Shown one piece after another: positions 1 through 64,000 of a stretch of 64,000 nt of DNA. Source of the stretch: a virus. Within the stretch, counting starts at the first letter, position 1. The number at the start of each line of letters is the position of its first letter. The notes under the pieces were generated by a model. It did not search any database. It worked only from the letters and a program-made list of their open reading frames with translations, and was not told the origin of the DNA. The translations under genes and the position numbers were made by a program. The stretch covers positions 102,717-166,716 of the IMG/VR virus record IMGVR_UViG_3300035698_018106; one strand, given 5' to 3'.

Positions 1-1573
1 CTAAACTTGCATAACTAAAATCTAATCCAGCATGTTCTCTAGCTAATTGTTGAGTTATTTTTCTTCCAACATTATCATATCCAAGAATTTGAATGACTTT
101 CTCATATGGTATAGACTTAATATTTTTAAATGCATTAACAAATATTTCATTAAGTCTAGTTCCTGGTTCTAATCCAAATTCTCCTAATGATTCTCCACCA
201 TTTTCTAAAACAAATGCCCATAATTCATACATATTAGCAAAACGTTTAGCAAATGGCTTTAATCTTTCACCACCAACACCTTTAAGATCTAAAATACCAG
301 AGGCCGATGCTAATTTCTTAGAAATTCTACCAACACAATGTTCATTAGAACAAGATAAATGAATCTTATTGAATGTTAATTTAGTTCCACAATCAGGACA
401 ATTTGTTGGTAAATTTACTGGTTCTCCTGGTGTATAAATTACTTTTTGAATCTCAGGTATTATATCACCGGCTTTAGCTATTGAAACACTTGCCCCTATA
501 CATATACCATTATCAACCAAATATCCAGCATTATATCCAGACGCTCTTTTTACAATTGTTCCGGCTAATTCGACTGGATCCAAAAGAATAACTGGTGTAA
601 GTTCTCCACGTTTCGAAACATTCCATTCAATTCCAATAACAGTTGTTATGGCTCCTTCAGGAACAAATTTTATAGCAATTGCCCATTCAGGATCATGATC
701 ATTTTCTCCTAATATTTCTCTAACCGGAACTGGCATAGATATTACAACACCATCCAATTGAAATTTATAAGTTTCTCTTAATTTTTCAAATTTCTTAATA
801 ATATTAATATAATCTTCATGTTCAAAAATTATATCATGATTAGTAGTACAAAATGTATTATGATTAAAATGAGATGGATGAACTTGTTTTCCGTTAACTA
901 AAAAATGTAATGGAATAAGAGTAATATCGTCAATTTTTTCTTGGTCATAATCATCTTTTCCAATTACACCTGCCACAAAATTTCTAGCATTTGCATATTT
1001 TCCATCTTCTCGTTTACCAAAATATTTTTCTTTAAATAAAGAAAGTTTAATGACAGCTTCACATCTAATTTCAATTGTATCTTCTTCTTCAATATTTAAT
1101 CCTTGTATGACTAATTCTTCTTTTACTTTAGACCTTAGTCTAGTTGTTACATCTTTACCTTCTAAACCATCTCCTCTAGTAAGAATATTATTTAAAGTTG
1201 TACACTGATAAATAATATTAATTGCTGATCCATCAAATTTAGGTGATCCAGAAAGTCTAAAACCATTTCCAACAACATTTTGACATTTTCTAAGCCATTT
1301 TTTATATTCATCCTCTTGATAATTAATAACTTTATCAATTCGTTCTGTTTGAATTTTTGCTAATGAAAGCATTTTTGTTGGGTGAGCAAAATCAAAATCT
1401 TTTCTTTTAGAACCAACCTGTTCAATAACTTTAGAACCATTATTCTTAAGAATTTTCTCAAGTTCATCAAATTCAGCATCTGTCATTAGATCTTCAATAC
1501 GATCTTCATTACCTTCATAATAAGCAATTTTAGCTTTAAGATACTTATTTTCTAAAATTTGTTGATTATTCAT
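1..1573 (-). CDS. ligA: NAD+-dependent DNA ligase (LigA family), partial. The C-terminus runs off the window start. An in-frame TAA at 830-832 interrupts the reading frame.
   Basis: Minus strand starts at the ATG at 1573-1571. Translation shows the Ia-like N-terminus (MTDAEFDELEKIL), adenylation motif I (SPKFDGSAINIIY, KxDG), TRGDGLEGKDVT, EIRCEAV (motif III-like) and NARNFVAGV (NPRNAAAG-like). The TAA at 830-832 follows. The same frame then continues with FQLDGVVI (motif IV), AIAIKF (motif V), ITPVILLDPVELAG (OB domain), KAGDIIPEI, a CPDCG...CSNEHC Zn finger and the HhH motif LGYDNVGR. No ORF for this region was present in the supplied track. Confidence 0.7.
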   Translation of the reverse strand, partial: MNNQQILENKYLKAKIAYYEGNEDRIEDLMTDAEFDELEKILKNNGSKVIEQVGSKRKDFDFAHPTKMLSLAKIQTERIDKVINYQEDEYKKWLRKCQNVVGNGFRLSGSPKFDGSAINIIYQCTTLNNILTRGDGLEGKDVTTRLRSKVKEELVIQGLNIEEEDTIEIRCEAVIKLSLFKEKYFGKREDGKYANARNFVAGVIGKDDYDQEKIDDITLIPLHFLVNGKQVHPSHFNHNTFCTTNHDIIFEHEDYINIIKKFEKLRETYKFQLDGVVISMPVPVREILGENDHDPEWAIAIKFVPEGAITTVIGIEWNVSKRGELTPVILLDPVELAGTIVKRASGYNAGYLVDNGICIGASVSIAKAGDIIPEIQKVIYTPGEPVNLPTNCPDCGTKLTFNKIHLSCSNEHCVGRISKKLASASGILDLKGVGGERLKPFAKRFANMYELWAFVLENGGESLGEFGLEPGTRLNEIFVNAFKNIKSIPYEKVIQILGYDNVGRKITQQLAREHAGLDFSYASL

Positions 1574-1657
1574 TTATTCATTTTTAAATTAATAGTTAAA
1601 TATAACAACAAAAGTTGGGATAAAAAATATTATCCCAACTTTATTTATAAAAAATTA

Positions 1658-2392
1658 TTACTTTTTAAATCGATGATCATCAAATGGTAATTCCAATTCA
1701 TGAATTTCACAAAATTTATCAATTGTTTTCATTTGAGCAAACGTCATCTTCTTAGGTAATATAAAATCAGATTTAGTACCGGACCATGACATTATTCTGA
1801 CCCAACCTAAACCTTGTAAAAATTCAAATGGATAATTATGTACAGATTCAGCTAACTTTGTTGCCGAACCTTCTATACCATATTTTTGATCCATCCAAGA
1901 AGATGCCCATCTATTATGATTTGCATTATCTAATCCAGTATAATTTCCTGACCTATCTATCCAAGCATTTCGTAATTCCATTTCAGGAGCTTCTTTAAAT
2001 TTCTTATCTAAAGTATCATCTACCTTAATATTATGAATTTCAGCATATTTTTCTTTTATACCTCTTTGGTCAGGTATAAAATATTGCCAATGTTTCTTAT
2101 AATTATTATCAACCATAAGCCAATTGAGTTCATCATTAGTTAATTCACCCCACCCGCGTTCTTTTAATATAATATCATTAGATGACTTTAACTTAATTAT
2201 ATCATTTCTGATTATTTCTGCTTTTTTCTCTTCTTCCTTAGCAATTTTATTCCACATTGCTGTTTCTTCAATTAGGCGTTTGCATTCAACATCTATTGAT
2301 GTAACATACTTTTCTAATTCAGAGGTTGACATATTAGCAGTCTCATTCTTAGATAATGGTTTAAATTTTATTTTCTTTTTCATATAAAGCAA
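1658..2392 (-). CDS. hypothetical protein
   Basis: 244-aa ORF, co-directional with neighbours. No recognisable motifs. Confidence 0.5.
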   Translation of the reverse strand: MLYMKKKIKFKPLSKNETANMSTSELEKYVTSIDVECKRLIEETAMWNKIAKEEEKKAEIIRNDIIKLKSSNDIILKERGWGELTNDELNWLMVDNNYKKHWQYFIPDQRGIKEKYAEIHNIKVDDTLDKKFKEAPEMELRNAWIDRSGNYTGLDNANHNRWASSWMDQKYGIEGSATKLAESVHNYPFEFLQGLGWVRIMSWSGTKSDFILPKKMTFAQMKTIDKFCEIHELELPFDDHRFKK

Positions 2393-2431
2393 ATATAACC
2401 ATTTATTTCTAAATAAAAAACTTTATGCATA

Positions 2432-2929
2432 TTATTTTGGGAAATTAATCTCTTTTGTTAATTCTGAGCTCATATCGCATAAATCATTGGCTCTAATTTC
2501 AAATGTGGCGTTTGGATATCCATATATAGGATCAATTTCTAATTCAATATGGATTTCATCTGGGATAATATCTGTAATTGGACATATGAATTCTTTTCCA
2601 GATTGTTCAAATATTACTATTCTATTAAGAATTTCTTCCCATTCTTTACAAGTTCCATTTGAATATTTAACTTTTACTCTAGTTTTAAATCTAGTATCAG
2701 AAAAAAATCTGAATACAAGTGGGAAATCTGTAAAGAATGCAGTTTTGTCACCTATTATAGATATAGAGAACCTAGCAGTTCTTTTATTTTTTACTTTTTT
2801 ATATCTAGGGGCAGTTATTTTAAATCTACATTTATTTACATCAGATTTATCATAAAGCTTTTGTATAAACAATAATAAGAAGATTGCAACAATAAGTAGT
2901 CCTAAAAAGATTCCAGCGTTTACTAACAT
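2432..2929 (-). CDS. hypothetical membrane-anchored protein
   Basis: 165-aa ORF with a hydrophobic N-terminal helix (AGIFLGLLIVAIFLLLFI). Confidence 0.45.
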   Translation of the reverse strand: MLVNAGIFLGLLIVAIFLLLFIQKLYDKSDVNKCRFKITAPRYKKVKNKRTARFSISIIGDKTAFFTDFPLVFRFFSDTRFKTRVKVKYSNGTCKEWEEILNRIVIFEQSGKEFICPITDIIPDEIHIELEIDPIYGYPNATFEIRANDLCDMSSELTKEINFPK

Positions 2930-2938
2930 AAAACGGAG

Positions 2939-3712
2939 TTATTTTTCTTCTAGGGCTTCAATTCGTTCCCTTAATATTAATATTTCATTCTTAAGATTAA
3001 TATCAGTAGACGAATCTTCTATTATGATATTATTAGCTTTTATATTTCCGTCCACATTTAATTTATATATCCCTGGAATATTTCCAATTCCAACGTTTCC
3101 TGTAGATGATATAAGAAATTTAAAATCTGAATAACTACCAGATGAAATTCCTAAAATTGGTCTATTAATAACACATCCATTATTAACATTTCTAGCATCT
3201 AATATTATTGCTGGAATATCAGTATTTTCCCCTTCTATAACTTTACCTATAAAATATAAGCCTGAGTCATCATCATCAGATCCAACACCTATAATTTGAG
3301 GTAAAAACCCACTATCTGTAGCATTTCCTATAGATATACCAAATATACCATCCCCTATATGAAGAGCAGTTGTTCTCGTGTTAACAGGGACACTGATATC
3401 AAATCTATAATCATGTAAAGGATATCTATTTAAACCAACTTGTCCGTCTCTAAAAAGGAACGGAGTGTCGTCTAGAGGATTTTGAATAGAACAATCAATT
3501 TGTATATCTCCTGTAGAACTATTAGATATAATTATATTAGAAGAACCTATTAAAGAGGTCCATCCAATATTGTCATTATGAGATAAAAATTTAACATCGT
3601 TTTCTTCATTAGAAAATAATGGAACCAATTCAACTATATTAAAATTATCACTTCCATCTTTAGTTATTTGGTTAAGAATTAAATTTTTATTATCTTTTTT
3701 ATTAAATGACAT
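2939..3712 (-). CDS. hypothetical protein with a Gly-rich beta-repeat region (GNVGIGNIPG) and a C-terminal coiled coil
   Basis: 257-aa ORF. Gly/Asn/Ser-rich with a GNVGIG motif reminiscent of phage fibre proteins. C-terminal heptad-like sequence LKNEILILRERIEALEEK. Confidence 0.4.
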   Translation of the reverse strand: MSFNKKDNKNLILNQITKDGSDNFNIVELVPLFSNEENDVKFLSHNDNIGWTSLIGSSNIIISNSSTGDIQIDCSIQNPLDDTPFLFRDGQVGLNRYPLHDYRFDISVPVNTRTTALHIGDGIFGISIGNATDSGFLPQIIGVGSDDDDSGLYFIGKVIEGENTDIPAIILDARNVNNGCVINRPILGISSGSYSDFKFLISSTGNVGIGNIPGIYKLNVDGNIKANNIIIEDSSTDINLKNEILILRERIEALEEK

Positions 3713-4510
3713 TTATTTTTTTGGATCGTCTTGTTTTTTATCAGAATTTTTAGATTCTAAAGGAGGTTTGCGCTTTTTCCATTCTTTTTTAAGTTCTCCT
3801 AAATATTTACAATTTTCATATTTTTCTTTATCTTTAAATGATTCTATCATTCGATCTATAACTTCATCGATATGTTTATTTTCTATAATTACAATGGTTT
3901 TAGTATCAGCAAAAATAACAAAAGGCTTATTTTCTTCAATTGGTTCCTTATCAAAATTTTCACGGACGTAATCATATATCTTCTGAGATAATTGTTCCCA
4001 ACCTCCATCTATATAAAAATTATCATTTTGTTCGGTTGGATTAAAACTTAATAAAACTCTCTTATCTTCAGTGTATCCCATAGTCGTTAAGAAAATCATA
4101 CTGGTAGGATTTATAGATTCAGATGCTTCAATATCCCGGGCATTTTCCTCAGCAATAATATGAGTTTTTTCATGGATAAATTCTCCCATTTGTTCTAACC
4201 ATTTAGGATAGGTTTTATATTGAATATCATCAGTTAGATTCCATGAAGGATCTATTTCAGAGTCATGTATTAATATTATATGTGAATAAACATCATAATC
4301 GACCATATCAGAACAAATTCTATTAAATTCAATATCGACTGGTTCTTCTATCTCACCCCATAAACACCAAGTATTAGGTACTTCTGGTAATCTAAACGAA
4401 GATACAAATTTATAATCTTTAAATGTCTTGGATAATTCATCGTCGGTATAAACTTTATCTTTAGGATACATCTCTTCCGCTATTCCATTACTATATATAA
4501 TTAGGCTCAC
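3713..4510 (-). CDS. hypothetical protein with a basic C-terminal tail
   Basis: 265-aa ORF abutting the upstream gene. No motif recognised. Confidence 0.45.
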   Translation of the reverse strand: MSLIIYSNGIAEEMYPKDKVYTDDELSKTFKDYKFVSSFRLPEVPNTWCLWGEIEEPVDIEFNRICSDMVDYDVYSHIILIHDSEIDPSWNLTDDIQYKTYPKWLEQMGEFIHEKTHIIAEENARDIEASESINPTSMIFLTTMGYTEDKRVLLSFNPTEQNDNFYIDGGWEQLSQKIYDYVRENFDKEPIEENKPFVIFADTKTIVIIENKHIDEVIDRMIESFKDKEKYENCKYLGELKKEWKKRKPPLESKNSDKKQDDPKK

Positions 4511-4575
4511 ATTAAAGTTTTTTATTTGAAAATATTTTATAATTATTATATGTATCTAAATCTAAAAAGTTTACT

Positions 4576-5619
4576 TTATTTGTTAAACCTTTTAAATGCT
4601 GCATTTGTGATATGTTCATAATCTACATATCCAATAAACTTATGAATTTTATCATATCCACAATAACTCATATTTGTCCGTAAATAATCTTCAAAATTCT
4701 CTATCCAAGATTCTAATGTATATTCTACTTTTTGTTTCTTTGTTATTCCTTCAGCTGTTTTAATTTTATCTTTACCCCATTTTCTTTGAACAGCTTTAGT
4801 ACTCATTCCTCTATATTCTTTTTTAATAGTAAATCCCTTTTTCCATAATCTATTCGCTAGTTTATATGGGATTTTAAAACCTAAAAAATAATTACTTCCA
4901 GAACTTTCGATAGCTTTATTAAAAATAGATCCTAACATTATATAATCAGCACCTAATCCTAATGCTTTTATGATATCATCATATCCTTGCATACCACCAT
5001 CAATAACTATTTTAGTATTCCAGAATCCTCCTTTTATCTTTTCTTCTCTACATTCTTTTATTAAAGATCCTATAGGATAATTAATTGCGGCATTTGCTGC
5101 AGTTGTACAAGCCCCACCAGTTCCTATAGAGCATCTTATATAATCTGCGCCGGCCATTGCTAAATTTTTATATGTTAAAGGGTGGGCAACATTACCAACC
5201 ATTAAAATGATAAAAGGGCGTAGTTTCTTAATAGCTTTTATAACATCTATTAATCTTTGCATATGACCATTAGCTATATCTATTAATATACGCGGGTAAT
5301 GTTGAATATATTTAGTATCATATATATCACCATTTGCTGCGCGCTCTAAATCTTTTTCTATTTCAACAAGTCCTAATGATTGAAAATATTTACCTTTATT
5401 TATAAGATGTTCATCTTCAAATCCTCTAGGTAAACAAGGCACTATTTTATTTTGTATATAATGTTCTAGATTTTTCTCTGAAATAACAGTATCCATTGGA
5501 GATGCCATTAATGGTAAAGTTCCATCTTGTTCTGTATCACATTCACTTCTACTATTAATTGGGCTAACAATAGCAGGAGTAATTACAATGTCTTTTAAAT
5601 CGAATTTAATATCTTTCAT
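4576..5619 (-). CDS. GMP reductase-like protein (IMPDH/GMPR TIM-barrel family)
   Basis: 347 aa, the same length as GuaC. Motifs: LPLMASPMDTV (compare IIAANMDTV), CSIGTGGACTTAANA (compare GIGPGSVCTT, catalytic Cys loop) and VIDGGMQGYDDIIKALGLGADYIMLGS (compare SDGG...GADFVMLGG). There is no CBS-domain insertion. Confidence 0.55.
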   Translation of the reverse strand: MKDIKFDLKDIVITPAIVSPINSRSECDTEQDGTLPLMASPMDTVISEKNLEHYIQNKIVPCLPRGFEDEHLINKGKYFQSLGLVEIEKDLERAANGDIYDTKYIQHYPRILIDIANGHMQRLIDVIKAIKKLRPFIILMVGNVAHPLTYKNLAMAGADYIRCSIGTGGACTTAANAAINYPIGSLIKECREEKIKGGFWNTKIVIDGGMQGYDDIIKALGLGADYIMLGSIFNKAIESSGSNYFLGFKIPYKLANRLWKKGFTIKKEYRGMSTKAVQRKWGKDKIKTAEGITKKQKVEYTLESWIENFEDYLRTNMSYCGYDKIHKFIGYVDYEHITNAAFKRFNK

Positions 5620-5649
5620 AATTTTTATATGATAAAATATTTAAAAAGT

Positions 5650-6447
5650 TTAGATTAATTTATCTTCTTCATCTTCTTCATCAAATTCATCATCTTCAGG
5701 GAATGTAATTTCTTCTTTTGGTGGAAGATTAATTTCATCATCGGGTAACATTGCTGGTTGTGGTCCTGAAATTGAAGGTCTAACTAATGGTTCATTTTGA
5801 GATGAAGGCTGTTCAGGAACTTTTGAATCTATTTTTGGTTCTAGAGGTTCTTCTATATCATCTGGTTCATTAGTAGTAACAATAATATCGTCCTTTTTGA
5901 CATTATCAACAGGAATACTTTTATCATGAATATCTAATGGTTTTTCTTCATCAGGTGATGATATATCTGTATCACTATAATCTGTTGGAATTTCTGGAAC
6001 ATCATCTGGAACAATAGATGGCTTAAATGTAGGTTCTGATTTAGGTACTACTGGTCTTTGTTCAACATCTTTTTCTTTTGGCATTAATTTGTCAGCAGGT
6101 TCTTCAGTTTTTGGAATTTTATCACTAATGGATATCTTAGGTTTTCCGGTTTCTTTATCTACATCTAATACAATTTCTTTACTTCTATTAGATACGCTTC
6201 TCCATTTATTTTTATCTAAATCATAAAATGCAGCCACTTTATCTGATGATGGATTTTCTCCTGTTGGCTGTTCGGCAGTTGGTACATATTTCATCATAGT
6301 TGTACCTTTTGCGGGTCTAACATCTCCATCAATTTTTATAAATTCGAAATTAAGAATCTTTTTATTAAGAACTTTTCTAAGTTCCTCAACAGAAACTGGT
6401 TCTCCAACTAAAAGTTTTTCATTAAGAGTAGACCTAACAATATGCAT
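5650..6447 (-). CDS. hypothetical protein with a conserved-looking N-terminal domain and a Pro/Asp/Glu-rich disordered C-terminal tail
   Basis: 265-aa ORF. The C-terminal 180 aa are low-complexity (P, E, D, K). The GGATATATAAAATAA motif lies 10 nt upstream. Confidence 0.5.
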   Translation of the reverse strand: MHIVRSTLNEKLLVGEPVSVEELRKVLNKKILNFEFIKIDGDVRPAKGTTMMKYVPTAEQPTGENPSSDKVAAFYDLDKNKWRSVSNRSKEIVLDVDKETGKPKISISDKIPKTEEPADKLMPKEKDVEQRPVVPKSEPTFKPSIVPDDVPEIPTDYSDTDISSPDEEKPLDIHDKSIPVDNVKKDDIIVTTNEPDDIEEPLEPKIDSKVPEQPSSQNEPLVRPSISGPQPAMLPDDEINLPPKEEITFPEDDEFDEEDEEDKLI

Positions 6448-6481
6448 ACAAAGTAGTTTATTTTATATATCCAATAAAAAA

Positions 6482-6506
6482 AGCTCTGAGTTATCAGAGC
6501 TTTTTT
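6482..6506 (-). terminator. rho-independent terminator downstream of the RNR gene
   Basis: Stem AGCTCTGA / TCAGAGCT with loop GTTA. Flanked by an A-run on one side and a T-run on the other, so it could act bidirectionally. Confidence 0.6.
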
Positions 6507-6526
6507 ATCCTATTTTTAATAATTTA

Positions 6527-9076
6527 TTAACCACACCTTGAAAAACTACAAGATGTACAATGAACACACCCTTCTTCTCTTATTAAATCAGCTTTACAAT
6601 CAGGACATTTCTCTTCTAATTTTACAGATTCTTCATATCTGCTCAAGTATCTCCTAACAACTGATGAAAAAGAAGTAATATTTTCATCTATTTTTTTAAT
6701 TACATTATTAACATGAGATATAGGGGCACCATGACGCAATAACATAGAGGCAGTTAACGTTAATATTTTAAACTCAATTCTATCTGCGGCTATTTGAAGT
6801 TCTTCTATTTCAAATTCACCATTAATAAACTTATAATGTCCTTTTTTAACTTTGATAATCTTACCTGTTGTGTTTTTAAGACTTGGAGGATTCTCAAACC
6901 CCATTATTTCATAAGGTCTATTAGTTCCAGGCCATTTACCTATAATAACAGCAAAATCTCTTCCATCTGCTTTAGCAGCATAATAATCTGCTTCTAATTC
7001 TTTAGGTCTTTTTGGTGCATTTGATTCTGGAAATTCTTCTATTTCATTTGTTTCTTCTTTTTTACTTAATATAACACCTGTTCTAGATCCTTCTCTATAA
7101 ATAGTGCAACCTTTGCATCCGGCTTTCCAAGCTTCAAAGTATATATCATTAACTTCTTTCTTAGTTGTTTGTGATGGTAAATTATGAGTTACTGAGATTG
7201 AATGGTCAATCCATTTCTGAATAACACCTTGCATTCTTACTTTTTCTAAATAATCAATTTCATGAGATTCAGATCCTGCCCAAGGAGATTCTTTTATAAT
7301 ATCATTTAAATTAGATTCAGATAAACCATTAAGATAAATATCAACATCAATTATTTCTTTTCCTTCTTTAGTAGTTTTATACCATTCTAAGAATGTAGTA
7401 TGTAAAACATTAAATTCTTCCCATGAATCACCATTTTCATCAACAAAATCAATTTTAACAGTAGGATCATTAGGATTAACTTTTTTCCTTCGTAATGATA
7501 TAATTTTAAATACAGGCTCTATACCTGAAGTGGTTTGAGATGCTATTGCTAATGTACCAGTTGGAGCAATAGATAATGAAGCGATATTTCTTCTACCATA
7601 TTTTATATAATCCTCATATTCTGCAGTACTAAAATTAGCAGAAATAATTCTATTAATGAATGGATTATTAGATTCTTTATCGTAATTCCATATAGGAAAT
7701 GCTCCTCTTTCTTTTGCTAATTGAACAGTTTCTTTATAACAACTAACAGCTAGATTTTTAAATATTTTATCGATGAATTTAGTAGATTCTTTAGATCCAT
7801 ATCGCATACCTAATTTAGCTAGCATATCACCTAGTCCTAATACACCAATACCGGTTCTTCTTCCATTTCTTAGCACAGTCAAAACATTATTCCATGTTTC
7901 CAACTCAACTCTTTTTAATAGTTTAGCTTCCGGATCTTTTTTAATTTTTGCTAAAATCTTCTCTATTTTTTCTTCTTCTAATGATACAATATCATCCATA
8001 GTACGTTGAGCAAATCTAGCAGTTTTTTCTAATTTAGCCCAATCTATTTTAGCATTTTTCTTAAATGGATTTTTAACATGATTTGATAAATTAAGTGATC
8101 CTAATCTACATGAATCGTAAGATGACAAAGGAACTTCGCCACATGGATTTGTTCCTTTAGTTTCGAATCCTAAATCTGCATAACAATCTGATGGAGATTC
8201 GGATATTATTGAATCCCAAAATAAAATGCCTGGTTCTGCATTTTTATGGGCCATTTCAATAGTTTTATCCCATAATTCTTTGGCTTTTATCCTTTTTATA
8301 TACATACCATTATCTAATTTATGAATAGCATCATATGGTGTTTGTATATCAATTTTAGGTTGTTTGTTTGTTGTTGGCCAATGTAGAATATAATCTTGAT
8401 CTTGTTCAACAGCTTTCATAAACTCATCAGTTACTTTAAGAGAAACATTAGCTCCAGTAACTTTAGATAAATCCGCCTTTTTAATAACAAATGTAGGGGA
8501 ATCTGGATGATTAACATGCATACTAATCATTAATGCTCCCCTCCTACCGTCTTGTGCAACTTCTCTAGTTGTGTTTGAATATCTATCCATAAATGAAGGA
8601 GCGCCGGTTGAAGATTGGGCTGAGTTATTAACATAACTGCCTATAGGTCGAAGATTTTCTATAGTAATACCAACACCTCCTCTTCTTTTCATTAATTGTG
8701 CAATTATTTCATCAATATTAATAATTGCGCCATAAGAATCAGAGTTATTATCTATAAAAAAACAATTTCCAAGAGATGACATTTGGTAATTATTTCCTAA
8801 CCCAAATAATATAGACCCTCCATAAATGAAATTTCCAAATCCTTTTAAATTATCATATATCTCTTCTTTATTAAGAGGGTGTGGATATTCTTGTTCTTTC
8901 CTAAAAATCTCATTTGTTATTCTATTAATAGTATTATCAGGCATTAATTCTATAAACTTTCCTTTTTCTTTAAGTGCATACTTATTAATCCAAACTTGTG
9001 TTGCTAAATTATCACCCTTAAAATAAGGTAAAGTAGCATCATTAAGTTGATCAATTGTATAGGTTTCATTAGTCAT
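6527..9076 (-). CDS. nrdJ: ribonucleotide reductase, class II (adenosylcobalamin-dependent, monomeric NrdJ-like) with a C-terminal Zn ribbon
   Basis: 849 aa. Active-site motif TNPCGEVPLSSYDSCRLGSLNL (the class II NPCGE...CxLGSxNL pattern). Glycine-rich GGVGI segment. C-terminal CPDCKADLIREEGCVHCTSCSFSRCG. Confidence 0.8.
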   Translation of the reverse strand: MTNETYTIDQLNDATLPYFKGDNLATQVWINKYALKEKGKFIELMPDNTINRITNEIFRKEQEYPHPLNKEEIYDNLKGFGNFIYGGSILFGLGNNYQMSSLGNCFFIDNNSDSYGAIINIDEIIAQLMKRRGGVGITIENLRPIGSYVNNSAQSSTGAPSFMDRYSNTTREVAQDGRRGALMISMHVNHPDSPTFVIKKADLSKVTGANVSLKVTDEFMKAVEQDQDYILHWPTTNKQPKIDIQTPYDAIHKLDNGMYIKRIKAKELWDKTIEMAHKNAEPGILFWDSIISESPSDCYADLGFETKGTNPCGEVPLSSYDSCRLGSLNLSNHVKNPFKKNAKIDWAKLEKTARFAQRTMDDIVSLEEEKIEKILAKIKKDPEAKLLKRVELETWNNVLTVLRNGRRTGIGVLGLGDMLAKLGMRYGSKESTKFIDKIFKNLAVSCYKETVQLAKERGAFPIWNYDKESNNPFINRIISANFSTAEYEDYIKYGRRNIASLSIAPTGTLAIASQTTSGIEPVFKIISLRRKKVNPNDPTVKIDFVDENGDSWEEFNVLHTTFLEWYKTTKEGKEIIDVDIYLNGLSESNLNDIIKESPWAGSESHEIDYLEKVRMQGVIQKWIDHSISVTHNLPSQTTKKEVNDIYFEAWKAGCKGCTIYREGSRTGVILSKKEETNEIEEFPESNAPKRPKELEADYYAAKADGRDFAVIIGKWPGTNRPYEIMGFENPPSLKNTTGKIIKVKKGHYKFINGEFEIEELQIAADRIEFKILTLTASMLLRHGAPISHVNNVIKKIDENITSFSSVVRRYLSRYEESVKLEEKCPDCKADLIREEGCVHCTSCSFSRCG

Positions 9077-9118
9077 ATTAACATATTTATTTTAATTCAT
9101 TATTTTTAAGCTGTATTA

Positions 9119-10555
9119 TTAAATAGTAGCTTTTAATCTTCGTTCTTTAATTTTTTGCAATTCATCCATCTCAATATCTGCTCTTTGAGATGTCTTTTTA
9201 GCCACTTTTCGTTGAGCATAAAAGTTAGCTAATATTTCTGGTATTAATGGTTCAAATGACGCGTCAAAAACAGCTCCAGATGAACATTTTATTTGATTAT
9301 CATTAGTTTTATAAAGTTTATCTTTGGTTATAAAATTCTCTATAGATATCATAAATTGTCTCATGATAGAAGGATAAAGAGATGCAAAGTCAAAAGAAGC
9401 TACCCAACCATATAAACCAGGTACAGGCTCAAATACAAAAGCTCCTTCGAATTGTTCTCTTTGTTTCTTATCCCATATTTTCGGAAATACTTGTTTCCTT
9501 TTATATGCATATCTAGATAAAGTGGCTTCCAACATTTGTATAGGAGAAAATGCATTCATAGCTTCAACCTGAGTAATATTTCCAAGTCCTAAGAAGGTAC
9601 TCATGGTTTTCAACTTTTCGTCCATTAATTCAACAAGAACAGAATCAATAGCATTATAGAAAACATATAATTCATAATCTTTATTAAACAATTCTTGAAA
9701 TGTTCCACCATATTTAACTTTTCTAATTCCGGTAGCTGCTTCAGCCACAAAATCTAATGTATTATTTTCCTTTACATCAATTGTTCTATCCCATTTCATA
9801 TAAATGGACATATAATCAACAATTAATTTATGTTGAGGAAGCATGATAGTCTTTGTTTTACCTCTGTCTTTTATTCTGTGTTCATACCATTGTCCGGTGG
9901 GTGACATCCAAGATATATCCATTCCTAATCTTTTTGTACATCTATTATAAATATACAACCAATCATATCCCCAAAAATTCCACCCTGTTATAAGAGGTGC
10001 TGTTCTAGCATAATTATATAACCAATCATATAACATATCAGCTTCATTATCATATTGTTTATAAACAAATTTATATTGTCTATCGTATTTGTCAATATGT
10101 TTATTAATGCTTTTTTCTATTCTATCGCATTCTTCACCCGATAAAGGTTTTAAACCAAATACTATGATATCCGGATATCTAACCCATGATATTGAATTAA
10201 TTCTATTTTTTGCCTCATCAGCTCCTGGAAATCCTTCATCAGTAACATCTACTTCAATATCACAAGCATATAATTTAGGGAGATTACGTTCGAATAAATG
10301 TTTTGTGTTAGCTTCGCCTGCATCCATAAAAAATTCTTGAATTCTGTGTTTATCAAGAAATTGTGATGGTCTTTTTGAAACTGGTTTATTGTCCCATGAT
10401 TTAATACCAGGAACAGCTTTACTTTGTTGATTAGTATATGAATAAGAATATTGGTGGTTTGAGGGTATAGCTAATTGAGAAAAAGCTACTTCACCTTCTT
10501 TATTAATGTATGAGACGACCATACGTCCTTGTCTTTGTTCTATATTTATTACCAT
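9119..10555 (-). CDS. DNA polymerase, family B, T4 gp43-like: N-terminal fragment (3'-5' exonuclease domain through polymerase motif A) only
   Basis: 478 aa, collinear with T4 gp43 residues ~100-470. Matches: LYACDIEV (Exo I; T4 VANCDIEV), ITGWNFWGYDWLYIYNR (T4 FTGWNIEGFDVPYIMNR), FYNAIDSVLV (Exo II; T4 YNIIDVESV), FEGAFVFEP (T4 FPGAFVFEP) and SFDFASLYPSIMRQ (motif A; T4 SFDLTSLYPSIIRQ). The ORF stops before the KxxxNSxYG and YGDTDS motifs. The RNR start codon lies 42 nt downstream. Confidence 0.8.
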   Translation of the reverse strand: MVINIEQRQGRMVVSYINKEGEVAFSQLAIPSNHQYSYSYTNQQSKAVPGIKSWDNKPVSKRPSQFLDKHRIQEFFMDAGEANTKHLFERNLPKLYACDIEVDVTDEGFPGADEAKNRINSISWVRYPDIIVFGLKPLSGEECDRIEKSINKHIDKYDRQYKFVYKQYDNEADMLYDWLYNYARTAPLITGWNFWGYDWLYIYNRCTKRLGMDISWMSPTGQWYEHRIKDRGKTKTIMLPQHKLIVDYMSIYMKWDRTIDVKENNTLDFVAEAATGIRKVKYGGTFQELFNKDYELYVFYNAIDSVLVELMDEKLKTMSTFLGLGNITQVEAMNAFSPIQMLEATLSRYAYKRKQVFPKIWDKKQREQFEGAFVFEPVPGLYGWVASFDFASLYPSIMRQFMISIENFITKDKLYKTNDNQIKCSSGAVFDASFEPLIPEILANFYAQRKVAKKTSQRADIEMDELQKIKERRLKATI

Positions 10556-10640
10556 GTATCTTGTTTAAATATTATATTCTGATTTTGGAATAAAGTTTAC
10601 CTAATATATGTTAAAGATTATTAACGCTTTTCTGATAACA

Positions 10641-10678
10641 AAGGTTTAGTGATATATATCACTAAACCTTTTATTTAT
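10641..10678 (-). terminator. 30-bp perfect palindrome (hairpin) followed by a T-rich tract. It lies between the DUF4406 gene and the polymerase gene.
   Basis: AAGGTTTAGTGATATATATCACTAAACCTT at 10641-10670, followed by TTATTTAT. It could be a terminator or a regulatory RNA hairpin upstream of the polymerase. Confidence 0.4.
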
Positions 10679-10697
10679 AATAATCTCATTATTAATA

Positions 10698-11084
10698 TTA
10701 TAAGTCTATCAAAGCCTGATAACCATTGCATTTAAAATGATCATTTAGATCTTCTATTGAATGAAAAATAGGTATACTATGTTCTCTTGCAACTGCTTCT
10801 TCTCGATCTGCTCCTGAACTAGGTATTTCTTTTCCTTTTTCATCTACTGGATGAATTCGTAACAAAGCATTACATGTTTTCACAAAACAAAAATCTAATG
10901 TTAATAATTCTTCTTCAGAAATAGTAGGATCAAATATAGATTGGAAATGAGATAATAAAGGGGTGTATGGAAAATATCCTAACTTCATTAGTTTTGAAGC
11001 TGTTTGAATTTGAATATTAACCATATGTGGTATCCATCCTTTAGTATATGGACTAGCTATATAAACCTTTATTTCTTTTTTCAT
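10698..11084 (-). CDS. DUF4406 / nucleoside 2-deoxyribosyltransferase-fold protein (Rcl/DNPH1-like)
   Basis: 128 aa. N-terminal KVYIASPYTKG resembles the KIYIAGPMTG signature. The C-terminal ...GADREEAVAREHSIPIF resembles the conserved ...G..IE...A...G.PV end of the family. Confidence 0.45.
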   Translation of the reverse strand: MKKEIKVYIASPYTKGWIPHMVNIQIQTASKLMKLGYFPYTPLLSHFQSIFDPTISEEELLTLDFCFVKTCNALLRIHPVDEKGKEIPSSGADREEAVAREHSIPIFHSIEDLNDHFKCNGYQALIDL

Positions 11085-11317
11085 GAATTTAATTTTCCGT
11101 GTTCTTTCTTTATATCGTTAGCTGTTTTAATAGATATAATATCTAAGTCTGTTAATGTTGATATTGCTAACATATAAGCACCATCATTAGTTATTTCGCT
11201 TTGATTGGTTTTATAATTTAAAACAGTATCAACCATATGTTGTAAAGCATTACTAGAAATACTATCTTTTTCATGAGTTTGTTCTAATTCTGCTAATTTT
11301 TTAAAATTCAGTTTCAT
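11081..11317 (-). CDS. hypothetical protein
   Basis: 78-aa ORF overlapping the downstream gene by 4 nt (translational coupling pattern). Confidence 0.4.
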   Translation of the reverse strand: MKLNFKKLAELEQTHEKDSISSNALQHMVDTVLNYKTNQSEITNDGAYMLAISTLTDLDIISIKTANDIKKEHGKLNS

Positions 11318-11325
11318 ATCTTGTA

Positions 11326-12015
11326 TTATTTGTTATTTGTACTTCCAAAACCACCTTCGCCTCTATCATCTTGTAAACCTTTAAAGAAGGTTTTCTCAGC
11401 TTGGGGTTTATCTTTAATATCGAATATTTCAACAGGAGAAGTAAAAACTGGAGTTTCTATAAATTGGATAATTTTCATATTCTCATAAATGCGAACATTT
11501 TTAGTAGATGTATTAATAACACTTATATGAATTTCTCCTTTATATGTATAATCGACTACTGCCGCTCCGAAAATTAATCCTAATTTTGTTGCAACACCTG
11601 ATTTATTATTTACAATTAAAGCTCTCCCAGGGGAAGCCATTCTAGATTTTATACCTCCTGGAATCATAGCTCTACTATGTGGTGCTAATAGAAAATAATT
11701 TTCTCCTTTTTCATCATCGTATTTTATAATAGAATCATTATCATCATTTAAATCATAAACAATAGAAGCTCTTGTATCATTGGGATTTGATAATGTTCCG
11801 GATGCTATACACACTCTTGCATTTATTTCTAAATAATCAGGATTAACACATTCCCCAAAAATCAAAGGATTTATTTCTTTAATGTCTTTAATAAATTTTT
11901 TATCAAATTTAGGTACAAAAAAATCTATTCCGGCATCATATTCAAATGCTCTCTTTGGTGATATAACATCTCTTATTTTTAAGAACTTAATTGTTTCGTT
12001 AATTGGTTTACTCAT
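11326..12015 (-). CDS. dut: dUTP diphosphatase (trimeric dUTPase)
   Basis: 229 aa. Motif 3-like GAAVVDYTYKGEI and C-terminal motif 5 RGEGGFGSTN (the RGxxGFGSTG pattern). Confidence 0.75.
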   Translation of the reverse strand: MSKPINETIKFLKIRDVISPKRAFEYDAGIDFFVPKFDKKFIKDIKEINPLIFGECVNPDYLEINARVCIASGTLSNPNDTRASIVYDLNDDNDSIIKYDDEKGENYFLLAPHSRAMIPGGIKSRMASPGRALIVNNKSGVATKLGLIFGAAVVDYTYKGEIHISVINTSTKNVRIYENMKIIQFIETPVFTSPVEIFDIKDKPQAEKTFFKGLQDDRGEGGFGSTNNK

Positions 12016-12080
12016 AATATTTTATATGTTTGTTTTATTTTTATATAAAATTTAAACACATAAGTTTTAAAAAATCAATA

Positions 12081-13040
12081 TTATTTATCATGTTTTAAAT
12101 AAGGAGTAATAGAATTGGAAATTAAACGAGTTTTATATGATTCAGTTACATTTTCTTTAGAAGTTAAAGTGGCTCTAGGAAGTTGTTTTCCTTCAGCATA
12201 TATAGTTAATATCTGATCTCCTTTAGAATATTTTCTTATAGTATTGTCTGGATTTTTACCATATTTTTCCCAACCACTTTTTTCTATTTTTTCTAATACA
12301 TTTGGAATAGTATCTGTTATAAATACTCTATCAATTCCTGATTTTCCTGGTTTAAATTCATATGATATACCTAAACCATCTAGGGCATCTTTAGCTTTTA
12401 CATCTTTTAATGCTATATCATCTCTTAAAGACGTTTCATTAACTGTATCAGATTTCTTCTTTTTTATTGAAGTTAATGGGTGATCAGGTACGTGTTTAGA
12501 TGCCTTTTGGTAATCATCTAGAGTTTCTATATTAAATGATTCATTTTTATTTTTGAAATCTTGTAATATCGTATTTGTTTTAGAATCCTTTTTCTTGAAT
12601 GGAGGTTTTACACCCATTTTTTTAGCCATCATATTTCCGATTTTATCATATGGATTTATATTATTTTCGTTAGTTTGTGTTCCTATAGAAGCATCACTCC
12701 AACTATCTCCTGAACCAGAAGGTCCATCTGTATTTAATCCAGCTGATGCAGCAGGTACTGCACTTCCCATTCCTGGTGTATTAACAGTAGTTGCCATTGG
12801 AGCAGATACGCCACCAACATCTTCATTCACAGTCCCCATCAATTCATCATCAGATAAATTTATTAATAATCCATCCCATTTTTTTATAGCCATTTCTTTT
12901 GTTTTAGAAGGAGGCCCTTCTGCATGACATATTGAACATGTTATTGCATAACTAGCTTTTTCACCACTTGGCATTTCAGCATCTTTTCCTAGAGAAAATA
13001 CCCAAGTTTCATTTGAATTACAAAAAGGACATTGTTTCAT
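12081..13040 (-). CDS. Lar-like (restriction-alleviation family) Zn-ribbon domain protein with a disordered linker and a C-terminal domain of unknown function
   Basis: 319 aa. N-terminal MKQCPFCNS...CSICHAEGP...EMAIKKWDGL matches the CPFCG...C..C...GP....A...WN pattern of the Lar family. The Gly/Ser/Thr-rich segment is low-complexity. Confidence 0.5.
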   Translation of the reverse strand: MKQCPFCNSNETWVFSLGKDAEMPSGEKASYAITCSICHAEGPPSKTKEMAIKKWDGLLINLSDDELMGTVNEDVGGVSAPMATTVNTPGMGSAVPAASAGLNTDGPSGSGDSWSDASIGTQTNENNINPYDKIGNMMAKKMGVKPPFKKKDSKTNTILQDFKNKNESFNIETLDDYQKASKHVPDHPLTSIKKKKSDTVNETSLRDDIALKDVKAKDALDGLGISYEFKPGKSGIDRVFITDTIPNVLEKIEKSGWEKYGKNPDNTIRKYSKGDQILTIYAEGKQLPRATLTSKENVTESYKTRLISNSITPYLKHDK

Positions 13041-13043
13041 AAA

Positions 13044-13583
13044 TTATTCTATTAATTTTGTTAAAACACCTGATATTTTAGATGCCAAATTTATTGTTTT
13101 TTTATTATCATCATAAAAATATATAGTATCATATTGTTGTGATAATTCTATTAATTCTTTTTCTTTCTCTATAGAAACATCAGTAACTTTATCTTTAATA
13201 CCAACAGTTATAATATTATTCATTGGAATATTAACATTATTTCGTTTAATAAAGGTATAAATAGCCATTTGTGCTTCTTTATTTCTTCCTGTTAGTATAT
13301 ATATTTCTGCATCAGTTCTTATAGATTTCTTATCCATATCTATTTTTTTAAGAAGTGGCCACATTTTATATTTATCTGCTTTTAAAGTAATCCGTGGATC
13401 ATCAAAATCGCTAGTGTCTATAATTTCTCCATCGCTTAGTTCAAATTTATTAAATTCGTCTGGAGTTAAAGATTTAATTTTCTTATTATTTTTATATATA
13501 TGGATTTTCGCTTTAGATTTAACTAATGTTTCATCAAAATCAAATATATAAGCTATTGTCTGAGGTACTATTCTTGCTCGCAT
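13044..13583 (-). CDS. HAD-superfamily phosphatase
   Basis: 179 aa. N-terminal IFDFDETLV is the HAD motif I (DxDxT). Confidence 0.55.
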   Translation of the reverse strand: MRARIVPQTIAYIFDFDETLVKSKAKIHIYKNNKKIKSLTPDEFNKFELSDGEIIDTSDFDDPRITLKADKYKMWPLLKKIDMDKKSIRTDAEIYILTGRNKEAQMAIYTFIKRNNVNIPMNNIITVGIKDKVTDVSIEKEKELIELSQQYDTIYFYDDNKKTINLASKISGVLTKLIE

Positions 13584-13618
13584 AAAAATTAATTATATAA
13601 TTTATTTATTCATAAAAA

Positions 13619-13643
13619 AGGAGACCCTGAGATCTCCTTTTTA
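13619..13643 (-). terminator. rho-independent terminator downstream of the acidic-repeat gene
   Basis: AGGAGA-CCCTGAGA-TCTCCT hairpin with an A-run on one side and a TTTTT run on the other. Confidence 0.5.
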
Positions 13644-13665
13644 TATTATGTAAGTGTTTTTATTT

Positions 13666-15201
13666 TTATGCGAAAGGATTCACGCCTTTTTTGCCTGGTT
13701 CTGGTTTTGAATCTTTATCATCAGAATCTTTATCCTCATCGTCATCATCAGAATCTTTATCGTCATCATCAGAATCTTTATCGTCATCATCAGAATCTAT
13801 ACCAGGTTCGTTTGATTCTTCGCCAGTATCTTCTAAACCAGCAAAATCAATTGTATCTTCTACTCCTTCAGCGCCTTCTACTTCAATTTCTCCACCAAAC
13901 ATGTCTTCAATATCAACACCTTTACCTTCTAACCAACTTTTAAGTACTTCCCAATTTTCAGCATTAACTTTTATTTGTTTACCATCTGCGATTGGCTCTT
14001 CATCATCTATTGCAATATCTTCTCCTTCTCCTTCTCCTTTAGCAGGAACTTCATCTATAACTTCTTCTTCACCTGGTATTTCAGTAGATACTTCTTCATC
14101 ATCTTCCCCAAATGTTTCTAAATCACCCATACTAAATTCATCATCTTCATCATCTTCAGTAAGATTAGGTATCATAGCTTTTTCTTCTTTTTCCATACCT
14201 GTAACAGATTCTTCAATTTCTGGAAGGTCACTTGTTTCGCTAGCATCTTCAGTTTCGCCATCAATGCCCCCATCAAGATTTAAATCAAAATCATCTATAT
14301 CATCTCCACCTTCTTCTCCATCAATAGGTGCTAAAACATCAAGTCCTCCACCTTCTTCGCCATCAATAGGTGCTAAATCATCTGATTGATCTATTACTTC
14401 TTCAGCTTCAACACCTAATTCAGTTAATTCACTTATAGCTTCCTCTATATCATCAACAGTTATAATAAATTCGGTTATCTCCACTCTATCATCCGAATCT
14501 GCATCCGTATCTAGATCAGTATCTAGATCTTTATCATCATCGTCATCAGAATCTTTATCATCGTCATCAGAATCTTTATCATCGTCGTCAGAATCTTTAT
14601 CATCGTCATCAGTATCTACATCAGTATCTACATCAGTATCTACATCAGTATCTACATCAGTATCTACATCAGAATCTTTATCATCGTCATCTTTATCTTC
14701 TTCATTTAGCTTAGTTAAACGTTTAGCTTTTATTTGTTCAACTAAAGCTCTGATACGAGCTTCTCTTTGCTCTTCTTCATTAAGTTGACTTTCTGATTTT
14801 TCCTTTTTTTGTATTACGGATTTAACTTCTTTTTCTTCATGAAGTTTTCCTTCTTCAATTCTAGCAGTTCTTTCTAATAATCGTTGTCCTAATTTAGATA
14901 ATTTATAAGACACTAAACCATTTTTATTTTCAACCATAAAGAAATTAGCATTTCTTTTTAGCCACATGTTAGCTGCAGCATTAGGATTTTTAGAAGTTTC
15001 ATTTAAACCAGCTATAAATCTCTTAAGACTACCTCTTGTAACTTTTTTACTTTCAGATACAAAGTTTAAAACTTGATCTCTTAAAGGAGCTCTAGATCCA
15101 ACAACTACAGGTTGTTTATTCCCATATTTTCTTGTTAAAGTAATAGCTTTATTCTCGTTAAGATACTGACCTAAACTTGTCTGTACATACATTTTTTTCA
15201 T
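13666..15201 (-). CDS. hyper-acidic tandem-repeat protein. It has an N-terminal basic domain followed by ~370 aa of D/E-rich repeats (DTDV x5, DDDDKDS x7).
   Basis: 511 aa. The N-terminal ~140 aa are basic (K/R-rich). The remainder is dominated by Asp/Glu, with repeat blocks at both ends encoded by exact DNA tandem repeats. Confidence 0.6.
   Translation of the reverse strand: MKKMYVQTSLGQYLNENKAITLTRKYGNKQPVVVGSRAPLRDQVLNFVSESKKVTRGSLKRFIAGLNETSKNPNAAANMWLKRNANFFMVENKNGLVSYKLSKLGQRLLERTARIEEGKLHEEKEVKSVIQKKEKSESQLNEEEQREARIRALVEQIKAKRLTKLNEEDKDDDDKDSDVDTDVDTDVDTDVDTDVDTDDDDKDSDDDDKDSDDDDKDSDDDDDKDLDTDLDTDADSDDRVEITEFIITVDDIEEAISELTELGVEAEEVIDQSDDLAPIDGEEGGGLDVLAPIDGEEGGDDIDDFDLNLDGGIDGETEDASETSDLPEIEESVTGMEKEEKAMIPNLTEDDEDDEFSMGDLETFGEDDEEVSTEIPGEEEVIDEVPAKGEGEGEDIAIDDEEPIADGKQIKVNAENWEVLKSWLEGKGVDIEDMFGGEIEVEGAEGVEDTIDFAGLEDTGEESNEPGIDSDDDDKDSDDDDKDSDDDDEDKDSDDKDSKPEPGKKGVNPFA
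13739..13801. repeat. 21-bp tandem repeat x3 (unit cgtcatcatcagaatctttat) inside the acidic-protein CDS
   Basis: Direct reading. Encodes DKDSDDD repeats. Confidence 0.8.
14531..14607. repeat. 21-bp tandem repeat x~3.5 (unit catcgtcatcagaatctttat). A second array of the same family lies in the same CDS.
   Basis: Direct reading. Confidence 0.8.
14611..14670. repeat. 12-bp perfect tandem repeat x5 (agtatctacatc) encoding (DTDV)5
   Basis: Direct reading. Confidence 0.9.
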
Positions 15202-15281
15202 ATTGTTAACATTAATTTTATAATTTAATTTATATATTCATTTAAGTATTAATACTTTTGATAGTAAAGTGTAACATTGAT

Positions 15282-16349
15282 TTAACTTGATGCGATTGAA
15301 TTACTTGGCCATGATTCTTCCATATCATCTTCAATAAACTCATTATAATTTAATTTATCAATAATTTCTACCTTATTATAAGTCTTTCCTAAAAATTTAA
15401 TGATATCCATTTCATCATATTCAGGATCATATGAAATTTTCTCAAATGTATCAGAATTTCCTTTTTTTACATGACCAAACCATTCACCATCAGGAGATAC
15501 TTTATAAATTTTTCCTATAAAATTATTTTTACCATCATCTATCTTTACATAAAAAACATAATCATTTTCTATATAATTGTTCTCATCTCTTTTTTCTTGA
15601 CCAACTAATTCAACATATGCTTCAGATAAATCATAAAAACTATCTGTTGCCATAGGATTAGTAACATCTATATTAATTTTTTCGTTTTTAGCTTCTTGAA
15701 TTCTTTTACATATAGAAGTTAGCTCTTCTTTAGATCCATTAATTTTCAAATAAGCATACTCATCATATAGTTCTTCTAATAAACTTGGATTATTATCTGA
15801 TATTAAAATTGATTCATTTGGAGGGGGTATAACAGAAGATTGGTCAGTTCCAGGTTGTGGTTGCGTTTTGGCTTGTTGAGCTAATGTTTCAGCCTCTTTT
15901 TGTTGTTGAGCTACTCCTGCTTTTTGTTCTATTTCTGCCATAGCTTTCTGAATAGGAATTTTAGCATTTTGTATATCGGCAACTTGTTTTTGTAAAGCAT
16001 TTATTTGCGTATCTTTATCAAGAAGTTGTTTTTGCCCACTAGCGTATTGTTGCATTAAAGCTGGATCTGTTATGGCTACATCTTCATTTATTTTTTTCAT
16101 ATCGTTTAATTCTTTTAATTCTTTTAATAGTTCTTGGAGTTGGTCTTGGTCTCTCCAATCATGACCCTTTCTATTATCATGATTAAAGTCTTTAATTAAT
16201 TGATCAGCCTTAGATGAATCAATTTTAATTTCCTCTAAACCATCCGGACCTGATATATCATACTTTTTATAATAATGGTCAGCAAAAGACGTCAATTGAT
16301 CAGGATTTAAGTCATTTTTATGTGCTAAATCTATTATTTTTATTTTCAT
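15282..16349 (-). CDS. hypothetical protein with a central Gln-rich coiled coil
   Basis: 355-aa ORF, 1 nt from the downstream gene. No motif recognised. Confidence 0.45.
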   Translation of the reverse strand: MKIKIIDLAHKNDLNPDQLTSFADHYYKKYDISGPDGLEEIKIDSSKADQLIKDFNHDNRKGHDWRDQDQLQELLKELKELNDMKKINEDVAITDPALMQQYASGQKQLLDKDTQINALQKQVADIQNAKIPIQKAMAEIEQKAGVAQQQKEAETLAQQAKTQPQPGTDQSSVIPPPNESILISDNNPSLLEELYDEYAYLKINGSKEELTSICKRIQEAKNEKINIDVTNPMATDSFYDLSEAYVELVGQEKRDENNYIENDYVFYVKIDDGKNNFIGKIYKVSPDGEWFGHVKKGNSDTFEKISYDPEYDEMDIIKFLGKTYNKVEIIDKLNYNEFIEDDMEESWPSNSIASS

Positions 16350-16350
16350 A

Positions 16351-18186
16351 TTATGATATTATTTTTCGTTCAGTTTCTGGTAAATTACTAGGTTCAAATT
16401 GAGTAATTATAGAACCTTCCCATGTTCTATATTCATTTATAATACTATCATAAAAATTATGAATTGCTTTCGGCGTTATTTCCATAAATAATGAACCATT
16501 TCCATCTTCAATTGCTCTATATGCTGGTAATTTATCTTTATTATCCATAGCGCCAATATTAAATTCAGATAAAACATTAAGTTTACCTCCCATAATTTCT
16601 TCTTCAAAAAATAATTGCAAAGACATATCCGATTCTTTACCCTTATCTGTAAAGAATATTAATGGTTCGTAATGTGGTCTAACAAATTCAAATATTTCTT
16701 TAAGACTCCATGATTCTAACATCATAAAAGAAGGAATAAGCGATTTATTAAAGTTAGATAAAGATCTCATTTGAGCTTTTATTGCTTCATTACTTAAATG
16801 AAAATCTGATCCTTTGAGATCTTTTTCTCCACTAACTGCAGCTATTATAACTGGAACATTCCATTGATTATGTATTTGTTCTATATTTGTCATTTGAGCA
16901 CTAGTGAATGGTGTAAATTCAGTAAGATATATAGCTACTCTATCTTCACCTTGAGGTACTTCTCTAGGATTTGGTACAAAAGCATTTTGAATAGAAGAAA
17001 TAACTCTCATATTATCGATATCATTAGGTTGACGTCTTTTAAGAGTTTTAACTGTAATATTATCAGATCTTCTTTCATTTATAGATTCATTTATAAAATC
17101 TATTGAATTACGCTCTTCATTTGTTAAATCAGATATTCTATCTACAAAATTATTAAATTTAGTAACTATAGATTCTGATAATAATCCATATGGTTTTTTA
17201 TATTTTCTAAATGATGAAAGTATTACTCTATATAATGCTTCATAAATAGGATCTTCATTAATTAAATTAAGTGCTTTTTCATTTTTAATGAATTTTTTAT
17301 TTAATTTGCCAATATTATTATATTGAGGTGAAGTTAAATATTTTGGTTCTAATCCTTCTGCTATTTGTTCTGTTTTACAGTATTCTACAAATATATCACT
17401 AACTATTTCAATATACATTTCTGAAAGAGTTTCGGATTGTATATTCGGGAAAGAATAATCATTGACAAATTCAGTTAAACTTAATAATACGATATCATAA
17501 AAATCTCTAGAAGAATGTTGTTTTTGATAAGCTTCATTTAATAGTTTGAATTCATAAGAAAGTACTTGTAATAAAGATTTTTTAGATTTAATAACTATAC
17601 CTTCTATAATATCTTCTCCTGAATATGATAATCCGAAAGTTTTAGAAACTAATTCACTTAATGTATCATATTTACAATCATCATAACTTTGAGTATCATA
17701 ATCAATTAAACATTGTTTTTGTTCTTCATTTAATTTCCCTTCAAATAAAACTGGTGGTCTACCCATGCAAAGTATTCCAGCCCATTCATTTATTTCATTA
17801 TAATTATAAGATTCTATTATCTTTCCATTTTCTCTTTTAGTAATATCTGTTAACACATATTTGGGTAAGTTTGTATATGGTATTCTATGAGGTCGTTCAA
17901 TAGGAGTATATGCAATTCCAAATCTTATACCTTCTGGAATAAATGTATCATCTATTATAATAGGTATTTCTATTAAGGCGGATTCCCATATATCATTTAA
18001 TGTTCTTTCAACTAATGTTATTTCAGAATTATCTTTTTTAAAGAAAATAATTTCTCCATCTACTTTTTCAAAGAGGATTCTAAATGTATCTAGTTTTTCG
18101 GATATAACTATCTCATCATTTAGTACTTTGTCAACGTAGTTTCGTCCTTTTTTTTCTAAGACCTGACTAATCGTATTTAATCCCAT
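16351..18186 (-). CDS. Rnl1-like RNA ligase nucleotidyltransferase domain (N-terminal) followed by additional domains, including a degenerate cytidylyltransferase-like segment
   Basis: 611 aa. ILFEKVDGEI is a motif I (KxDG) candidate at ~residue 41. EDIIEGIVIKSKKS at ~195 matches Rnl1 motifs IV and V (T4 Rnl1 [20 protein letters not shown]). The C-terminal RVAIYLTEFTPFTSAQM...NVPVIIAAVSGEKD aligns with the N-terminus of the 621-aa paralogue (IIIMIPGGFKPTTGAHL...NVKEVKVIVGPKERD). Confidence 0.45.
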   Translation of the reverse strand: MGLNTISQVLEKKGRNYVDKVLNDEIVISEKLDTFRILFEKVDGEIIFFKKDNSEITLVERTLNDIWESALIEIPIIIDDTFIPEGIRFGIAYTPIERPHRIPYTNLPKYVLTDITKRENGKIIESYNYNEINEWAGILCMGRPPVLFEGKLNEEQKQCLIDYDTQSYDDCKYDTLSELVSKTFGLSYSGEDIIEGIVIKSKKSLLQVLSYEFKLLNEAYQKQHSSRDFYDIVLLSLTEFVNDYSFPNIQSETLSEMYIEIVSDIFVEYCKTEQIAEGLEPKYLTSPQYNNIGKLNKKFIKNEKALNLINEDPIYEALYRVILSSFRKYKKPYGLLSESIVTKFNNFVDRISDLTNEERNSIDFINESINERRSDNITVKTLKRRQPNDIDNMRVISSIQNAFVPNPREVPQGEDRVAIYLTEFTPFTSAQMTNIEQIHNQWNVPVIIAAVSGEKDLKGSDFHLSNEAIKAQMRSLSNFNKSLIPSFMMLESWSLKEIFEFVRPHYEPLIFFTDKGKESDMSLQLFFEEEIMGGKLNVLSEFNIGAMDNKDKLPAYRAIEDGNGSLFMEITPKAIHNFYDSIINEYRTWEGSIITQFEPSNLPETERKIIS

Positions 18187-18227
18187 GTTTTTATAATATT
18201 TGTTTATTTTATTTATTCAATAAAAAA

Positions 18228-18258
18228 GGGAGACTATTAATAGTCTCCCTTTATTTTT
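18228..18258 (-). terminator. rho-independent terminator
   Basis: Stem GGGAGACTA / TAGTCTCCC with loop TTAA, followed by TTTATTTTT and preceded by AAAAAA. Confidence 0.65.
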
Positions 18259-18270
18259 ATAATGATACGC

Positions 18271-18885
18271 TTATTTTTTTCTCCTAATATAGACTTTTGG
18301 TTTATGTGATTCATTAAGATCTTCATCTTTATCACAATTTTCTTCTATTTCTTCGTCTTTATCTATTTCTTCGTCTGATGAACTTTCTGATAATTCAGTT
18401 CTAATTTTTAAAATGAATTCATCTAATGAACCAGCAAATGCTTCTGTAATAATATCAGAAATTACAGTTGGAGATAATACATCTTTAATATTATCACCTT
18501 TAACTTGACTATACATTTCGTCAATAACAGTATAAAGTTTATATTTGAGATCTGTTTGTCTCATTGTTTCGTTTAACAATATAGTAGCTTTACCTTTTAA
18601 GAAATTCTTCTTTTGAAGAGGGGTTGAATTCTCAGTTAATGTAGTTTCTCGTTTCTGGAGAAAATTCATTCCGGATTCGCTTAAGCCTGATTCTTCTGAC
18701 CAATATTTTCCTAATTCAGTAAGAAATGCAACTTGGCTTTTCTCATTTAAATCATGAATTGCTGTTAACTTATAATGTTCTAAAAGTGAAGCGTATATTT
18801 TTTTAAAATCTCCAAGAATATTACTCTCGTGTAATTTTTCGCTCTCATTAACTTTTCGTTTATATACAGTTGAAAATTTTCGCAT
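18271..18885 (-). CDS. hypothetical protein with an acidic C-terminus
   Basis: 204-aa ORF. Confidence 0.45.
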   Translation of the reverse strand: MRKFSTVYKRKVNESEKLHESNILGDFKKIYASLLEHYKLTAIHDLNEKSQVAFLTELGKYWSEESGLSESGMNFLQKRETTLTENSTPLQKKNFLKGKATILLNETMRQTDLKYKLYTVIDEMYSQVKGDNIKDVLSPTVISDIITEAFAGSLDEFILKIRTELSESSSDEEIDKDEEIEENCDKDEDLNESHKPKVYIRRKK

Positions 18886-18952
18886 TGTATAGTATCTTTT
18901 ATTTTATATATTCTATATATTCGTGAAAATATTAATAGTTGTATTAGTTTTG

Positions 18953-19270
18953 TTATTTTTTCTTAATAGAATGAATACTTTCTATCATATAATCTTCATC
19001 CATTCCTAAATTATAGTAATCTTCAAAATCTTCTTGTTGTCTAGGTGACTTATCTTTTAACTCAGGAGCCTCAATATCAGATTGTCTAGCCATATCCATA
19101 ACCATTTCAATGTTTTCCATAAAAAATTCAAATTCATCTTCTTCAAGTTGAGTTCTCATATAATCAACTACAACTTTATAATCAGCTGTTTTATCAGCTG
19201 ATTTATTCATATCATAGAATTCTATGATATCCTCTACAAAATTTTGTAATATTTCTTTTACTCTTCCCAT
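18953..19270 (-). CDS. hypothetical acidic protein
   Basis: 105-aa ORF. Confidence 0.4.
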   Translation of the reverse strand: MGRVKEILQNFVEDIIEFYDMNKSADKTADYKVVVDYMRTQLEEDEFEFFMENIEMVMDMARQSDIEAPELKDKSPRQQEDFEDYYNLGMDEDYMIESIHSIKKK

Positions 19271-19310
19271 TCCGAATCAATTTTATTTTATATATTTAAG
19301 CTAGAATCTT

Positions 19311-20843
19311 TTAAAGTTGAATTTTGAATCTTTTATAAGGGAAACGTTTTTCAGCGTAAATATCTCTTCTAGCATCCGCATGTCTCATTAAATAATTTTT
19401 TCGTTGATATCCACTTCCAAACTCATAATTATCAAAAAAATCAATAACTATAACCTTTTCTTTACCTGACATAAGTCTCATACCTCTACCCAAAACTTGT
19501 CTTACTATAAAATCTGATTTATAAGATTCCACTACAAAAATAGTATGTAAGTTTAAAATATCTATACCTTCAGAAAAAGTACCAATAGATGCAACAATTA
19601 TCACATCATTATTGTCTTCCATTTGTTTTTTATAATAGTCTCTATTATCTGCACCTGTACCACCATCTATGTAATAGACGCTTTTGTCTGTGTTCTCTTT
19701 TATCCAATTATATATAGTCCTACCATAATTATTTTTAATGTCACTAAATAACACTAGAGAGTTTTTAGTGGTTTTACTTATCATATCAACTATATAGTTA
19801 AAACGCTTTCTGGATTCCCTTGCAACATCCTTCTCTAAATTTAATAATTTAGCTCCATCTTTATCTTCAGCAGGTACATTTCTTAAATCATATAATTTTT
19901 TCTTTATATTGTTTTCAAGATAAGAAAATTCTAATCCTATTACTTCTATAGGGGTTGCATTCCCGGCATCAATTAAATCAGAAGAATGAATAGTATATAC
20001 TTTTGGTCCTAAATATGATTGAATAGTAAATGAATCACAAGAATCTTCTTTTGGAAGTGTTCCAGTTAATCCAAATTTATATTCTGCATTAAAACATTTA
20101 ACAAGAATACTTTTAATTGAATTGGCTTTAGCATGATGGGTTTCGTCTACACAAACAGCATCAAACTGTGCAAAATATTCTAATCCTTTTTTTGATAAAG
20201 TTTGATATGTTCCAAAAACTATATCAATATCTGTTTCATCATCTCTTTTCTTTGCTCCACCAAATGCGCATACAGATTTCCAATTAGGTCTCTTATCACA
20301 TCCATCTTCATATTCATAGAATTTTTCTTCTGATTGTGTTACTAATCCTACATTAGGAACAACATATAACATTTTAGGTTTATTAAGAACATCATGTAAG
20401 TATTTAAATATTAAAAAGGCTATAAGTGTTTTACCTCCTGATGTTGAAATTTCTTCTGTACAATTCTTAAATTTAATAACTCGGGCAGCACCTTCTAATT
20501 GATAATCTCTAGGTGTTATTTTAGAAGCACTGAAATATTCAGTTGCCCAAATTTTAAATGTACTAGCATCAAATTTATCATCAATCATAGAATCCATACC
20601 ATTTATAGATAAAGGGAAATGGAATTTTGTACAAACCTTTTTAATTTCCATCCACATACCGATAGGAATTCTACCCCATCTATCCATAAATTTAACATCT
20701 CCATCCCAATGAGGTACTTTTTTCTTAATGATGAAATAATTATCGACTTTTTTAGTCATAGAATATTCCAACTGTTCATATTCATTAGCTGTAGATTCTA
20801 CTATTTGTAGAAATTTCTTATCATCTGTTACTTTTAGTACCAT
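19311..20843 (-). CDS. uvsW: UvsW-like SF2 DNA helicase (recombination and replication fork remodelling)
   Basis: 510 aa (T4 UvsW is 502). Collinear matches to T4 UvsW: HWDGDVKF (NWDGRIRL), DYQLEGA, SGGKTL (Walker A), DETHH (DECH), KFGLTGTL (KFGLSGSL) and VIIVASIGTFSEGIDILNLHTIFVV (IIIVASYGVFSTGISVKNLHHVVL). Confidence 0.85.
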   Translation of the reverse strand: MVLKVTDDKKFLQIVESTANEYEQLEYSMTKKVDNYFIIKKKVPHWDGDVKFMDRWGRIPIGMWMEIKKVCTKFHFPLSINGMDSMIDDKFDASTFKIWATEYFSASKITPRDYQLEGAARVIKFKNCTEEISTSGGKTLIAFLIFKYLHDVLNKPKMLYVVPNVGLVTQSEEKFYEYEDGCDKRPNWKSVCAFGGAKKRDDETDIDIVFGTYQTLSKKGLEYFAQFDAVCVDETHHAKANSIKSILVKCFNAEYKFGLTGTLPKEDSCDSFTIQSYLGPKVYTIHSSDLIDAGNATPIEVIGLEFSYLENNIKKKLYDLRNVPAEDKDGAKLLNLEKDVARESRKRFNYIVDMISKTTKNSLVLFSDIKNNYGRTIYNWIKENTDKSVYYIDGGTGADNRDYYKKQMEDNNDVIIVASIGTFSEGIDILNLHTIFVVESYKSDFIVRQVLGRGMRLMSGKEKVIVIDFFDNYEFGSGYQRKNYLMRHADARRDIYAEKRFPYKRFKIQL

Positions 20844-21042
20844 TAATTATATTTTCTTTTATTACCTCACCACAAGTTTGACATATATTAGCTTTCCTGA
20901 TACTACCTATACGCCACATATAATCTTCTTCTTTTACTATTGTATGCGGACATTTTTTTCTAATTTTCTTTAGAGTTTCTGAAGCTACTTCAATATCTTT
21001 ATAACATTTCTTTACCCATCTTTTAATATCAAAATTATTCAT
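20821..21042 (-). CDS. small Cys-containing protein (CPH...CQTC), positional analogue of T4 UvsW.1
   Basis: 73-aa ORF immediately 3' of uvsW, overlapping it by 23 nt. Confidence 0.35.
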   Translation of the reverse strand: MNNFDIKRWVKKCYKDIEVASETLKKIRKKCPHTIVKEEDYMWRIGSIRKANICQTCGEVIKENIINGTKSNR

Positions 21043-21322
21043 ATATTTTTTTTGATATTATTTTTTCAAAAACTTCTTCCATATAATTTCTTCCTGATTC
21101 CATTTTATAATCTCTGGAAGATTTCCAACAATTCCACTTAAAGAACTTACCATCAGATTTTCTTTTAACGATAGTATCCCATGAAGGACCATCAGAATAT
21201 TCATCAGTTCTTATAGTTTCTATAAAGTCATAAGTTTCTTCTCTTAATCCCCATTGTCTTCCACCAGTAAAATCAAAATCTTCTACTTCTTCTGACGTTA
21301 AATTAATTCTTTCTTTATTCAT
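21035..21322 (-). CDS. hypothetical protein
   Basis: 95-aa ORF, 8-nt overlap with its neighbour. Confidence 0.4.
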   Translation of the reverse strand: MNKERINLTSEEVEDFDFTGGRQWGLREETYDFIETIRTDEYSDGPSWDTIVKRKSDGKFFKWNCWKSSRDYKMESGRNYMEEVFEKIISKKIYE

Positions 21323-21323
21323 T

Positions 21324-21794
21324 TTATTTTCCTCTTGTTATTTGTTCAATTTCTATTCGTTTAGGAATTGCATATATAAGATTATCTATAGTACTACAAG
21401 TTCCTTGTATAAATTTAGAATGATTATCTAATATTTCTCTTTTTTCAAGCAAATCAGATAATTGTGTTTGTATTTTATTATTTTTAGAAGTTTCATTAGG
21501 ATATCTAATATTAGACTTATATGTCCAATATTCATATTTTTCTACGTATTGTCTTCTATACTCTTTATTTATAATTATCAATTTTGATAAAAGATAATGA
21601 TAATATTCTATACATATTTGACGTTCTGTATATACTTCAGTCATTAATTCGCTAACTTTAAGAACACTTTTCATCTTAGATGACATATCCTCAACTCTTT
21701 TATTCCATTCTTCTCTTTCAGTTATAAATTTTTCTTCTAAAGAAGGTTCTTTTTTTATATCTGGATTAATGTTAAAAAAATCTACTTCTCCCAT
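21324..21794 (-). CDS. hypothetical protein
   Basis: 156-aa ORF. Confidence 0.4.
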   Translation of the reverse strand: MGEVDFFNINPDIKKEPSLEEKFITEREEWNKRVEDMSSKMKSVLKVSELMTEVYTERQICIEYYHYLLSKLIIINKEYRRQYVEKYEYWTYKSNIRYPNETSKNNKIQTQLSDLLEKREILDNHSKFIQGTCSTIDNLIYAIPKRIEIEQITRGK

Positions 21795-22123
21795 GGCATA
21801 GGTATTAAATTTAAAAATTCGTGCGCTGTTTTTTTAAGTGTATCTAGATACACCCAATGTTCGGAAATTTCATTATTTGAATTCAAATATGTAATAAATG
21901 CAACATCTGCTGGATAAGTGCTAGAAGGATGGCCTTTCATTACTTGATGTATCTTTTTCTTAGATGTTACTTTTTCTGTCCAAGATTTTAGTTTATCTTC
22001 TTTAGATAATTTTAAAATTTCACATGGTATTACAGTTTGATCTGTATCCCATTCATTAGATTTAGATATAGAATTTAATTTATAAACTATATCATTTTTT
22101 TTAAAAGAGTTTTGTGCTAGCAT
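21782..22123 (-). CDS. hypothetical protein
   Basis: 113-aa ORF. Confidence 0.4.
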   Translation of the reverse strand: MLAQNSFKKNDIVYKLNSISKSNEWDTDQTVIPCEILKLSKEDKLKSWTEKVTSKKKIHQVMKGHPSSTYPADVAFITYLNSNNEISEHWVYLDTLKKTAHEFLNLIPMPWEK

Positions 22124-22292
22124 CTTTTTTAAATTTATTTGTCTTAATTATTGATTTAACTGAAACTTCTACAACTTTCGCTTTCTTTTTTATTTTATCT
22201 TCTGTAAGTCCAAAAGAAAAATCAACATCTCCCATTAAATCACTTTCGATACCAAAAGAATGTGTTACTATAGTTTTTAACTTATGTTCCAT
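22101..22292 (-). CDS. hypothetical protein
   Basis: 63-aa ORF in a tightly packed operon. Confidence 0.3.
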   Translation of the reverse strand: MEHKLKTIVTHSFGIESDLMGDVDFSFGLTEDKIKKKAKVVEVSVKSIIKTNKFKKDASTKLF

Positions 22293-22297
22293 ATTTA

Positions 22298-23419
22298 TTA
22301 TATATCAATAGCATCTAAAGGATCTCCGGAGAAGTAACTTATAAAATCTACATTTTTAATTTTTTGTTGTTTAAAATAAATTACTATATCATTTAGATCC
22401 CATTTTTTTCGATAAGGTAAATTAAAATCTCTTTTGAATTTATCCCAAAGAAATACATTATGGTTTTTATTAATTTCAATTAATGCGTTTTTATCTCCTG
22501 TTGGATCGGAATCATAAAAGAAATTCACAGGTATATCAACGGGTAAATCTTTATTTGCTCCTGTGTTTGCAATAGAATTTTTAAATAGAAATGCATCCAT
22601 TGGACCTTCAAATAGTGTAATAGTTCTACTAAAATTTATTAAACATATGTTATATATCATTGATAGCGTATCTAGATAATTAACTTGCTCATTAGTTAAT
22701 AAAAGTAGAGGATTATTAATTTTATCTCTTAATTTTGATAAAGTAAAAGAATTAAATCTATTAAATCCTTTAAATAAACGCATTTGTGCTCCTAAAATCT
22801 TACCTGTTTGGGTAAGGTTTAAAATTAAGAGATAATTATCATTTGGATGATATAGAAATTTGTTAAAATCATATTGTTCTCTATTTTTTAACCATGACCA
22901 CATAGGGGTATCTTTAACTTCTATAACACCTAAACTAGTTTTAATATCTTGACGATCAATAGCATATTTATCTATACTTTCCATATCTAAAAGTTCAGAC
23001 ATGTCATATTTTCCTCCTGATGTAGATTTAAAATCGCCTATATTATCCATTAAATAATTTATAGCGCCTAATTCTAAAATTATATCATGCTCTTTAAAGA
23101 ATCTATCTATCCTCATAAATTCTGCACAATTATGACATTTGAAAAAACCAGCGTGTTTTCCTGCTAGTATAAAATTCCCCCTTTTAGCATAATCACTTTT
23201 CATACTATCTCCACAAATAGGACAAGCGAAACTGATACGATCATGATGAGGTTGGATTTGAGTTTTTCCATGTGAATTCGGAAATCTTTTCTCAAGAATA
23301 GGTTTTAATAAATCTGTTAATTTATCTTTATATTCTCCAGTAGTTAGCTTTGCATCTAAAGAAGAATGGAGAGATGAATCAAAGCTCATCTCTCCATTTA
23401 AAATCTTGTCAATTGACAT
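22298..23419 (-). CDS. 61: DNA primase, T4 gp61-like (Zn-ribbon plus TOPRIM)
   Basis: 373 aa. ISFACPICGDSMKSDYAKRGNF...FKCHNCAEFMRIDRFFKEHD aligns with T4 gp61 LRFRCPVCGDSKTDQNKARGWY...IHCYNCNYHAPIGIYLKEFEP. LFEGPMDAFLFKNSIANTGA aligns with T4 VLEGPIDSLFIENGIAITGG (TOPRIM). Confidence 0.85.
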   Translation of the reverse strand: MSIDKILNGEMSFDSSLHSSLDAKLTTGEYKDKLTDLLKPILEKRFPNSHGKTQIQPHHDRISFACPICGDSMKSDYAKRGNFILAGKHAGFFKCHNCAEFMRIDRFFKEHDIILELGAINYLMDNIGDFKSTSGGKYDMSELLDMESIDKYAIDRQDIKTSLGVIEVKDTPMWSWLKNREQYDFNKFLYHPNDNYLLILNLTQTGKILGAQMRLFKGFNRFNSFTLSKLRDKINNPLLLLTNEQVNYLDTLSMIYNICLINFSRTITLFEGPMDAFLFKNSIANTGANKDLPVDIPVNFFYDSDPTGDKNALIEINKNHNVFLWDKFKRDFNLPYRKKWDLNDIVIYFKQQKIKNVDFISYFSGDPLDAIDI

Positions 23420-23423
23420 GATT

Positions 23424-24413
23424 TTAAAGATTTCCTAAAACATCATTAATATCTCCTATTCCGCCAACACCAACTTCAGGTAAGTCCGGTAGATCAATAC
23501 TAGGTAAACCTGCCCCGCCTGGTGTATTACCTACATTTAGATCATCTAGTGATATATCACTAGATGTAATACCACCATTATTAACATCAGATACTGGATT
23601 ACTACCATGTGTTTGTGCTTGAACAGATGCTATATTATTAGTAGTATTAACTTGTCCTGTTACAGATGTTATAACTCCATTAACATAATCATATGTATCT
23701 TGATCCCATTCTTTGAAACCGTATTTTCCTAAATTAGGAGAATTATTAACAAGATAATCAAATACCATTTTCTTATCTGTTGTTGGAGTAATAGGATTTA
23801 ATTTTCCTTCTCCATCTGGAATACATAATGGAATTACCTGATCAACAAATTTTGATTGATCATAGTTATTGAAACCTGATACCTTTGTAATAGTTAAAGC
23901 AAATGCTTTACCTCCTAATAATTCAAAAGGATTATGTGGTTCTCCAATTACAGGTTTCAATTCTGCATTAATTTTTTCCCATAATTTCTTACCAAAACGA
24001 TATGCTAAGATTTTACCTTCAAGTTCTGGTTGTTGCTTATCTTTAATAACTTGTATTAAACATGCAAAATTATGTCGTCTTGAAAAAATATCGGCTTTTT
24101 TCTGTTCTTGAACTGACGGACTTTTCTTAAGTTTAAAATACATATCTTGTAAAAGAGATGGTTTTCCTACTGAAGATGGGCAGTCTACGAAACGTCCTTT
24201 TTGAGTTACTGGATCTACTAACCACGATACCCACTTTTCTTGAATTGATTGTCCTGGATTTTCATGCCATGGAATTAAACGGATAACTGATTGGTATACT
24301 CCGCCTTGGCCTTTGTCGGCGCCTACTTGGTAATCTTCGGCGTTTTTCTTGTTTTGTTCACCCATGTCTACTTTTGGGCTGAACAATGCATCAAAATTTT
24401 CTAATTCACTCAT
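23424..24413 (-). CDS. 32: single-stranded DNA-binding protein, T4 gp32-like
   Basis: 329 aa. GVYQSVIRLIPW (T4 GQAVIRFLPS), ILAYRFGKKLWEKINA (T4 VFKYRFGKKIWDKINA), FALTITKVSGFNNYDQSKF (T4 FVLKVKQVSGFSNYDESKF), and an acidic C-terminal tail ...DISLDDLN (T4 ...DLDDLLNDL). Confidence 0.9.
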   Translation of the reverse strand: MSELENFDALFSPKVDMGEQNKKNAEDYQVGADKGQGGVYQSVIRLIPWHENPGQSIQEKWVSWLVDPVTQKGRFVDCPSSVGKPSLLQDMYFKLKKSPSVQEQKKADIFSRRHNFACLIQVIKDKQQPELEGKILAYRFGKKLWEKINAELKPVIGEPHNPFELLGGKAFALTITKVSGFNNYDQSKFVDQVIPLCIPDGEGKLNPITPTTDKKMVFDYLVNNSPNLGKYGFKEWDQDTYDYVNGVITSVTGQVNTTNNIASVQAQTHGSNPVSDVNNGGITSSDISLDDLNVGNTPGGAGLPSIDLPDLPEVGVGGIGDINDVLGNL

Positions 24414-24640
24414 TGTTTTAAGTCTTTTTAGTTTTTAAGATTCTAAATTTTTTAGAATTCTAAGTTTATTAATATTTGTAATCTTTGTAATCTTTTAAGG
24501 TACCTTTTAGATTGTTTACTATAGTTTATATATCAAAAAAGCAGTAAAGTTTTTTAACTTTTTGTTAAAGTTTTACTACCTCTAAGTTATTACAATCCAA
24601 TACATTAAAATCACATTAACATACTCTTAACACAAAAGAC

Positions 24641-25009
24641 TTAACACTCATTTTTTACATTTTCTAATTTTTTAATATTTGGATTATATGTATCTAGTTT
24701 AATACATTTATGGAGGATTTCTAATGTTTCTACCTCAGTGTAATTATCAGGTCTTATATAAAAGCACTCTGGTTCTATTGGTATATTATTATACAAATAA
24801 ATCATTTGCGCACTGTCTTTATAATCTACACTTATTAAAAACCGAATATTGTTTTTGATTTGATATTTTTCCATAAAAGCATTATCGGGAATAACTTCAA
24901 AATCCATAGATACAATATTAACATCTGTGTTAATTAATAAAGTTTTAATAGATTTATAAGATGCTTGAGAAAAAATATTTAACTCTTTAATAAATTCATT
25001 ATTGTCCAT
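24641..25009 (-). CDS. hypothetical protein
   Basis: 122-aa ORF. Confidence 0.4.
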   Translation of the reverse strand: MDNNEFIKELNIFSQASYKSIKTLLINTDVNIVSMDFEVIPDNAFMEKYQIKNNIRFLISVDYKDSAQMIYLYNNIPIEPECFYIRPDNYTEVETLEILHKCIKLDTYNPNIKKLENVKNEC

Positions 25010-25045
25010 ATAATTAGTATGAACAATAATAGGTTTAGTTTTATA

Positions 25046-25504
25046 TTAGTATAAAACTAAAGTATTTGGGTCATTATGGTCATATTCAGGATCAATTACG
25101 AATCCTTGTTTTATAAAAGCTTCTTCAGCATCATTTGTGAATGGGTGAAGTATAATAGGCAATTGATATTTTGTTTTTAGAAAGTTAAATACCTGTTTAC
25201 TTATGCTAAATCCTCTAAATTTATATCCAATATAGATCCAGTTTATAATAATATCTTTTGTTCTTATTTTATAATCTATAACACCACATACTATATCATT
25301 ATTATAAATTACAAAAATATTAGTTCCTTTGACAGAATCTAATATCATTTCATCTGTTTCATTGGTATAATCAAATTCTGAATCTATAAATTTTTCTGAA
25401 TCCTTAAAATTTTTAACTAACTTGATATTATTTATTAATTTCGCTCTCATTTTATTCCCATCCTTTTTGAACATCTGGAGAGAAGTTCGCATACGAAAAT
25501 TCAT
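25046..25504 (-). CDS. hypothetical protein (possible GNAT-like fold). The true start is probably an internal Met (ATG at 25450-25448), which avoids the overlap with the upstream gene.
   Basis: 152-aa ORF. IGYKFRGFSISKQVF weakly resembles GNAT motif A. The 5' 53 nt overlap the upstream CDS in another frame. Confidence 0.35.
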   Translation of the reverse strand: MNFRMRTSLQMFKKDGNKMRAKLINNIKLVKNFKDSEKFIDSEFDYTNETDEMILDSVKGTNIFVIYNNDIVCGVIDYKIRTKDIIINWIYIGYKFRGFSISKQVFNFLKTKYQLPIILHPFTNDAEEAFIKQGFVIDPEYDHNDPNTLVLY

Positions 25505-27317
25505 CTCTAGATACTAACTTAACTACATTACCATTTAAATCACTACATGCAAAACCCTCTTGATTAGTTTTCTTTAAATCTCCAGATTTCATCTTAAGAT
25601 AAGTTTGGAATTTACCAATATTATTAAGTTTACTTATAAAGATTTCTTTTAGATTTGAAATTTCAGATATCATATGTATAATATATATCCATTCTTTATT
25701 TGATTGCTCTATAGCGTCAATCATCTCGGCAAATCTAACTATAACTTTATTTTGTCCTTTTTCAGTTTTAAGTTTACCTGCTTCCATTAACGATCTATTT
25801 TGAAGGAATTCTATAAATTCTGCAAGAACACCTTCTATCGAATTAAATGAATTAATTTTTACATTAGCTTTAATTAAAGAGTTCTGATAAATGTTAAATA
25901 ATTTTATAAGCTTTGTTGATTTGATTATATCATGATAATTAGTAGATATTTTAAGTGTTTTACCTATTACATTTAGATCAGTTAAAATAATTTCTATTTC
26001 TTTAGATTCTTCTTCTGTAAAGTTTATAACCCCTGCAAATGACTCAATATAAGGGTCTGTCATTAACATATTATCAATACTTGTTAATTCGGAAGATTTA
26101 GCATCATAACTAGCGCTAACATTTTCTAAATCTTTTCCTGTATATCTAGTATGCCATGTAATACCTATATCTGCTTTATTTATAAGATTTCCTAAATCTG
26201 ATTTTTTAGGTATAACATAATAAATAGTGTTTGGATGAAATGCCCAATAAGGTTCTCCTTCTATTTCGGCATCTTGTAATGACATATCATCAAATAAGAA
26301 ATCACCTTGCCAAATTTCTCCTTTTGGAAGATTAATTTTATCTATGTATTTTAGAAATGTTTTTAATTTATAAACTAATTGAGGTCTTTCTCCTAATTCA
26401 GATTCTATTTCAGCAATTGTTGAAAATACTTTTGGAGATTTTGAAAAAAGTCCTTTCATTGCAATACCATTATCTGGTAATCCTGGAAATTTAGACCATG
26501 CAAATATAGCAGGGGCTCCATCTATCTTTACAGAAAGACTCATATCTTCTTTTTTAGTTGAACCCTTTAGATCATTATATAAATTATTAAACATTTTTAG
26601 AACCCAATCAATTCCCTCTACTCCACCAAGTAATACTAAATCCTCAGCATGTGTCATATGCTTATTTACTTTTGATACTATAGTAGATTCATCTAATTTA
26701 TTAGACCCACCTAAATATTTCCATATATTTTCTATTTGATTTACTGAATTTTCAGGATATCCTGAAGCAAAACCTTTAAAATCGTCATTTTTGATATCTT
26801 CTCTTAATATAGATGCAGAAATTAATTCACCTTGATGTGGTCCATTTTTAAATTTCATAGGATCTACATCAATTACTAATTCAACTATTTCAACATCTTT
26901 AGGTACTCCATCAAAATATTTTCCTCCAGGTTGATTTTGTGTAGTAAAATCAACTACTCTTTTATAATCATCGCCTTTTGTACTAGCTCCTAACGCATAA
27001 CGACCTGGAGGTAAATCTTCAACTGCTTTATATGCAGTCAAAATAGGTGATGGATATTTTGATTTTTCTATAGATACATTAGAGATATGATTAGTAAGTT
27101 CTTTAGCAATCTTTACTCCTAAATCTTGACTTATTCCATCTCGTTCTTTAGGACCAACTATTACTTTAACTTCTTTTACATTTGGATGTTGAGCATATCT
27201 ATAAATTAAATCCAGATGAGCTCCTGTTGTTGGTTTAAACCCGCCCGGAATCATAATTATGATATCTGGTGGGTTTTTTGTTTTATCCCATTCTTTAATT
27301 GTCAGAAATCTTTTCAT
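25452..27317 (-). CDS. Two-domain protein: an N-terminal cytidylyltransferase-fold nucleotidyltransferase domain (NMNAT-like GxFxPxTxGH) and an Rnl1-like RNA ligase domain
   Basis: 621 aa. IIIMIPGGFKPTTGAHLDLIYRYA matches the (H/T)xGH nucleotidyltransferase signature. LSVKIDGAPAIFAW at ~residue 262 resembles ligase motif I (T4 Rnl1 ILTKEDGSLVSTY). AEIEGEPYWAF...YYVIPKKSDLG resembles Rnl1 motifs IV and V (EGYVAV...KIKSDWY). Confidence 0.45.
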   Translation of the reverse strand: MKRFLTIKEWDKTKNPPDIIIMIPGGFKPTTGAHLDLIYRYAQHPNVKEVKVIVGPKERDGISQDLGVKIAKELTNHISNVSIEKSKYPSPILTAYKAVEDLPPGRYALGASTKGDDYKRVVDFTTQNQPGGKYFDGVPKDVEIVELVIDVDPMKFKNGPHQGELISASILREDIKNDDFKGFASGYPENSVNQIENIWKYLGGSNKLDESTIVSKVNKHMTHAEDLVLLGGVEGIDWVLKMFNNLYNDLKGSTKKEDMSLSVKIDGAPAIFAWSKFPGLPDNGIAMKGLFSKSPKVFSTIAEIESELGERPQLVYKLKTFLKYIDKINLPKGEIWQGDFLFDDMSLQDAEIEGEPYWAFHPNTIYYVIPKKSDLGNLINKADIGITWHTRYTGKDLENVSASYDAKSSELTSIDNMLMTDPYIESFAGVINFTEEESKEIEIILTDLNVIGKTLKISTNYHDIIKSTKLIKLFNIYQNSLIKANVKINSFNSIEGVLAEFIEFLQNRSLMEAGKLKTEKGQNKVIVRFAEMIDAIEQSNKEWIYIIHMISEISNLKEIFISKLNNIGKFQTYLKMKSGDLKKTNQEGFACSDLNGNVVKLVSRDEFSYANFSPDVQKGWE

Positions 27318-27377
27318 TATGCTAATGTAACCAATTTTTTAATACAAAAAATATTTTTTGTTAAAATATAATTAAGA

Positions 27378-28124
27378 TTATAAATTTGATATTGTTCTTA
27401 TCATTGAGATGAGACTAGGTTGTGGATGACAATCTTGTTTATCACTTGGTTTTCTAAAAGATACATGTGTCCATACTCCTGGTGTGCCATCTAGAGCCCT
27501 CTGAGATACATCCCACATATCTTCATTATATGTTAATGGTATATTATAACTAGCACCCCAAAGGAGCAGAAGTTCACCGACAGATGCTAATTGTTCATCT
27601 GTATATGTTTCATAATATTTAAAGCCTCTAAATCCATCTTTATATTCTGTAACAGGACAATTTACAATATTTCCATAACAGGCATAATACTTTCCAGAAA
27701 CTGTTTTTTTCATTCGTGGTGTACCATCAGAATTCTTTCCGAATCTCATTTCTGTACCATCTCCTAAAACTAAGCCACCCCAATTATCGAATTCAATTCC
27801 AATTGAATATTTATCTAAAATATACTTTCCTTTTACACCTACATGAGATCCAAAAAATTTAGATGAAAATAGTTGATTAATAGTACCATCTCTGTCAATC
27901 ATTGCACATGTTGATACTGACTTATAGTTTTCCCAATGTTTTAAGTCTCCTGTAATTCCATCTCCACTAACAGTATGATGTAATATTATTTGAGACTTAG
28001 GATGTACTTCTTTTTTATATCTAGTCCATGGAATTTGTTTAAGTTTTTCATCTTTTATATCTAAAGCTTTTAATGAACTCCACTTATTAGAACCATAAAC
28101 AGTTACTTCTTCTATATTTGCCAT
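27378..28124 (-). CDS. N-acetylmuramoyl-L-alanine amidase (amidase_2/PGRP family) endolysin
   Basis: 248 aa. QIILHHTVSG (Zn-binding His motif) and KQDCHPQP near the C-terminus, matching the amidase_2 ...DCPG signature. Confidence 0.7.
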   Translation of the reverse strand: MANIEEVTVYGSNKWSSLKALDIKDEKLKQIPWTRYKKEVHPKSQIILHHTVSGDGITGDLKHWENYKSVSTCAMIDRDGTINQLFSSKFFGSHVGVKGKYILDKYSIGIEFDNWGGLVLGDGTEMRFGKNSDGTPRMKKTVSGKYYACYGNIVNCPVTEYKDGFRGFKYYETYTDEQLASVGELLLLWGASYNIPLTYNEDMWDVSQRALDGTPGVWTHVSFRKPSDKQDCHPQPSLISMIRTISNL

Positions 28125-28166
28125 AATTTTATTTTATATTATATATTCATATGACATAATTTCGAC

Positions 28167-28628
28167 TTAAATTTTTAATAGATTTTTTTTATAGATTTTT
28201 ATAATTCGCTCACATTTTTGTTTCCAATTAGGACTACCAAAAGAACTTATAGCTTTTGTTGGTGAACAATTTTTTAAAATCATTTTATTTTCTGTCCAAT
28301 CATCATCAATATGCCAAACGAAATTGTTTTCTTTTAGATAAGGCCATTTATTATCCATATTTGTAAAGTGCACTTTTTCTAATGGAAGTCCTATATCTTT
28401 AATAAGATCAAATAATTCAAAGTTAGTCTCATCAACATGATGTGTGGTATGATATTCAGCTTTATAAAGAGCATCATCACCAAATCTAGTTGTAGTAATC
28501 CATACATCATACCCTTTAATTATTAATTCCCTAGCATATTCTTTTATTGAAGGGAGTTCAATAGTGCCATCAAAATCAAATGATAAGCTAATATTTTTAT
28601 TTTCATTCATAGCGTTAAATATAACCAA
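28167..28628 (-). CDS. HAD-superfamily hydrolase (phosphatase)
   Basis: 153 aa. N-terminal SFDFDGTIE (DxDGT, the same motif as the T4 Pnkp phosphatase domain, DVDGT). Later HIDDD motif. Confidence 0.55.
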   Translation of the reverse strand: MVIFNAMNENKNISLSFDFDGTIELPSIKEYARELIIKGYDVWITTTRFGDDALYKAEYHTTHHVDETNFELFDLIKDIGLPLEKVHFTNMDNKWPYLKENNFVWHIDDDWTENKMILKNCSPTKAISSFGSPNWKQKCERIIKIYKKNLLKI

Positions 28629-28647
28629 AAAAATTAGACTAAAAAAG

Positions 28648-28678
28648 GGACATTATAATAATGTCCCTTTTTATTTTA
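28648..28678 (-). terminator. rho-independent terminator
   Basis: Stem GGGACATTA / TAATGTCCC (9 bp) with loop TAA, followed by TTTTTATTTT and preceded by AAAAAA. Confidence 0.7.
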
Positions 28679-28690
28679 TTTTGATAATTA

Positions 28691-29029
28691 TTATCCATGT
28701 ACTACGTAATCTCTAATAGCTCTGGCTCCTTTTTCTGTCATACGACTTTTTGAATCTCCATTATCATCAATATATTTTTCAAAGAAGCCATATTTTAACA
28801 TTATACCATAAAAACCAACAGCACCTTCTCTCATATCTACTATAACAGTCATTAATTCTGTATCAGTTAACACCGGAGTAGCATCCTTTATTAATTTTTG
28901 TTTAATTTTGCCTTCTATAATTTTTATTAACGATTCTTTATTAGCAAATGGAATACTAAGATATTCGTCAAATTCTCCATCTCTTATTCTCTGTTTAATT
29001 CCAGTTAAATATACATCTTTGCTTTCCAT
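28691..29029 (-). CDS. hypothetical protein
   Basis: 112-aa ORF. Confidence 0.45.
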   Translation of the reverse strand: MESKDVYLTGIKQRIRDGEFDEYLSIPFANKESLIKIIEGKIKQKLIKDATPVLTDTELMTVIVDMREGAVGFYGIMLKYGFFEKYIDDNGDSKSRMTEKGARAIRDYVVHG

Positions 29030-29159
29030 AGTTATTCATTTTATTTTATTTATGCAAGATATTTGTATATCAAGTATAAAAATAATGTTTTTAACAATAG
29101 CTTAACATCTTCATATTTAACTGATTTTTAACAATATTTATGAAACTTGTTCCAGAAAG

Positions 29160-29365
29160 TCCATATAAATATTACTTGAGCCCCGTGAAAAGTAATATCT
29201 TTATAGTATAAAGAAAAGAAAGCTGTTAAATAAATTTATTATTTCAGAAAGTTTAACTTAACTTTAACAACAGCTTGGAAACCAAGTTTTAAAAATCCAT
29301 ATAATAATTACTTGAGTTTTTGAAAAAAATGAAAAGTAATTTCTTAGTAAAGAAAAGAATTAAAG
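29160..29365. repeat. Two ~65-bp direct repeats (29160-29222 and 29296-29365), each containing an ATTACTT...AAGTAAT hairpin. A separate AGCTGTT...AACAGCT inverted repeat sits in the spacer. The whole element lies in a 345-bp non-coding region.
   Basis: The unit TCCATATAA(A/T)(T/A)ATTACTTGAG..AAAAGTAAT(A/T)TCTT..AGTA(T)AAAGAAAAGAA occurs twice, 136 bp apart. The spacer contains AGCTGTT(29221-29227)/AACAGCT(29269-29275) and a TTGGAAACCAA mini-hairpin. Confidence 0.7.
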
Positions 29366-29374
29366 AGAATATCT

Positions 29375-29998
29375 TTAAAACCCGAGCTTTTCTATTAGAG
29401 TTTCTATAACAAAATAACTATCTACTAAATCATCTATACCAGGCACGTAATTAGTTTTCTTTTTAAGAGTAGAAGGATCTGTTCTTAATAATTCATTTAA
29501 CTTATTATCTAACACTTTTTCAGAAAAAGCATTTATCATTGAATCCTTTCCTCTCTTATCCTTTCCTGCACAACCTGCAATAGATTTTATTGTTAATGGA
29601 GCGTATGTATATATATTCTCATACCCATAAAGTTCAGATAAACCTCGCACCAAAATATATCTATATCCTGCTAATTGTAATCCAGCATCTCCTTTAGATC
29701 CAAAAGAAGATCCTTCAAATCCTATAATAACTTTTTCATCACCTACTATATCTTTAACTTTATCTATTATTTTATCAGATAAAATAGATGCCATTTGAAC
29801 ATGATATCTAAATTTTTCTGAAGAATCTGTTCCTTTTGGTAATCGTTCTCTATTATCAATGTCAATATTAGCTCTTCCTAATATCTCTATAGATTTTTTA
29901 TCTAATTCTAATGGCCAAAATTTAAAACTCAATTTTCCATCTTTTAATATTGCACATGCAGTTTTATTACATGAAAAATCAAAACCGATATATATCAT
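29375..29998 (-). CDS. RuvC-like Holliday junction resolvase (RNase H fold)
   Basis: 207 aa. MIYIGFDFSCNKTACAIL (RuvC IILGIDPGSRVTGYGVI), VIIGFEGSSF (catalytic Glu region), TIKSIAGCAGKDKRGKDSM (RuvC VKQTVVGIGSAEKSQVQ) and C-terminal GIDDLVDSYFVIE (RuvC DAADALAIAI). Confidence 0.55.
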   Translation of the reverse strand: MIYIGFDFSCNKTACAILKDGKLSFKFWPLELDKKSIEILGRANIDIDNRERLPKGTDSSEKFRYHVQMASILSDKIIDKVKDIVGDEKVIIGFEGSSFGSKGDAGLQLAGYRYILVRGLSELYGYENIYTYAPLTIKSIAGCAGKDKRGKDSMINAFSEKVLDNKLNELLRTDPSTLKKKTNYVPGIDDLVDSYFVIETLIEKLGF

Positions 29999-30135
29999 AC
30001 TTTTTATTTTTAAATGTTTATAAATTATATAGAACCGTTGTAGAGTATACAGAGACGTATATCAGTTCTTTTGTTACATAAAGATTATAGTAATATATGA
30101 CTTAATAAAATCTATCACTAAATTAAATATTGTAT

Positions 30136-30468
30136 TTATTTTCCTAATGCAATACCTATTGCTGTTGTTACTAATCTACTTGTTAATAATTTACCAAATG
30201 TACCTTTTTGATCAATACCTAGAGCTTTACATATAGCTTTTCCTATTGAAGGACCAATTAATGCTCCAGCAGCTCCACCAATTAATCCACCAAGTAATCC
30301 TTCATCTAAATCTTCTCCTTTTTGGATTTTATCTAATATGATATCGTATGCTTTTTCGGCTTCATTTAATTCTTCAACCGATATATCTATATTTCTAAGA
30401 TCTTCTGCTTCAAATATTCTACTTGAAGAACTTAATTTAATTTCATTGTATGTTGGTAAATGTTGCAT
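30136..30468 (-). CDS. small glycine-zipper membrane protein
   Basis: 110 aa. C-terminal GLLGGLIGGAAGALIGPSIGKAICKALG, i.e. GxxxG repeats. Confidence 0.4.
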   Translation of the reverse strand: MQHLPTYNEIKLSSSSRIFEAEDLRNIDISVEELNEAEKAYDIILDKIQKGEDLDEGLLGGLIGGAAGALIGPSIGKAICKALGIDQKGTFGKLLTSRLVTTAIGIALGK

Positions 30469-30497
30469 GATCCTATTTTATTTTATATATTCGACTT

Positions 30498-31061
30498 TTA
30501 ATCTTTATATGTGTCTCCTGTTCTATTTTTTATCTTAAATCTATTATATCTTATACCTAAAGTGAATGTATTAAATTCTGCTGCAGTTGTTGCATAACTT
30601 ACCTCAAATTGAGATAAACCAGTTGGTACTATTTTTTCAAATTCAAATGCAACTAATTCAAACCCATGCATATCCAAAAAACTAACATACATAGGTGGCC
30701 AAAAAACATTACCTTCTTGATATTTTAAAAATTCTTGTATTTGTTCAAAAATAATCCAATATGTTATAAATCCTTCAGATAACTTAAAAGTTACATCTAA
30801 ATTCTTATCAAAAATAGCCTCTAATTCTTTTCCACCTTTATATCCAATTTCAAATTGAGATTGTTGTTGAATAAGAACATTTAAATCCATAGGAGGCATT
30901 GTAACACTTTGTATAGAAGCATTAAAAAAATCTTCTATAGTCTGATATGGTAATTTTAGACGTTTAATAATTGGTTCCCATTTAGTAACTACCGAAGGAT
31001 AGAAAAAATTTGGTGGGAACCAAATTGTAAACATATTAGATTTAGCATTTAATATTGGCAT
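30498..31061 (-). CDS. hypothetical virion or tail-associated protein
   Basis: 187-aa ORF. It is the first gene of the structural cluster, downstream of a 716-aa ORF (order and sizes reminiscent of a sheath/tube pair). Confidence 0.35.
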   Translation of the reverse strand: MPILNAKSNMFTIWFPPNFFYPSVVTKWEPIIKRLKLPYQTIEDFFNASIQSVTMPPMDLNVLIQQQSQFEIGYKGGKELEAIFDKNLDVTFKLSEGFITYWIIFEQIQEFLKYQEGNVFWPPMYVSFLDMHGFELVAFEFEKIVPTGLSQFEVSYATTAAEFNTFTLGIRYNRFKIKNRTGDTYKD

Positions 31062-31074
31062 AATTAATTAATTT

Positions 31075-33225
31075 TTATAAGCGGCTAGCTAATTTTTTAT
31101 TTGGGTTAATTTTAGGCGTTGCAACTTTAGTTCCTCTCATTCTTTGATAATCAACTTTAATAATTTCTTTAGCTGGAAGAACAGGTTTAGTTGGTTTTCT
31201 TGGTTTCTTAATTGTAGGTTGAACTTTTTCTAATGTATTATTTGTTATTGTTAAGGCTAAATTTTCTTTTTCTAATATATTAATTCTGTCAGCTAACTCT
31301 TTTTCTTTAGTTGAAACCTGTTTTGTATTATCTTTCACTGGTTGTTTTGTTAAAGTAGAATTTTTATTAACTGTACTAATTTCTGAATTTCCTTTTTTAT
31401 TAGCTTTATCGGTATCTAATTCTTTTTGTAGATTACTATTAGATGCTTTCGCTGTAACTAATTGTTTATTTAATTGAGCTATTACTTGTTGGTAATTTTG
31501 TTTAGAAGTATTTTCTTCGTTTTTATCTTGTAAACTACTAAAAACTCCTTCATAAAAAGCATAACTTGTCCCATTAGGATTCTTAACCAAAATAGAGAAA
31601 TTATTATTAGTTTGACTTAATAAATTAGCTATTTGATTTTTAGATAATTTAAATTCTAATTCCCCTAAAGCAGTATTCATATTAGTAGAATATGTAGGAA
31701 CTATATTAATTTCAGAATTGTCAGCTAATACAAATGATAACTCATAATTATAAGCACCAGATAAATCTACATTTTCTCTTTGTGAAGCTGTTTCATTATA
31801 TTTTTCAAATTTAAATTTATATAAAGAATCAGTTTGTTTAAAATAAAGTTGTCCTGTACCTTGTTCATATATAACATTTTCTTCATTATATACAATATTT
31901 GTAGTATCAAAAAATACCTTTGTAAATTTAGTTTGTATTGGACCACCACCTGCTAATATATTAGCTTGTTCAGGCTCTAGTTTATTAAATACTTTATAAG
32001 GTAATATATTATCTACATTAATTCTCTGAAATTTAAGTCCGTATTTTTTAGGATCTACAGAAGAAAAACTAGCTCTTCTAATAATTTGGGATCCATCCAT
32101 TCTATTACTTAATCTACATACATATTGAATAGTATAGCTTGAGTCTATATCAGAATTTCTTAAAACAGGTCTAAAATAATTAGGTATACTAAAATTAGAA
32201 TCTTGAGTAAACGAGAATTGCTGATTTAGTATACTAGAATTTCCATAATGTTCATAAATATATAATTCATGAATGACTACCCATTTAGCTGTTTCAGAGC
32301 CATATATATTAGAAAATTCTTCATAATTATCATTAGGATTATTAGAAGTATATAATGGTATTCTCCCGCTTTCTATATCTCCCATTACTTCTCCAATAAT
32401 ATTATCATTCCATGTAGCATAAAATTCTATAAAATCACCTGCTGTTGATTCTAATATAAGAGCATTAAAACTATCTGCTACACTAGTAACTGGTAAATTT
32501 AAAGATACTTTTTCTGGTAAGGTAAATGTATTATCATCAGTTGTTGGATCAGCTTGAACTGTAGGAACAGTACTATATGTAATAAATACATCTGATAAAG
32601 GGGCGATGCCTAATAATTGACCTAAAGATGTATCATATATTCCGGGTGTTCCAGCTGATTCATTTCCTAAATCATAAATAGATGGTATTTTAAATTCTAT
32701 ATATTTGTCATAAAATCGATTTCCTAAATATAAAGATTGAGAAGAAAATTTTACTACATCTGCACTTCCTAATGCATCTGGTTGTTTAATATAAGTAAAA
32801 TTAGAAAGATCAACTAAATCATCATCATCATCTTCTGCTCTTACTTGTAAAAGAAAACCAGCTATATCATCAAAATTATAACCAGATATTACATGTAATT
32901 TAATTGTATCATGTGCATATTCATTTGTATTAACGGCTATAGAAGAATCAAAAAATTGAAAACTTTGATTGGGATATGTATAATTATTAAACCATATACT
33001 TCTATCAACATCTGTCGCAATTGAATTTAATTCTAAAATATTATTAGTTGATCCTAATGCATATCCTTTATTATTATTAAAAAATTGTTTAACTCCAGAA
33101 GTTGTCTCAGCAACAACCGGACCCATATTAGATATATCTAATTGTTCACCATCTCTACTAAATTCATATTCTAAAAGAAGAAAATCATTTATTTGTACAT
33201 ATTTACTTATATTTTGAATAGCCAT
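31075..33225 (-). CDS. structural protein with an N-terminal beta-rich region, a C-terminal coiled coil and a Lys-rich tail
   Basis: 716 aa. Heptad-like sequence ...IAQLNKQLVTAKASNSNLQKELD...ELADRINILEKENLALT..., then KKPRKPTKPVLPAK. Confidence 0.45.
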   Translation of the reverse strand: MAIQNISKYVQINDFLLLEYEFSRDGEQLDISNMGPVVAETTSGVKQFFNNNKGYALGSTNNILELNSIATDVDRSIWFNNYTYPNQSFQFFDSSIAVNTNEYAHDTIKLHVISGYNFDDIAGFLLQVRAEDDDDDLVDLSNFTYIKQPDALGSADVVKFSSQSLYLGNRFYDKYIEFKIPSIYDLGNESAGTPGIYDTSLGQLLGIAPLSDVFITYSTVPTVQADPTTDDNTFTLPEKVSLNLPVTSVADSFNALILESTAGDFIEFYATWNDNIIGEVMGDIESGRIPLYTSNNPNDNYEEFSNIYGSETAKWVVIHELYIYEHYGNSSILNQQFSFTQDSNFSIPNYFRPVLRNSDIDSSYTIQYVCRLSNRMDGSQIIRRASFSSVDPKKYGLKFQRINVDNILPYKVFNKLEPEQANILAGGGPIQTKFTKVFFDTTNIVYNEENVIYEQGTGQLYFKQTDSLYKFKFEKYNETASQRENVDLSGAYNYELSFVLADNSEINIVPTYSTNMNTALGELEFKLSKNQIANLLSQTNNNFSILVKNPNGTSYAFYEGVFSSLQDKNEENTSKQNYQQVIAQLNKQLVTAKASNSNLQKELDTDKANKKGNSEISTVNKNSTLTKQPVKDNTKQVSTKEKELADRINILEKENLALTITNNTLEKVQPTIKKPRKPTKPVLPAKEIIKVDYQRMRGTKVATPKINPNKKLASRL

Positions 33226-33243
33226 TGTTTATTCTTTATTTTT

Positions 33244-34056
33244 TTACCATTTAAAAAGATTATAATTTATTCCAAATCCTATTATTAAAGTTGGTTGTTG
33301 ATTAATAAAATCATATCCCATACTAAATGATGGACCTATACCAAAACCTTTAAACCAACCACCTCCTGATTTATCATAATCAACATAAGTTCCTTCTAAT
33401 AATTTGGCTTTAAAAGCAGGATGGGAAGTTCTAGCAAATATTTTTATTTTATCACCTTCATATTTTTGACCCCATTCAAAGTCCATTTTAGATTCTCTAT
33501 TAGTGATAAATGATTTTTTATGATTAATAGAAATTTCTGGAAGATAATTTTTTGGAGCATTTATTCCTATTATTGTAGTACCTTTATAAATATCATATGT
33601 TATTTTTGTTGTATCGTAATAATAAGCTAATTTCCAATCTATACTCCAAGTAGAATCATTTAATTTTTTTGGTTTTTCATATTCTGATTTTAATTTATTA
33701 AAAGCTTTTTGAAGATCATCTTTATCTTGATTTAAATTAAAAATCATCCTTGAATATGTTATAACCTTTCCTTTTTCCTTATTAACTTGTTCTGCTAAAT
33801 CTGAATTAAGTTTTTCTAACTCATCTATTCCAGCTTCAAAACCACCAACAGATGCTTCCATTTTATCTGATTTAGTTTTAATCATTTTAACCGAATCATT
33901 TAAAACTTCTATATTTCTTTCAGTACGATGTATAGTCTCCTTTAATTCTGAATTTTTGTTGCATGTATTTAAGAAAAATATAGCTAATGATAATATTACA
34001 ATATATCCGAATATTTTACTATTAACAAACTCCCAAATTATTTTTAATGTTTTCAT
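33244..34056 (-). CDS. membrane-anchored protein with a coiled coil and a C-terminal beta domain
   Basis: 270 aa. N-terminal hydrophobic helix IFGYIVILSLAIFFLNTC, then a coiled coil. Confidence 0.4.
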   Translation of the reverse strand: MKTLKIIWEFVNSKIFGYIVILSLAIFFLNTCNKNSELKETIHRTERNIEVLNDSVKMIKTKSDKMEASVGGFEAGIDELEKLNSDLAEQVNKEKGKVITYSRMIFNLNQDKDDLQKAFNKLKSEYEKPKKLNDSTWSIDWKLAYYYDTTKITYDIYKGTTIIGINAPKNYLPEISINHKKSFITNRESKMDFEWGQKYEGDKIKIFARTSHPAFKAKLLEGTYVDYDKSGGGWFKGFGIGPSFSMGYDFINQQPTLIIGFGINYNLFKW

Positions 34057-34067
34057 AATTTAATTTT

Positions 34068-34508
34068 TTATCCAATTGATGTGTCATCTATATCTACTAT
34101 TAATACTTCATGTTCTTCTGCTATTTTAGGAACTCTTATATAAGTTTCATTAGTTTGTAAACCTGTAGATGGATCTATAATAGGATCATTAGTAGATGGA
34201 TCAAATAAAGGTCTGATGCCTGTTACATCACTAATAATGATATTTTTAATCTTTTCATTTGCAAACATTAAGATATCACCACCATCTATATCTCTTAAAT
34301 ATTGAAAATATTGATTATCTGGTATTATATCTAAAATATTTAAGTTATCTCGTTCTTTTTTTAAATATGCATCCTTTGAAACATATTTTTTTGTATTAAT
34401 CTTAACTGAATTGCTATTCATATCAACACTGTAACCTATGCGTATATAAACTTGATTAATTATTACCCCTCCTAATATACTAATCTCTTTTTCTATTAAT
34501 AATGCCAT
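34068..34508 (-). CDS. hypothetical protein
   Basis: 146-aa ORF. Confidence 0.4.
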   Translation of the reverse strand: MALLIEKEISILGGVIINQVYIRIGYSVDMNSNSVKINTKKYVSKDAYLKKERDNLNILDIIPDNQYFQYLRDIDGGDILMFANEKIKNIIISDVTGIRPLFDPSTNDPIIDPSTGLQTNETYIRVPKIAEEHEVLIVDIDDTSIG

Positions 34509-34536
34509 AATTTTTTAATTTTTAATTTTTAAATAT

Positions 34537-36426
34537 TTAAACTGTTTCTTTAAATGAGTTAGGATCTATTAATGTATCTGATGTACTAACAACATACCAC
34601 CCATTTATAACTCCTGATGGGGAACCACCATTCCATATAAGCTTAGCATGGTAGTGTCTTGTACCTACTAAACTTGAACTCCATTGATATATTGTTGTTG
34701 TCCCTGATTTAATATTAATATTCATAGGATTTCCTGAATCCTCAATGGCTTCTAACATAATATCAACTTCAAATGGTATATTAGATAATGTAAAATTAGT
34801 TAAATCTATATTATAAATCTTAGTTCCTTCATAATCATTAATTAATCTATAATTAAGAAATCTTCTTTTTAATGGTGTATTTGTTGTAGAGGAACTAACT
34901 GAAACATCTATAGAATAATTTGCTTCATCTATATATTTATCTGCTTTTGTGACATCTTCTAGATATATATCACCGCCATTTGAATCAATATAAACTCCTT
35001 TATCACCATCTATGTTAATGAATCCATCGCCGGCGTTTATGTTAATATTAGCTACATTATCTGCATCATTTGTAATACCTGTTAATATATTGATATCTCC
35101 TGCCTTTGATGCACTTTCTTGGGTATTACCATCTCCACCTGCCCCTGAAACTATATTTATATCTCCTCCACTTCCAACATATGTATTACTTCCTATAGAA
35201 TCTCCACCAGGTCCGGCGATAATGTCAATATCTGAACCTTTACCTGCTGATGAATCATCCGCATACGCATAACCACCTATACCACCTAATAATGATATAG
35301 TTCCTGTTCCGCCTCCAGTATCTGCATTACTATATACACTACCTCCATTACCTGCAATCAATGTTACGGCTCCTGATTTTTTAGCAGTACCAATAACACT
35401 TCTATTGGCAGCAGATCCTGATGTTATTAAAATATCTCCGCCAGCTCCCTCTGTTGAAAAAACACTCCCAGATCCTGAAGATGTTATATTAATTGATCTA
35501 GCAATAGTAGATTCTGAAATAAAATTTATATCTAGATTACCTGATATTGATGATTTTAAATCACCTTCTAATATAATATTTCCATCAACACTTACATCAG
35601 CAGTAATATATGCATTGGTAATAATAGCAGTATTACTAACATTAATATTATTATCAAAAACTGCATTGTTAATAACACTTAAATCATTATTAATAATTAA
35701 ATCATTATTAATATATGAATCTCCAATAATATTAACATGTTTAAAATCTAAGGTTAAACTAACATCTCTGACTAAACCAGTATCTGTAGTATTTCCTAAT
35801 CTCCAATGACTTATATTTGAATGTTCTTTAACTAATGCTATAGCACCTTCAGGTTTTGCAATATCATTGGTATTTGACCATATTGAATATGGATGATAAT
35901 AATTATCATTTACACCTATAGAATTATCTACATATTTGATTTGAGCATAATCAACAGCTCCTATACCATATATACCATTTCCTGATTGAGGAGATAATGC
36001 ATAATTATTAATAGTTCCAGATACATATACATTGTCAACTAAAAATTTCTCTGTTGAATAAGAATTTGAATATCTTATGAATTCTGGTAAACTTTCTGTC
36101 TCTGTACCTTCAACAAAAATGGTGCTAGTATTTAATCTTGAACCAGTTGTAGAATATAATAATGTGGCATTTAAATCTATTTCATATACCCTTCCATTAA
36201 CATCCACAAATAAATCTCCAGTTTGATATTTTCTATCTGGATATCCAGGAATATAATCAGCAGATTGAAAAAGAATTTGATTATTTGCTATTTTTATACT
36301 TAATTGTGTAGTATCAACAGCCCCATCAAATTCTGAGAAATAGGTAGATATACCTAATAAACCATTTGAACCATCGGCTCCTTGCGTTCCATATCCAGGT
36401 AATCCAGGTGCATATATATATTTCAT
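34537..36426 (-). CDS. tail-fibre-like protein with an N-terminal collagen-like Gly-X-Y run and a Gly-rich beta-helix repeat region
   Basis: 629 aa. N-terminal APGLPGYGTQGADGSNGLLG (6 G-X-Y triplets). Central GSGSVFSTEGAGGDILITSGSAANRSVIGTAKKSGAVTLIAGNGGSVYSNADTGGGTGTISLLGGIGGYAYADD... with periodic repeats. Confidence 0.5.
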   Translation of the reverse strand: MKYIYAPGLPGYGTQGADGSNGLLGISTYFSEFDGAVDTTQLSIKIANNQILFQSADYIPGYPDRKYQTGDLFVDVNGRVYEIDLNATLLYSTTGSRLNTSTIFVEGTETESLPEFIRYSNSYSTEKFLVDNVYVSGTINNYALSPQSGNGIYGIGAVDYAQIKYVDNSIGVNDNYYHPYSIWSNTNDIAKPEGAIALVKEHSNISHWRLGNTTDTGLVRDVSLTLDFKHVNIIGDSYINNDLIINNDLSVINNAVFDNNINVSNTAIITNAYITADVSVDGNIILEGDLKSSISGNLDINFISESTIARSINITSSGSGSVFSTEGAGGDILITSGSAANRSVIGTAKKSGAVTLIAGNGGSVYSNADTGGGTGTISLLGGIGGYAYADDSSAGKGSDIDIIAGPGGDSIGSNTYVGSGGDINIVSGAGGDGNTQESASKAGDINILTGITNDADNVANININAGDGFINIDGDKGVYIDSNGGDIYLEDVTKADKYIDEANYSIDVSVSSSTTNTPLKRRFLNYRLINDYEGTKIYNIDLTNFTLSNIPFEVDIMLEAIEDSGNPMNINIKSGTTTIYQWSSSLVGTRHYHAKLIWNGGSPSGVINGWYVVSTSDTLIDPNSFKETV

Positions 36427-36435
36427 AATTATATT

Positions 36436-39400
36436 TTATTTTTTATTAAATGTAAATGTTGTAAAAAACGATTTATTAATATCCTTTGGAATTGATATTT
36501 TGTAAATATACTCATCATTTATTAATGATAAAGAAGATTTAAAATTTTCATATTTTTCTTTAAATTGATCATCTTTGTTATAAGCTAATATCTCTGCATT
36601 AAACAATTTAGATAATACCTCTATATCTATTTTATTTATAGAAATATTATAAGTATTAAGTACTGTTTTAATTATATATCTATTAATAATATCATCAGAT
36701 ACATTTGGTAAATTATTCCAATTTTCAATGAATTTTATAGTAGATGTAAATAAATCAAGAATAGTTTTAGTTAAGTTATATTCTAAAATATATTCGTCTT
36801 CTAGTGTATTTAAATTTGTATTACTAGAATTCCATTTATCTAATATTAATTGGTCTGGTAATGAAATAGTTTTAGATCCAAAGAATGAAGGTAGTTCTAG
36901 AGATGAGTTAAATCCATCTACATAACTATCAATTGTATTTGTATCTAATTTATAATAATCTCCATCCCATAATGATAGAAAAGGACTTCTATTAGTTAAA
37001 AATGCAATATTATTTGATGTATCATTAACTCTAACCTTATCAACAACTTTATTATGCCAATATTGTGTTATTCCATTATATGATAAAGTATTTGTATTTG
37101 ATAAAATAAAATCCTTTTCAACTATGTTAATTAACTCCGATGCTTCATTATTACCAAAATTTAAAATATTATTAAAAATAGGTTTAAACCCTCCATTATG
37201 TATATAAATTCCTATTTCAGTGTTATTGTTAGAAATTAAATATTTAATAGGTTCATATAATGTTATCTCCATTGGTTTATCAGGGAAAGATTCTGAATCT
37301 ATAATATTATCTTCTTGAATAACATAATATTGAACATTATTATTATCAATGATATCTTTAATTAAATCCATATCACATGTAGTATCTTTGTAAAAATTTT
37401 CATTATTACTGTAATTATAACCAACATTCACTATACTATCATTATAACTAACCGAATCTTTATTATAATTGTAATTAATATTTTTTTGATTAAATGATGA
37501 AAAGGATTCTAATCCAAAATTAAATATTCCATTATTAACCTCATTAACAGATGTAGAATACGCATTAAATATACTATTTGTTTTATCAACTGGTTGATAA
37601 TTAAATTGTGCAAATGGTGAACATATACTAGAATCATAATATAAAGAAGTATCATATATATTTTTTATAGTTGTTGAAATACTAGCAGTATTTACTATAA
37701 AAGGTGATTTGATATAAGAATATTTAGATTCAGATGAATTAAATCCTGTAAAATTCTTATTATTTATTGAATTTTCATCAATTAGAATATTTTTTCCACC
37801 AACCTTTGTACTATATCTAGTATTATAATTCATAGAATCATTTCCTTGATACCATATTATTAAAACAGTTTGTGTATTTTCGTTAATTATAATCTCCATA
37901 GGAAGATTACTTTTCATATTTATAGATGGCGAAGATATCATTGAAAATTTATATCTATCCCAATTATTTACGTTCAATAATTTTTCTCCTGATGATGTAA
38001 CAGCTATTCCTAAACGCAATCCTTTGATTAATGATATCACTTGATTTTCATATAAACTATAATATAATATAGAAGATCTCACACTAGTACCTTCTACATC
38101 ATTATTTGTATATAACATTTTAGAAAAAATATCAACATAAGGATTATCAAATATAAGGTCTCTCAGAGTACTTCTGTTACCATTAGATTCAATTACATCA
38201 TTAATGTCATAGTATATATAATCTTTCCAATTATCTTCATCAGATGATAAGTATTTAAAAACAGGATATGATATTTCTGAATTATATGTTGATATATCAC
38301 TAGCCGCTAAGAAATTAGAATATTTTCCAGATGCATTATAACTATACATATTATTAGATAACATTAATCTCATTTCATTACTTCTTACATCATCACCTAA
38401 ACCACTCCATTTTGAAACGGTAGGTACTACTAATCCATATTTTAAATTCCTTTTATATGTAGATGAATCATAATAATCATCTATATTTTCTTCAGATCTA
38501 TTACTTCTATATGATGTATAATTATGAGATCCATCAATTTGGTTATATGTAATAGTAGTTTCAGCGTATGTATTAATATTTGCATCTCCAAAAAATGTAT
38601 TAAATGGAAATGGTTCTATATTGGCGTTAAACGTAAATGTAGAATTATCTATGGTACATGTACCTTGTCCTTTTGTTATTTCAAATGAATTTCTTTTATT
38701 TAATGTGATTGTTTCACTAGTATTTAATTCTATTTTATATGTGTCTAAATCTGTTTCTCTTGTATTCCAGTATTTACTTTTGAAATCCATATCTGTTGAT
38801 AAAGAATCATAAACAGTAAAATCAAAATCTTTAACAGGATTAATACCCATTAATGATACAGATATTGGATATACATCATATCCCCATAATTTTGATTCTT
38901 TATCTAATTTAATTAGATTACTTGATAATAATAAACATTTATTCTCACTTGATAATGGATCTTCTACTTTAAAAAATTCATGATTTTGAACTCCTGTACT
39001 TATATCAAACTTCATAAATAACCTATTCCAATTATCATAAGATGTATATAACATGTTATCTGTAAAATATTCACTTATTGAAGAATCAATAGAATATGTA
39101 TATAAATTTTTCGCATTGATTAATCCTAATGTAATAGACATTCTATCTCCATATAACTCTAAATCTATAGGACCATATGAGGAGTCACTTAATATTCTAG
39201 TAAAATCCGAAGCATCTGGAGTAAAAGATCTATAAAATGATATATCAGAAGGTGTAGCTGTACCATTAAATGTACTATTAACATCTCCTATATTAAATGC
39301 AATTTGTGACGTAATTCTTTGAAATAAATAATCATCACCATTATCATCTATTTCTATAGATAATCCATCTTCTTTAACAACTATTACATTAAAAGGATTA

Positions 39401-41175
39401 TTATTATCATAATCATTAAACATGTTAAAAGCTATACTAATAGCTTTTATCTGATCTGATATAGATCCTTTAGATGAAAATGATGTTCTATATAATTCCG
39501 GATATCCTGGTTTGGGTTCATTAAATGAAACATAAGGGCCAGCCTCTCCTGCTTCAAAAACATCAGACTCTGTACTATAAATTTCCCATATAATAGATTT
39601 AGATTTATTAATTAATCTCAAATGCTCACCTTGATATAACTCATTATTAAGATTAAATGATATAAATGTTTTTATTGTTTTATTTATAGATTTAGTGTTG
39701 AATATATTTGTTCCTAATTTATTAGAATAATCTGAAACTTCTTCTCCTATTCCATCAAATTGTGAAGTATTATTTATTCGTTCTATTTTATCTCCATCAT
39801 TTCTAATAAATAATCTATTTTGATAATCAGTTGATATATATCCAAACTCATCAAATATTGATGAATCAATAAAAGATGACATATCTTTTGAATCTAAAGA
39901 TATTACAGAAGAATCCATATAATATGGTTCATCTTTATAGTAAAAGAATTTATATAATTCATTTTCTGTAAGATATAAACCATAATATCTATTCATTGAG
40001 TATAAAGAAACATCAGGATCATTAAAAACAAATTCTATATTTAATAAATTCGGACATAATAAATTATTACGCTCAAATCCAGAAGAAACAAATGCATTTA
40101 AATCGGTAAAATTAGATGTAGCTTTTTCAAAGAAATAAGGAACTTCTGATCTTCCTGTTATGATACCTTTATCAACAGCTATACCTGACCATGTATTTGG
40201 ATCATTTGAATTAAGAGATAAATTAACAGGAGATTGAATATTCAATAATTCATTTAAATGATTATTTAAATAATTTCCACTAGCTGTATTTTCTTTTAGA
40301 TTCCAAGATTTAATTAAATCTCCATCTGATATATATTTATTAGCTAAATCGCTTAAATCGTAATTAATTTTGTCATATGTTTCTTCATTAAATGTTCCAT
40401 CTAATCTAAGTACAACAAAATAATCAGGAATTTTAGAATTAACCCATAAAGGAGCTAATATTGAATATTCTTCATTATATAATTCATCTACTAATATTTT
40501 AGATCCATAATTATAAGTTGTATTATATTGATCAAAAAAATCGGTTTTTGGGTGAGATATATCTAATGTATTTTCATCATCTACTCTAAAGATTTCACCT
40601 TCTGGTAACGATTCAAAAACTCTTCTTATATCACCTGATAAGAATGAGTTTCCTGAAACACTTTGTTTCCTGTATTTTTTATTAGATAAAATATCAGAAA
40701 CTTTAAATGTATCTAAAAACATATTATCACTACCATCAATTCTTAACTTAATATTTCCAGAATACTTAGGATTAGTTCTTAATAATAAATAAGATGCTTC
40801 ATTATCAACTAATGTATTTCCTGTTTCATATGAATTTATATTTTCAGAATCTAATAAAAACGGACGATTATAGATGTTAACATAGATATCTGGCTCACTA
40901 CCTAAAATATCTTCTAATAATATACTGGCATCAAAATCTTCTACTGAATCTGAAAAAATATGAAATGCTCCATTGATTCCTGATTCTACTCTTAATGCGC
41001 TAGACGCATCATTTGTATTATTAAGACTAGTATTCCAACCATTAACATAAATATCATTATTTGGTGAAATGACAGTTGGTTTTATTAAAGCATTTATACC
41101 ATCATATTCTAAAACCAAAAACGCTGTTGGATCTTGAGATGTTAATATTATATTTTTTTCGAAATTCTTTATCAT
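36436..41175 (-). CDS. very large virion structural protein (fibre or baseplate), N/S/Y-rich
   Basis: 1579-aa uninterrupted ORF in the structural operon. Confidence 0.5.
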   Translation of the reverse strand: MIKNFEKNIILTSQDPTAFLVLEYDGINALIKPTVISPNNDIYVNGWNTSLNNTNDASSALRVESGINGAFHIFSDSVEDFDASILLEDILGSEPDIYVNIYNRPFLLDSENINSYETGNTLVDNEASYLLLRTNPKYSGNIKLRIDGSDNMFLDTFKVSDILSNKKYRKQSVSGNSFLSGDIRRVFESLPEGEIFRVDDENTLDISHPKTDFFDQYNTTYNYGSKILVDELYNEEYSILAPLWVNSKIPDYFVVLRLDGTFNEETYDKINYDLSDLANKYISDGDLIKSWNLKENTASGNYLNNHLNELLNIQSPVNLSLNSNDPNTWSGIAVDKGIITGRSEVPYFFEKATSNFTDLNAFVSSGFERNNLLCPNLLNIEFVFNDPDVSLYSMNRYYGLYLTENELYKFFYYKDEPYYMDSSVISLDSKDMSSFIDSSIFDEFGYISTDYQNRLFIRNDGDKIERINNTSQFDGIGEEVSDYSNKLGTNIFNTKSINKTIKTFISFNLNNELYQGEHLRLINKSKSIIWEIYSTESDVFEAGEAGPYVSFNEPKPGYPELYRTSFSSKGSISDQIKAISIAFNMFNDYDNNNPFNVIVVKEDGLSIEIDDNGDDYLFQRITSQIAFNIGDVNSTFNGTATPSDISFYRSFTPDASDFTRILSDSSYGPIDLELYGDRMSITLGLINAKNLYTYSIDSSISEYFTDNMLYTSYDNWNRLFMKFDISTGVQNHEFFKVEDPLSSENKCLLLSSNLIKLDKESKLWGYDVYPISVSLMGINPVKDFDFTVYDSLSTDMDFKSKYWNTRETDLDTYKIELNTSETITLNKRNSFEITKGQGTCTIDNSTFTFNANIEPFPFNTFFGDANINTYAETTITYNQIDGSHNYTSYRSNRSEENIDDYYDSSTYKRNLKYGLVVPTVSKWSGLGDDVRSNEMRLMLSNNMYSYNASGKYSNFLAASDISTYNSEISYPVFKYLSSDEDNWKDYIYYDINDVIESNGNRSTLRDLIFDNPYVDIFSKMLYTNNDVEGTSVRSSILYYSLYENQVISLIKGLRLGIAVTSSGEKLLNVNNWDRYKFSMISSPSINMKSNLPMEIIINENTQTVLIIWYQGNDSMNYNTRYSTKVGGKNILIDENSINNKNFTGFNSSESKYSYIKSPFIVNTASISTTIKNIYDTSLYYDSSICSPFAQFNYQPVDKTNSIFNAYSTSVNEVNNGIFNFGLESFSSFNQKNINYNYNKDSVSYNDSIVNVGYNYSNNENFYKDTTCDMDLIKDIIDNNNVQYYVIQEDNIIDSESFPDKPMEITLYEPIKYLISNNNTEIGIYIHNGGFKPIFNNILNFGNNEASELINIVEKDFILSNTNTLSYNGITQYWHNKVVDKVRVNDTSNNIAFLTNRSPFLSLWDGDYYKLDTNTIDSYVDGFNSSLELPSFFGSKTISLPDQLILDKWNSSNTNLNTLEDEYILEYNLTKTILDLFTSTIKFIENWNNLPNVSDDIINRYIIKTVLNTYNISINKIDIEVLSKLFNAEILAYNKDDQFKEKYENFKSSLSLINDEYIYKISIPKDINKSFFTTFTFNKK

Positions 41176-41181
41176 AATTAA

Positions 41182-43485
41182 TTAAATATTTGCTTCAAAT
41201 TCGTCATATATAGCTGGTGTAGTATTTACGATCGCTTGTAATAATTGTTGTAATGTACCTGTTATTTGAGGAGTAGTAGATGTTGCTCCTGGATTATGTA
41301 AAGTAACGTATGAGTTATTACTAACATTATTTAATTGATTTTGTATATCAGTAACGTTAGTTTCATTAATTGTACCATTTATATCTTTTTTTGATAAATC
41401 ATACGCTAAGTTAACAGCTAGATGTTTAAAAAATGTACCATCACCTGAATTTGGATTAGGTACGCTATCAGCAATATGTGTTATTACTCCAGATGCATTT
41501 AATGTTTCTTCTAATTGTATATTATTTTCTTCACTTACTGCATCAGTTAATATATTTGTTATTTGATCTGATCCGAATAAATTAGCTGGAAAATCTTTAA
41601 TTATAGATTCTGACCATGGGGATTTTCGTGGATTATTTGGCCATCCAGCTTCAGAAATAGATTTAATTCTAAATTCTACTTTTTCACCTTTTCTAATAGC
41701 TAAATCGATTTGATTAATATTAACTTCTTCTCCATCAGCTATATTAGGTTGCTCCCATACATATTGACCTAATGATACATCATATATTCTAGTTTTTATA
41801 GAAGACATAGATGTAATCCAATCAGAAAATACCCCTCTTTTTACTTGACCTGTACTAGAATCTGTATGTGTAAAAGTTTTTAAATCAACACCTGTATTAT
41901 CTAATTTAAGATATCTATATGATAATTCAAACTGTATAATTTCTTGATTTTTTTCTGCATCATTATTTGACTTTCCAATTGGAATATCGAAAAATCCACG
42001 CACTCTATATTTAGGATTAGCATTTACTGCATCACTTTCATATGCTAGTGTTGATAATGATCTAACTAATGATTGATATTCAACAGTTCTTTTAGATAAA
42101 TCACTAACATTTAACGCAATTTTAGTATTTAAGTCTTCTCTTTGAGCGGGATCTGTAATATTTACTAATTCAGCTTTTTGTTGAGCAATTGTAGATTTAA
42201 GACTATTTATAATAGTTTTAGTTGATTCTATCTGAGTTTGTGTTTTTTTAACTTCATCTGTATCTAATGCTGCATTTAATTGAGTATTGATTTGTACAAC
42301 ATTGAAAGCCGAAGCTTCTAATAATGGAGCATCAGGATCTATACCAAAGAAAGCAGGTATAAATTTTTCTTTTGCTTCCCCTTCCATTTTTTTACCAAAA
42401 TCAGACACATATTCATTATAATATGATTCTAATGTAGTTTCTCCATTTTCAATAATTAAATTATTTGTGTAAAATGGCATACCTAAACTCCAATCATCCC
42501 CTAGTAAATTATAATCATCATTAATACCTTTAATAAAAATTATATTACATTCATTATATCCAACAGGTATTTGAGCTGTTTTAGTAGAAAATGGGGCGCT
42601 ATATATTTCAAATGATTGATTAACAGTTGGGTGATCCATTCCTATCATTGCTACTAACTGAACTCTTTTCTCAGAAACTTCAAGATCAGAAACTTTATAA
42701 ATAGAATTATTAAAACGAAGAAAATCTCCTTTTTTTAATTCTAAATTTTTTACAACTGGTTCATCTGATGGTATTCCATAATTTAGAGAATCTAAAATAT
42801 ACCATTGAGTTTCATCAATTTCTCTTTTATCTATAATTAAAAAATATCCTGTAAATGGTTCTGTATTAAGAGGTAAATCATGAATTTCATCATCTTGCCA
42901 ATATTTTTTATCATTTTCTCCTAAATAAACAATTGTGTCATAATATGAACGTTCTTGATCAATTATGTTATCTAAAAACCACTGAGTTTCTGTATCTGAA
43001 GAATTATCAAAAATAACTCTTCTTACTGATATTCTATCAGATCTATCATCTATTTTATTTTTTAATTCAAACGATACAGTTAACTGTGGAAACATAAGAG
43101 ATTCAAAAAACCAATTGTTTCTTATATCAAACGTTTTAGGAGGTATAATACCTTCTATCATTATTGGAGATATAGGTACAGGTATTGTCTTGACTTCTCT
43201 AAATGTACCATCTTCTAATAAAACTTTCCCTTCACCTTTTATAAAAGTATTCATTGACTCTACAGCAACATTAACTTTATTTATTGTAGTATTATATGAC
43301 GGAATTTGATATGTTATTATAGAAGGATCTCCTGTTATAGAATCATCTTCCTCTATGTACATATTTACTGTATCATTTTGAGTAGTTAAACTCTCATTAG
43401 TTGCAACAGCAAATTCTAATGCTATATTAGATTGTTTAATTAAATTATTAACTGTTTCGGTAAAAGAATTAACTTTATTTGCCAT
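41182..43485 (-). CDS. virion structural protein with a central coiled coil
   Basis: 767-aa ORF. Heptad-like segment ...KKTQTQIESTKTIINSLKSTIAQQKAELVNI... Confidence 0.45.
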   Translation of the reverse strand: MANKVNSFTETVNNLIKQSNIALEFAVATNESLTTQNDTVNMYIEEDDSITGDPSIITYQIPSYNTTINKVNVAVESMNTFIKGEGKVLLEDGTFREVKTIPVPISPIMIEGIIPPKTFDIRNNWFFESLMFPQLTVSFELKNKIDDRSDRISVRRVIFDNSSDTETQWFLDNIIDQERSYYDTIVYLGENDKKYWQDDEIHDLPLNTEPFTGYFLIIDKREIDETQWYILDSLNYGIPSDEPVVKNLELKKGDFLRFNNSIYKVSDLEVSEKRVQLVAMIGMDHPTVNQSFEIYSAPFSTKTAQIPVGYNECNIIFIKGINDDYNLLGDDWSLGMPFYTNNLIIENGETTLESYYNEYVSDFGKKMEGEAKEKFIPAFFGIDPDAPLLEASAFNVVQINTQLNAALDTDEVKKTQTQIESTKTIINSLKSTIAQQKAELVNITDPAQREDLNTKIALNVSDLSKRTVEYQSLVRSLSTLAYESDAVNANPKYRVRGFFDIPIGKSNNDAEKNQEIIQFELSYRYLKLDNTGVDLKTFTHTDSSTGQVKRGVFSDWITSMSSIKTRIYDVSLGQYVWEQPNIADGEEVNINQIDLAIRKGEKVEFRIKSISEAGWPNNPRKSPWSESIIKDFPANLFGSDQITNILTDAVSEENNIQLEETLNASGVITHIADSVPNPNSGDGTFFKHLAVNLAYDLSKKDINGTINETNVTDIQNQLNNVSNNSYVTLHNPGATSTTPQITGTLQQLLQAIVNTTPAIYDEFEANI

Positions 43486-43505
43486 TTTTATTTTTTATTT
43501 TATTA

Positions 43506-45830
43506 TTAAACTCCTTTTAGAGTATTTATTTCTATTTGTTGATCATCTATCATAGATTTTAATTCTTTTATACCTTCCACTAAGTAAGCTATCATTTTGT
43601 CATATTCAATCTGTTTAAATGATTCCATAATGGAAGGATCTGGATATTTAACATTATTAACAACTTCAGGAAATACTATTTCTACTTCTTGAGCTATAAG
43701 ACCAACATGTTTAGTACTCACATCATATCCAATTTCTTTAGATTTCTCATTATAATTGAAAGTATATCCATTAATAGCATTTAATTTATTTAATACATCT
43801 GCACCTGAAATATGAACTAAGTTTTCTTTAAATCTTTCATCTGATGTATTTGCTTCATAACTTAATTTTCTAGATGTTGTATTATAAACAACTTTATATG
43901 CTTGAGCACTACTAGATAAATATGTATATATGCCTCCACCATCTGACATATTAATATTTCCTGAAATATTAAAATTAGATGAATCTATAACTATAGTTTC
44001 TTTAGAGAACTTCATATATGAAGATGTATCTATTGTAATAGCCGGCGTATCAGTTCCAGTATAAATATAGACTTCTCTATTATTAGTAGTAGATCCAATT
44101 TGTAATGGAGATCCGTATCCAAGAATTGTATTTCCAGAAGAATCTTTAATTGCATTTTCAATTGTAAGATCATTAACTTTAAGATCTCCATTTATTTCCA
44201 TATTAAATGATGGATCTGGGATATCAGTAAAAATTCCTACTCTACCCTTTAACATATAAATAGAAGAATCAACTAATGGATCTTCTCCATCTTTGAATAA
44301 AGCTAATGAATTATTAGTACCTTTTATATCTGTCCCTATATTATTAACTTGATATTGTAAATCTGATAATGAATCAGCTTGTTGATTTTGGATATCTGAA
44401 ATATCCATGTATTGTTCTGTTATATAATTTATTGTTCCTGTATGAGCATTTAAAATTTGAAGAGATTTCTCTAAATTTGCAAATACATCAGTCCAATTTT
44501 CTAATGCAGCATCTGATGATGTAGACTTATCATATATTACAGCTTGTGTATCATCAATTATGTTTTCTGATTTGATATTTATTCTAAATGAATAAGACGA
44601 TCCAAAACCAGATGGACCACTTTGGTATTTTTGTATTGTGGGTATAGATATCTCAGTATCTGGAAAACCAGATGTACTACCTTGCGCCGCATCTAAAAAT
44701 AAAATACCTAATAGATTAGTTGTTAATATTTTATCTAAAGTATTATTATATACTGTATAATATATTAATACTGCATTAAATTCGAAAAAGTCATCAACGG
44801 CATCTTCAATAGCCATCTTATCATATGTTAATTCATCATCTCCAAATATATTTTTTAAATTATCTAAATTATATTCAATTCCTAATGCATCAACGTTTGA
44901 TCTTTTAAATTCATATGTATCACTACCTGTATATTTTAAGTTATAATTGTAAATATTAGAATCTAACATAATAGAAGAATCTGTACCATAGAAATTTCCA
45001 TCTGTATTAACTAATAATCCCTGGGCTGTATACCACCATCCAGGTTGATAACCTAGACCATCACTTGCATCAACAGACATACTCCATGATCCAACTGATG
45101 TACTAGAATCTGTTACATCATATGAAGCTCTAAAACTTAATCCGTCAGGATGTGGCGATGTATAGTCTTCCCTCCCTAATATAGAGTTTCCACCTTCCAT
45201 TGACATTTCAGATTGATAATTATCATCATAATCTTGTTTAAAGTATACTCTAGTTTGACCATGAGAAGTAGGAATTAAAACATATGTTTCGTTATATGTA
45301 CCAAAATTATCTGTTCTTATAGATCCAGCTGAAATTTCACCAACATATTTCACCACTGAATTATATCCAACTGAAGAATCTGTATCTATTTCTTCTATCC
45401 AATACCCTTCATTTGAATTATCTTTTTCCCAACGAACTGCCCCTGATTCTTTTAACCATTTCCAAAAAACTCTTTCTGAAACAGTTTTAAGTATAGCAGG
45501 ATTATATGTTTTTTCTGATAATAAATTAGCTTCTAAATTTAAAGCATAATTCTGGAAACTTTCAGCTATTACAACTCTACCATCTTTAATATTATTAGAT
45601 TCTTCATAATTTTTGAATGCTCCATTAATTCCTAACACATTAAATTTATTTTGTTCTAATGTATCAGGCGCAGTTACTTCTGGAATATCTAATAAAGCAT
45701 AATGAGACATTTTAACTACATTATTTCTTTCATTGATATTTAAACCTATATCTTCAACAGCTGAACTAAATGTATACATAGTTCCACCCTGAGTTCTCAT
45801 TCTCTTTACAAATGGTGTAATATTTGACAT
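43506..45830 (-). CDS. tail fibre or tailspike protein with a C-terminal intramolecular chaperone (peptidase S74-like) auto-processing domain
   Basis: 774 aa. The C-terminal ~110 aa, SDERFKENLVHISGADVLNKLNAINGYTFNYNEKSKEIGYDVSTKHVGLIAQEVEIVFPEVV..., match the conserved S(D/N)xRxKxNI...GxIAQEVxxVxPE pattern of endosialidase-type chaperone domains. Confidence 0.6.
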   Translation of the reverse strand: MSNITPFVKRMRTQGGTMYTFSSAVEDIGLNINERNNVVKMSHYALLDIPEVTAPDTLEQNKFNVLGINGAFKNYEESNNIKDGRVVIAESFQNYALNLEANLLSEKTYNPAILKTVSERVFWKWLKESGAVRWEKDNSNEGYWIEEIDTDSSVGYNSVVKYVGEISAGSIRTDNFGTYNETYVLIPTSHGQTRVYFKQDYDDNYQSEMSMEGGNSILGREDYTSPHPDGLSFRASYDVTDSSTSVGSWSMSVDASDGLGYQPGWWYTAQGLLVNTDGNFYGTDSSIMLDSNIYNYNLKYTGSDTYEFKRSNVDALGIEYNLDNLKNIFGDDELTYDKMAIEDAVDDFFEFNAVLIYYTVYNNTLDKILTTNLLGILFLDAAQGSTSGFPDTEISIPTIQKYQSGPSGFGSSYSFRINIKSENIIDDTQAVIYDKSTSSDAALENWTDVFANLEKSLQILNAHTGTINYITEQYMDISDIQNQQADSLSDLQYQVNNIGTDIKGTNNSLALFKDGEDPLVDSSIYMLKGRVGIFTDIPDPSFNMEINGDLKVNDLTIENAIKDSSGNTILGYGSPLQIGSTTNNREVYIYTGTDTPAITIDTSSYMKFSKETIVIDSSNFNISGNINMSDGGGIYTYLSSSAQAYKVVYNTTSRKLSYEANTSDERFKENLVHISGADVLNKLNAINGYTFNYNEKSKEIGYDVSTKHVGLIAQEVEIVFPEVVNNVKYPDPSIMESFKQIEYDKMIAYLVEGIKELKSMIDDQQIEINTLKGV

Positions 45831-45854
45831 ATTTTATTTTTTCTTTTTATTCTT

Positions 45855-46499
45855 TTATGATATTGTATAATTTCCTTGAGATTCTTTCACAATCCAAGAA
45901 GGACCATATGATGCATCATATGCTATTATTATTAATTTCACCCATCCACCTGCTACAACCTCAGAATGTGTCATTGTAAGTATATCATCACCTCCGTCAA
46001 ATGATCTAGTTAATACTGTAAAATCATCAATACTAGTTATACCAGGATTAAACATTATTCTTACTTCCTGACCTAAATTACCATTTTGTAATCCATAATC
46101 TAAATCATTACCTATTTTAATATAAGGCGTATCGATATCTATAAATGAATATCCAGACTTTTCATATGGCCAAATTGGATTAGTAGATGTGTCAGATGTT
46201 GCAATTCGTGTTGATGTATCTCCTTCATTATAAGTATTGACAAAATCCATATCAATAGTTGTAGTGTTTTCATACCAATTAGTAAATTGTTGTTTAACTG
46301 TTAAATTATCTGTAATTACATTAACAAATTCTCCTGTTGATCCTTTAATTCTACCAGATGTAACTACTGGTTTAATAAGAATTCCGGAAGATTCATCATA
46401 GAAAACATCAAGCGATCTTTCTACATTAGTAAAATTATCATTCCAAATTTTTGGAATAAGAGTTATTAAAGTTTTTAATGATAGACGAGTCCAGTCCAT
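45855..46499 (-). CDS. virion structural protein (first gene of the leftward structural operon)
   Basis: 214 aa. The GGATATATAAAATAAAA motif lies 9 nt upstream. Confidence 0.45.
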   Translation of the reverse strand: MDWTRLSLKTLITLIPKIWNDNFTNVERSLDVFYDESSGILIKPVVTSGRIKGSTGEFVNVITDNLTVKQQFTNWYENTTTIDMDFVNTYNEGDTSTRIATSDTSTNPIWPYEKSGYSFIDIDTPYIKIGNDLDYGLQNGNLGQEVRIMFNPGITSIDDFTVLTRSFDGGDDILTMTHSEVVAGGWVKLIIIAYDASYGPSWIVKESQGNYTIS

Positions 46500-46505
46500 A
46501 ATATT

Positions 46506-46522
46506 ATTTTTATTTTATATAT
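46506..46522 (-). promoter_or_regulatory. conserved 17-nt motif GGATATATAAAATAAAA (candidate late promoter, similar to T4 TATAAATA)
   Basis: Exact 17-mer shared with 52600-52616. A 15-mer match is at 6458-6472 (minus). Confidence 0.4.
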
Positions 46523-46641
46523 CCTTTAAAATAAAAGTAGTACCCTGTATATTGAAATTTTTTTTAAAAACACCACATTAAATACTATTCACATAGATAT
46601 ATAACTAAAATAACTTATTATAACATCAAACGCAAAATAAA

Positions 46642-47850
46642 ATGATCAAACAAGAATTTAATTGGGAAATGTATAACGACGGATATACAGGAAATAAACT
46701 AGTTTCCAATATGAAAATCATAGGTTCAGATAATATTAAAAGCAAGTGTTTTTCACGAGAACCATATGCTCAACGCCTTTTTGACACATATACAAATCAA
46801 AGTGGGAATATAATCAAAAAGGATTTAAATAAAGGGGATTGTGTTTTAGTTAATGATATTTTCAATATAACTAATGAAACAATAGATATAGAAATAGCTG
46901 GAGGAATGTCGGTTACTATAGATCTTAAAAGAGAAAAAAGATTTCTACAAATGTTTGGATTTAACGATATTTCCGATTTTTCAGAAAAAATATCCAGCAG
47001 ACCTTATTTAGACAAATTATTAGAAGAGAATTTAAAGGCATATGTAATTGAAGCATCTCCTTCAATTAAAATTTCATTATGGCAAGGATATCTAATGGGA
47101 ATTAGAGAAGAGTTTATGGATCAAATTAATAATCCATCAAAAGCATATAATTGTAAAGTTAAAGAAGCTAATAAAGGCGGATTCTTTGTAGAAGTCCAAG
47201 GTTTAGATGCTTTCATGCCAGGTTCATTAGCAGCTCCTAATAAAATAAATGATTTTCAATCATATGTAGGTAAAGAAATAATTGTTATGGTAGAAGATTA
47301 TCTTAATGATATGAATTCTTTTATTGTATCTCATAAAAAATATATTAAACATATATTACCTCAAAAACTATCTGAAATAGATACCATGGTAAAGCATTCC
47401 GGTAAAGTAACAGGCGCATCAAAATATGGAATATTTATAGAATTTGGAGAATTTTTTACTGGATTACTTCATGAATCTAAAATGACAGAAGAAACAAAAG
47501 CTTTATTCAAAGCATGGCATTATAAACCAGGCGATCCTATTGAGTTTTATGTTGGGGAAATTACAAAAGATCTTAGAGTTATTTTAACCGAAGAAGATCC
47601 TCAAGTAAAATTAGCAAAAATACAAACCTTTGTAGTTAATAACGCAAATAAAGTGGTTGAATCAAAAATTGTTGCTATAATGAAATTTGGTGTAATTGTA
47701 AATGTTGATGATGTTACAGGATTAATTCCATTAAAAGAATTTAAAAAACATAGAATATTTATTAATAACTTTATAGTTAATGATACTATAAAAGTAGAAT
47801 TCGACGAATTTAATGAAGATAAGATTTTGTTTAAGTTAGGTGGAGTTTAA
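46642..47850 (+). CDS. S1-domain RNA-binding protein (at least three, probably four, S1/OB repeats; bS1-like)
   Basis: 402 aa. Repeats: KVKEANKGGFFVEVQGLDAFMPGS; HSGKVTGASKYGIFIEFGEFFTGLLHESKM; VESKIVAIMKFGVIVNVDDVTGLIPLKEF. Each fits the S1 signature G.V......G.FV......GL.H.S. Confidence 0.55.
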   Translation: MIKQEFNWEMYNDGYTGNKLVSNMKIIGSDNIKSKCFSREPYAQRLFDTYTNQSGNIIKKDLNKGDCVLVNDIFNITNETIDIEIAGGMSVTIDLKREKRFLQMFGFNDISDFSEKISSRPYLDKLLEENLKAYVIEASPSIKISLWQGYLMGIREEFMDQINNPSKAYNCKVKEANKGGFFVEVQGLDAFMPGSLAAPNKINDFQSYVGKEIIVMVEDYLNDMNSFIVSHKKYIKHILPQKLSEIDTMVKHSGKVTGASKYGIFIEFGEFFTGLLHESKMTEETKALFKAWHYKPGDPIEFYVGEITKDLRVILTEEDPQVKLAKIQTFVVNNANKVVESKIVAIMKFGVIVNVDDVTGLIPLKEFKKHRIFINNFIVNDTIKVEFDEFNEDKILFKLGGV

Positions 47851-47860
47851 TAAAAATAAA

Positions 47861-47893
47861 GGTGTATAGTCATAATGTCTGTACACCTTTTTT
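47861..47893 (+). terminator. rho-independent terminator
   Basis: GGTGTATAG / CTGTACACC stem followed by TTTTTT. Confidence 0.6.
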
Positions 47894-47930
47894 ATTTTGA
47901 ATAAATAAAATAAACAAATATTTATCTTGT

Positions 47931-49352
47931 ATGAGTAAACCACGTAAATATTCACTTCCTGAAGTTTTCAATAATGTGAAATTAGGAGTAGTCTTTGAAT
48001 TTTATTCTTCTAAAGATATTAATTTTATTATTAATGATTTAAAGAAACTCACAGTTAAAGAGATTTTTTTAACTGATACAGATTCTTATGTAGCTACTTA
48101 CGCAAAACCAATACTTATAAGAGAATATATTGCTGAAAAACCTAAATATTCTTTCCAATTAGCACAACAACAATATAGTTCTATTATACCATTGATTGAG
48201 AATGTATTAGAATGGATCTCAGAGACATCAGATTGCACAAACGATACTTTAATGAGGATTAATATGTCCTTTGATCATAGTCGCTTAAAAACAATTTATG
48301 ATATCTCTAAAATGAACCCCCAGAAACTTATTCTTAAAATAGATGAAGATTTTATTTATTCTAGATTTCCAGAGAATGAATATTCTCCTTATTCTAGATC
48401 AGCTAAACAATTATCACCATTATCTTCGGCATTATATACTGATAACTTAATTAAAAATGTTAACTATATAATAGGTGTTCCAAATACAAATTATTATGGA
48501 ATCAATTTTGAAAATTATACAAGAGGTATTCTAGAATTTAATTATATAGGTGGTTTAGATTATTCATCAAAGAAAAAGGAAATTTTAGAATTATTAGAAT
48601 ATTATGTGATTATCACATTTAAAAGTTTAAACGAAGCAGATTATTCAAAAGAAGAATTATATGAATTAGAAAAAATGACTGAACGTTTTTATAAAATCCA
48701 AGAAGCTTATTATGATCCAATTCAATTCTTTAAGTTATTTCCCGATATAAGAGTTTCAATTGATTTAGAAATTAATGATCAAATCATTAAATCCTTTTGG
48801 CCAAAATTAAGAACAAATTTATTTAATGTTATTATTAATAACAAAATGGATAAAGGACAATTTAATTATGATTCAGCTTATGGAATTTATCAATTAAGAA
48901 ATGCTGAAATTGATTGCACATCTTTAGAGAATTTTGATCTTATTCAATGTGAAATACAAGGCGTTATAAAAAATTGTAATATCATGTTTAGTGAAATAAA
49001 TAATGCCAGAGTATATAATTCCAAAATAGTTAAAAATAATAAGGTATCAGATTCATATATTTATCATTCAACTATAGATTATGACAATGCAATAGATGGA
49101 TGTGTAATAGAAAATAATTTTGAAGTTATTAATTGTAATATTTTAAATAGTACTCTTAAATTTATTACATTAGGTAGACGTGCAAAATTAGATAAATATA
49201 CAGTTATTATAGATAAAGAACATAGATTACCACAACCAGCTTCCGGAGTAGAGGTAGAAGAAATTCGCGACTATAAATGGATTCAAAAAATGAATACTCA
49301 AAAAGAAGATCATATATTTGGAAATGAATATATAAAGAAAACTTATATATAA
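47931..49352 (+). CDS. hypothetical virion-associated protein with a C-terminal beta-helix-like Asn-rich repeat region
   Basis: 473-aa ORF in the baseplate gene cluster. Confidence 0.4.
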   Translation: MSKPRKYSLPEVFNNVKLGVVFEFYSSKDINFIINDLKKLTVKEIFLTDTDSYVATYAKPILIREYIAEKPKYSFQLAQQQYSSIIPLIENVLEWISETSDCTNDTLMRINMSFDHSRLKTIYDISKMNPQKLILKIDEDFIYSRFPENEYSPYSRSAKQLSPLSSALYTDNLIKNVNYIIGVPNTNYYGINFENYTRGILEFNYIGGLDYSSKKKEILELLEYYVIITFKSLNEADYSKEELYELEKMTERFYKIQEAYYDPIQFFKLFPDIRVSIDLEINDQIIKSFWPKLRTNLFNVIINNKMDKGQFNYDSAYGIYQLRNAEIDCTSLENFDLIQCEIQGVIKNCNIMFSEINNARVYNSKIVKNNKVSDSYIYHSTIDYDNAIDGCVIENNFEVINCNILNSTLKFITLGRRAKLDKYTVIIDKEHRLPQPASGVEVEEIRDYKWIQKMNTQKEDHIFGNEYIKKTYI

Positions 49353-49372
49353 GTTCCAAAAAAATATTCTAT

Positions 49373-50107
49373 ATGACAAAGAAAGAATTAATTGAAATGA
49401 TTAAAGATGAACTAACAGCTAGCTGTAGTTTACCCTTTAGTCCTCCAGATAAAGAAATCGACCGTATTATCAAATTAGAATCTAAATGGTTATATAGAGA
49501 ATACAGAGACGCGATATACACTAGATGGTATGTTTTAGATAAAAAATATTATACTACTCCAGAGTTTAAAAACACAAGAACTTATCAAATGCCTGAATGT
49601 GTAATGGGTATAGAATATGTTTATGAACTAACTGGCGGAAGTAGAGTTTTTGGTATTCATGATCCAGATATGCAATTTGATAGATTAATGGCAGCCGACC
49701 TTTATTTAACTCCTTTATCTTCAGATCAAATAGCATATAGAACTATACAATGGTCATTTTGGGATTTAGCTCGATCTTTTAATCTTAGAGATATTCAAAC
49801 ATCTTTCAATATTAATACACATAGACTAGGAATTATTGGTAGAGATCCAGTAGAATCTTTATTCGTTATGACAAAAAATACTATTCCAGATGCGGATTTT
49901 TATGAAGATCCTGTAGTTATAAAATGGTTTATAGCCAAGGCAAAAATATCTTTAGCTAAAATTCTAGGAACATTTAATTATAATCTTTTAGGTAATGTTA
50001 CTATTAATTATGAAATGTATAGATCTGAAGGTACTGAAGAAATAAAAGAATTAAAGGAATATATTAATGGATCAAATGTTCCAGACTGGTTCCATATGCT
50101 TAACTAA
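49373..50107 (+). CDS. hypothetical protein (baseplate cluster)
   Basis: 244-aa ORF. Confidence 0.4.
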   Translation: MTKKELIEMIKDELTASCSLPFSPPDKEIDRIIKLESKWLYREYRDAIYTRWYVLDKKYYTTPEFKNTRTYQMPECVMGIEYVYELTGGSRVFGIHDPDMQFDRLMAADLYLTPLSSDQIAYRTIQWSFWDLARSFNLRDIQTSFNINTHRLGIIGRDPVESLFVMTKNTIPDADFYEDPVVIKWFIAKAKISLAKILGTFNYNLLGNVTINYEMYRSEGTEEIKELKEYINGSNVPDWFHMLN

Positions 50108-50121
50108 AAAAATTAATAATA

Positions 50122-51921
50122 ATGTCTATAATAAGATCTAATATAAATGAAAGTCCGGACGTATATGAATTTGAAAAAAACAAAATGATTTCATGGAATG
50201 ACGCAGATGCTTATCCCATTGGTGTAAATGATATAGGAGAGGTTGGATTTGGAGTAGAAAGCACAACTCATAGATATATTGATAAAAAATATCCAAATTA
50301 TCAAGGTAGAGTTTGGCCTAAATCAAATGTTGTTACTTTTTGGGATTATCCACCCCAACGTTCGATAAAGTCTATAGTTAAACAACTAGCTTTAGAATTT
50401 AAAGAAATAGATATTAATACATTAAAAATTGAAATTGATCATCCAATTAATTTCTGGGAAACTTATACATTAGATACTTATCCAAATATAGGTCAAGATA
50501 TAGAAAAATTCAAAAGAAATAATAGAAAACAACATCAATTGTCTCCTTTAAAAAAATCTAAAGATAGAATAGTTCCAGATGGGTTAGGATCAAAGAAAAA
50601 AGCATTTCCTAAACATCTTAAACCTTTTGAGAGTGTACAAGAGAATTTAAATGAAAGTCCGGACGAAATATATCAATATCAACCATATAGAAAAACTATA
50701 GCAGTTTGGAATAATCCAGATGCTAGAGCATTTGGTATTATTAATAGTAAAATGTATGGTACTATTAGATCATCAGGATCTCATGCGGATATATTAGAAG
50801 ATAATAATTTAGGTAAAGAAGGTTGGATGGCAAGAGCACAATTCAAATATCCAGGTAGAATATGGCTTAAGAAAAAATTAATTACGTTTTGGGTATATCC
50901 AGAAAATATTAAAAAATTAGAAGAAATTATAAAAGAATTAGAGATTTTATATAAACAAGATATATGGAATGATAATGAATTTAAAATTGAAATTAATAAA
51001 ATAGATAAAGAAGATATTCCAAATATGAACAAAGATTCCAATGCGGCCTGGGTTATGTTTAATGAAGAATCAGCTGATATTATACCTCTTAAAGATTATA
51101 ATGGATCAGTAGATCCAACTGGAATTAATAAAGATCATATAAAATCCCCATTAAATAAAGATAAAAAAATTATTCCAAAAGGTACTGGATCTAAACGATA
51201 TGGTTCTAAAAAACCATTAAAATATAGACAATCTATGTATGCTGAAAGTGTTCAAGAGAATTTACTTAACGAAAATCCAAATAATATTATAAAACCTTCA
51301 ATATGGAAACAACATAAAGATGATGTTAACTATACCCCATCATATACTATAGAATATGATGAAGAAGGAAATATTCCTTTTGGATATTATGGAAAAGATA
51401 AAGTTTTTATATTTGGTGAAGATGATGATTCTCATCATGATTTACATGCTAACATAAAATCATTAGAAGCAGAAGAAATAGAAGAAAGAGGTAAAAATTC
51501 TGGGAGAGTATTTACTTCAGAAAAAGTGATATCTTTTTGGATATATCCAAAAGATAATGCAGAATTAATTAAAGTAATCAAAGATATTGAATCTCATACA
51601 GGATTGCATATATTGAATGATCCTAAATGGTTAATAGAAATACCAGATGGAATATTTAAATCATCTTTATATAAAGATGATACATCTAATAGTGGTTGGG
51701 GTACATGGTATCCTAGAGTAGGACAATTACGATTTGTTCCAGTTTCTGAATATAAAGGGGATCATAAAAGATCTGAAAAAGAACTTAAAACTCCCCATAC
51801 TAAAATAGGTAAAGGAGAAGGGGCTCAACAATATCATTCTTCTAAAGCATCTTCTGGTAAATTTAAAGCAGAATGGAGACATAAAATGAATAACGAAAAC
51901 TTCTACCCAAGATTAACATAA
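50122..51921 (+). CDS. protein of three tandem ~180-aa homologous domains, each ending in GR(V/I)(W/F)...(V/I)(T/S)FW(D/V/I)YP. Function unknown.
   Basis: 599 aa. Repeat anchors: NESPDVYEF...GRVWPKSNVVTFWDYPP; ESVQENLNESPDEIYQY...GRIWLKKKLITFWVYPEN; ESVQENLLNENPNNII...GRVFTSEKVISFWIYPKDN. Confidence 0.5.
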   Translation: MSIIRSNINESPDVYEFEKNKMISWNDADAYPIGVNDIGEVGFGVESTTHRYIDKKYPNYQGRVWPKSNVVTFWDYPPQRSIKSIVKQLALEFKEIDINTLKIEIDHPINFWETYTLDTYPNIGQDIEKFKRNNRKQHQLSPLKKSKDRIVPDGLGSKKKAFPKHLKPFESVQENLNESPDEIYQYQPYRKTIAVWNNPDARAFGIINSKMYGTIRSSGSHADILEDNNLGKEGWMARAQFKYPGRIWLKKKLITFWVYPENIKKLEEIIKELEILYKQDIWNDNEFKIEINKIDKEDIPNMNKDSNAAWVMFNEESADIIPLKDYNGSVDPTGINKDHIKSPLNKDKKIIPKGTGSKRYGSKKPLKYRQSMYAESVQENLLNENPNNIIKPSIWKQHKDDVNYTPSYTIEYDEEGNIPFGYYGKDKVFIFGEDDDSHHDLHANIKSLEAEEIEERGKNSGRVFTSEKVISFWIYPKDNAELIKVIKDIESHTGLHILNDPKWLIEIPDGIFKSSLYKDDTSNSGWGTWYPRVGQLRFVPVSEYKGDHKRSEKELKTPHTKIGKGEGAQQYHSSKASSGKFKAEWRHKMNNENFYPRLT

Positions 51922-51930
51922 AATAATTAT

Positions 51931-52188
51931 ATGAAAAAGATTAAAAAAGTATTTTATAATATATTTTTGAGAAATAGTTCTATTAAAGTATTAGCTGCTT
52001 GTTTATTAACAATTATATTTATTATAATTGGAGAAAAAAGTAATATACAATCAAATATATTTGATATTGCTGCAATTATAACTGGAGGATATGTTATATT
52101 ATTTTCAATTACAGGTATGATTTTTGCTTGGATTATAAATCCAATAAAAATCATAATAAAGAAAAGGAAAGAAAATGTGGTGGATTAG
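51931..52188 (+). CDS. small membrane protein (2 predicted TM helices); holin-like candidate
   Basis: 85 aa with two hydrophobic segments (VLAACLLTIIFIIIG, AAIITGGYVILFSITGMIFAWII) and a basic C-terminus. Confidence 0.4.
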   Translation: MKKIKKVFYNIFLRNSSIKVLAACLLTIIFIIIGEKSNIQSNIFDIAAIITGGYVILFSITGMIFAWIINPIKIIIKKRKENVVD

Positions 52189-52546
52189 TATTCTTTTTAT
52201 GATAATCGCCGGCATTTTTAATGCAGGTATGGATGTTTTAAAAAATAGATGGAAAACATCAATCTTTAAAACATGGAAAAATCAACAATGGATAAATCCA
52301 ACTTTATCATGGACAAATAAATATAAACCTAAATCTAAGATAGGAGATAAGATAATGTCAACTGTATTAGTATGGGTTACTGATTTATGGCATTTCCTTA
52401 AAATGTTAATGTTAATAAGCATATCATTTGCAATAATATTTTACAATCCAATAATATCATGGTGGATAGACATATTAATTTTATATTCATCTTTTACTAT
52501 TCCATTTGAATTTTTCTTTAGCAGATTATTTATTAAAAAAATATAA
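52175..52546 (+). CDS. small membrane protein (about 3 TM helices)
   Basis: 123 aa. Overlaps the previous ORF by 14 nt. Confidence 0.4.
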   Translation: MWWISILFMIIAGIFNAGMDVLKNRWKTSIFKTWKNQQWINPTLSWTNKYKPKSKIGDKIMSTVLVWVTDLWHFLKMLMLISISFAIIFYNPIISWWIDILILYSSFTIPFEFFFSRLFIKKI

Positions 52547-52568
52547 TTATTGAAAAAATAATAAAAAA

Positions 52569-52592
52569 GGAGATCTTCGGGTCTCCTTTTTT
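52569..52592 (+). terminator. rho-independent terminator with a UUCG tetraloop
   Basis: GGAGATC-TTCG-GGTCTCC hairpin followed by TTTTTT. Confidence 0.65.
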
Positions 52593-52599
52593 ATTTTAT

Positions 52600-52616
52600 G
52601 GATATATAAAATAAAA
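52600..52616 (+). promoter_or_regulatory. conserved 17-nt motif GGATATATAAAATAAAA (candidate late promoter) 4 nt upstream of the gp25-like start
   Basis: Exact repeat of the motif found upstream of the 45855-46499 gene. Confidence 0.4.
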
Positions 52617-52620
52617 CTAA

Positions 52621-52983
52621 ATGATTCAGGATATATATATTCGCCCACCATCTGATCCAAACTATAAAATAAATGTATTAGACCATGCAGATCCTATAGA
52701 AAGTATCATTTCAAAAATTAAAATGATTTTAGGAACAAGACAAGGTCAAGTTATGGGGGATCTTAATTTTGGTATTGGAATTGAAGATTTAATATTTGAA
52801 ACTAAGATAAATAAAGTTCGATTAGAAGAAGATATTAGTCGACAAATAATGGAATATGTAACCGAATCATCTATATATAAAATAGAACCAAAGGTAACTT
52901 TTGGAAAAGATGAAGGATATGATTATTGTGTTATAGATATTTATATTGATAATCAAAAATCTTTCGGAATTTTAGTAAAATAA
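52621..52983 (+). CDS. 25: baseplate wedge protein, gp25/GPW family
   Basis: 120 aa. ...ILGTRQGQVMGDLNFGIGIEDLIFE... parallels T4 gp25 ...ITTRKGSRPFDPEFGCDLSDQLFE... Size and position immediately before a ~640-aa gene match the cyanophage-type gp25-gp6 arrangement. Confidence 0.6.
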   Translation: MIQDIYIRPPSDPNYKINVLDHADPIESIISKIKMILGTRQGQVMGDLNFGIGIEDLIFETKINKVRLEEDISRQIMEYVTESSIYKIEPKVTFGKDEGYDYCVIDIYIDNQKSFGILVK

Positions 52984-52995
52984 AAAAAATAAAAT

Positions 52996-54909
52996 ATGCC
53001 TAATAATATATTCAAAACAAGCCGAATTAGATTAGCAGAACTATATCAAGATTCTATTAATTTTCTTAGTACAACATACGGAAATGTAGGACAATACTTC
53101 ACCATGGGATCACCTATGGGACAGTTACTACAAATTATGTTAAACTATGGCAGAATGATACTTTTTTATAATGAGGATTCTATTACAGAACTAAATATTA
53201 AAACAGCAACAAGATCTGATAGTATTAGAGGTTTAGCAAGTTTAACAGGACATAATCCATCAAGATCTATGGCAGCTAGAGGATCATTAACTCTTGCCTA
53301 TAATGGTGAAAAAATAGAAACATATTCAAGCACTATAGTAATTCCTAATTATACTACATTGACTAACCAATCAAATGGTTTAACATATACTATAACTTTA
53401 CCTGGAGAAGAAGCAAGACTTAATTTAATAGGAGCAGATAATAAATTAGTAACAAATATAGTTCAAGGAAGCATAGAATATCAACAGGCTACAGGAACTG
53501 GAGATCCTTTACAATCCTTTAATTTTTCAACAAAAAAAGGTGCAAGTATAGACCAATACTTTGTTAATGTTTTTGTTAATGGAAAATTATGGCCTAAACA
53601 AGAATCTACTTTAGATATGTCATTTGAATCGGAAGGATGTTTAATAAAAACAGGACAAACTGGTGGTTTAGATGTATTTTTCGGTAATGGATATAATGGT
53701 AAAATCCCACCAATGGGAGCTGCTATTTTAGTCGAATATTTAATAACTGATGGCGAATCTGGAAATATAGATTCTACATCTGTTAATCAACCTAATCAAT
53801 GGAAATTCACCACCCCGGGATTTGCTATTAATGGAGATCAAATAGATTTAAATTCTGTATTAGCTGTATCTATTGAAAATGATATATTATTTGGTACATT
53901 AGAAGAACCTTTATATTTAACAAGATTATTAGCCCCACATACTTCTAGAAGTTTTGTATTAGCAAATTCTGTTAATTATATATACTTTCTAAGAAAATTA
54001 AACATGTTTACTATTATTGATGCTATTCCTGGATTTGCTACATTTAATGATCAATATACATTAGATAAATATAATCAATCAAAAAGCACATACGAACAAA
54101 TAAATCAACAATATTTAAGCATATCTGCTACGTATGGACCAGATTCTGAACAAGGGAAATCAAAAAAAATAGAACTTAACACAGCAAATACTGCATTACT
54201 ACAATCTCAAAAAATGTTAGAAGAGCAAAAGAAAGATGATAACACTATTTATCTTTTCTTGATACCAGATGTTAATAAAAGAATTACACCAGGAACTGAT
54301 TATTTTAATGCACCACTAGAAGCATTTGAATTAACAGATAATGAAAAATTAGCAATCTTAGATTTAATTGAAGAGAGCGGTCAACGTATTGTTACTTTAG
54401 ACAATTCTATTTTAGAAATCCAATATCCTAAATTTGTTATCAATATGTCTTTAATATTATGGGATGGACATGAATATGATGTTGTAAGAGAAACTATATT
54501 AAGTTCTTTATCTGATTATTTTTTAAAAAATACTAGAAGAGATAGAATTCCGGTATCGGATTTAGTTAGAATAGTTGAAGGTGTTGAAGGTGTTGATTCT
54601 GTAAATATATGGTTTGATGCTGATAAAGAAAATTTTAATATTTATAGAGATAATTATGGTATTGATGAATATGGAGATATTATATTACAACGAAATGTTA
54701 CAGATGCATGGAATAATAAAGTTCCTGTAAAAGATATATATGCTTTATTTAGAGGTGGATTTGAAAGTATTAATGGTGTTGAATATGATGACAGTACAGA
54801 GAAGAATAAATTATCTACTGTAAATATTCAAGTAAGAGGATATACAACAAAGGATTTAAACGAAGAACATAATCAAGCTATTATAAATAATATAGGAACA
54901 GGCTCATGA
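52996..54909 (+). CDS. baseplate wedge protein, gp6-like. The call rests on synteny and size.
   Basis: 637 aa (T4 gp6 is 660) directly after the gp25-like gene. No motif was verifiable by eye. Confidence 0.4.
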   Translation: MPNNIFKTSRIRLAELYQDSINFLSTTYGNVGQYFTMGSPMGQLLQIMLNYGRMILFYNEDSITELNIKTATRSDSIRGLASLTGHNPSRSMAARGSLTLAYNGEKIETYSSTIVIPNYTTLTNQSNGLTYTITLPGEEARLNLIGADNKLVTNIVQGSIEYQQATGTGDPLQSFNFSTKKGASIDQYFVNVFVNGKLWPKQESTLDMSFESEGCLIKTGQTGGLDVFFGNGYNGKIPPMGAAILVEYLITDGESGNIDSTSVNQPNQWKFTTPGFAINGDQIDLNSVLAVSIENDILFGTLEEPLYLTRLLAPHTSRSFVLANSVNYIYFLRKLNMFTIIDAIPGFATFNDQYTLDKYNQSKSTYEQINQQYLSISATYGPDSEQGKSKKIELNTANTALLQSQKMLEEQKKDDNTIYLFLIPDVNKRITPGTDYFNAPLEAFELTDNEKLAILDLIEESGQRIVTLDNSILEIQYPKFVINMSLILWDGHEYDVVRETILSSLSDYFLKNTRRDRIPVSDLVRIVEGVEGVDSVNIWFDADKENFNIYRDNYGIDEYGDIILQRNVTDAWNNKVPVKDIYALFRGGFESINGVEYDDSTEKNKLSTVNIQVRGYTTKDLNEEHNQAIINNIGTGS

Positions 54910-55199
54910 ATAAATATGAATTAAATGTAGATAATCAAGAAGAACGACAACTTCATAAAATTCGTCCTTCTTATTTAGGTCAAGCAAAACACTTAAATGA
55001 TGTTTTTTTAAATCTTGGATATGATTATAGAGGAAATTTACTTAAAAATGGATCTTCTCCTGAACTATGGGCTAATCCACAACAAATTGACCTATATAAC
55101 CGATTAGAAGGATTAATTATGTTTGTGTTAGAAAATACAAAAATGATAAAAAAATGGTTTTCTATTGCTCATGATAAAAATACAACCAGACTAAATTAA
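54906..55199 (+). CDS. hypothetical protein
   Basis: 97 aa. ATGA overlap with the gp6-like gene. Confidence 0.4.
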   Translation: MNKYELNVDNQEERQLHKIRPSYLGQAKHLNDVFLNLGYDYRGNLLKNGSSPELWANPQQIDLYNRLEGLIMFVLENTKMIKKWFSIAHDKNTTRLN

Positions 55200-55229
55200 T
55201 GTCTCTAACTAAAGATAAAAACCATCATA

Positions 55230-58200
55230 ATGAATCTTTCAAATTGGAAATTATTCGATAAATCAGGAAGTCCTTTAAACTGGCTTCATGATTCTTATTT
55301 AAACTTATCATTTTCTTCTGGTCCAGGAGCTAAATCTGCTGCGGGATATTTAAATACAGATCCTAGTGGTTATATATCATCATCAAAAATAACTAATAGT
55401 GGATTTTATTACAGTAATCCAACCAATGTTTCTTATCAATATGTATTAGATGATCCAATAATCGATGTTAATATAACAGCAGACTCTTCTATTACTTATA
55501 AAGATGTATCTGTTTTTGATCCGGAATTAAATAATACATTAGGAATTAGTGGATTATATGATATAGACGTATCTACACAATTTATTTATCCTTCTACCAC
55601 ATATGCCAGTGCAATTTATTTAACACCTGTATCACAAGGATTAGTAGAAACCGAACATATTTATATATTTGAACAAATTGGAGACCAGTTAGTTAGACCA
55701 TATGATTCATCTACATCTACTATTGTAATACAAATGATTGGTAATGAATCAGAAATATCGATGTTCTTAGTAGATGATGATACACAAACTATAACATGGA
55801 CCGACTCATTAGAATATAATTTAGATGAATGGCAACCAAATTCACCTATACCTATCAATATTGGTTTTAAATCAGATGATGAAGGAGTTTATGAAAGAAG
55901 AATGAGAATTTATAATGTAATAGATGATGTCTATTATATCATGGGTGAAATTCTAGTTAACGCTGAGTCAATTGGAGAGGATGAAAGGTATAGAACCTTA
56001 TTAGGAAATTTTGGTTTGCCAGATCCTAAAGATATGCCTTCTTTATTTAAAGAATCTGATATTAATGAAGATTTACCCGATTTTGAGATAATAAATCATA
56101 AATCTAAACAGATGATATTAGATCATGATCAGATAATACCATATATAGGAACTTATAAAGCGCTTATTAATGCAATTAAATGGTTAGGATATGATGACAT
56201 ATATATTAGAGAATGGTTTAAAAATGTAAAAGAAGATACAAAGCTTTCTTTAGTCGTTCCATTTGATGCGAAAGATAGATCACAAACAATTTTAAAATTC
56301 TCTCCTGATGAAAGAAAGGCTCTTAAAAAACTAAATCAATTATCTTTAAATTATTGTATTAATAAAGAAACAGGAGATATTGATAAATGGGGCACACCTG
56401 AAACAGAAAACTGTTACGAGTTTAATATAAAAGAAGTTTTTGTAAAACTGTTATCACTTAAAAAATGGTTAGAAACTAATATAATAGGTGTACATGCTAG
56501 AATTATAGATGTTACAGGAGAAGGAGTTTATTTCGAACGATATGTTAATAGAGCATATGCTACGGGAACACATGGATTAAAATATGCCGATAATCAAAAA
56601 ATTACGCCTTATACTTCTCCATCAGATTCTGAATTAATACAAGGGGAAGCTTCTATTAATATGACATTAAAAGAATTCTCAGGATTAAAAATTGATGATT
56701 ACCAACAATATAGATTAAGTGATTTTGTAGATTATGTATGGAATCCTAAAGATCCTAGTAATTCAATAACATTACAAGATCCATCTTATTTAGCAGATCC
56801 TAGTTCTTATATAGAAATAGGAGCTCCATTATCTCACCCATTTGCTACATTAAAAGATATTCAATGGAAAGCATCTGTAGAAAAACCATTATCTGGAGTT
56901 GTTCCAGAAACGTTGGCTACTAAACCGTTATGGATATACGATAATAAAATTAAATTTTATAATATATTTGATTCATCAACAGAATTTTTTGATGTATCTA
57001 CTAACTTAGATGTTTTTGTAGAAGATGGATTAATTAGATCATCTTCAAATAATGATTGGACTAATTCAATTGAATATAGTATATATCCAAACACATTCTT
57101 TTATTTAGATTCTTCTTCTGACAGGATGTTAACTGCCGATGCGTCATATGCAATATTATCAGGTTCAGGTATTATTTATCAAAATGATGTTTCAACTTCA
57201 TATAATGTTAATTTAAATAATACAGACCCAAGCTATTTTTATGTTAATGTTGATTCAAGTATATATGTAAAAACAGATACTAGTACATCAATACAAACTA
57301 CGTTAGTGCGAGGGTATATTATGGAATCTTCTACTGGAACTAAGTGGTCATTTGATTCAAATGTTCATTTACAAACAGATATTAATTCTTCACTTATATA
57401 TGGATATGATGATACTTATCGTGTACCTTTATTAAGCATGATGAATTATAAGACTGATGATTCAAGTGATAATGTTATTAAATTTGATACAAATAAATCA
57501 TATCATTTAGAAATTAATAATGGAAAAATCGTAATGGATACTAATTTAGTTCCAGATGAGCGATATACTATTAAATTTAATTATGATGAAGAATATTATG
57601 ATCAAGAAATTAATTTAAATGTTGAATATATTTCTCCTAGAATGCCATTATATGTGGTAGATCCTAGCGTATATTATTGGGCTGATCCATCTGGTTTATC
57701 TGGTGGAGATTCTTCATTATCTATTGATAATAGTACATATACAATGGTGGTTAACCATATTGGAGAATATGCTATAGATGCTCATGCATGGGATGGATAT
57801 AATACTATGTTTTATAATCCTGCTAGAGAACTTCATAATGTATATATGAAAACACCTACCATTTATTCTCTTATAGATAATTCAGTAAATGTTTTAAATA
57901 AAGTAGAGACTAATTTATATATGAATTCTATTGATGTAAATAATATTATTAATACAAATAATAAACCAATTTTTGATAGACATGCACCTAATATAGGTTT
58001 ACGATTAGAATTTGATAATAATAGCAAACCTTATTTAGTTGCTCCTTATGTTACTTATTTTCAAGATGTACCAGCAGAAGATTCATATATGAAAATTTAT
58101 AATGTATCCGAAGATATATTAACCAGAGTAGGTAATACTATTACTATAGATAATACATATCAAGATTTTTATAATGGAGATGATGTTAATATTATGTATG

Positions 58201-59036
58201 TTTATAAAGGAGATTATTTAATAGTTGATCAATCAACAGCCACCCTAACTTCTGGAGGACCAAATTACACAGTTGATAATATTCCAGCATCTTTTGTATT
58301 AGATGGCTCCCATGATATGTATATTACTAATACTACAGAACGATCAACTTCAAACTTAATATCTAATGGAATGGATCCATTGGTACTAGATATTAACGGT
58401 TACATATTTAATGAAAATCAATTAGTTGATTTAATAGTTGAAGATTCATCTACTGGTTATAAATTTGGCGCATCATATAGAGTAGATAATATCTCAGGAA
58501 ATACACATACAATGGATAGATCATTTCCTGAATTTATAGTTAATAATTTATCTAGATATACTATAACAGCTCGACATGCATTTGGAAACTTTTCTAATTT
58601 TATTATGGATATTTCATCTGCGACTGAAAAAGATTCAAGTTTTGAAATATACACAGATAAAGATTATAGAGAATATTTTATTGATAGCACTTTTGTTATG
58701 ATAAATACTGAATTTGATCATGATTATGTTCATGATCAATGGAATGATGGATTAATAAATAATACTCATTATTTATATGATAAAGCTATTAATATAGATG
58801 TAAGTACATTAGTTATATTTAAAGCCCAATATGATTCATCTACTTATATTAATAAGCAAAAAAATATTTTTACTGTTAGAAATAATATATCCAAAGATTT
58901 AATTTTTAGAGTATATAATGATAGTGTACCTTTTATATTTGACACTCCAGGATATTATGATGTAACAGCAGGAAGTTATGATAAATACGGAAACTTAGCT
59001 ATTAAATATTTTGAAGGTTTAATTAATGTTACATGA
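55230..59036 (+). CDS. large baseplate or structural protein (gp7-like by position)
   Basis: 1268-aa ORF following the gp25 and gp6-like genes. Confidence 0.4.
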   Translation: MNLSNWKLFDKSGSPLNWLHDSYLNLSFSSGPGAKSAAGYLNTDPSGYISSSKITNSGFYYSNPTNVSYQYVLDDPIIDVNITADSSITYKDVSVFDPELNNTLGISGLYDIDVSTQFIYPSTTYASAIYLTPVSQGLVETEHIYIFEQIGDQLVRPYDSSTSTIVIQMIGNESEISMFLVDDDTQTITWTDSLEYNLDEWQPNSPIPINIGFKSDDEGVYERRMRIYNVIDDVYYIMGEILVNAESIGEDERYRTLLGNFGLPDPKDMPSLFKESDINEDLPDFEIINHKSKQMILDHDQIIPYIGTYKALINAIKWLGYDDIYIREWFKNVKEDTKLSLVVPFDAKDRSQTILKFSPDERKALKKLNQLSLNYCINKETGDIDKWGTPETENCYEFNIKEVFVKLLSLKKWLETNIIGVHARIIDVTGEGVYFERYVNRAYATGTHGLKYADNQKITPYTSPSDSELIQGEASINMTLKEFSGLKIDDYQQYRLSDFVDYVWNPKDPSNSITLQDPSYLADPSSYIEIGAPLSHPFATLKDIQWKASVEKPLSGVVPETLATKPLWIYDNKIKFYNIFDSSTEFFDVSTNLDVFVEDGLIRSSSNNDWTNSIEYSIYPNTFFYLDSSSDRMLTADASYAILSGSGIIYQNDVSTSYNVNLNNTDPSYFYVNVDSSIYVKTDTSTSIQTTLVRGYIMESSTGTKWSFDSNVHLQTDINSSLIYGYDDTYRVPLLSMMNYKTDDSSDNVIKFDTNKSYHLEINNGKIVMDTNLVPDERYTIKFNYDEEYYDQEINLNVEYISPRMPLYVVDPSVYYWADPSGLSGGDSSLSIDNSTYTMVVNHIGEYAIDAHAWDGYNTMFYNPARELHNVYMKTPTIYSLIDNSVNVLNKVETNLYMNSIDVNNIINTNNKPIFDRHAPNIGLRLEFDNNSKPYLVAPYVTYFQDVPAEDSYMKIYNVSEDILTRVGNTITIDNTYQDFYNGDDVNIMYVYKGDYLIVDQSTATLTSGGPNYTVDNIPASFVLDGSHDMYITNTTERSTSNLISNGMDPLVLDINGYIFNENQLVDLIVEDSSTGYKFGASYRVDNISGNTHTMDRSFPEFIVNNLSRYTITARHAFGNFSNFIMDISSATEKDSSFEIYTDKDYREYFIDSTFVMINTEFDHDYVHDQWNDGLINNTHYLYDKAINIDVSTLVIFKAQYDSSTYINKQKNIFTVRNNISKDLIFRVYNDSVPFIFDTPGYYDVTAGSYDKYGNLAIKYFEGLINVT

Positions 59037-59338
59037 AAAGACGTCCAAACAGAATCCCAGATAACATAGATATAGAAAAATCTTATTTAGAAATTGATGG
59101 ATTAGGTTGGAGATCGCCAATACATTTATCAATACATTCGATAATGGATTTAATGGAATTAGAATTACCACCTGCTCCAAATGTAAAAATTGTCACTTTT
59201 GAAGATCAAGATTCCTCGATAACTCGTCCACCTGATACATATTCAATTGATACATCTTTACATTTATCTGTAGATGAAAATTTTCTATATGTTTGGATAA
59301 ATAATAGATGGAAACGATTACCTTTATCTAATTTTTAA
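59033..59338 (+). CDS. hypothetical protein
   Basis: 101 aa. 4-nt overlap with the upstream gene. Confidence 0.35.
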   Translation: MKRRPNRIPDNIDIEKSYLEIDGLGWRSPIHLSIHSIMDLMELELPPAPNVKIVTFEDQDSSITRPPDTYSIDTSLHLSVDENFLYVWINNRWKRLPLSNF

Positions 59339-62300
59339 TAAGGTGGAAATCCAGGAAATCCAAATGTTTTAGCTCCGGTTGGTACAAAATTAGTAGTTAG
59401 CCATGCCCCCCATTTTATATTTTTTATTGGATTTAATTCTTCATATGCTGGAAAGGCATCTTTATTCTTTATTAATATTGATGATGCTTTTCTAATAGCT
59501 TCGAATTTTTGCTCGTTAAATTCAACTATACCTGACATAAATCCTTCATTATCTAATTTAAATGGCTTTTGTATTTTATTTACAATAGATTGATTAGATA
59601 ATTTATTTAAATCATCATCAATTTTTTTAAAAACTCTAGGACTTGGAGGACTTTTAATTGTTGCAAAAAAATCGGCTTGATAAGGTTGAAGTGTTATTGG
59701 AAGTGGAGCTACTATCTTCTCTGCTTTATCAATTAATTGTATTAAAGAATCTAGTGTTGTATTAATAGTTTTTTCGGATACTTCTAAAGATTTAAGTACT
59801 TTATCTGTATTGTTAATTCCAATAGAACCACCTCTAGAAACAGGTTCAATTAATGCGTATTTTTTCTCTAATTTCCATTTATTAGATTTTAGTTTAGTTT
59901 CTTCTTCTTTTAATATGTTTTTCTTAGATTCCCATATTAAAGATATCTTTTTATTTTTAGTAGTTTTTGGTGGTCTATTATTCTTATGATTTTGATATGA
60001 TTGAGTAGCTAATTTAATATCAGGCTCTATTTTATTAATATCATTTTTTATTACATCTAAGTGTTTTTGAACAGTATCCTTTTTAAGACTACTTAGTTGA
60101 TTTAATAATTTTTCTTTAATTTTATTAATTTGTTTTTTAATTACAGCAATAGGATCAGCTAATGGTAATGCATATCCACTAGTTAGATTTACAAATAAAG
60201 TAAAAGGAAATATATAAATACCTGTTATTGATAATCCAAATACTATAAATCCATAATCAGTTTCTATTGGCTTTATTGGAATATAAACCGTAGGTAATTT
60301 AAGAGGTCCTGTTGGTAATATTAATCCCGTTGACCACCCAGTTATAGGATTTAATACACTTGCTAATGTAGCTGCTGACATATATTTAAACCAATACTTA
60401 TTGTTACTCATATCTGTTGAACTGGCTTCTATCCCATCAGGTAAACATATACCTGTTTTATCATCAGGATCATTAGTTATAACATATTTTCTGTATATAA
60501 CATCAGTAGTTTCTATATTATAATATTTTAAAGATGATGGTAAATTATTTAATCTATCTTCTAATTCTTTAATTTCTAACGGAATATTTTCAAATCTTTT
60601 CCATATCGTTTTTATATAATTATCAATCCAATTCCCTTCGGTTATAACTCTAGATTTTTTATTAGAAGACTTTTTAGATTTATATTTTTTGGTAATATAT
60701 GTTATGTTAATTTTAAATTCTACTAAAAATAAAATTTTGTTGACATATAATTTATTATCATTATCATTTAATTTATTCTTTTTTGCTATACTATTAAGCC
60801 AGTCTTCTACATCACTTAATTTTTTATTTTGGTTATATAACCAAACACCTGTACCAAAATTTTTTCGTTGTGACTTAGTAATTCCATCTTGAAAATCTAC
60901 CATTAACTCATCACCTTTATCTGATATAGTTTTAGATTTCTGTCCATCAATTACATATCGTTCATTTATAAATTGATTAATTTTTAATCTAAAATCAGCT
61001 TCAATTGAATTAGGATCTTTAATACCATTTAGATTTACACCTAATTCAAATAAATAATATTCTATCATTGAATACTCCCCATCTAAAGGAACTGTTTTTT
61101 TAGCTATATTTTTTGATGATACCATAACATCTTTTAAATATCGATACAAAGATATATCTTCTTTATCAATATCTTCTTTTATTAAAGTAAGTGTTTCATT
61201 TACAGCATTTTTCTTTACATTACTTTCACCTGTTATTTGTTTAATAGCTTTATTATAAATATCATAATTATAATCCCAAGTCTTTTTTAATGAATCAAAT
61301 TGTTTACGCATATTAATATTAAGGCCTATTAGTGATTTTGCGGATGGATTACTAGTAGTAATAATAGAATGTCTCATCATAATAGGATATAAAGATACTA
61401 CTTCCCAATCCTTTAAAAACATCTTAACATCTGACAATTCCTGATATTTAGAGTTTAACTCTTCTAATGTTTGTCCTAAAACCGTATCTGTAGGTTCTGA
61501 GATGTCACTGATTACAATAGAAGAATCATGTAATATGGTAACTTTACCATTAATAGGAGAGTACACTGATTGATCCCCTATTATAGCTATTTTAGTTTTT
61601 GAATTTATAATTTGTCCTTTTTTAACTAATAAATTCCATTTGTCTTTTCGTATATTTTCTATAATTGCTTTAGTTGAATAATCAGGAGCAAAACTAGAAT
61701 TAAATATCAATTCTGGTTCGGAAATTCCTGGAATTGGACAAGAAAATTCAGCGGCTTTTATAGCAAATGGTTCTTTTGGCACTATACTTTCATCATCTTC
61801 TGTATGTTGACATATTAATTCAGTATCTAATTCAAAATTAGATGGCAATATATTATCAATAGTATTTTGAATATCATTGATAATTGAAATATCTTCATTA
61901 TTATCAGATGAATATACATAATCTAAACACATTTTTTCTTTAAGCTTATCTTCAGCATTTTTTTGAGATTTTTTCTTATTAGATAAGTATATAAATGAAG
62001 CAATTCCAATAGTTATAATTAATACATCTATTTTTTTGAAAGCAGACTTTATTTCATCCCATTCATCTCCATTATTTTTTTGGATAGATGATAGTGTTAT
62101 TCTAATTATTTTTTGTATATGTTTTATTCTAAAATTAGAAGGAAAATCTGTATCTTTTAGTAAATTAATAGCTAATTTAGTAACATACACATATAAAACT
62201 AATGTATTGATATATTTAGAATTATCACTTATATAATTTGTTGCAGAATCTTTTAAATTATTTGTTTTCATTATACCATCGAAATGGTTTTTATTAGTTT

Positions 62301-62751
62301 TGTTTAAACAACATAATTCATTTTTAATAAATTTATCAATTTTAGAAGATAAATCATCTGATTCAGAAAAATCTCCATCTTTAATATTATCTATTAAATT
62401 ATATTCTCCTAACTTATCAAATGTCGCAGTATGTAATGCTTCACATTTAAGTAATGCTGCATTAACTATATTATCAGATTCTAAATCATTAGATATTGAT
62501 AATATAGCATTTGTATACGGATTTTTTTTTATATCTACTTTTAATTGATTTATGTCATCTAAATTAAAACCGTTTGTTTTTGATTGGTTCTTTTTGATTA
62601 ATTTAGACATTGTTTCTTCTAATGTTTTTAATCCTTGAGAAAAAAGCAAGTCAAGAGACTTCGGAATACTAAAAAAATCAAGTTCTTCTTTTAATGATTT
62701 TGTTAATATTCCAGACAAAAATTTTAAAATTTCTTTGGCTATAGCTGTCAT
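59335..62751 (-). CDS. large protein with internal hydrophobic/TM segments and helical regions (tape-measure-like or ejected internal protein candidate)
   Basis: 1138 aa. Hydrophobic stretches VLIITIGIASFIYLS and GFIVFGLSITGIYIFPFTLFVNL. It lies next to the hub spike gene. Confidence 0.4.
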   Translation of the reverse strand: MTAIAKEILKFLSGILTKSLKEELDFFSIPKSLDLLFSQGLKTLEETMSKLIKKNQSKTNGFNLDDINQLKVDIKKNPYTNAILSISNDLESDNIVNAALLKCEALHTATFDKLGEYNLIDNIKDGDFSESDDLSSKIDKFIKNELCCLNKTNKNHFDGIMKTNNLKDSATNYISDNSKYINTLVLYVYVTKLAINLLKDTDFPSNFRIKHIQKIIRITLSSIQKNNGDEWDEIKSAFKKIDVLIITIGIASFIYLSNKKKSQKNAEDKLKEKMCLDYVYSSDNNEDISIINDIQNTIDNILPSNFELDTELICQHTEDDESIVPKEPFAIKAAEFSCPIPGISEPELIFNSSFAPDYSTKAIIENIRKDKWNLLVKKGQIINSKTKIAIIGDQSVYSPINGKVTILHDSSIVISDISEPTDTVLGQTLEELNSKYQELSDVKMFLKDWEVVSLYPIMMRHSIITTSNPSAKSLIGLNINMRKQFDSLKKTWDYNYDIYNKAIKQITGESNVKKNAVNETLTLIKEDIDKEDISLYRYLKDVMVSSKNIAKKTVPLDGEYSMIEYYLFELGVNLNGIKDPNSIEADFRLKINQFINERYVIDGQKSKTISDKGDELMVDFQDGITKSQRKNFGTGVWLYNQNKKLSDVEDWLNSIAKKNKLNDNDNKLYVNKILFLVEFKINITYITKKYKSKKSSNKKSRVITEGNWIDNYIKTIWKRFENIPLEIKELEDRLNNLPSSLKYYNIETTDVIYRKYVITNDPDDKTGICLPDGIEASSTDMSNNKYWFKYMSAATLASVLNPITGWSTGLILPTGPLKLPTVYIPIKPIETDYGFIVFGLSITGIYIFPFTLFVNLTSGYALPLADPIAVIKKQINKIKEKLLNQLSSLKKDTVQKHLDVIKNDINKIEPDIKLATQSYQNHKNNRPPKTTKNKKISLIWESKKNILKEEETKLKSNKWKLEKKYALIEPVSRGGSIGINNTDKVLKSLEVSEKTINTTLDSLIQLIDKAEKIVAPLPITLQPYQADFFATIKSPPSPRVFKKIDDDLNKLSNQSIVNKIQKPFKLDNEGFMSGIVEFNEQKFEAIRKASSILIKNKDAFPAYEELNPIKNIKWGAWLTTNFVPTGAKTFGFPGFPPY

Positions 62752-62753
62752 AA

Positions 62754-63353
62754 TTATTCATTCACTGGGATAACATGCTCTTTTCTGATTTGTTCTCCTT
62801 CTTCATCATGAAAAGAGTATACTCCTTTTCTAAAAGTTAATTCAAACGGTTCTTCTAATTTTTTGGCATATTTTTTACCTTCTCCTGGATTAACATATGC
62901 TAACGTCATATGTGGGTGATAATCTGGATAAGTTTGAGTGTTACTAAAATTATTTTCAAATTTATCTCTATATTGTTGAAGCTGATCACTAACAGGTACA
63001 TCATATTTAACAACATCATATTCTTCACCTTCAAAATATGAAATTTCATCTACTGTTACAGTAAGTGCTTCAATATCATTTTGTATAAGGTCCATTATTA
63101 TTTCCGGATCAATTTCATCCTCATGAATTCCGTATAATACAGTTACATGGGGATTATCTTCTAAACCGTATGAATCATCATATGGCTTTGTATATACATC
63201 TTTGGGGTCAATACCATCAGTATGTTTTTCCTTCCAATCAGAAATATCATTGGCATCTAACATAACACAACCATATGTCTTTTGTTCTTTATTTTTCTTA
63301 GGTTTTTCTTGATTGGTACTATCCCACTCATTTATTGATATAAATTTCTTCAT
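62754..63353 (-). CDS. 2H phosphoesterase (LigT / cyclic phosphodiesterase superfamily)
   Basis: 199 aa. Two H-x-T-x motifs about 75 aa apart: NPHVTVLYG and HPHMTLAYV. Confidence 0.55.
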   Translation of the reverse strand: MKKFISINEWDSTNQEKPKKNKEQKTYGCVMLDANDISDWKEKHTDGIDPKDVYTKPYDDSYGLEDNPHVTVLYGIHEDEIDPEIIMDLIQNDIEALTVTVDEISYFEGEEYDVVKYDVPVSDQLQQYRDKFENNFSNTQTYPDYHPHMTLAYVNPGEGKKYAKKLEEPFELTFRKGVYSFHDEEGEQIRKEHVIPVNE

Positions 63354-64000
63354 TATATTGATATTTTTACATTAGTACTTGCCATTGCAATTTTAGCTGC
63401 CTGAACTTGCCCCACCATCGCTCCGCCTGTTATTGGTATTTTTGCATTATCCATCGCAGTAGCCATTGTATTTAATAAAGCAAAAACTGGTTCGGCTAAT
63501 AAAGCTTGTCTATATGGTCCTGGTCCAATTTTTGTTGTATTAGATCCAGCTATTATTACTTCATCTGCTGTTACTTCTACTTTAGATGCTGCAGCAACAT
63601 TTACTTCATTCTTTGTTACTATTCTAGTTACATCTGATTCCATTTGTATGATAGAATCACCATCTTCTGTAGATAATGTTATCATAGAATCTGGTGTAAT
63701 TTGCATATATGATTCTTTATAGAAAAATAATAATCCAGACTGAGATTGATGCATTATCTTAATATTATAATCCGGATCCCATAATAAAACATGAGTCCCT
63801 TCATAATCTTCTTTTATCTCATTAACTAGATCATTATCGATATTTTGTAAAGCATTTATTTCCGGAGACGAGATATCTCCATTATTAAATTCTATTCTTA
63901 CGAATTGTCCAATTTTTGGTACAGATAAATTACCACTTCCTGACGAACCATATATACTATTGTTTACAGGTGTTGCCCATGGTATATGTTCATCTATAAT
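63353..64000 (-). CDS. baseplate hub / central spike protein, gp5/gpV (VgrG-like) family. Partial: the N-terminus lies beyond the window end.
   Basis: The reading frame is open from 64000 down to the stop at 63353. The upstream part translates to ...PKIGQFVRIEFNNGDISSPEINALQ..., which fits the phage gpV/gp5 OB-domain signature (P.VG..V.V.F..GD...P). The C-terminal part is Ala/Gly-rich (TKIGPGPYRQALLAEPVFALLNTMATAMDNAKIPITGG). Confidence 0.5.
   Translation of the reverse strand: MIDEHIPWATPVNNSIYGSSGSGNLSVPKIGQFVRIEFNNGDISSPEINALQNIDNDLVNEIKEDYEGTHVLLWDPDYNIKIMHQSQSGLLFFYKESYMQITPDSMITLSTEDGDSIIQMESDVTRIVTKNEVNVAAASKVEVTADEVIIAGSNTTKIGPGPYRQALLAEPVFALLNTMATAMDNAKIPITGGAMVGQVQAAKIAMASTNVKISI

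Follow-up and report, generated by a model that had tools for sequence, protein, structure and literature searches.

The window, which is the whole 64,000-nucleotide stretch of viral DNA that was analysed, contains an open reading frame in which an N-terminal nucleotidyltransferase domain is fused to a DUF6267 domain (Table 1). The first-pass annotation had delimited this frame exactly, but the coding strand is the minus strand: the ATG lies at 27317 and the stop codon at 25452-25454, and translation of the same interval on the plus strand gives many stops. The gene sits between gp32/primase/UvsW and a RuvC-like gene, that is, within a replication/recombination cluster. The window also encodes a fragment of an NAD-dependent DNA ligase (LigA) at 2-1573 on the minus strand (Pfam DNA_ligase_aden, E 3e-29), approximately 24 kb from the gene. 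No tRNA genes were found in the window, and no end-healing enzyme (kinase or phosphatase) was firmly identified next to the gene. A 2H-phosphoesterase match in P0034 fell below threshold, and a PDB search with a HAD-like ORF at 28167-28628 was uninformative. In megablast, no annotated phage matched the region.

Table 1. Features of the fusion gene; conservation was scored over 43 sequences for the N-terminal domain and over 62 diverse family members for DUF6267.
Feature	Residues (aa)	Position	Strand	Conservation or basis
Adenylyltransferase-DUF6267 fusion protein, whole ORF	621 + stop	25452..27317	-	
N-terminal HIGH-superfamily (PPAT/NMNAT-like) nucleotidyltransferase domain	18-205	26703..27266	-	
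PGGFKPTTGAH, T/HxGH nucleotide-binding motif	24-34	27216..27248	-	P24, K28, H34 invariant in 43/43; position 31 is T in 31, H in 12
ISASILR, ISxSxxR motif	166-172	26802..26822	-	R172 in 42/43; S167 in 40/43
DUF6267 domain, divergent Rnl1-like covalent nucleotidyltransferase (predicted)	218-621	25455..26666	-	
NKHMTHAED, family-specific N-terminal motif	218-226	26640..26666	-	H223, E225, D226 invariant
SVKIDGAP, motif I	262-269	26511..26534	-	K, D, G invariant in 62/62
K264, predicted AMP-accepting lysine	264	26526..26528	-	Invariant in 62/62, as are D266 and G267
AMKGLF	286-291	26445..26462	-	K288 invariant; aligns with sister-family ARNKG
WQGDFLFD, candidate motif III strand	336-343	26289..26312	-	Q337, G338, D339 invariant
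FHPNTIYY	360-367	26217..26240	-	F360, H361, N363, I365, Y367 invariant
All-helical insertion, ~133 aa	435-567	25617..26015	-	DSSP of model
EGFACSDLNGNVVKLVSR, motifs IV + V	587-604	25506..25559	-	E587, G588, D593, K600, R604 invariant
FSYANFSPDVQKGW, family-specific C-terminal motif	607-620	25458..25499	-	Invariant F, S, N, F, S and K-G-W

The Pfam model CTP_transf_like stayed below threshold for the full protein as well as for its N-terminal domain alone, and the check proposed at the outset, with CTP_transf_like and RNA_ligase on the whole protein, yielded no significant match to either model; the domains were therefore assigned by family profiles and structure prediction. The N-terminal signature GGFKPTTGAHLDL was confirmed at aa 25-37, inside a conserved PGGFKPxT/HGxH motif. 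A Rossmann-like fold together with this N-terminal (T/H)xGH element places the domain in the PPAT/NMNAT branch of the HIGH superfamily, and a C-terminal motif of the ISxTxxR type is present as well (I166-S-A-S-x-x-R172). PPAT was detectable from the domain by sequence profile (E 1.7e-6), and profile comparison aligned ISASILR with the ISSSIVK of PPAT. The domain, previously described as NMNAT-like, is thus a HIGH-type nucleotidyltransferase, but judged by its sequence it is nearer PPAT than NMNAT. It is a PPAT/NMNAT-type enzyme whose fold and motifs do not discriminate its substrate. Enzymes of this class catalyze the reaction X-phosphate + ATP <-> AppX + PPi. Although it shares the T/HxGH and ISxSxxR motifs with PPAT/CoaD and NMN/NaMN adenylyltransferases, the domain differs from them in its family-specific invariant residues (R59, K114, D117 and Y41), in its C-terminal helical tail, and in always being tied in these phages to a ligase-like partner, never occurring as a stand-alone metabolic gene.

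The remainder of the protein matched Pfam DUF6267 (PF19782) well above the gathering threshold (E 2.3e-67, 228.4 bits against a cut-off of 27), with aa 218-613 covering profile positions 1-373 of 376; this was the sole Pfam match reported for the protein, RNA_ligase not being significant. KIDG, proposed earlier as ligase motif I, is present at aa 264-267, and its K, D and G are invariant in the 62 family members, so the objection that had been named in advance, a lysine not conserved among homologues, does not arise. In the structural model, motif I is flanked by two beta-strands, and it pairs with motif I of T4 RNA ligase 1 (Rnl1), around K99, both in a sub-optimal hhalign alignment and via a sister family of DUF6267. 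The N-terminal NKHMTHAED motif is common to this sister family, where it takes the form HxNHPF[DE]D. The sister-family ARNKG was paired by hhalign with Rnl1 kSKGS, and K288 may accordingly be the equivalent of Rnl1 Lys119. Motifs III and IIIa were placed by position and via the sister family. WQGDFLFD is a candidate for motif III by its position and its strand, and FHPNTIYY has counterparts in sister-family NVIxY and in the NRIVLxY that directly follows motif III in Rnl1. The all-helical insertion splits the N-terminal part of the nucleotidyltransferase core from motifs IV and V, as it does at the same position in the sister family. The element previously read as motifs IV/V, "EG...KKSD", proved not to be conserved: in the corresponding IEGE (aa 352-355) and KKSD (aa 371-374), position 354 is G in 31/62 and position 371 is K in 32/62, whereas D is the commonest residue at positions 353 and 372. 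The conserved element resembling motifs IV and V lies far downstream, at aa 587-604, with the pattern EGFACSD...VKLVSR, and EGFACSDLNGNVVKLVSR aligns as a confident hhalign block with Rnl1 IEGYVAVMKDGSHFKIKSD. The second motif V lysine is absent; its place is taken by Val602, the Rnl1 counterpart being K242. Approximately 17 residues remain after motif V, and no C-terminal all-helical tRNA-specificity domain follows it.

Sequence-profile methods gave no conventionally significant direct match of DUF6267 to any ligase family, and the DUF6267 profile matched no ligase among PDB sequences. In hhalign, the DUF6267 core scored 27.5 against the Rnl1 profile, compared with at most 23.0 for 30 column-shuffled nulls and 14.3 for a reversed null; this corresponds to E ~0.007 and a probability of ~5%, which is not conventionally significant, and the confident block falls on motifs IV-V. 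With the same small profiles, Rnl1 against Rnl2 scored only 19.4, and DUF6267 against Rnl2 gave nothing, whether the domain was taken whole, without its insertion or as its N-terminal half. The sister family scored higher against Rnl1 (37.3, E 4.3e-4; shuffled nulls at most 22.1), with motifs I and III paired. The link between DUF6267 and the sister family was seen only in an unfiltered HMM search, in which motif I was aligned between the sister-family HMM and DUF6267 members (E 1e-3 to 1e-2), and in an unguided MAFFT alignment, in which all motifs of the two families were co-aligned; hhalign in default and global modes gave no such link, and a merged profile of the two families brought no gain against Rnl1 over the separate comparisons. 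Foldseek against the PDB returned nothing at E <= 0.001, and its weak matches included LigA, T4 DNA ligase, REL1 and vaccinia capping enzyme. Taken together, these results make DUF6267 most probably a covalent nucleotidyltransferase, with Rnl1 as the closest relative that could be detected. The earlier designation of an Rnl1-like RNA ligase domain therefore holds as to its nearest relative and fails as to a significant Rnl1 or RNA_ligase profile match; since the Rnl1 score beats the nulls yet is not conventionally significant, we call DUF6267 Rnl1-like and not a member of that family.

In Rnl1, Lys99 is the AMP-accepting lysine, and mutants of Glu159 and Glu227 are largely inactive (PMC6035275). 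DUF6267 shares with T4 Rnl1 (gp63), its best profile-profile partner, the KxDG of motif I, a Lys-Gly element some 20-24 residues past motif I, an N-x-I-x-x-Y strand, an EG[FY] motif IV followed by the motif V lysine at a 13-residue spacing (E587-K600, compared with E227-K240 in Rnl1), and an all-helical accessory domain; an OB fold is absent from both. Besides the lack of conventionally significant sequence similarity, the two differ as follows: the helical module is inserted before motifs IV/V in DUF6267, whereas that of Rnl1 forms its C-terminal domain; the candidate motif III acid is an Asp set within QGD; Val takes the place of the second motif V lysine, with an invariant Arg four residues past K600; additional invariant motifs occur (NxHMTHAED, WHT and F-S-x-x-N-F-S...KGW); and DUF6267 is obligatorily coupled to a HIGH nucleotidyltransferase. 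Compared with the nick-sealing RNA ligases Rnl2/REL1 and Rnl5 (Naegleria), identity is 8-12% and the accessory domains are different. We consider it unlikely that DUF6267 is not a polynucleotide ligase at all, its KxDG and ligase-like fold being convergent or vestigial and the protein serving, for example, AMPylation of proteins or small molecules or a structural role, with the N-terminal domain an ordinary metabolic nucleotidyltransferase for sugar or cofactor activation, as present annotations of cyanophages take it to be. Every link to ligases is statistically weak, and the cytidylyltransferase of phage S-SZBM1 was detected in virions and annotated by the authors as an auxiliary metabolic gene (PMC9146016). 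Against such a reading, the predicted fold and the motif order agree independently, with five collinear invariant motifs, Rnl1 scores above all nulls and above the Rnl1-Rnl2 score, and two methods of structure comparison both brought up ligases.

The pairing of the two domains in one protein is genuine and conserved. A census of fusions comprised 38 proteins with the architecture of the window protein (AT-DUF6267), 8 more with an extra middle domain (AT-mid-DUF6267), 4 DUF6267-CT, 2 CT-DUF6267 and 1 DUF6267-AT, and a syntenic relative carries the two domains as separate genes. Phages of cyanobacteria, SAR11, OM43 and Stenotrophomonas repeatedly couple the two domains, as neighboring genes or as fusions of either order, and the sister family, too, is fused or adjacent to both adenylyltransferase subtypes. 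In S-PM2, S-RIM32, S-SZBM1, HTVC008M, Melnitz, C48C1 and DLP_6, a cytidyltransferase gene is located downstream of DUF6267 at a distance of 0-2 genes, and DUF6267 with a neighboring "cytidyltransferase" was present in every examined neighborhood of T4-like marine phages, whose hosts are Synechococcus, Prochlorococcus, SAR11 and OM43. The window N-terminal domain is homologous to the core "cytidyltransferase" of cyanomyoviruses (S-RIM32 gp087, S-PM2 p142): although BLASTP was insignificant and hhalign against single cyanophage sequences weak, hhalign with the family profile resolved the link (92%, E 6.6e-7). The hypothetical protein upstream of that cytidyltransferase (T4-like GC 71) is DUF6267, and the window protein is therefore a fused form of the cyanophage pair. 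It differs from this pair in that its N-terminal domain belongs to another adenylyltransferase subfamily, in that the order is reversed (adenylyltransferase then ligase in the window, ligase gene then cytidyltransferase gene in cyanophages), and in that the window phage additionally has LigA. The fused architecture had not been recognized as a described family, which agrees with our finding that its C-terminal domain carries a name without literature: a literature search for DUF6267 found no mention. The architecture is undescribed in the papers searched; the family could stand under another name in the RNA-repair survey of Burroughs & Aravind 2016. Current annotations call the two proteins of the pair hypothetical or class them as an auxiliary metabolic gene whose function is unclear (PMC9146016).

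The first-pass annotation had suggested, as one of two readings, that the N-terminal domain regenerates NAD+ for the separate NAD-dependent DNA ligase of the phage, and a LigA fragment is indeed encoded in the window. This idea was rejected on phyletic grounds and is very improbable: in cyanomyoviruses, HTVC008M, Melnitz and others, the adenylyltransferase pairs with DUF6267, not with LigA, and the ten organism names that a LigA tblastn search gave most often include no cyanophage, although 87 cyanophage records have DUF6267. Because the pair is conserved in cyanomyoviruses without a recognized DNA ligase (PMC2984593), the partner of the adenylyltransferase is DUF6267, and in the window LigA lies far from the gene. 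A self-contained cycle, in which NAD+ or another AppX dinucleotide, not ATP, donates AMP to the ligase-like domain and the fused NMNAT-like domain re-adenylylates the released NMN with ATP, would free ligation from the host NAD+ pool. Enzymes of this class carry out exactly the reaction required, X-P + ATP -> AppX + PPi, the close linkage of the domains across many lineages, fused or adjacent, suggests substrate hand-over, and the top Foldseek ligase matches, although insignificant, are LigA adenylation domains. Such a cycle nevertheless appears quite improbable, given that the N-terminal domain is nearer PPAT in sequence, that Pfam and PDB sequence searches found no LigA-type domain in DUF6267, and that Rnl1-type ligases use ATP as cofactor.

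On balance, we regard the gene as probably encoding an enzyme with two functions that belongs to a conserved phage module for joining nucleic-acid ends. By analogy with ligases, Lys264 of KIDG would form a lysyl-AMP intermediate, the AMP would be passed to a 5'-phosphate end, and that end would then be sealed to a 3'-OH; the acid of motif III would be Asp339, motif IV would comprise Glu587-Gly588, and motif V Lys600/Arg604. The repeated fusion or adjacency of the N-terminal domain to the ligase-like domain across many lineages makes it most likely that both act on the same adenylate chemistry; the N-terminal domain may make or recycle the AMP donor of the ligase, or form or resolve a 5'-adenylated end. 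Ligase activity, nucleophile, substrate and N-domain role of the fusion protein are all inferred here; the substrate would be of RNA type by ancestry, with DNA or RNA/DNA junctions possible by context. Counting against this reading are the missing conventionally significant match to a ligase family, the absence from the protein of an OB or other known nucleic-acid-binding domain, and the absence from the window of tRNA genes and, next to the gene, of a firmly identified end-healing enzyme. We know of no RNA repair system that has a HIGH nucleotidyltransferase as a component, nor of an established biochemical rationale for its pairing with a ligase.

T4-like cyanophages have been noted since 2005-2010 to have no recognizable DNA ligase or RNase H (PMC2984593). 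It is possible, if doubtful, that DUF6267 supplies T4-like cyanophages and pelagiphages with their missing DNA (or RNA-DNA junction) ligase for replication or recombination. It would seal nicks between Okazaki fragments or nicks arising in recombination, and the adenylyltransferase would be its obligatory helper. The gene always lies within a replication/recombination cluster, adjoining gp32, primase and UvsW in the window and gp41, UvsX, MazG and NrdB in cyanophages, DUF6267 is a large family, with 3236 clusters (50% identity) matching at E <= 1e-3, LigA tblastn lists no cyanophage among its ten commonest names, and cyanomyoviruses are without g30 or rnh homologues, "distant homologues not yet identified" being left possible (PMC2984593). 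However, Rnl1, the closest relative by sequence, is an RNA ligase, neither an OB domain nor any other known nucleic-acid-binding domain is present in the protein, and in T4/E. coli the host ligase can replace the phage ligase (PMC2984593); moreover, the window phage already encodes its own NAD-dependent DNA ligase, and hence does not need this protein for replicative nick sealing. A more tentative proposal is that DUF6267 and the HIGH-type adenylyltransferase might be the missing ligase system of T4-like cyanophages and pelagiphages, with a two-enzyme chemistry new to science in which the PPAT/NMNAT-like partner either makes and recycles the adenylate donor of the ligase, or itself makes or resolves a 5'-adenylated nucleic-acid intermediate. 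The ligase-superfamily assignment of DUF6267 and its Rosetta-stone link to the cytidyltransferase provide a directly testable hypothesis for the cyanophage ligase gap; if true, two "core genes of unknown function" would be explained in some of the ocean's most abundant viruses. The assignment points to a predicted, unprecedented coupling of a HIGH-type adenylyltransferase with a lysine-adenylating ligase, and ligases of a new family that handle their cofactor in an unusual way could find use as reagents.

The combination of a ligase with accessory nucleotide-handling domains recalls multi-domain RNA repair enzymes such as T4 Pnkp + Rnl1, fungal/plant Trl1 and RlaP-associated ligases, although the window protein is without a kinase, phosphatase or 2H phosphoesterase domain, and the RNA repair systems described in PMC7824862 include no HIGH nucleotidyltransferase. 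The middle domain of the long homologues had no Pfam, PHROG or PDB assignment. RlaP itself (PF10127) was considered for this domain and rejected by sequence, no PF10127 match being found at E <= 1. It carries a Pol-beta-type G-S...DxD...D signature, with a faint DNA_pol_B_palm match (E 0.047), which recalls the RNA-ligase-associated Pol-beta nucleotidyltransferase RlaP (PMC7824862, PMC12776372). The HTVC008M cassette includes a P-loop kinase-like gene, a further likeness to multi-domain RNA repair systems.

The coordinates that the first-pass annotation gave for the fusion gene bound a real 621-aa ORF, whose coding strand was found by translation to be the minus strand (see the table); the plus strand of the interval has stops throughout. 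The reported N-terminal signature, GGFKPTTGAHLDL, was located at aa 25-37. Alignment of the N-domain family revealed the motifs PGGFKPx[T/H]GxH and I-S-A-S/T-x-x-R, with P24, K28, H34, Y41, G55, R59, K114, and D117 invariant. Single-sequence searches were weak, with PPAT matched at E 0.006 (phmmer, PDB), and the Pfam CTP_transf_like model suggested in that annotation was reported for neither the fusion protein nor the N-domain. The family profile matched approximately 30 PPAT structures (best E 1.7e-6), aligning the ISxSxxR segment with ISSSIVK of PPAT. Because of these motifs and profile matches, the domain can be assigned by sequence to the HIGH-superfamily nucleotidyltransferases, in the small-molecule adenylyltransferase class. 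The label "NMNAT-like" holds at the fold level; the sequence is nearer to PPAT, with no specific substrate implied. Used alone as the query, the domain also retrieved free-standing homologues of 170-370 aa, to none of which Pfam assigned a family.

The C-terminal domain matched Pfam DUF6267, a name not found in the literature searched, over the whole profile (E 2.3e-67), as well as phrog_455, a PHROG of unknown function. Among 62 diverse members, the invariant residues are H223, E225, D226; K264, D266, G267, P269; K288, F291; Q337-G338-D339; F360, H361, N363, I365, Y367; G385, W388-H389-T390, Y392, G394; E587-G588, D593, K600, R604; and F607-S608, N611-F612-S613, K618-G619-W620. The KIDG earlier read as ligase motif I (aa 264-267) is therefore conserved at K264, D266, and G267, but the "EG...KKSD" read as motifs IV/V, located at IEGE (aa 352-355) and KKSD (aa 371-374), is variable at both places in the family alignment. 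In the predicted structure (pLDDT 89.5, pTM 0.85), a beta-rich core is split by an all-helical insertion of ~133 residues (aa 435-567), and two short strands bearing E587-G588 and K600 are modeled as rejoining the core. The predicted nucleophile is K264, and motifs IV and V would correspond to E587-G588 and K600, respectively.

Direct comparison with known ligases gave remote signals. Foldseek returned no match at E <= 0.001 for the model; the weaker matches included four LigA adenylation domains, T4 DNA ligase, REL1, and the vaccinia capping enzyme. A second structure-comparison method also recovered ligases, but scattered among them were clearly spurious matches to helical proteins with similar Z. 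The DUF6267 profile found no ligase among PDB sequences and did not match an Rnl2 profile that combined T4 Rnl2 with eight phage homologues. Against a T4 RNA ligase 1 (Rnl1) profile, hhalign scored 27.5-28.1 (E ~0.007-0.01, ~5% probability), below conventional significance and short of formal Rnl1 membership, versus 14.3 for the reversed Rnl1 profile and a maximum of 23.0 (mean 15.8) for 30 column-shuffled profiles. Rnl1 and Rnl2, undisputed members of one superfamily, scored only 19.4 against each other with the same small profiles. The one confident block paired DUF6267 QEGFAVSDxxGNxVKLVDR with Rnl1 IEGYVAVMKDGSHFKIKSD, i.e., motifs IV-V, with an E-to-K spacing of 13 residues in both; the motif I pairing (SVKxDGAP with TKEDGSL) came from a sub-optimal alignment.

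A bridging sister family was found through a 414-aa gene, missed by the DUF6267 HMM, that overlaps a stand-alone adenylyltransferase gene (P0127). Its homologues are an 805-aa fusion, a 421-aa protein encoded by two uncultured jumbo phages, and, in Microcystis phage Mel-JY01, the C-terminal two-thirds of a 639-aa "cytidylyltransferase like protein". This previously unannotated family, which has no Pfam or PDB sequence match, carries HxNHPF[DE]D, EK[TL]DG, ARNKG, nlEIIyPxxxNVIxY and, after a long helical region, EG[VI]VFxYxGxxYKLTGxF[AS]P[VI]NQ. Its HMM, used unfiltered on a set of 396, gave E-values of 1e-3 to 1e-2 for DUF6267 proteins and aligned motif I exactly and NVIxY with NTIVY; unguided MAFFT co-aligned all the shared motifs and the helical insertion. 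Against Rnl1 it scored 37.3 (E 4.3e-4, 34% probability, 251 columns; shuffled maximum 22.1), pairing motif I, and nlEIIyPxtxNVIxYd with NFEFVAPTNRIVLAY, which includes Glu159. Lys99 of Rnl1 is the AMP acceptor, and Glu159 and Glu227 mutants are largely inactive (PMC6035275). Given the fold, the order of the motifs, profile scores higher than those of the nulls, and the transitive chain through the sister family, DUF6267 is likely a very divergent Rnl1-like covalent nucleotidyltransferase. The main uncertainty lies in the remoteness of all its ligase links and in the ligase activity, which is predicted.

In tblastn searches of annotated phages, only the C-terminal 65% of the fusion protein matched, in 115 records, mostly T4-like cyanophages, together with Pelagibacter HTVC008M, Methylophilales Melnitz, Stenotrophomonas DLP_6, Prevotella phages, and others. 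A "cytidyltransferase" lies directly downstream of DUF6267 in S-RIM32 and S-SZBM1, and its orthologues (mutual BLAST E 1e-25 to 1e-105) lie 1-2 genes downstream in HTVC008M, Melnitz, C48C1, and DLP_6; annotation merged the two in the original S-PM2 record. The window N-domain family is homologous to this cyanophage protein (hhalign 92%, E 6.6e-7, 151 columns). Among 258 DUF6267 proteins collected, 156 stand alone and 38 share the window architecture, with the window-type adenylyltransferase (AT) N-terminal; the others include AT-middle domain-DUF6267 (8), DUF6267-AT (1), and, with the cyanophage-type domain (CT), DUF6267-CT (4) and CT-DUF6267 (2). A syntenic relative (L027) encodes the adenylyltransferase (219 aa) and DUF6267 (423 aa) in two genes, between which sits a C2H2-zinc-finger/DUF7487 ORF on the opposite strand, probably the result of a mobile-gene insertion. 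Fusions of the sister family with the cyanophage-type domain were also found (HMM E 2e-9 and 5e-8), and the family adjoins the window-type domain. Each adenylyltransferase subtype thus occurs with each ligase-like family, and both orders are seen. This is a Rosetta-stone signal of functional coupling between the two domains, not a one-genome accident.

We propose that the fusion protein is a module for nucleic-acid end joining. In this model, Lys264-AMP would form on the ligase-like domain, which would seal 5'-P/3'-OH breaks, and the HIGH-type domain would transfer adenylyl to or from a phosphate in the same pathway (X-P + ATP <-> AppX + PPi). Ancestry favors an RNA-type ligase, because Rnl1 is the nearest relative, an OB fold is absent and a helical accessory module present, some homologues carry an additional domain bearing a Pol-beta-type signature, and the HTVC008M cassette includes a P-loop kinase-like gene. 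A replicative or recombination role is favored by genomic context: the cyanophage pair follows gp41/UvsX/MazG, and the fusion gene lies between UvsW-like helicase/primase/gp32 and amidase/RuvC-like resolvase, an order shared by a metagenomic relative. The same role is favored by the lack of a recognized ligase in cyanomyoviruses, in which homologues of g30 (DNA ligase) and rnh were not found, with distant homologues left as a possibility (PMC2984593). An NAD-dependent DNA ligase (LigA) fragment encoded in the window argues against a simple replicative DNA ligase role for the fusion protein, at least here; RNR, family-B polymerase, dUTPase, and a GMP-reductase-like protein are encoded there as well. 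The earlier suggestion that the N-domain feeds this LigA conflicts with the phyletic distribution: DUF6267 is present in 87 cyanophage records, and no cyanophage is among the ten commonest organism names in LigA tblastn. An NAD-type ligation cycle in cis within the fusion protein would be possible. Both folds are already known, and both genes were catalogued singly, as a DUF and as "cytidyltransferase"; within the literature searched, the putative placement of DUF6267 and the sister family in the ligase superfamily, the cyanophage cytidyltransferase as dedicated DUF6267 partner, and the fused architecture appear to be new.

Positions of the fusion gene, its domains, relatives, and neighbors
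Feature	Position	Remark
Fusion gene	window 25452-27317 (-)	ATG at 27317, stop 25452-25454
N-terminal domain	aa ~18-205	
DUF6267 domain	aa 218-621	Pfam
Sister family	L026:6632-7876	
Sister family	L028:3269-5188	Mel-JY01 WWT39297
Sister family	L029:1-2415	
Sister family	L030:1129-2391	
Separate gene pair	L027:4562-7384	
Long homologue P0037	L005:2806-5475	
Cytidylyltransferase and next gene, S-SZBM1	L004:4700-7189	ORFs 140, 139
gp129, HTVC008M	L003:5730-6392	Zeta_toxin/AAA_33
FDFDGTI ORF	window 28167-28628 (-)	153 aa, two genes upstream of fusion gene
Downstream ORF	window 25046-25504 (-)	152 aa, first ATG assumed
Family-B DNA polymerase	window 9119-10555 (-)	478 aa
UvsW-like helicase	window 19311-20843	without intein
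UvsW-like helicase, syntenic metagenomic relative	L005:9521-10513	intein (Hint/Intein_splicing)
Replication-side gene block	window 4576-6447 and 12081-13040 (-)	GMP-reductase/IMPDH-like, WYL_2-domain, Lar-match genes

In the long homologues (P0037, P0039, P0041, P0062, P0068, P0069, P0071, P0077, P0093), a ~260-aa middle domain sits between adenylyltransferase and DUF6267, with the signature GS[FY]GKK...YGD[IL]D[IV]...Q[VI]D[LF]ML typical of Pol-beta-type nucleotidyltransferases. It has no PDB sequence match, and PF10127/RlaP was ruled out by sequence; if it is Pol-beta-type, these proteins would each hold three different nucleotidyltransferase-type domains. Unassigned C-terminal extensions occur in 36 of the 258 proteins, including two families of 390-540 aa (P0056, P0073, P0092, P0094; P0067, P0075, P0076, P0090) in which visual inspection suggested PD-(D/E)xK-like patterns (PSDIY...SLKK; GDVEIE...EVEVKG); one of these families matches phrog_1462 (unknown function). 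HTVC008M gp129, the P-loop kinase-like gene between the DUF6267 and cytidyltransferase genes, might be a polynucleotide-kinase-like end-healing partner. Proteomics of purified S-SZBM1 virions identified few peptides of the cytidylyltransferase and the next gene product (PMC9146016), and the partner enzyme could be packaged in virions.

Nothing closely related to the window (GC 27%) turned up in the phage collection searched, and no tRNA genes were found in its 64,000 nt. FDFDGTI is the HAD-phosphatase DxDxT motif, and the phosphatase domain of T4 Pnkp has the HAD fold; the ORF carrying FDFDGTI had only a weak PHROG match (E 1.5e-4) and no informative PDB match. The downstream ORF, which has no family assignment, overlaps the fusion gene 3' end by 53 nt. 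The Lar (restriction alleviation) match in the replication-side block is N-terminal and near threshold. The polymerase ORF comprises only the exonuclease domain and the start of the polymerase domain, which suggests a split or interrupted gene.

Follow-up and report, generated by a model that had tools for sequence, protein, structure and literature searches.

What is the function of the longest non-coding gap in this part of a phage genome? In the window, by which we mean the whole 64-kb stretch of DNA that was analysed, positions 29030–29374 form a gap of 345 bases between a RuvC-like gene and a gene encoding a 112-aa protein. An earlier note on this DNA had called the gap the largest intergenic region in the window, and this holds, as the runner-up measures only 227 nt. 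An apparent 1.3-kb gap at positions 363–1657 proved to be the 3′ part of a DNA-ligase-like ORF, which runs off the start of the window and was unlisted by the ORF tool. Tail genes lie on one side of the gap and the genes of the replication machinery on the other (Table 1); the gap is therefore located at the border of the tail genes and at the head of the replication gene block. Among the tail genes, the 716-aa gene is likely to encode the tail sheath, judging from its position beside the tube gene. To our knowledge, hardly any replication origin or other cis-acting site has been mapped in uncultured large phages, the relatives of the Lak megaphages among them.

A tandem repeat in the gap

The gap contains two direct repeats, as the earlier note had stated. 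The pattern TCCATATAA..ATTACTTGAG occurs only at positions 29160–29180 and 29296–29316, giving two matches in the window as compared to the 0.10 expected by chance. The length of about 65 bp assigned to these repeats was too short, since the unit is about 136 nt long, and what had been taken for a 65-bp repeat is the duplication of a whole module. The two units, hereafter called copy A and copy B, are 79% identical over 125 positions with a period of 136 nt, and their alignment score of 42.5 compares with 17.4 ± 3.3 in shuffled sequences. The GTTAA arrays, which had been placed in a “spacer”, belong to the repeated unit.

On the minus strand, both units present the same order of boxes: TTCTTTTCTTTA, a hairpin with the arms ATTACTT and AAGTAAT around a loop, TATATGG, RGTTTC, and the GTTAA array. 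The stems of the hairpins, previously described as 7 bp long, measure 8–11 bp. Hairpin A (−11.1 kcal/mol) is more stable than those of shuffled sequences, with a z-score of −3.2, but hairpin B is not (z = 0.08). The AGCTGTT/AACAGCT and CTTGG/CCAAG hairpins of the supposed spacer are indeed present, and fall within the GTTAA region of unit B; however, they were seen only in this phage and, partly, in one relative (L002; the related loci are referred to by such L numbers). Tracts resembling the pyrimidine box were also found in L002, L006, L011, L167, L003, and L168. The layout of copy A, with two pairs of GTTAA, recurs in L008, L026, and L006, as read from their sequences.

Table 1. Positions of the module parts and of the neighbouring genes in the window
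Feature	Position	Strand	Remark
Module copy B, beside the RuvC-like gene	29223–29365	minus	matrix score 33.7; loop sequence common to L002
Module copy A, beside the 112-aa gene; four GTTAA	29085–29222	minus	matrix score 39.0; aligned with 18 other copies
54-nt rigid core, copy B: TTATATGG-N14-GGTTTC-N9-GTTAA-N6-GTTAA	29252–29305	minus	gap-free alignment; matrix match at 29305
54-nt rigid core, copy A	29116–29169	minus	gap-free alignment and matrix
Box 1 TATATGG, copy B	29297–29303	minus	nearly invariant column block
Box 1 TATATGG, copy A	29161–29167	minus	nearly invariant column block
Box 2 (RGTTTY) GGTTTC, copy B	29278–29283	minus	
Box 2 AGTTTC, copy A	29142–29147	minus	
GTTAA array, copy B	29253–29268	minus	29264–29268 and 29253–29257, 11 nt apart; extra 29258–29262
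GTTAA array, copy A	29091–29132	minus	29128–29132, 29117–29121, 29102–29106, 29091–29095; spacing 11, 15, 11 nt
Hairpin B	29307–29340	minus	arms ATTACTT 29334–29340 and AAGTAAT 29307–29313; 8 bp; 20-nt loop
Hairpin A	29171–29196	minus	arms 29190–29196 and 29171–29177; 11 pairs including one G-T; 12-nt loop
Pyrimidine box TTCTTTTCTTTA	29348–29359	minus	upstream of hairpin B; purine tract on the plus strand
Pyrimidine box TTCTTTTCTTTA	29209–29220	minus	upstream of hairpin A
AGCTGTT/AACAGCT	29269–29276 and 29220–29227		
CTTGG/CCAAG	29274–29286		
ATAAATAAAATAAA, recurrent promoter-like motif of the phage	29040–29053	minus	just upstream of the 112-aa gene start; outside the module
716-aa gene, no family	31075–33225	minus	no database match
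Tail tube	30498–31061	minus	
110-aa gene	30136–30468	minus	
RuvC-like resolvase	29375–29998	minus	PHROG 159, E = 6e-13
112-aa gene	28691–29029	minus	conserved companion of the module within the RuvC-linked clade
HAD-like gene	28167–28628	minus	
Amidase	27378–28124	minus	
DUF6267 protein	25452–27317	minus	
gp32-like SSB	23424–24413	minus	
Primase	22298–23419	minus	
Helicase	19311–20843	minus	
DNA polymerase	9119–10555	minus	
Ribonucleotide reductase	6527–9076	minus	

Conservation of the module in related phages

Is the repeated unit a peculiarity of this phage? We fetched loci around metagenomic relatives of the RuvC-like protein and around homologues of the 112-aa protein. The IMG/VR relatives were retrieved by alignment-based searches, while IMG/VR searches with the RuvC-like and the 112-aa proteins as single sequences returned no match. 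In total, about 34 distinct copies of the module were found, and the module is kept in phages whose RuvC-like neighbour is only 37–76% identical. Because this conservation is strong, the objection foreseen in the earlier note, that the repeats might be absent from related genomes, does not arise.

The module comprises about 110 bases and reads, on the minus (gene) strand, hairpin or palindrome, TTATATGG, N14, RGTTTY, N9, GTTAA, N6, GTTAA. This core is followed by up to three further GTTAA boxes at a phasing of about 11 nt, often as a second pair located 26 nt after the first, so that the arrays have 2–5 boxes, mostly in 11-nt steps. From TTATATGG to the second GTTAA, 19 distinct copies align with zero gaps, and the spacing of the GTTAA-N6-GTTAA pair is invariant in all of them, while the bases between the boxes vary freely.

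The module is also highly specific. With a position weight matrix built from the other genomes only, the next best site in the window after the two copies (Table 1) reaches 8.5, and 50 random 64-kb sequences yielded no score above 11.7. All 16 IMG/VR stretches that match a 19-base pattern of the module are true modules, complete with the upstream boxes. In 596 Gb of bacterial genomes, the same pattern has one match, which lies inside a Nostoc coding sequence and is evidently due to chance. A nucleotide search of deposited phages yielded only a 100–160-nt match to Lak phages, elsewhere in the 4-kb query. The nearest deposited RuvC by protein sequence is that of Lak, at 36%, and thus no relative of the phage is in culture or annotated. 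The sequence family formed by the module has not been described before; its general kind is known. As it is short and unambiguously recognisable by the 19-base pattern, it provides a candidate site in dozens of genomes; it could also serve as a marker for this phage clade, and as a DNA ligand for finding the proteins that bind it.

How many modules does a genome carry? In 915 kb of related loci anchored on RuvC, each locus has one site or one tandem cluster. One site was found per sampled genome, but a 405-kb contig has two, at a distance of about 195 kb, and a 130-kb contig also has two, about 80 kb apart. A 405-kb contig is among the carriers of a RuvC-adjacent module. A miniature mobile element or dispersed repeat was rejected, given the presence of only two copies, in tandem, in 64 kb and of one or two sites in large genomes; no terminal repeats were seen around the module. 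Tandem duplications are present in three lineages, with periods of 136 nt in the window, 135 nt in L089, and 160 nt in L169, and they arose independently at least three times. The unusual loop of copy B is common to L002, in which the RuvC identity is 76%, and the duplication in the window is therefore probably older than the split of the two phages.

The module is not bound to one arrangement of genes. In most relatives, it begins within about 60 nt of the RuvC-like stop codon, and the 112-aa homologue occurs in 22 loci, including all of the module-bearing loci of the RuvC clade with enough downstream DNA. All four orientations relative to the neighbours are found, namely co-directional, inverted, convergent, and divergent. 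In L088 and L089, the module is flanked by the same two genes but inverted, and in L173 and L177 it is inverted among co-directional genes. Convergent genes flank it in L009/L162, L012, L014, L021, L024, L082, and L175, and divergent genes in L179 and L183. In L009/L162, an insertion of three reverse genes separates the module from the 112-aa gene; in L164, where the module is degenerate, a GIY-YIG endonuclease gene and two reverse genes are inserted between it and RuvC. Nine further contexts have neither the RuvC-like gene nor the 112-aa gene close by, and among the neighbours of the module in them are the genes for a 5′-3′ exonuclease/RNase H, an RNase H-like protein, and a T4-type RNA ligase, as well as an HNH-NUMOD3 endonuclease and a TonB-dependent receptor.

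These data bear on another account of the repeat, a recent tandem duplication without function, whose hairpins arose by chance. A+T-rich DNA does give many short inverted repeats (38 pairs in 600 nt), and hairpin B is no more stable than its shuffled counterparts. However, no conserved box is missing from either copy, the scores of both are in the range of those of single-copy modules, the loop of copy B points to an age greater than that of the split from L002, and the module persists down to 37% RuvC identity. As far as the sequence comparison goes, such a neutral leftover is barely credible and is already contradicted by the conservation data.

Action as DNA or as RNA

The earlier note had alternatively suggested that the conserved stems might represent two paralogous small RNAs. 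In such a pair of small RNA genes, either the hairpin or the repeated GUUAA would be functional, and in one form the product would be an unstructured decoy for a single-strand-binding or translational repressor protein. Free orientation, low copy number, and tandem paralogues are typical of small RNA genes. Furthermore, one of the copies in L089 has a promoter-like motif before it and a short hairpin with a T run after it, and the gp32 leaders of the clade contain repeated CTAAA/TTAAA motifs. Against this, the whole window has no Rfam match at the gathering thresholds, and the units fold no better than shuffled sequences (z = −1.1 and +0.7). The tRNA and tmRNA scans likewise found nothing.

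Covariation analysis of the hairpins, which the earlier note had recommended, did not bear out the suggestion either. RNAalifold returned an empty consensus structure for the 19 copies on both strands, and a hairpin with compensatory changes is confined to 11 closely grouped sequences, in which two or three compensatory events took place. Within this group, pair 6 of the hairpin is T-A in five sequences, A-T in two, and G-C in four, so that three Watson-Crick types occur and the pair is never broken (11/11). Pair 8 shows one further compensatory change, and G-T pairs are allowed only on the gene strand. The compensatory pairs indicate selection on the inverted repeat, but a symmetric protein-binding site would give an equal signal.

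The distant half of the family lacks this hairpin and has other sequences in its place. Some copies contain the short palindrome CTTAAGTACTTAAG; in L024 and L083, the direct repeat TTTAGTCT is present twice, as is GACTCTAA in L026, with about three helical turns between the members of each pair. Distant copies also have CTAGAG and ATTCC boxes upstream. RNA pairing of these boxes with the downstream sequence can be drawn in some sequences (L183 and L171) but is not consistent.

Two further possibilities were examined and rejected. The ATG of TATATGG opens frames of only 3–15 codons, which are not conserved in the alignment, and the module is thus not a small conserved ORF. An intrinsic terminator of the RuvC-like gene, which should have a stable G+C-rich stem before a T run, was dismissed as well: the stems consist of A/T pairs with one G-C pair, have energies of −4.7 to −11 kcal/mol, and are followed by no T run of five or more. 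The true terminators of the window, such as the one at 28642–28672, differ clearly from these stems. No conserved G+C-rich stem with a T run is present in the module copies, as would be expected for the ends of small RNA genes.

Short boxes that are invariant in sequence and in spacing, and are separated by freely varying bases, characterise protein–DNA recognition and not an RNA, and we conclude with fair confidence that the element acts as DNA. The small RNA genes are regarded as very unlikely. The gap holds two tandem copies of an autonomous, non-coding DNA element that is most likely bound by proteins.

Candidate functions of the element

What could such an element do? The single explanation that fits best is an iteron-type replication origin, to which we assign a probability of about 0.4. 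The earlier note had also proposed an origin as a candidate, with the 65-bp repeats acting as the iterons; that part of the idea fell, and GTTAA pentamers at 11-nt phasing would take their place. The phased repeats, the low copy number, the free orientation, the tolerance of duplication, the replication genes nearby, and the size of about 100 bp all fit a replication origin. In addition, none of the boxes is lost from either copy in the window, a sign that two neighbouring sites are tolerated or favoured.

We propose that the phased GTTAA direct repeats would form a platform on which a protein binds head-to-tail along one face of the helix, and that the remaining boxes would place further factors. 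The element would most likely be the origin for the T4-like machinery encoded just downstream, comprising the gp32-like SSB, primase, helicase, and polymerase, and the opening of the DNA would begin at the A+T-rich array and its flank. In a variant of this scheme, the plus strand may be read. Box 2 (RAAAC) and box 1 (CCATATAA) have there a sigma-like −35/−10 geometry that would face the hairpin and the purine tract, and therefore a transcript-primed origin in the style of T4 oriF and oriG is one possible form.

Several observations are equivocal or unfavourable for the origin. The A+T content is 89% in the GTTAA array, about 79–80% in the next 100 nt or so, and 70–73% in the background, so that the flank of the array is enriched, but modestly and as is typical of intergenic DNA. 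The cumulative GC skew has no inflection at 29 kb, and turns only at the switches of the coding strand at about 46.5 and 59 kb; this test is weak, because the skew here mainly tracks transcription. The conserved repeat is only 5–7 nt long, far below the 17–22 bp of classical iterons, and no initiator gene was recognisable by family and fold searches. Moreover, the gp32-like gene is also preceded by GTTAA/TTAAC pairs, both in the window and in two relatives, which would suit a transcription regulator.

How does the module compare with known origins? The repeat cluster of T4 oriE consists of direct repeats spaced by 12 nt, is syntenic in related phages, and has an inferred function (PMC3016281). 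The module resembles it in its evenly spaced short direct repeats (11 nt here), its non-coding nature, the T4-type replication proteins of the phage, and the conservation at syntenic positions in relatives, and its function is inferred likewise. In contrast, the two share no sequence similarity; the repeats here are embedded in a larger rigid module with three other boxes, no genes like repEA or repEB were identified, and the module also exists outside synteny in either orientation. The minimal oriF and oriG of T4 measure about 100 bp (PMC3016281), and the module is similarly compact, self-contained, and A+T-rich. Several origins per genome would be possible in both cases, and the promoter-like box pair of the module, located on one strand, faces the hairpin and the purine tract. 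On the other hand, the module has no MotA box, its promoter is only a candidate, and it has no clear unwinding element beyond the ordinary intergenic A+T content. The T4 origins also share no common motif, while the module is one conserved family.

The module further recalls lambda ori, R6K gamma, and RK2 oriV, in which helically phased direct repeats lie beside A+T-rich DNA, one or few sites exist per replicon, and duplication is tolerated. The lambdoid and plasmid iterons differ in their classical length of 17–22 bp and in the initiator gene that overlaps or adjoins them, as compared to a unit of 5–7 nt and no recognisable initiator here.

A specialised transcription control region, with a unique promoter and an array of sites for a regulator that binds direct repeats, is possible, if somewhat unlikely. 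On the plus strand, RAAAC would serve as a −35-like box, 17 nt from the TATAAT-like CCATATAA, and TTAAC repeats would lie near −45 and −56. The transcript would begin at the hairpin or palindrome and be an antisense or non-coding RNA, or an mRNA in some genomes. The sequence AAC is typical of the −35 element of ECF sigma promoters. Winged-helix response regulators bind direct repeats, and the half-site of ArcA resembles TGTTA. In the alignment, the spacing of boxes 1 and 2 is fixed at the canonical 17 nt, and a consensus scan found TGGAAA-18-TATAAT on the plus strand at 29276–29305. The sets of 2–5 direct repeats at about 11 bp match the architecture of the OmpR/PhoB family, as in the ArcA sites, where 2–5 repeats are spaced by 11 bp from centre to centre and the repeat number varies from site to site (PMC3798270). 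The 112-aa neighbour, for which the AlphaFold2 model has a pLDDT of 93, weakly resembles sigma region 2; family and fold searches gave no family match and no significant fold match. The RAAAC-N17-TATAAT-like geometry, the ArcA/PhoB-like array, and the GTTAA/TTAAC pairs before gp32 therefore make a promoter/operator a serious rival of the origin. The two overlap in the transcript-primed form, and could coexist. If the promoter/operator reading is right, then the module would be a single master control point conserved across very divergent phages.

Several observations speak against this rival. The genes on the two sides of the module converge in at least seven lineages, so that neither direction drives a gene. 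The −35-like box is a poor match to TTGACA, and, as counted by eye, just half of the copies carry a T at −7 of the putative −10 element. ArcA-type sites are host operators spread over many promoters; in contrast, the module is single, phage-specific, and furnished with extra fixed boxes, and is not found in the 596 Gb of bacterial genomes save for the chance match. No phage gene of the response-regulator type was identified in the window. The pair of boxes 1 and 2 appears nowhere else in the window, and is thus not a promoter class; consistently, sub-matrices of boxes 1–2 and of boxes 2–4 revealed no further convincing site in the 64 kb.

Other promoter assignments were also excluded. The phage has a recurrent promoter-like motif with the consensus TGAATATATAAAATAAA, which is located 8–25 nt before at least 12 other start codons in the window, usually directly after a G+C-rich terminator. 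The 112-aa gene has such a motif of its own (Table 1), and keeps it even in L089, where the module is inverted; therefore, the module is not the promoter of this gene. The inversion in L088/L089, the three genes intervening in L009/L162, and the convergent contexts elsewhere agree with this. A Bacteroidetes-type promoter (TAnnTTTG/TTTG) does not fit, as RGTTTY has an invariant G at an “n” position and the group-1 copies are devoid of the final G. A forward sigma-70 promoter with GTTAA as an extended −10 element would leave the matching −35 position unconstrained, and its T at −7 does not exceed the background. For a MotA box at −30, no TGCTT-type box is present, and the distance of RGTTTY from the forward candidate −10 element is about 4 nt too short, as compared with T4 (PMC3016281).

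Another kind of cis-acting site appears unlikely: a pac site, a partition site or “centromere”, a recombination or resolution site linked to RuvC, or the target of a homing endonuclease. One or two sites per genome and independence of orientation would suit such a site, as would the location of the module next to the RuvC-like gene in most of one clade, and homing endonuclease genes adjoin the module in three lineages (L164, L169, and L175/L184). The phased short repeats resemble parC of plasmid R1, an array of 11-bp direct repeats that is bound cooperatively by a small DNA-binding protein encoded nearby. The likeness to parC has its limits, as no ParM/ParA-type partner gene was found, the genomes are those of lytic-type myoviruses, and the module has 2–5 repeats instead of ten. 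Furthermore, no terminase, ParA/ParB-like, or recombinase gene is linked to the module in any context examined, the linkage to RuvC is absent in at least nine contexts, and two well-separated copies in one genome would be unusual for a pac site.

Finally, two more speculative schemes, which we rate equally, are even taken together decidedly unlikely. In one, the module would be transcribed into an unstructured RNA, whose phased GUUAA would titrate a protein that binds single strands or represses translation, for instance the gp32-like SSB. In the other, the module would be a landmark of the phage genome, a fixed multi-box “address” in the DNA read by dedicated phage proteins, possibly including the 112-aa neighbour with its likeness to sigma region 2. 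Such a landmark would couple transcription to the initiation of replication or to genome positioning in the relatives of the Lak megaphages, and the larger genomes would carry two addresses far apart.

Repeats ahead of the gp32-like gene

Repeated CTAAAA and TTAAA motifs stand immediately ahead of the start codon in the leader of the gp32-like single-stranded DNA-binding protein (SSB) gene, and they recur in this place in three related metagenomic phages. This arrangement recalls the T4 gene 32 autoregulatory operator. The 227-nt gap that precedes the gene has, at its distal end, three (T)GTTAA boxes, which form a second GTTAA cluster in addition to the module (the ~110-bp non-coding element with boxes at fixed spacing and a GTTAA array), and TTAAC pairs are located at the equivalent position in two of the relatives. 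The factor predicted to bind the module may also act at these GTTAA/TTAAC boxes.

Module copies and their neighbors in related phages

Two large phage genomes each hold two diverged copies of the module, located far apart. In the 405-kb contig, the distance between the copies is about 195 kb, which, were the genome circular, would put them at almost opposite points of it.

Free-standing homing endonuclease genes are found 0.1–1 kb from the module in three lineages, and they are of the GIY-YIG/NUMOD3, T5orf172, and HNH/NUMOD3 types. The conserved module may be what these endonucleases target in homing; alternatively, it could be the sign of a hot spot for insertions. An unusual auxiliary gene, encoding a TonB-dependent receptor with Plug and beta-barrel domains, directly adjoins the module on another phage contig (L180), and hints at a Gram-negative host, possibly a Bacteroidota-like one. 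In a further relative (L167), a helicase gene fragment carries Hint/intein domains, and therefore the replication helicase appears to be split by an intein.

Features in the window and in loci from related phages (L-numbers)
Feature	Location	Position	Strand or orientation	Remark
CTAAAA/TTAAA repeats	window	24414-24470	minus	directly 5′ of gp32-like start codon
CTAAAA/TTAAA repeats	L162	19300-19390
CTAAAA/TTAAA repeats	L164	13600-13645
CTAAAA/TTAAA repeats	L169	13020-13075
(T)GTTAA boxes	window	24621-24646	minus
TTAAC pairs	L164	13510-13530
TTAAC pairs	L169	12930-12950
Module L174	IMGVR_UViG_3300027899_000001	~176 kb		405-kb contig
Module L177	IMGVR_UViG_3300027899_000001	~370.7 kb		405-kb contig
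Module L184	IMGVR_UViG_3300005573_000060	~2.9 kb
Module L170	IMGVR_UViG_3300005573_000060	~83.1 kb
Homing endonuclease gene	L164	4846-5529
Homing endonuclease gene	L169	6618-6941
Homing endonuclease gene	L175	513-1178		same in L184
TonB-dependent receptor gene	L180	886-2841	module orientation
Helicase gene fragment	L167	9521-10513
TGAATATATAAAATAAA motif	window	before genes ending 6447, 13583, 15201, 18186, 18885, 19270, 28124, 29029, 30468, 46499	minus
TGAATATATAAAATAAA motif	window	before genes starting 47931, 52621	plus
G+C-rich stem-loop	window	28642-28672		strong; A runs and T runs on opposite flanks
Similar stem-loops	window	about 6480, 13620, 18230, 47870, 52570
Ligase-like ORF	window	1-1575	minus	at least 524 codons

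Promoter-like motif, stem-loops, and a truncated ORF

A recurring motif with the consensus TGAATATATAAAATAAA is present within 30 nt upstream of 12 gene starts in the window, and the genes that it precedes include both replication and structural genes. The motif looks like a phage-specific promoter, in a style akin to the T4 late TATAAATA box. It is often directly preceded by a G+C-rich, putative terminator hairpin. The strong G+C-rich stem-loops of the window, bordered by A runs and T runs on opposite flanks, probably function as terminators in both directions, marking the ends of operons.

The long ORF at the start of the window continues past the window edge, and with its KxDG-like motif, SPKFDGSAINIIY, it resembles an NAD-dependent DNA ligase gene. 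Positions 363-1657 seem non-coding because this ORF, cut by the edge, is left out by ORF calling.

Follow-up and report, generated by a model that had tools for sequence, protein, structure and literature searches.

The window, the whole 64,000-nt stretch of viral DNA analysed here, carries a gene whose product is, on sequence and model comparison, a phage-adapted and shortened paralogue of ribosomal protein bS1, homologous to its S1 domains and colinear with it in architecture. We favour, with moderate confidence, the reading that this paralogue docks on the host 30S subunit and shifts initiation to phage messages. How Bacteroidota ribosomes choose start codons without a Shine-Dalgarno (SD) sequence is under active study, and bS1 is suspected to read the upstream adenines. 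The family described here looks like a compact, naturally engineered bS1, and its candidate docking motif, which matches a helix newly visualised on the Flavobacterium johnsoniae 30S subunit, makes a suggestion of a "possible rpS1" from 2020 experimentally concrete. The motif may also mark the host phylum of uncultivated megaphages.

Sequence and fold relationship to bS1

The open reading frame is genuine (Table 1), which confirms the earlier observation. Its 402-aa product matches PF00575 in three stretches (E=3.8e-22; 78.9 bits, cut-off 22), in agreement with the three S1/OB segments of the original prediction, and the fourth S1 segment suspected near the N-terminus corresponds to a diverged barrel that is visible only in the structure model. 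The repeats fall in the S1 family of Pfam rather than in another OB family, and bS1 models rank first in NCBIfam: all of the best 11 matches are bS1 models, and the PNPase and GSP13/CvfD models are far weaker, with PNPase reaching E of about 1e-6 on a single S1 stretch vs 1e-20 for the bS1 models. The Pfam and NCBIfam profile searches returned no RNase E match, no CSD match and no additional domain. Among PDB sequences the top matches are again bS1 (up to 1e-27, phmmer/hmmsearch), and a Foldseek search with the predicted structure retrieves bS1 9gut_B as the best fold match (E=2e-17); other fold matches are NusA, PNPase, Tex, Rrp5 and exosome subunits.

Profile-profile comparison of the family with 79 Bacteroidota bS1 sequences (hhalign) gives a probability of 99.4% and E=6e-21, with a global alignment that is colinear from the N-terminus. 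The earlier description as a truncated bS1 thus holds. One domain of the protein matches domain 2 (D2) of bS1 only. The best NCBIfam model, NF005208 (E=1e-20), aligns aa 166-393 with profile positions 107-339, yet the bS1 equivalog cut-offs are not reached (74 bits vs 368 for NF005208, 72 vs 577 for TIGR00717). Since the scores lie far under all curated bS1 cut-offs, the protein is best described as a diverged phage paralogue and not as an rpsA orthologue. None of the PHROGs families matches it (best E=0.11).

The family comprises 377 clusters at 90% identity and, when clustered at 50%, no fewer than 200 representatives (E<=1e-30), with lengths of about 330-430 aa throughout; the contigs of these relatives, as distinct from the genome of the window itself, reach 405 kb. 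The nearest protein in a large protein collection is 76% identical and the exact protein is absent there, and megablast with the surrounding 20 kb gave no nucleotide match among deposited phages. Two peptide patterns of the family, searched in 185,579 species genomes, retrieved no cellular member, which supports a phage-only family to the extent that these two patterns capture host genes. By tblastn, matches are confined to Lak-A/B/C (36-38% identity) and LR756500-504/LR745206 (26-35%), and the DNA polymerase yields the same ranking, with Lak/Mahaphage genomes nearest.

These data bear on the idea that the gene is a recently captured, decaying and functionless fragment of a host rpsA, to which we give virtually no credence. 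Cellular bS1 is indeed longer, and the scores of the protein do not reach the family cut-offs, but the family has hundreds of diverged full-length members with many invariant residues, its synteny and cis elements are conserved, no close cellular homologue was found, and the divergence of the S1 protein from its Lak counterpart parallels that of the DNA polymerase. We regard a decaying fragment as effectively refuted by this conservation pattern.

Table 1 Features in and around the phage bS1-like gene (positions in the window).
Feature	Position	Residues	Strand	Basis
Promoter-like box GATATATAAAATAA of the divergent 214-aa gene (45855-46499, -)	46510..46523		-	Exact match
Promoter-like box GATATATAACTAAAATAA 5' of the S1 gene	46596..46613		+	Conserved block in an alignment of 30 loci
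A-rich 5' leader/initiation region AAACGCAAAATAAA, adjoining the start codon	46628..46641		+	Comparative
CDS, 402-aa phage bS1-like protein (stop codon included)	46642..47850		+	Profile, fold and conservation evidence
Aromatic motif FNWEMYNDG, candidate for ribosome docking	46657..46683	6-14	+	Match to the Bacteroidia bS1 helix
Second helix of the N-terminal helix-loop-helix, EPYAQRLFDTYT	46759..46794	40-51	+	Conservation, models
Module a, diverged S1/OB barrel at the position of bS1 domain 1	46831..47076	64-145	+	Structure model
Module b, S1 domain of bS1 domain-2 type (KGGFFVEVQGLDAFMPGS)	47137..47331	166-230	+	hhalign, PDB alignments
Module c, canonical RNA-binding S1 domain	47383..47589	248-316	+	hhalign, residue conservation
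Module d, generic S1 domain with degenerate RNA-binding face	47647..47838	336-399	+	Best Pfam stretch 335-394
Intrinsic terminator, hairpin 47860-47888 then TTTTTTATTTT	47860..47898		+	dG -17.2 kcal/mol, z=-5.2
Promoter-like box GAATAAATAAAATAAA of the next gene (473 aa, start 47931)	47899..47914		+	Starts a new unit

Domain architecture

The AF2 model contains four barrels. From the N-terminus, a motif with a helix-loop-helix is followed by modules that resemble D1, D2, D4/D5 and a generic S1 domain in turn, the same order as in Bacteroidota bS1; by hhalign the bS1-type tandem, including the D2-type domain, is present with four modules rather than six. Module a, the barrel seen only in the model, carries a three-helix insert at aa 99-128. 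Its hhalign match to D1 of bS1 is not significant, aa 1-165 alone have no significant PDB or NCBIfam match, and the N-terminus of the family profile does not align to D1 in the PDB searches.

Within the protein, conservation is highest in module b (0.89). This module matches D2 of bS1 with an hhalign probability of 97.8%, vs less than 10% for the other bS1 domains, and aligns with residues 113-171 of E. coli bS1 and 138-197 of Flavobacterium bS1. D2 is peculiar to bS1 as a domain type, and its role there is protein-protein docking and not RNA binding. Module c matches D4 (97.7%) and D5 (97.1%), and its PDB alignment is to D4 of E. coli; Y262, F265, H277, D310 and R312, at the established RNA-binding positions of the S1 fold, are invariant or nearly so. 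Module d resembles D1 (80%) and D3 (78%) and has I352 and P363 where Phe and His are expected, so that its RNA-binding face is short of the His and of the second Phe. The face is complete only in module c; modules b and d are degenerate, like D1 and D2 of bS1. Relatives of about 335-370 aa, such as that of Lak, have no module d, and the Lak matches stop at aa 317.

An N-terminal motif shared with Bacteroidota bS1

Ahead of the barrels the family has the consensus FNWxxYEDG, in which F6 and W8 are invariant and Y11 and G14 nearly invariant. The related pattern F[ND]Wxx[YF]ExG is found in 79 of the 79 Bacteroidota bS1 genes retrieved, the local profile-profile match (hhalign) has P=4.6e-4 to 8e-6, and the motif does not recur in about 615,000 six-frame ORF residues. 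It corresponds to FLANFNWHNF, the aromatic helix of F. johnsoniae bS1, which a 2026 study fitted in 30S cryo-EM density, residues 4-40 of that bS1 being associated with uS2 and uS8 (PMC13000457). The bS1 of E. coli and that of M. smegmatis have no counterpart of the N-terminal segment, and in these two species, the ones compared, the motif as a general feature of bS1 is ruled out. The Lak homologue likewise has FNW.

The second helix of the segment is present in nearly all superfamily representatives, with the pattern KVYSHE.YAQELYD, and is among the most conserved segments of the family (0.81; E40, Y42, A43 and Q44 invariant). It is predicted in both structure models as helix 41-51, and in the global hhalign alignment its counterpart is the second of the helices in bS1 residues 1-42. 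Together with module b it makes the putative ribosome-binding half the most conserved of the protein. The N-terminal segment combines low pLDDT with high conservation, a pattern expected where a region folds on its partner.

The agreement in the motif spans just about 12 residues, and the anchoring helix before D1 is matched at the level of the sequence motif. A conserved insertion of about 25 residues separates the two N-terminal helices in the phage proteins and could alter or block docking of the host type. In about half of the wider superfamily representatives FNW is missing from the called protein, which may be a start-codon artefact or a genuine loss.

In another reading bS1 ancestry matters for RNA binding only and the protein works off the ribosome, as an mRNA chaperone or stabiliser, a cofactor of a ribonuclease of the phage or the host, in the way that host S1 activates T4 RegB, or a transcription elongation or antitermination factor like NusA. 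Many S1 proteins are non-ribosomal, the fold search also matches several of these, the scores lie far under the bS1 equivalog cut-offs, and the Lak-C1 gene has non-structural neighbours. An off-ribosome function leaves unexplained, however, the lineage-specific docking motif and the D2-type domain, which are the most conserved parts, and no nuclease, RNA polymerase or KH domain is fused to the protein or consistently adjacent to its gene. We judge such a function unlikely.

Host, leader and transcription unit

The window shows no enrichment of SD motifs (4 of the 55 genes), as the original prediction had stated for the genes of this region. Leaders are A-rich in the Bacteroidota style, with A peaking at -3, -6 and -11/-12, and AAATAA hexamers are enriched about 8-fold upstream of the genes. 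The window contains no tRNAs and is 93% coding, with long unbroken ORFs in the standard code; stop-codon recoding, reportedly found in Lak phages, thus has no role here. The Lak/Mahaphage genomes have predicted Bacteroidetes hosts, and the phage is probably a giant one that infects Bacteroidota.

The leader of the S1 gene has A at -3, -6, -12 and -13 and the family consensus AAACTAAAATAAA. These columns are invariant or nearly invariant in the alignment of 30 loci, and a regular expression for the leader finds 25 of 39 non-redundant S1 genes vs 2 of 457 other genes in the same loci. The region is unstructured (MFE -0.7 kcal/mol). Its A positions coincide with those that enhance initiation in F. 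johnsoniae (PMC13000457).

Further upstream, the putative promoter of the S1 gene has the family consensus AAATATATAAnATATAAAATA at about -52 to -30 relative to the ATG and shares a ATATATAA core with boxes 5' of 11 other genes in the window. Downstream of the gene, relatives have hairpins and T-runs at the equivalent place with different stem sequences, and in most of them a GAATAAATAAAATAAA-class box, of the class seen 5' of 11 window genes, stands immediately 3' of the terminator. The comparison therefore supports the earlier claim of a separate transcription unit with its own terminator. A scan for consensus terminators gave no site here, and the strong hairpin was retained from folding and comparison instead; a sub-threshold Rfam match of the trpB-motif to it (E=0.45, 26.9 vs 59 bits) was taken as chance. 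The box of the divergent gene lies 11 nt upstream of its ATG. Over the whole sequence, the enrichment of the 14-mer GATATATAAAATAA is only weak when 2 mismatches are allowed (25 copies vs 15.2±3.8 expected), and as evidence for boxes we use only the gene-adjacent copies with 0-1 mismatches.

Synteny is constant in about 50 loci, in which the S1 gene keeps company with the 214-aa, 473-aa, gp13-like and gp25/gp6-like genes and has a fixed place between tail-fibre genes on one side and neck/baseplate genes on the other. The original prediction is imprecise in placing the gene at the head of the baseplate operon: the S1 gene is monocistronic, and those that follow it are neck-like or of unassigned function. 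On the whole, its interpretation is supported.

This strict neighbourhood, together with the OB folds found in some baseplate hub proteins, could suggest a component of the virion or of morphogenesis, for example an OB-fold tail or neck assembly factor. We find this very improbable, since every sequence or fold match is an RNA-binding S1 protein with bS1 first, the canonical RNA-binding residues are invariant, the terminator insulates the gene transcriptionally, and the Lak homologue lies outside a structural neighbourhood. Phage bS21 moreover sets a precedent for a ribosomal-protein gene inside a structural module.

Proposed mechanism

Because the docking-helix motif of bS1 is kept, the protein probably binds host ribosomes and directs them to A-rich, SD-less phage messages. 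Its FNW helix and its D1- and D2-like modules would dock at the bS1 site of the host 30S subunit, in the uS2/uS8 region, where the binding of host bS1 is weak and reversible. Modules c and d would then contact the single-stranded, A-rich, SD-less phage leaders near the mRNA exit channel, and the choice of mRNA by the ribosome would shift to phage messages, probably during the late synthesis of structural proteins. The S1 gene forms a transcription unit by itself, and its conserved, gene-specific A-rich leader could serve as a high-efficiency initiation region, as a site of autoregulation, or as both. We infer docking on the ribosome, selectivity for mRNAs, the time of expression and autoregulation alike, and also the bias of initiation toward phage mRNAs, which the original prediction put forward and which had already been proposed for huge phages in 2020.

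With a complete RNA-binding face in module c only, the protein could also weaken mRNA capture rather than enhance it. It might act as a decoy: docked at the bS1 site with one fully canonical RNA-binding domain in place of four, it would drive out host bS1 and stop initiation on those host mRNAs whose leaders are unfolded or captured only by full-length bS1. The unstructured A-rich phage leaders would still initiate, and the host would be shut off. All the evidence from the docking motif is shared with this version, and the degenerate face of module d, the domains of bS1 without a counterpart and the greater conservation of the ribosome-binding half over the RNA-binding half would agree with it; so would the A-rich phage initiation regions, of which the one folded, that of the S1 gene, is unstructured. 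On the other hand, the RNA-binding set of module c is invariant and complete and module d is conserved (0.72), which argues that RNA contacts are retained. A decoy is a variant of our favoured explanation and not independent of it, inhibition and redirection fit the data alike, and we rate it as rather improbable.

The redirection that we favour can be extended. Autoregulation of rpsA occurs in bacteria. It is conceivable, although we hold this only tentatively, that the whole phage-only "mini-bS1" family, which is very diverse (200 or more clusters at 50% identity), specialises Bacteroidota ribosomes for the phage. Each member, with its copy of the bS1 docking helix particular to the host phylum, would take the place of the loosely bound host bS1 at the uS2/uS8 site and, having fewer RNA-binding domains, would retune start choice to AAAATAAA-type leaders; its own invariant AAACUAAAAUAAA-AUG leader would be both the cognate high-affinity site and an autoregulatory operator of the rpsA kind. 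In that case the choice of mRNA would be set by a viral protein that acts through ribosomal-protein exchange.

Comparison with known systems

A "possible rpS1" was reported in SD-poor huge phages, with a proposed role in initiation (Al-Shayeb et al. 2020, Nature 578:425; PMC7162821). The protein of the window has direct homologues there, in the Mahaphage clade that includes Lak, and shares their setting of very large AT-rich phages with predicted Bacteroidetes hosts and few SD motifs. It therefore adds a member to a known kind, and the specific docking motif is the addition; as far as we found, that paper describes neither the motif and the D2-type domain nor the leader specific to the gene and its fixed structural-module synteny. 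The Lak version has 369 aa and three barrels, without module d, and in Lak-C1 its gene lies among non-structural genes, whereas the version in the window has four modules and a structural-module neighbourhood.

Bacteroidota bS1 (F. johnsoniae, PDB 9zcd_A) has in common with the phage protein the aromatic helix, the second helix, the tandem S1 order and the D2 signature KGG..V.V.GIEAF.PGS ... VSHK; both have canonical RNA-binding S1 domains and an SD-less, A-rich initiation context. The cellular protein is longer, with 590-770 aa and six domains against 402 aa and four modules, and nothing in the phage protein corresponds to D3, to D6 or to one of the pair D4/D5. Peculiar to the phage protein are the N-terminal loop insertion, a D1-like module unrecognisable by sequence, and its restriction to phage contigs.

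The bS21 genes of large Bacteroidetes phages (Chen et al. 2022, ISME Commun, PMC9723584; Mizuno et al. 2019) are likewise initiation-related small-subunit genes within a conserved structural-gene region, and bS21 has been proposed to substitute on host ribosomes late in infection, to the advantage of phage transcripts. Late expression is established for phage bS21 by metatranscriptomics (PMC9723584); for the S1 gene it is a proposal. In F. johnsoniae, bS21 and the N-terminus of bS1 are functionally linked (PMC13000457). Phage bS21 is highly similar to that of the host, in contrast to the strongly diverged and truncated phage S1 protein. Mizuno et al. (2019) set S1 domains aside, as these are common in non-ribosomal proteins.

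In length and domain number the phage protein is similar to the short cellular S1 proteins, namely the four-domain form of low-GC Gram-positives (NF005208/PRK06676) and the three-domain form of cyanobacteria and chloroplasts (PRK07400). It differs from both by its absence from cellular genomes and by its N-terminal motif, which is of the Bacteroidota type.

A bS1-derived protein with four S1-fold modules

The open reading frame of the phage bS1-like protein (the S1 protein, 402 aa) lies exactly where it had been predicted, with an ATG start and a double TAA stop. The three peptide segments that the original prediction had read as S1 repeats were located at aa 179-195, 262-281 and 349-367, and the Pfam S1 RNA-binding domain (PF00575) was found on three stretches with E=3.8e-22 (78.9 bits against a cut-off of 22). 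A PHROGs search returned no family for the protein. Models of 30S ribosomal protein S1 fill the first 11 places in NCBIfam (E=1e-20 to 4e-11), with scores far under the curated equivalog cut-offs (72 vs 577 bits for TIGR00717); GSP13/CvfD-type single-S1 proteins and PNPase come after them (E about 1e-6 to 1e-7). Repeats are thus present, and they side with bS1 and not with PNPase, RNase E or cold-shock proteins.

Four beta-barrel modules, a to d, joined by long linker helices, appear in the AlphaFold2 model, for which 45 family members were used (mean pLDDT 81.7). The N-terminal 60 residues are modelled with low confidence, with a short helix at 8-11 and a second at 41-51. We compared each module, profile against profile, with the six domains (D1-D6) of Bacteroidota bS1. 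Module b matches D2 only (97.8%; other domains <10%), module c matches D4 (97.7%) and D5 (97.1%) and, less well, D3, and module d gives weak matches to D1 and D3 (about 80%); module a has no significant match among the six. When the phage family and 79 Bacteroidota bS1 were aligned globally with hhalign (99.4%, E=6e-21), they proved colinear from the N-terminal motif onward, motif pairing with motif, a with D1, b with D2, c with D4 and d with D5. Because module b is of the D2 type, which is peculiar to bS1, the comparison indicates that the protein derives from bS1 and not from a generic S1-domain protein.

The canonical RNA-binding set, as we take it from established knowledge of the S1 fold, is retained in module c (Y262, F265, H277, D310 and R312, all invariant or nearly so), and in module d Ile and Pro replace the second Phe and the His of that set. 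Conservation puts module b (0.89) and the N-terminal segments (helix 2 0.81, motif 0.74) among the best-conserved parts of the family, compared with 0.72-0.76 for modules c and d.

Coordinates of the features described (window positions unless stated otherwise)
Feature	Position	Strand	Remarks
S1 gene	46642-47850	+
Module a	aa 64-145		three-helix insert at 99-128; AlphaFold2 model
Module b	aa 166-230		AlphaFold2 model
Module c	aa 248-316		AlphaFold2 model
Module d	aa 336-399		AlphaFold2 model
(A/G)ATATATAA box	about -50 to -40 of S1 gene		conserved across 30 loci
Leader AAAC(T)AAAATAAA	-15 to -3 of S1 gene		conserved across 30 loci
Hairpin + T-run	47860-47898	+	3' of stop codon; dG -17.2 kcal/mol, z=-5.2
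Box TGAATA(T/A)ATAAAATAAA	47899-47914	+	directly after hairpin, before next gene; in most relatives
Box copies	6458-6471, 18899-18912, 19283-19296, 30478-30491, 46510-46523	-	plus others
Box copy	52601-52614	+
Ribonucleotide reductase large subunit	6527-9076	-	downstream of polymerase ORF
Polymerase ORF	9119-10555	-	478 aa
DUF6267 protein	25452-27317	-	621 aa
Repeat protein	50122-51921	+	599 aa
Homing-endonuclease-like insert	16885-17589 of L001		related locus
Homing-endonuclease-like inserts	11231-11872, 14903-15754, 18075-18893, 21130-21218 of L133		related locus

A putative docking motif shared with Bacteroidota bS1

We fetched 80 Bacteroidota bS1 loci with a fragment of PDB 9zcd_A, which is a Flavobacterium bS1. 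Their N-termini carry an aromatic motif immediately before domain 1: NFNWHNFEEG in Flavobacterium, DFDWEAYEKG in Paludibacter and SFNWEKYEQG in Maribacter. The S1 protein begins with MIKQEFNWEMYNDG, and the phage family has the consensus FNWxxYEDG, in which F6 and W8 are invariant and Y11 and G14 nearly so. When the N-terminal parts alone were aligned (hhalign), the 12-residue motif block was the only significant local match (P=4.6e-4 for 165 vs 125 columns; 8e-6 for 62 vs 48 columns). A strict regular expression for the motif matched the S1-type ORFs of the window, 30 ORFs of viral loci and 79/79 bacterial bS1 genes, and nothing else among the six-frame ORFs searched, which total about 615,000 residues.

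In the F. johnsoniae 30S structure, bS1 residues 4-40 were modelled as a helix-loop-helix stably associated with uS2 and uS8; the density was fitted with FLANFNWHNF, the aromatic helix of residues 11-20, and the bS1 N-terminal density becomes fragmented when bS21 is absent (Roy et al., NAR 2026, PMC13000457). E. coli and M. smegmatis bS1, whose alignments begin at D1, have nothing equivalent to residues 1-42 of Flavobacterium bS1. The motif match, the cryo-EM helix and this absence together indicate that the phage protein and the bS1 of its probable host phylum have in common a lineage-specific element, putatively for ribosome docking. In the phage family, the loop between the two N-terminal helices is conserved and exceeds that of Bacteroidota bS1 by about 25 residues.

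Distribution and lineage

A word-indexed search for the S1 protein returned 377 clusters (90% identity). Lengths among the best 120 run from 397 to 417 aa, with 56-76% identity over 97-100% of the query, and their contigs reach 405 kb. An exhaustive profile search found 4,159 proteins at E<=1e-3, with 200 representatives at 50% identity having E<=1e-30. Most of the best 150 of these representatives measure 330-430 aa, and the size of cellular bS1 (~600 aa) does not occur among them. Some, of about 335 aa, lack module d. A loose F[DN]W pattern occurs in about a third of the full-length representatives, several more having close variants, and a second motif, KVY[SC]HE.YAQELYD, is common to nearly all. 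The wider phage S1-like superfamily has subgroups (P0123, P0126, P0130-P0132 and others; L002 8941-10050): some of its members start at KVYCQE.YAQELYD without the FNW helix, and others have a three-module form of ~335-370 aa without module d (e.g. that of Lak-C1); the missing FNW may be an artefact of gene calling or start-codon choice, or a real loss.

Two peptide patterns found no family member among 185,579 bacterial and archaeal species (one genome each). IMG/VR yielded 50 family loci. In deposited phages, matches were confined to the Lak megaphages (36-38% identity over aa 6-317) and to genomes of 460-735 kb from Al-Shayeb et al. The exact protein is not on record, and the window has no nucleotide-level match to deposited phages. 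The Lak-C1 homologue (369 aa) carries the motif (GSFNWTPYEDGWNG) and an acidic C-terminal tail; unlike the window gene, it lies in a different, non-structural neighbourhood.

The family-B DNA polymerase fragment of the window ranks its relatives in the same way (Lak 38-39%, LR756500 37%), followed by Chryseobacterium and Flavobacterium phages and Sphingomonas phage PAU. Since polymerase and S1 protein agree, the S1 gene was probably inherited with the core genes of the 'Mahaphage' lineage, for which Bacteroidetes hosts are predicted. The polymerase ORF covers the exonuclease domain and only the first ~130 profile positions of the polymerase domain, and Lak phages match it over 97-98% of its length. 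Because a ribonucleotide reductase gene follows this partial domain, the polymerase appears to be split, with the remainder encoded elsewhere.

A self-contained gene in a conserved neighbourhood

The window is from a large myovirus of T4-like organisation, with genes for ribonucleotide reductase, the N-terminal part of PolB, a UvsW-like helicase, a tail fibre with an S74 chaperone domain, a gp25-like protein and a gp6-like wedge protein. The order 214-aa gene (-) / S1 (+), 473-aa gene, gp13-like 244-aa gene, ..., gp25-like, gp6-like is kept in essentially all of roughly 50 related loci. A structural role for the S1 protein itself, whose gene keeps this company, is very unlikely. Spacing varies among the loci because relatives carry GIY-YIG/NUMOD3 homing-endonuclease-like genes at varying sites between the S1, gp13-like and gp25/gp6-like genes; the same region of the window has none.

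Most relatives have a hairpin and T-run at the equivalent site, with unrelated stem sequences. Across 30 loci, two upstream blocks of the S1 gene are kept although the first codons are not, and 25/39 non-redundant S1 genes have the leader pattern vs 2/457 other genes of those loci. Given the hairpin with T-run, the upstream box and this gene-specific leader, the S1 gene is predicted to be a self-contained unit. This supports the separate transcription unit proposed originally; 'head of the baseplate operon' holds as a position, not as operon membership.

A trpB ncRNA motif at the terminator hairpin (47832-47898, +) was sub-threshold in Rfam (26.9 vs gathering 59 bits, E=0.45) and is most likely due to chance. 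Copies of the box after the hairpin with 0-1 mismatches end 7-14 nt upstream of ATG; a looser form, (T)GAATA(T/A)ATAAAATAAA, precedes at least 11 window genes on their coding strand and ends ~8-25 nt before the ATG. The box, often immediately 3' of a hairpin and T-run, resembles a T4-late-type promoter (TATAAATA). As a promoter it would imply very short leaders; alternatively, it could be an initiation-region element.

Translation initiation and a proposed function

As had been noted from the sequence, the genes mostly lack Shine-Dalgarno (SD) sequences: an SD core lies at -18..-4 in 4/55 window genes, vs 6.3% for randomly placed positions. The sequence before the genes is rich in A, which peaks locally at -3 (0.60), -6 (0.62) and -11/-12 (0.78/0.64), and AAATAA-type hexamers are enriched ~8-fold over the 30 nt that precede start codons (30/58 genes vs about 3 expected). 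Initiation in the window is of the Bacteroidota style. The S1 leader is unstructured and has A at -3, -6, -12 and -13, positions reported to enhance initiation in F. johnsoniae (PMC13000457).

S1-like proteins in SD-poor huge phages are already known. Al-Shayeb et al. (2020, PMC7162821) reported that phages with a possible rpS1 seldom have identifiable SD sequences, suggested that it may take part in initiation 'on or off the ribosome' and found a true rpS1 hard to confirm; Mizuno et al. (2019) left S1-domain proteins out as ambiguous. Our full-text literature search found no paper on the docking motif or the anatomy of the phage S1 family. New here are the D2-type domain, the Bacteroidia-type anchor motif, the gene-specific leader and the fixed synteny, which answer the earlier ambiguity and make the initiation hypothesis testable.

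We somewhat favour the reading that the protein is a phage bS1 surrogate, acting at the host bS1 site and changing mRNA choice. The FNW helix (aa 6-14) and the D1/D2-like half would dock it there, and modules c and d would act on A-rich, unstructured phage leaders, altering mRNA choice, probably in time with bulk structural-protein synthesis. We infer docking, selectivity and expression timing, and likewise autoregulation of the S1 protein. The closest precedent is the phage bS21 of Bacteroidetes phages, which lies within a structural module and is expressed late (PMC9723584). An RNA-binding role off the ribosome is possible if doubtful, and leaves unexplained why docking-type elements are best conserved. 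A close variant of the surrogate reading, in which the protein would act as a decoy, displacing host bS1 and shutting down host mRNAs, is unlikely. That the gene is a decaying host fragment is hardly credible.

Other features of the window

The 599-aa protein is internally repetitive, with three copies of a unit of ~45 aa or more (…GRVWPKSNVVTFWDYPP…, …GRIWLKKKLITFWVYPE… and …GRVFTSEKVISFWIYPK…, each then …I(E/K)I…) and has no Pfam or PHROG match; its gene is the least conserved of the block (27-40% identity, present in 18/52 loci). The 621-aa protein matches DUF6267 (E=2e-67) and phrog_455, both of unknown function. The GC and AT skews change sign at about 46 kb (1-46500 vs 46600-59300), coinciding with the coding-strand switch at the divergent junction that holds the S1 gene, and reverse at ~59-60 kb.

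Follow-up and report, generated by a model that had tools for sequence, protein, structure and literature searches.

Phage 2H phosphodiesterases are now seen as a main viral route to erase nucleotide immune signals, with a substrate range that varies by lineage. In the 64,000-nt stretch of viral DNA analysed here (the window) one such gene stands between a baseplate hub/spike gene and a gene for a large membrane-associated-looking protein, which raises the question of what an enzyme of this superfamily would act on when encoded among baseplate genes, and whether it would be delivered with the particle. The chemistry of the superfamily relies on two histidines that perform acid-base catalysis on a ribose 2′-OH and the adjacent phosphate; either a 2′,3′-cyclic phosphate is opened or a phosphodiester is cleaved via that intermediate (PMC9117128). 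Phage 2H phosphodiesterases are very diverse: most groups tested act on immune messengers, each degrading its own range, and two of seven tested structural groups cleaved none of 18 messengers (Doherty et al. 2025, 10.1101/2025.08.21.671373). 2H domains have already been described within phage polyvalent proteins and as solo phage genes, with an Usb1-like RNase activity or the degradation of nucleotide signals as proposed roles; this solo/polyvalent type was never associated with RNA ligases, and the authors argued for packaging and injection of the polyvalent proteins (Iyer et al. 2017, PMC5512222).

The gene studied here stands for a very large phage-only lineage of thousands of 50%-identity clusters, many of them in jumbo phages and megaphages, which is biochemically uncharacterised and sits between the Acb1-like signal degraders and CCA-enzyme-linked, RNA-repair-like forms.

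The 2H gene and its immediate neighbours

The window is AT-rich (approximately 27% GC), has no tRNA genes and carries T4-like replication genes (gp32, primase and a UvsW-like helicase) together with baseplate genes. Its gp32 is closest to the gp32 proteins of Lak and other huge uncultured phages (36-38% identity). The features of the 2H locus are as follows.

62754..63353, minus strand: 2H phosphoesterase gene; 199 aa, ATG start, pI 4.6, no TM segment
63315..63353, minus strand: conserved N-terminal peptide MKKFISINEWDST, with a flexible linker after it; may be a lid or a targeting/interaction tag
63129..63149, minus strand: catalytic motif 1, H69-V-T71-V-L-Y-G (residues 69-75), its conservation assessed in 70 diverse relatives
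62895..62912, minus strand: catalytic motif 2, H148-M-T150-L-A-Y (residues 148-153), within YPDYHPHMTLAY; Acb1 counterpart YPDYRPHITLSY
63353..>64000, minus strand: baseplate hub/spike gene with Phage_base_V OB domain (PF04717, PHROG 37871), 3′ part only, running off the end of the window
59335..62751, minus strand: gene for the 1138-aa protein, starting 2 nt past the 2H stop codon; two TM-like segments

Open reading frames and profile matches confirmed the predicted position of the gene between the hub-spike gene and the gene for a 1138-aa TM-containing protein. The truncated hub copy matches PF04717 with 17.9 bits and PHROG 37871 with an E value of 5.8e-6, and its full-length orthologues (257-260 aa) have unmarked matches to PF04717. 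The stop codon of the hub gene and the start codon of the 2H gene overlap (TAATG), which points to co-expression of the two genes. In the 1138-aa protein two hydrophobic 19-mers were found (residues 238-256 and 836-854), and searches of Pfam, PHROG and PDB gave no match. The T4 late-promoter motif TATAAATA was not enriched in the window (27 found vs 34.8 expected), and sigma-70-like sites around the operon occurred at chance level (39 vs 41).

The 2H protein passes the Pfam cut-offs of 2_5_RNA_ligase2 (PF13563, 49.6 bits vs 27) and LigT_PEase (PF02834, 27.0 bits vs 23.3), its matches to the AKAP7 and 2H-SAK families are sub-threshold, and PHROG 755, labelled 'RNA ligase', matches with an E value of 5e-9. 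The AlphaFold2 model (pLDDT 86) retrieved 2H-fold structures only in a Foldseek search: Arabidopsis CPDase, drCPDase, Usb1, LigT, Acb1, the phage BCSR5 PDE, the penguinpox cGAMP PDE, VP3 and ns2. As modelled, the window protein thus has the 2H fold of two pseudo-symmetric alpha+beta lobes. The structure settles the superfamily and leaves the subfamily unassigned, and sequence profiles are more informative in this respect. The original prediction had read a 2H/LigT-superfamily enzyme from HVTVLYG and HMTLAY alone, and the motifs, both Pfam families and the modelled fold agree on it.

It had also named the loss of the histidines in homologues as the observation that would speak against this identity. 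In 70 diverse stand-alone representatives (31-52% identity to the window protein) H69, G75, F107, H148, T150 and Y162 are invariant and T71 is at least 90% conserved, so that no such loss is seen. The protein is a 2H-superfamily enzyme with an intact catalytic tetrad and is apparently active. It is strongly acidic, with a net charge of about -19.

Relation to Acb1 and ThpR/LigT

The names given to the protein by its best Pfam and NCBIfam matches are LigT or 2′,3′-cyclic phosphodiesterase. The equivalog models of NCBIfam are far from being reached: ThpR/LigT (TIGR02258) scores 25.0 bits vs a cut-off of 65.7, and YjcG (PRK13679) 29.2 bits vs 129. The Pfam family of the anti-CBASS nuclease Acb1 (PF23474) matches the window protein with 22.8 bits, below its cut-off of 27 (E 8.1e-5), and some relatives clear this cut-off (for instance P0323 with 29.1 bits). 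Acb1 is also the sole PDB sequence match of the 2H family profile, at an E value of 0.34.

At the level of families, an alignment of 22 Acb1 proteins was compared by hhalign with our own alignments. The close family (A1) matched Acb1 at 91% (E 9e-7, 44 columns) and the diverse family (A5) at 95.8% (E 7.5e-9, 95 columns), the matched part spanning only the region from the first HxT motif to just beyond the second one. Against single sequences the values were 81% for T4 Acb1 and 2.8-4.7% for Escherichia coli ThpR. The median pI is 4.75 in the 2H family, 5.56 in the Acb1 family and 10.5 for ThpR. The comparison with LigT and Acb1-type enzymes that the original prediction proposed hence has a clear outcome, the profiles placing the family much closer to Acb1 than to ThpR.

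Sequence alignments make Y27, F107 and Y142 of the window protein plausible equivalents of Acb1 Y12, W74 and F107. No counterpart of the Acb1 adenine contact E141 or of W147 was found in the two family alignments read (A1 and A2). The C-terminal lid of Acb1 (residues 145-152) is likewise without a match: the C-terminus of the family past H182 is variable, and the conserved flexible segment is N-terminal. On these alignments the window protein is best described as Acb1-related yet outside Acb1 proper, because it stays below the Pfam threshold and the lid feature is absent. The phage-restricted 2H clade to which it belongs would be the nearest relative of the anti-CBASS nuclease.

Size and distribution of the family

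Metagenomes yielded 197 full-length homologues at 50-70% identity, 40 of which were used to build the family HMM. This model recovered 5,004 representatives of 50%-identity clusters at E≤1e-3 (3,086 at E≤1e-10). A scan of prokaryotes with one genome for each of 185,579 species gave only 11 relatives, all on MAG contigs, and IMG/VR gave 228, many on contigs of 100-500 kb. The family is large and essentially confined to phages. The nearest records in phage collections are uncultured phages of 480-640 kb; more distant carriers are the Maribacter phages Molly and Colly and some Microbacterium phages, in which the gene is annotated '2′-5′ RNA ligase' or 'RNA ligase'. Molly and Colly are the closest carriers in culture, at no more than 29% identity. 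The 52-64 kb part of the window had no match to phage records by megablast.

Fused relatives

The gene is stand-alone in the window, as predicted, and fused forms exist in relatives. Among close homologues these are GNAT-2H (P0081, 38 member sequences on 29 contigs), ART-PolyVal-2H (P0026) and 2H-DUF7919 (P0006). A GNAT-like ORF is present in the window; it matches the GNAT part of the GNAT-2H fusions by BLASTP with an E value of 0.002 and is not clearly orthologous.

Fifty-four of the best 150 of the 5,004 representatives are proteins of 380-2,400 aa that carry the family signature. Pfam Acb1 is recorded in 36 of these 54 multidomain relatives at E≤1e-4. The PolyA_pol head domain occurs in 14, PolyA_pol_RNAbd in 13 and tRNA_NucTran2_2 in six, and in the three examples in which domain positions were read the CCA-adding-type domains directly adjoin the 2H domain. 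ART-PolyVal was found in four and the CPD domain of fungal tRNA ligase in two, with NUDIX, RES and GNAT as single cases. The Phage_base_V hub, portal and MuF are absent from the 17 Pfam families recorded at E≤1e-4 in this set. On their sequences the clade members are to be regarded as stand-alone counterparts of the 2H domains in phage polyvalent proteins.

Gene order in related loci

The surroundings of the gene were compared in 89 related loci, using tblastn with all window proteins. The 2H gene follows the hub gene in 34 loci (arrangement A), where its product is 43-72% identical to the window protein and belongs to several deep branches of the neighbour-joining (NJ) tree. In this arrangement the 2H gene is followed by the homologue of the 1138-aa gene, with the same orientation in approximately 21 loci and the opposite one in four. 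The hub-2H gap, measured in 33 loci, is at most 40 nt in 19; in the other 14 inserted ORFs widen it to 200-2,100 nt.

In 13 other loci (arrangement B) the order is HAD - Amidase_2 - (x) - 2H - (ORFs) - HIGH-NTase-DUF6267 - gp32 - primase - helicase, with the NTase-DUF6267 gene located 1-3 kb downstream of the 2H gene. An ORF between the 2H and NTase genes of these loci bears a Pol-beta-like GS...DxD motif, read by eye; the neighbour ORFs of this arrangement have no Pfam matches. The window itself holds the arrangement-B block at 28628..19311 (minus strand) without the 2H gene, so that the slot is empty. Two features of this block are relevant.

27378..28628, minus strand: Amidase_2 gene and a gene for a 153-aa HAD-like protein; in 13 related loci the 2H gene comes directly after both
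25452..27317, minus strand: gene for a 621-aa protein, a PPAT-like HIGH-type nucleotidyltransferase fused to DUF6267; invariant KxDG, N-terminus MKRFLTIKEWD

A further 13 loci (arrangement C), from more distant huge phages including LR756502, have the 2H gene 0.4-3.5 kb upstream of gp32. The hub-adjacent position is therefore stable in the window lineage and not universal. The view that the gp32-proximal position is ancestral and the hub position derived was dropped, because in the NJ tree the arrangement-B sequences nest next to the A subclade of the window, a topology that does not tell which position came first. In T4, acb1 has late tail/baseplate genes around it, in the neighbourhood ipI-57B-57A-1-3-2-4, next to 53-5.

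The N-terminal peptide

The family starts with a peptide of the consensus MKFxS[FL]xxW[LI]xE, represented in the window protein by MKKFISINEWD. F4, W10 and E13 of the peptide are at least 90% conserved in alignment A1, and the strict motif is present in 83 of 120 homologues. In the AlphaFold2 model it appears as a helix (residues 7-13) with a pLDDT of about 50 that is undocked and leads into a disordered linker.

The unrelated HIGH-NTase-DUF6267 protein begins with this peptide too, as do most of its long forms (e.g. MKFLSLSSWLNE and MSFISFKSWLNE), the Pol-beta-like ORF (L021) and small ORFs adjoining the 2H gene (L041 and L047). Copies are alike within a genome, as in L001 with MGFKSLNDW and MGFKKLKDW. 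In the GNAT- and ART-fusions the peptide is kept internally, and some family members lack it. Conservation of the DNA around the translation start was ruled out as its origin: the copies have unrelated DNA upstream and resemble each other as protein sequences, which makes the peptide a protein-level feature. Acb1 proteins start with M(K)FxDFS, the T4 Acb1 product with MMEFKDFST and T4 IPI with MKTFKEFTS.

The lid of phage 2H phosphodiesterases can be N-terminal, as in PDE-9 (PDB 9Q2G; 10.1101/2025.08.21.671373). An N-terminal lid would account for the peptide on the 2H enzyme, whereas its occurrence on unrelated enzymes would fit a shared targeting or docking tag better. The sharing of the peptide by NTase-DUF6267 and 2H is the most promising lead.

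Candidate RNA-repair partners in the window

The original prediction placed the 2H enzyme beside two Rnl-like ligases and two HAD phosphatases of the same stretch. The ligases could not be established. In one of the two proteins (611 aa) ligase motifs I, IIIa and IV (KVDG, YVLTDI and EGIVIK) were recognised by eye, the Pfam RNA_ligase match is sub-threshold (18.1 bits vs a cut-off of 27), and homologues among phage records are found only in huge phages. The other (621 aa) is the NTase-DUF6267 protein, in which DUF6267 has invariant K-x-D-G and E-G positions; its model (pLDDT 89) had no Foldseek match in PDB, to a ligase or any other fold. Sequence searches of PDB with the 611-aa protein and with the DUF6267 profile returned nothing. 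DUF6267 is conserved in T4-like cyanophages, and many records under the same match are annotated as cytidylyltransferase. As for the phosphatases, one HAD protein matches the Pnkp-type phosphatase PHROG 415 (E 4.7e-12), its gene lying 49 kb from the 2H gene; the other has a weak match only. The part of the window proteins that was scanned yielded neither a polynucleotide kinase nor an RNA ligase that could be validated.

Function of the 2H enzyme

We give a probability of about 0.45 to the reading, drawn from the profile relationships, that the protein is made late and, like Acb1, degrades nucleotide signals of the host. The metal-independent 2H phosphodiesterase would bind a small nucleotide messenger from a host defence system, possibly a short oligoadenylate with 2′-5′/3′-5′ linkages or a cyclic di- or tri-nucleotide. 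The H69/T71 and H148/T150 tetrad would drive the attack of a ribose 2′-OH on the adjacent phosphodiester, and the 2′,3′-cyclic phosphate intermediate so formed would then be hydrolysed, leaving the signal silenced. Besides the profiles, this reading is favoured by the intact tetrad, the acidity shared with Acb1, the near-confinement of the family to phages, the action of most tested phage 2H groups on immune messengers and the late tail/baseplate surroundings of T4 acb1. Against it stand the Acb1 score under the Pfam cut-off, the limited span of the hhalign match, the insert ahead of the first HxT motif, the lack of E141 and W147 counterparts in the alignments read, the fusions to CCA-adding-type nucleotidyltransferases, the HAD and nucleotidyltransferase neighbours in arrangement B and the two phage 2H groups that cleaved no messenger. 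Being presumably co-transcribed and probably translationally coupled with the hub gene, the 2H gene would be expressed late; such timing would fit, as structural proteins are known to trigger such defences late in infection. It would also match reports that CBASS activation or its evasion is governed by virion assembly proteins and phage proteases. The degradation of immune signals, already suggested in the original prediction, is thus plausible and gains support because the family is a profile-level neighbour of Acb1; the substrate, like the expression timing and the biological role, is what we infer.

The main rival is a healing function on RNA or tRNA 3′ ends, which we consider less likely. 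In such a pathway the enzyme would open the 2′,3′-cyclic phosphate ends that metal-independent RNases of the host produce, the phosphate would be taken off by a HAD phosphatase, and a CCA-adding/RlaP-like nucleotidyltransferase and/or a ligase-like enzyme would restore the RNA. The multidomain relatives argue for it, with the PolyA_pol head (14 of 54), PolyA_pol_RNAbd (13), tRNA_NucTran2_2 (six) and the fungal tRNA-ligase CPD domain (two); however, a 2H fusion is weak evidence of a common pathway, because polyvalent proteins concatenate unrelated counter-defence domains. The HAD and nucleotidyltransferase genes around 2H in the 13 arrangement-B loci, and the N-terminal peptide common to 2H and NTase-DUF6267, are also consistent with repair, as are the Pnkp-type HAD and the 611-aa protein with ligase motifs in the window; yet the window 2H gene lies 35 kb from these candidate partners, neither a polynucleotide kinase nor a validated RNA ligase came out of the part of the window proteins scanned, DUF6267 is without a ligase fold match, and this type of 2H was described as never occurring with RNA ligases (PMC5512222). 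The LigT/2′,3′-cyclic phosphodiesterase names of the best Pfam and NCBIfam matches are offset by the widely missed ThpR and YjcG equivalog cut-offs and by an hhalign value to ThpR below 5%, and tRNA binding would not be favoured by the net charge of about -19. Other 2H chemistry, such as an Usb1-like 3′-5′ exoribonuclease acting on host RNA or the hydrolysis of ADP-ribose 1′′,2′′-cyclic phosphate or other NAD-derived cyclic phosphates, we regard as very improbable.

Whatever its substrate, the enzyme might be a virion cargo, made late with the hub, loaded in the head or the tail tip by means of the N-terminal peptide as a loading tag and delivered with the DNA, a reading we consider unlikely. 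The stable post-hub position and the shared peptide bear on this delivery of such enzymes in the particle: the hub→2H order is kept in 34 loci over 2H identities of 43-72%, with a gap of at most 40 nt in 19 of 33, and the peptide, undocked in the AlphaFold2 model, is common to unrelated enzymes (2H, NTase-DUF6267 and the Pol-beta-like ORF). Packaging and injection are predicted for ART-PolyVal polyvalent proteins, some of which contain relatives of the enzyme, and T4 offers precedents in Alt and the internal proteins, packaged via an N-terminal capsid targeting sequence; T4 ipI adjoins acb1, and the products of both start similarly (MKTFKEFTS and MMEFKDFST). On the other side, in 26 other loci 2H belongs to the replication region, close to gp32, some members lack the peptide and fusions hold it internally, an N-terminal lid would be a simpler role for it in the 2H enzyme, and the 2H protein is very acidic, unlike DNA-associated internal proteins. 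By analogy one may go further and speculate, with the odds strongly against it, that the peptide ([FVI]xx[IFL]KxW[IL]NE) is a modular loading/docking tag that brings 2H, NTase-DUF6267 and the Pol-beta-like NTase into the virion as a counter-defence/RNA-repair kit travelling with the DNA. The destination would be the head, in the manner of the T4 capsid targeting sequence, or the VgrG-like hub, in which case the enzymes would resemble T6SS cargo effectors whose genes come after vgrG. If the tag reading were true, the hub→2H order would be the phage equivalent of vgrG→effector.

Comparison with known systems

Genes of the T4 Alt-type enzymes are associated with baseplate genes, and their products are made late and packaged. 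The 2H family resembles Alt and IPI-III in having a short conserved N-terminal peptide on otherwise unrelated proteins, a likeness in pattern only. In relation to the phage 2H enzyme PDE-9 (Burkholderia phage BCSR5, PDB 9Q2G/9Q2Y) and the penguinpox cGAMP PDE (9BKQ), the N-terminal lid of the window protein is a putative one; the window-type peptide is also borne by unrelated enzymes, which is not reported for PDE-9. From the bacterial RNA 2′,3′-cyclic phosphodiesterases ThpR/LigT and YjcG the acidic window protein differs in that ThpR is basic, and its second motif ends with Y where ThpR HITLLR ends with R.

The likeness to the polyvalent-protein 2H domains (PMC5512222) lies in relatives that bear the family signature within proteins of 400-2400 aa alongside ART-PolyVal, GNAT and NUDIX domains, in the existence of solo forms in phages and in the solo forms not being linked to ATP-grasp RNA ligases. 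The window domain differs from them as a separate gene in a baseplate hub operon, unfused to MuF or portal, and fusion to CCA-adding enzymes is frequent in the present sample.

Compared with Acb1 (T4 gene 57B; Erwinia phage FBB1, PDB 7T26/7T27), the anti-CBASS 2H nuclease, the window protein is longer (199 aa vs 152 aa), with a conserved insert of about 30 residues between strand 1 and the first HxT motif and with the conserved N-terminal peptide and linker. The two have in common the 2H fold with the HxT/HxT tetrad and the motif [YF]PDYxPHxTLxY (YPDYHPHMTLAY vs YPDYRPHITLSY in FBB1 Acb1), an aromatic residue at -6 from the second histidine (in Acb1 F107, which stacks on the base) and, as a plausible equivalence by alignment position, an aromatic residue in strand 1 (Y27 vs Acb1 Y12). 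Both are acidic, phage-only and stand-alone, and T4 acb1 is located near tail/baseplate genes. The window gene product is a phage solo 2H phosphodiesterase of a known class, related to Acb1 and to the 2H domains of polyvalent proteins, rather than a new system or mechanism.

A conserved N-terminal peptide in unrelated enzymes

The 199-aa 2H phosphoesterase begins with a conserved peptide, [FVI]xx[IFL]KxW[IL]NE, which is found at the N-terminus of unrelated enzymes within the phage group of the window. Its carriers in the window and in four related viral loci (L001, L021, L041 and L047) are as follows.

Window, 63315-63353, minus strand: start of the 2H phosphoesterase
Window, 27285-27317, minus strand: start of the HIGH nucleotidyltransferase-DUF6267 protein
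L001, 10001 and 13202: two carriers
L021, 10912-11481: Pol-beta-like ORF
L041, 5541-5945, and L047, 5348-5704: small ORFs

Copies of the peptide from the same genome are alike, and it could act as a lid or as a targeting or docking tag.

Surroundings of the 2H gene

The 2H gene is followed by a gene (59335-62751, minus strand) for a protein of 1138 aa with two TM-like segments, for which no match was found in Pfam, PHROG or PDB and whose likeness to Lak megaphage sequences is limited to residues 771-907. As a guess, its role could be that of a tape measure or of an ejection protein.

In related locus L056 the 2H gene occurs twice on one viral contig (7253-7738 and 10037-10474, with 2.3 kb between them). 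The replication block of related loci (gp32, primase and UvsW-like helicase genes) is broken by homing-endonuclease ORFs (NUMOD3, GIY-YIG), and Hint/intein matches lie within the UvsW-like helicase gene; such elements were located in L001 (18953-19963) and in another related locus, L002 (16567-17013 and 19495-20049). Inserted ORFs similar to those in the replication block set the hub and 2H genes apart in 14 loci with the hub-2H gene order.

Other proteins encoded in the window

Three further minus-strand ORFs were considered.

16351-18186, minus strand: 611-aa protein with the ligase-like motifs KVDG (residue 41), YVLTDI and EGIVIK
13666-15201, minus strand: extremely acidic protein of 511 aa in which DTDVDT and DDDDKDS recur in runs
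9119-10555, minus strand: 478-aa ORF, read as resembling the exonuclease portion at the N-terminus of family B DNA polymerases

The 611-aa protein matches Pfam RNA_ligase only below threshold, and its homologues among phage records come only from uncultured phages of 460-735 kb. The acidic protein has no match in PHROG. The polymerase-like ORF has a tblastn counterpart in related locus L058 (34% identity); it looks too short for a whole family B DNA polymerase, so that a split or an interruption of the gene is possible.

The PPAT-like HIGH nucleotidyltransferase and DUF6267 form one 621-aa fusion (25452-27317, minus strand), the gene of which overlaps at its 3′ end by 53 nt with a 152-aa GNAT-like ORF (25046-25504, minus strand; Pfam 16.5 bits, sub-threshold). 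Relatives encode a 2H enzyme with a GNAT domain fused at its N-terminus. The KxDG and EG positions are invariant in DUF6267, and its confident AF2 model (pLDDT 89) gave no match to PDB by Foldseek. DUF6267 is conserved in pelagiphage HTVC008M and in T4-like cyanophages, where a cytidylyltransferase annotation falls under the DUF6267 match.
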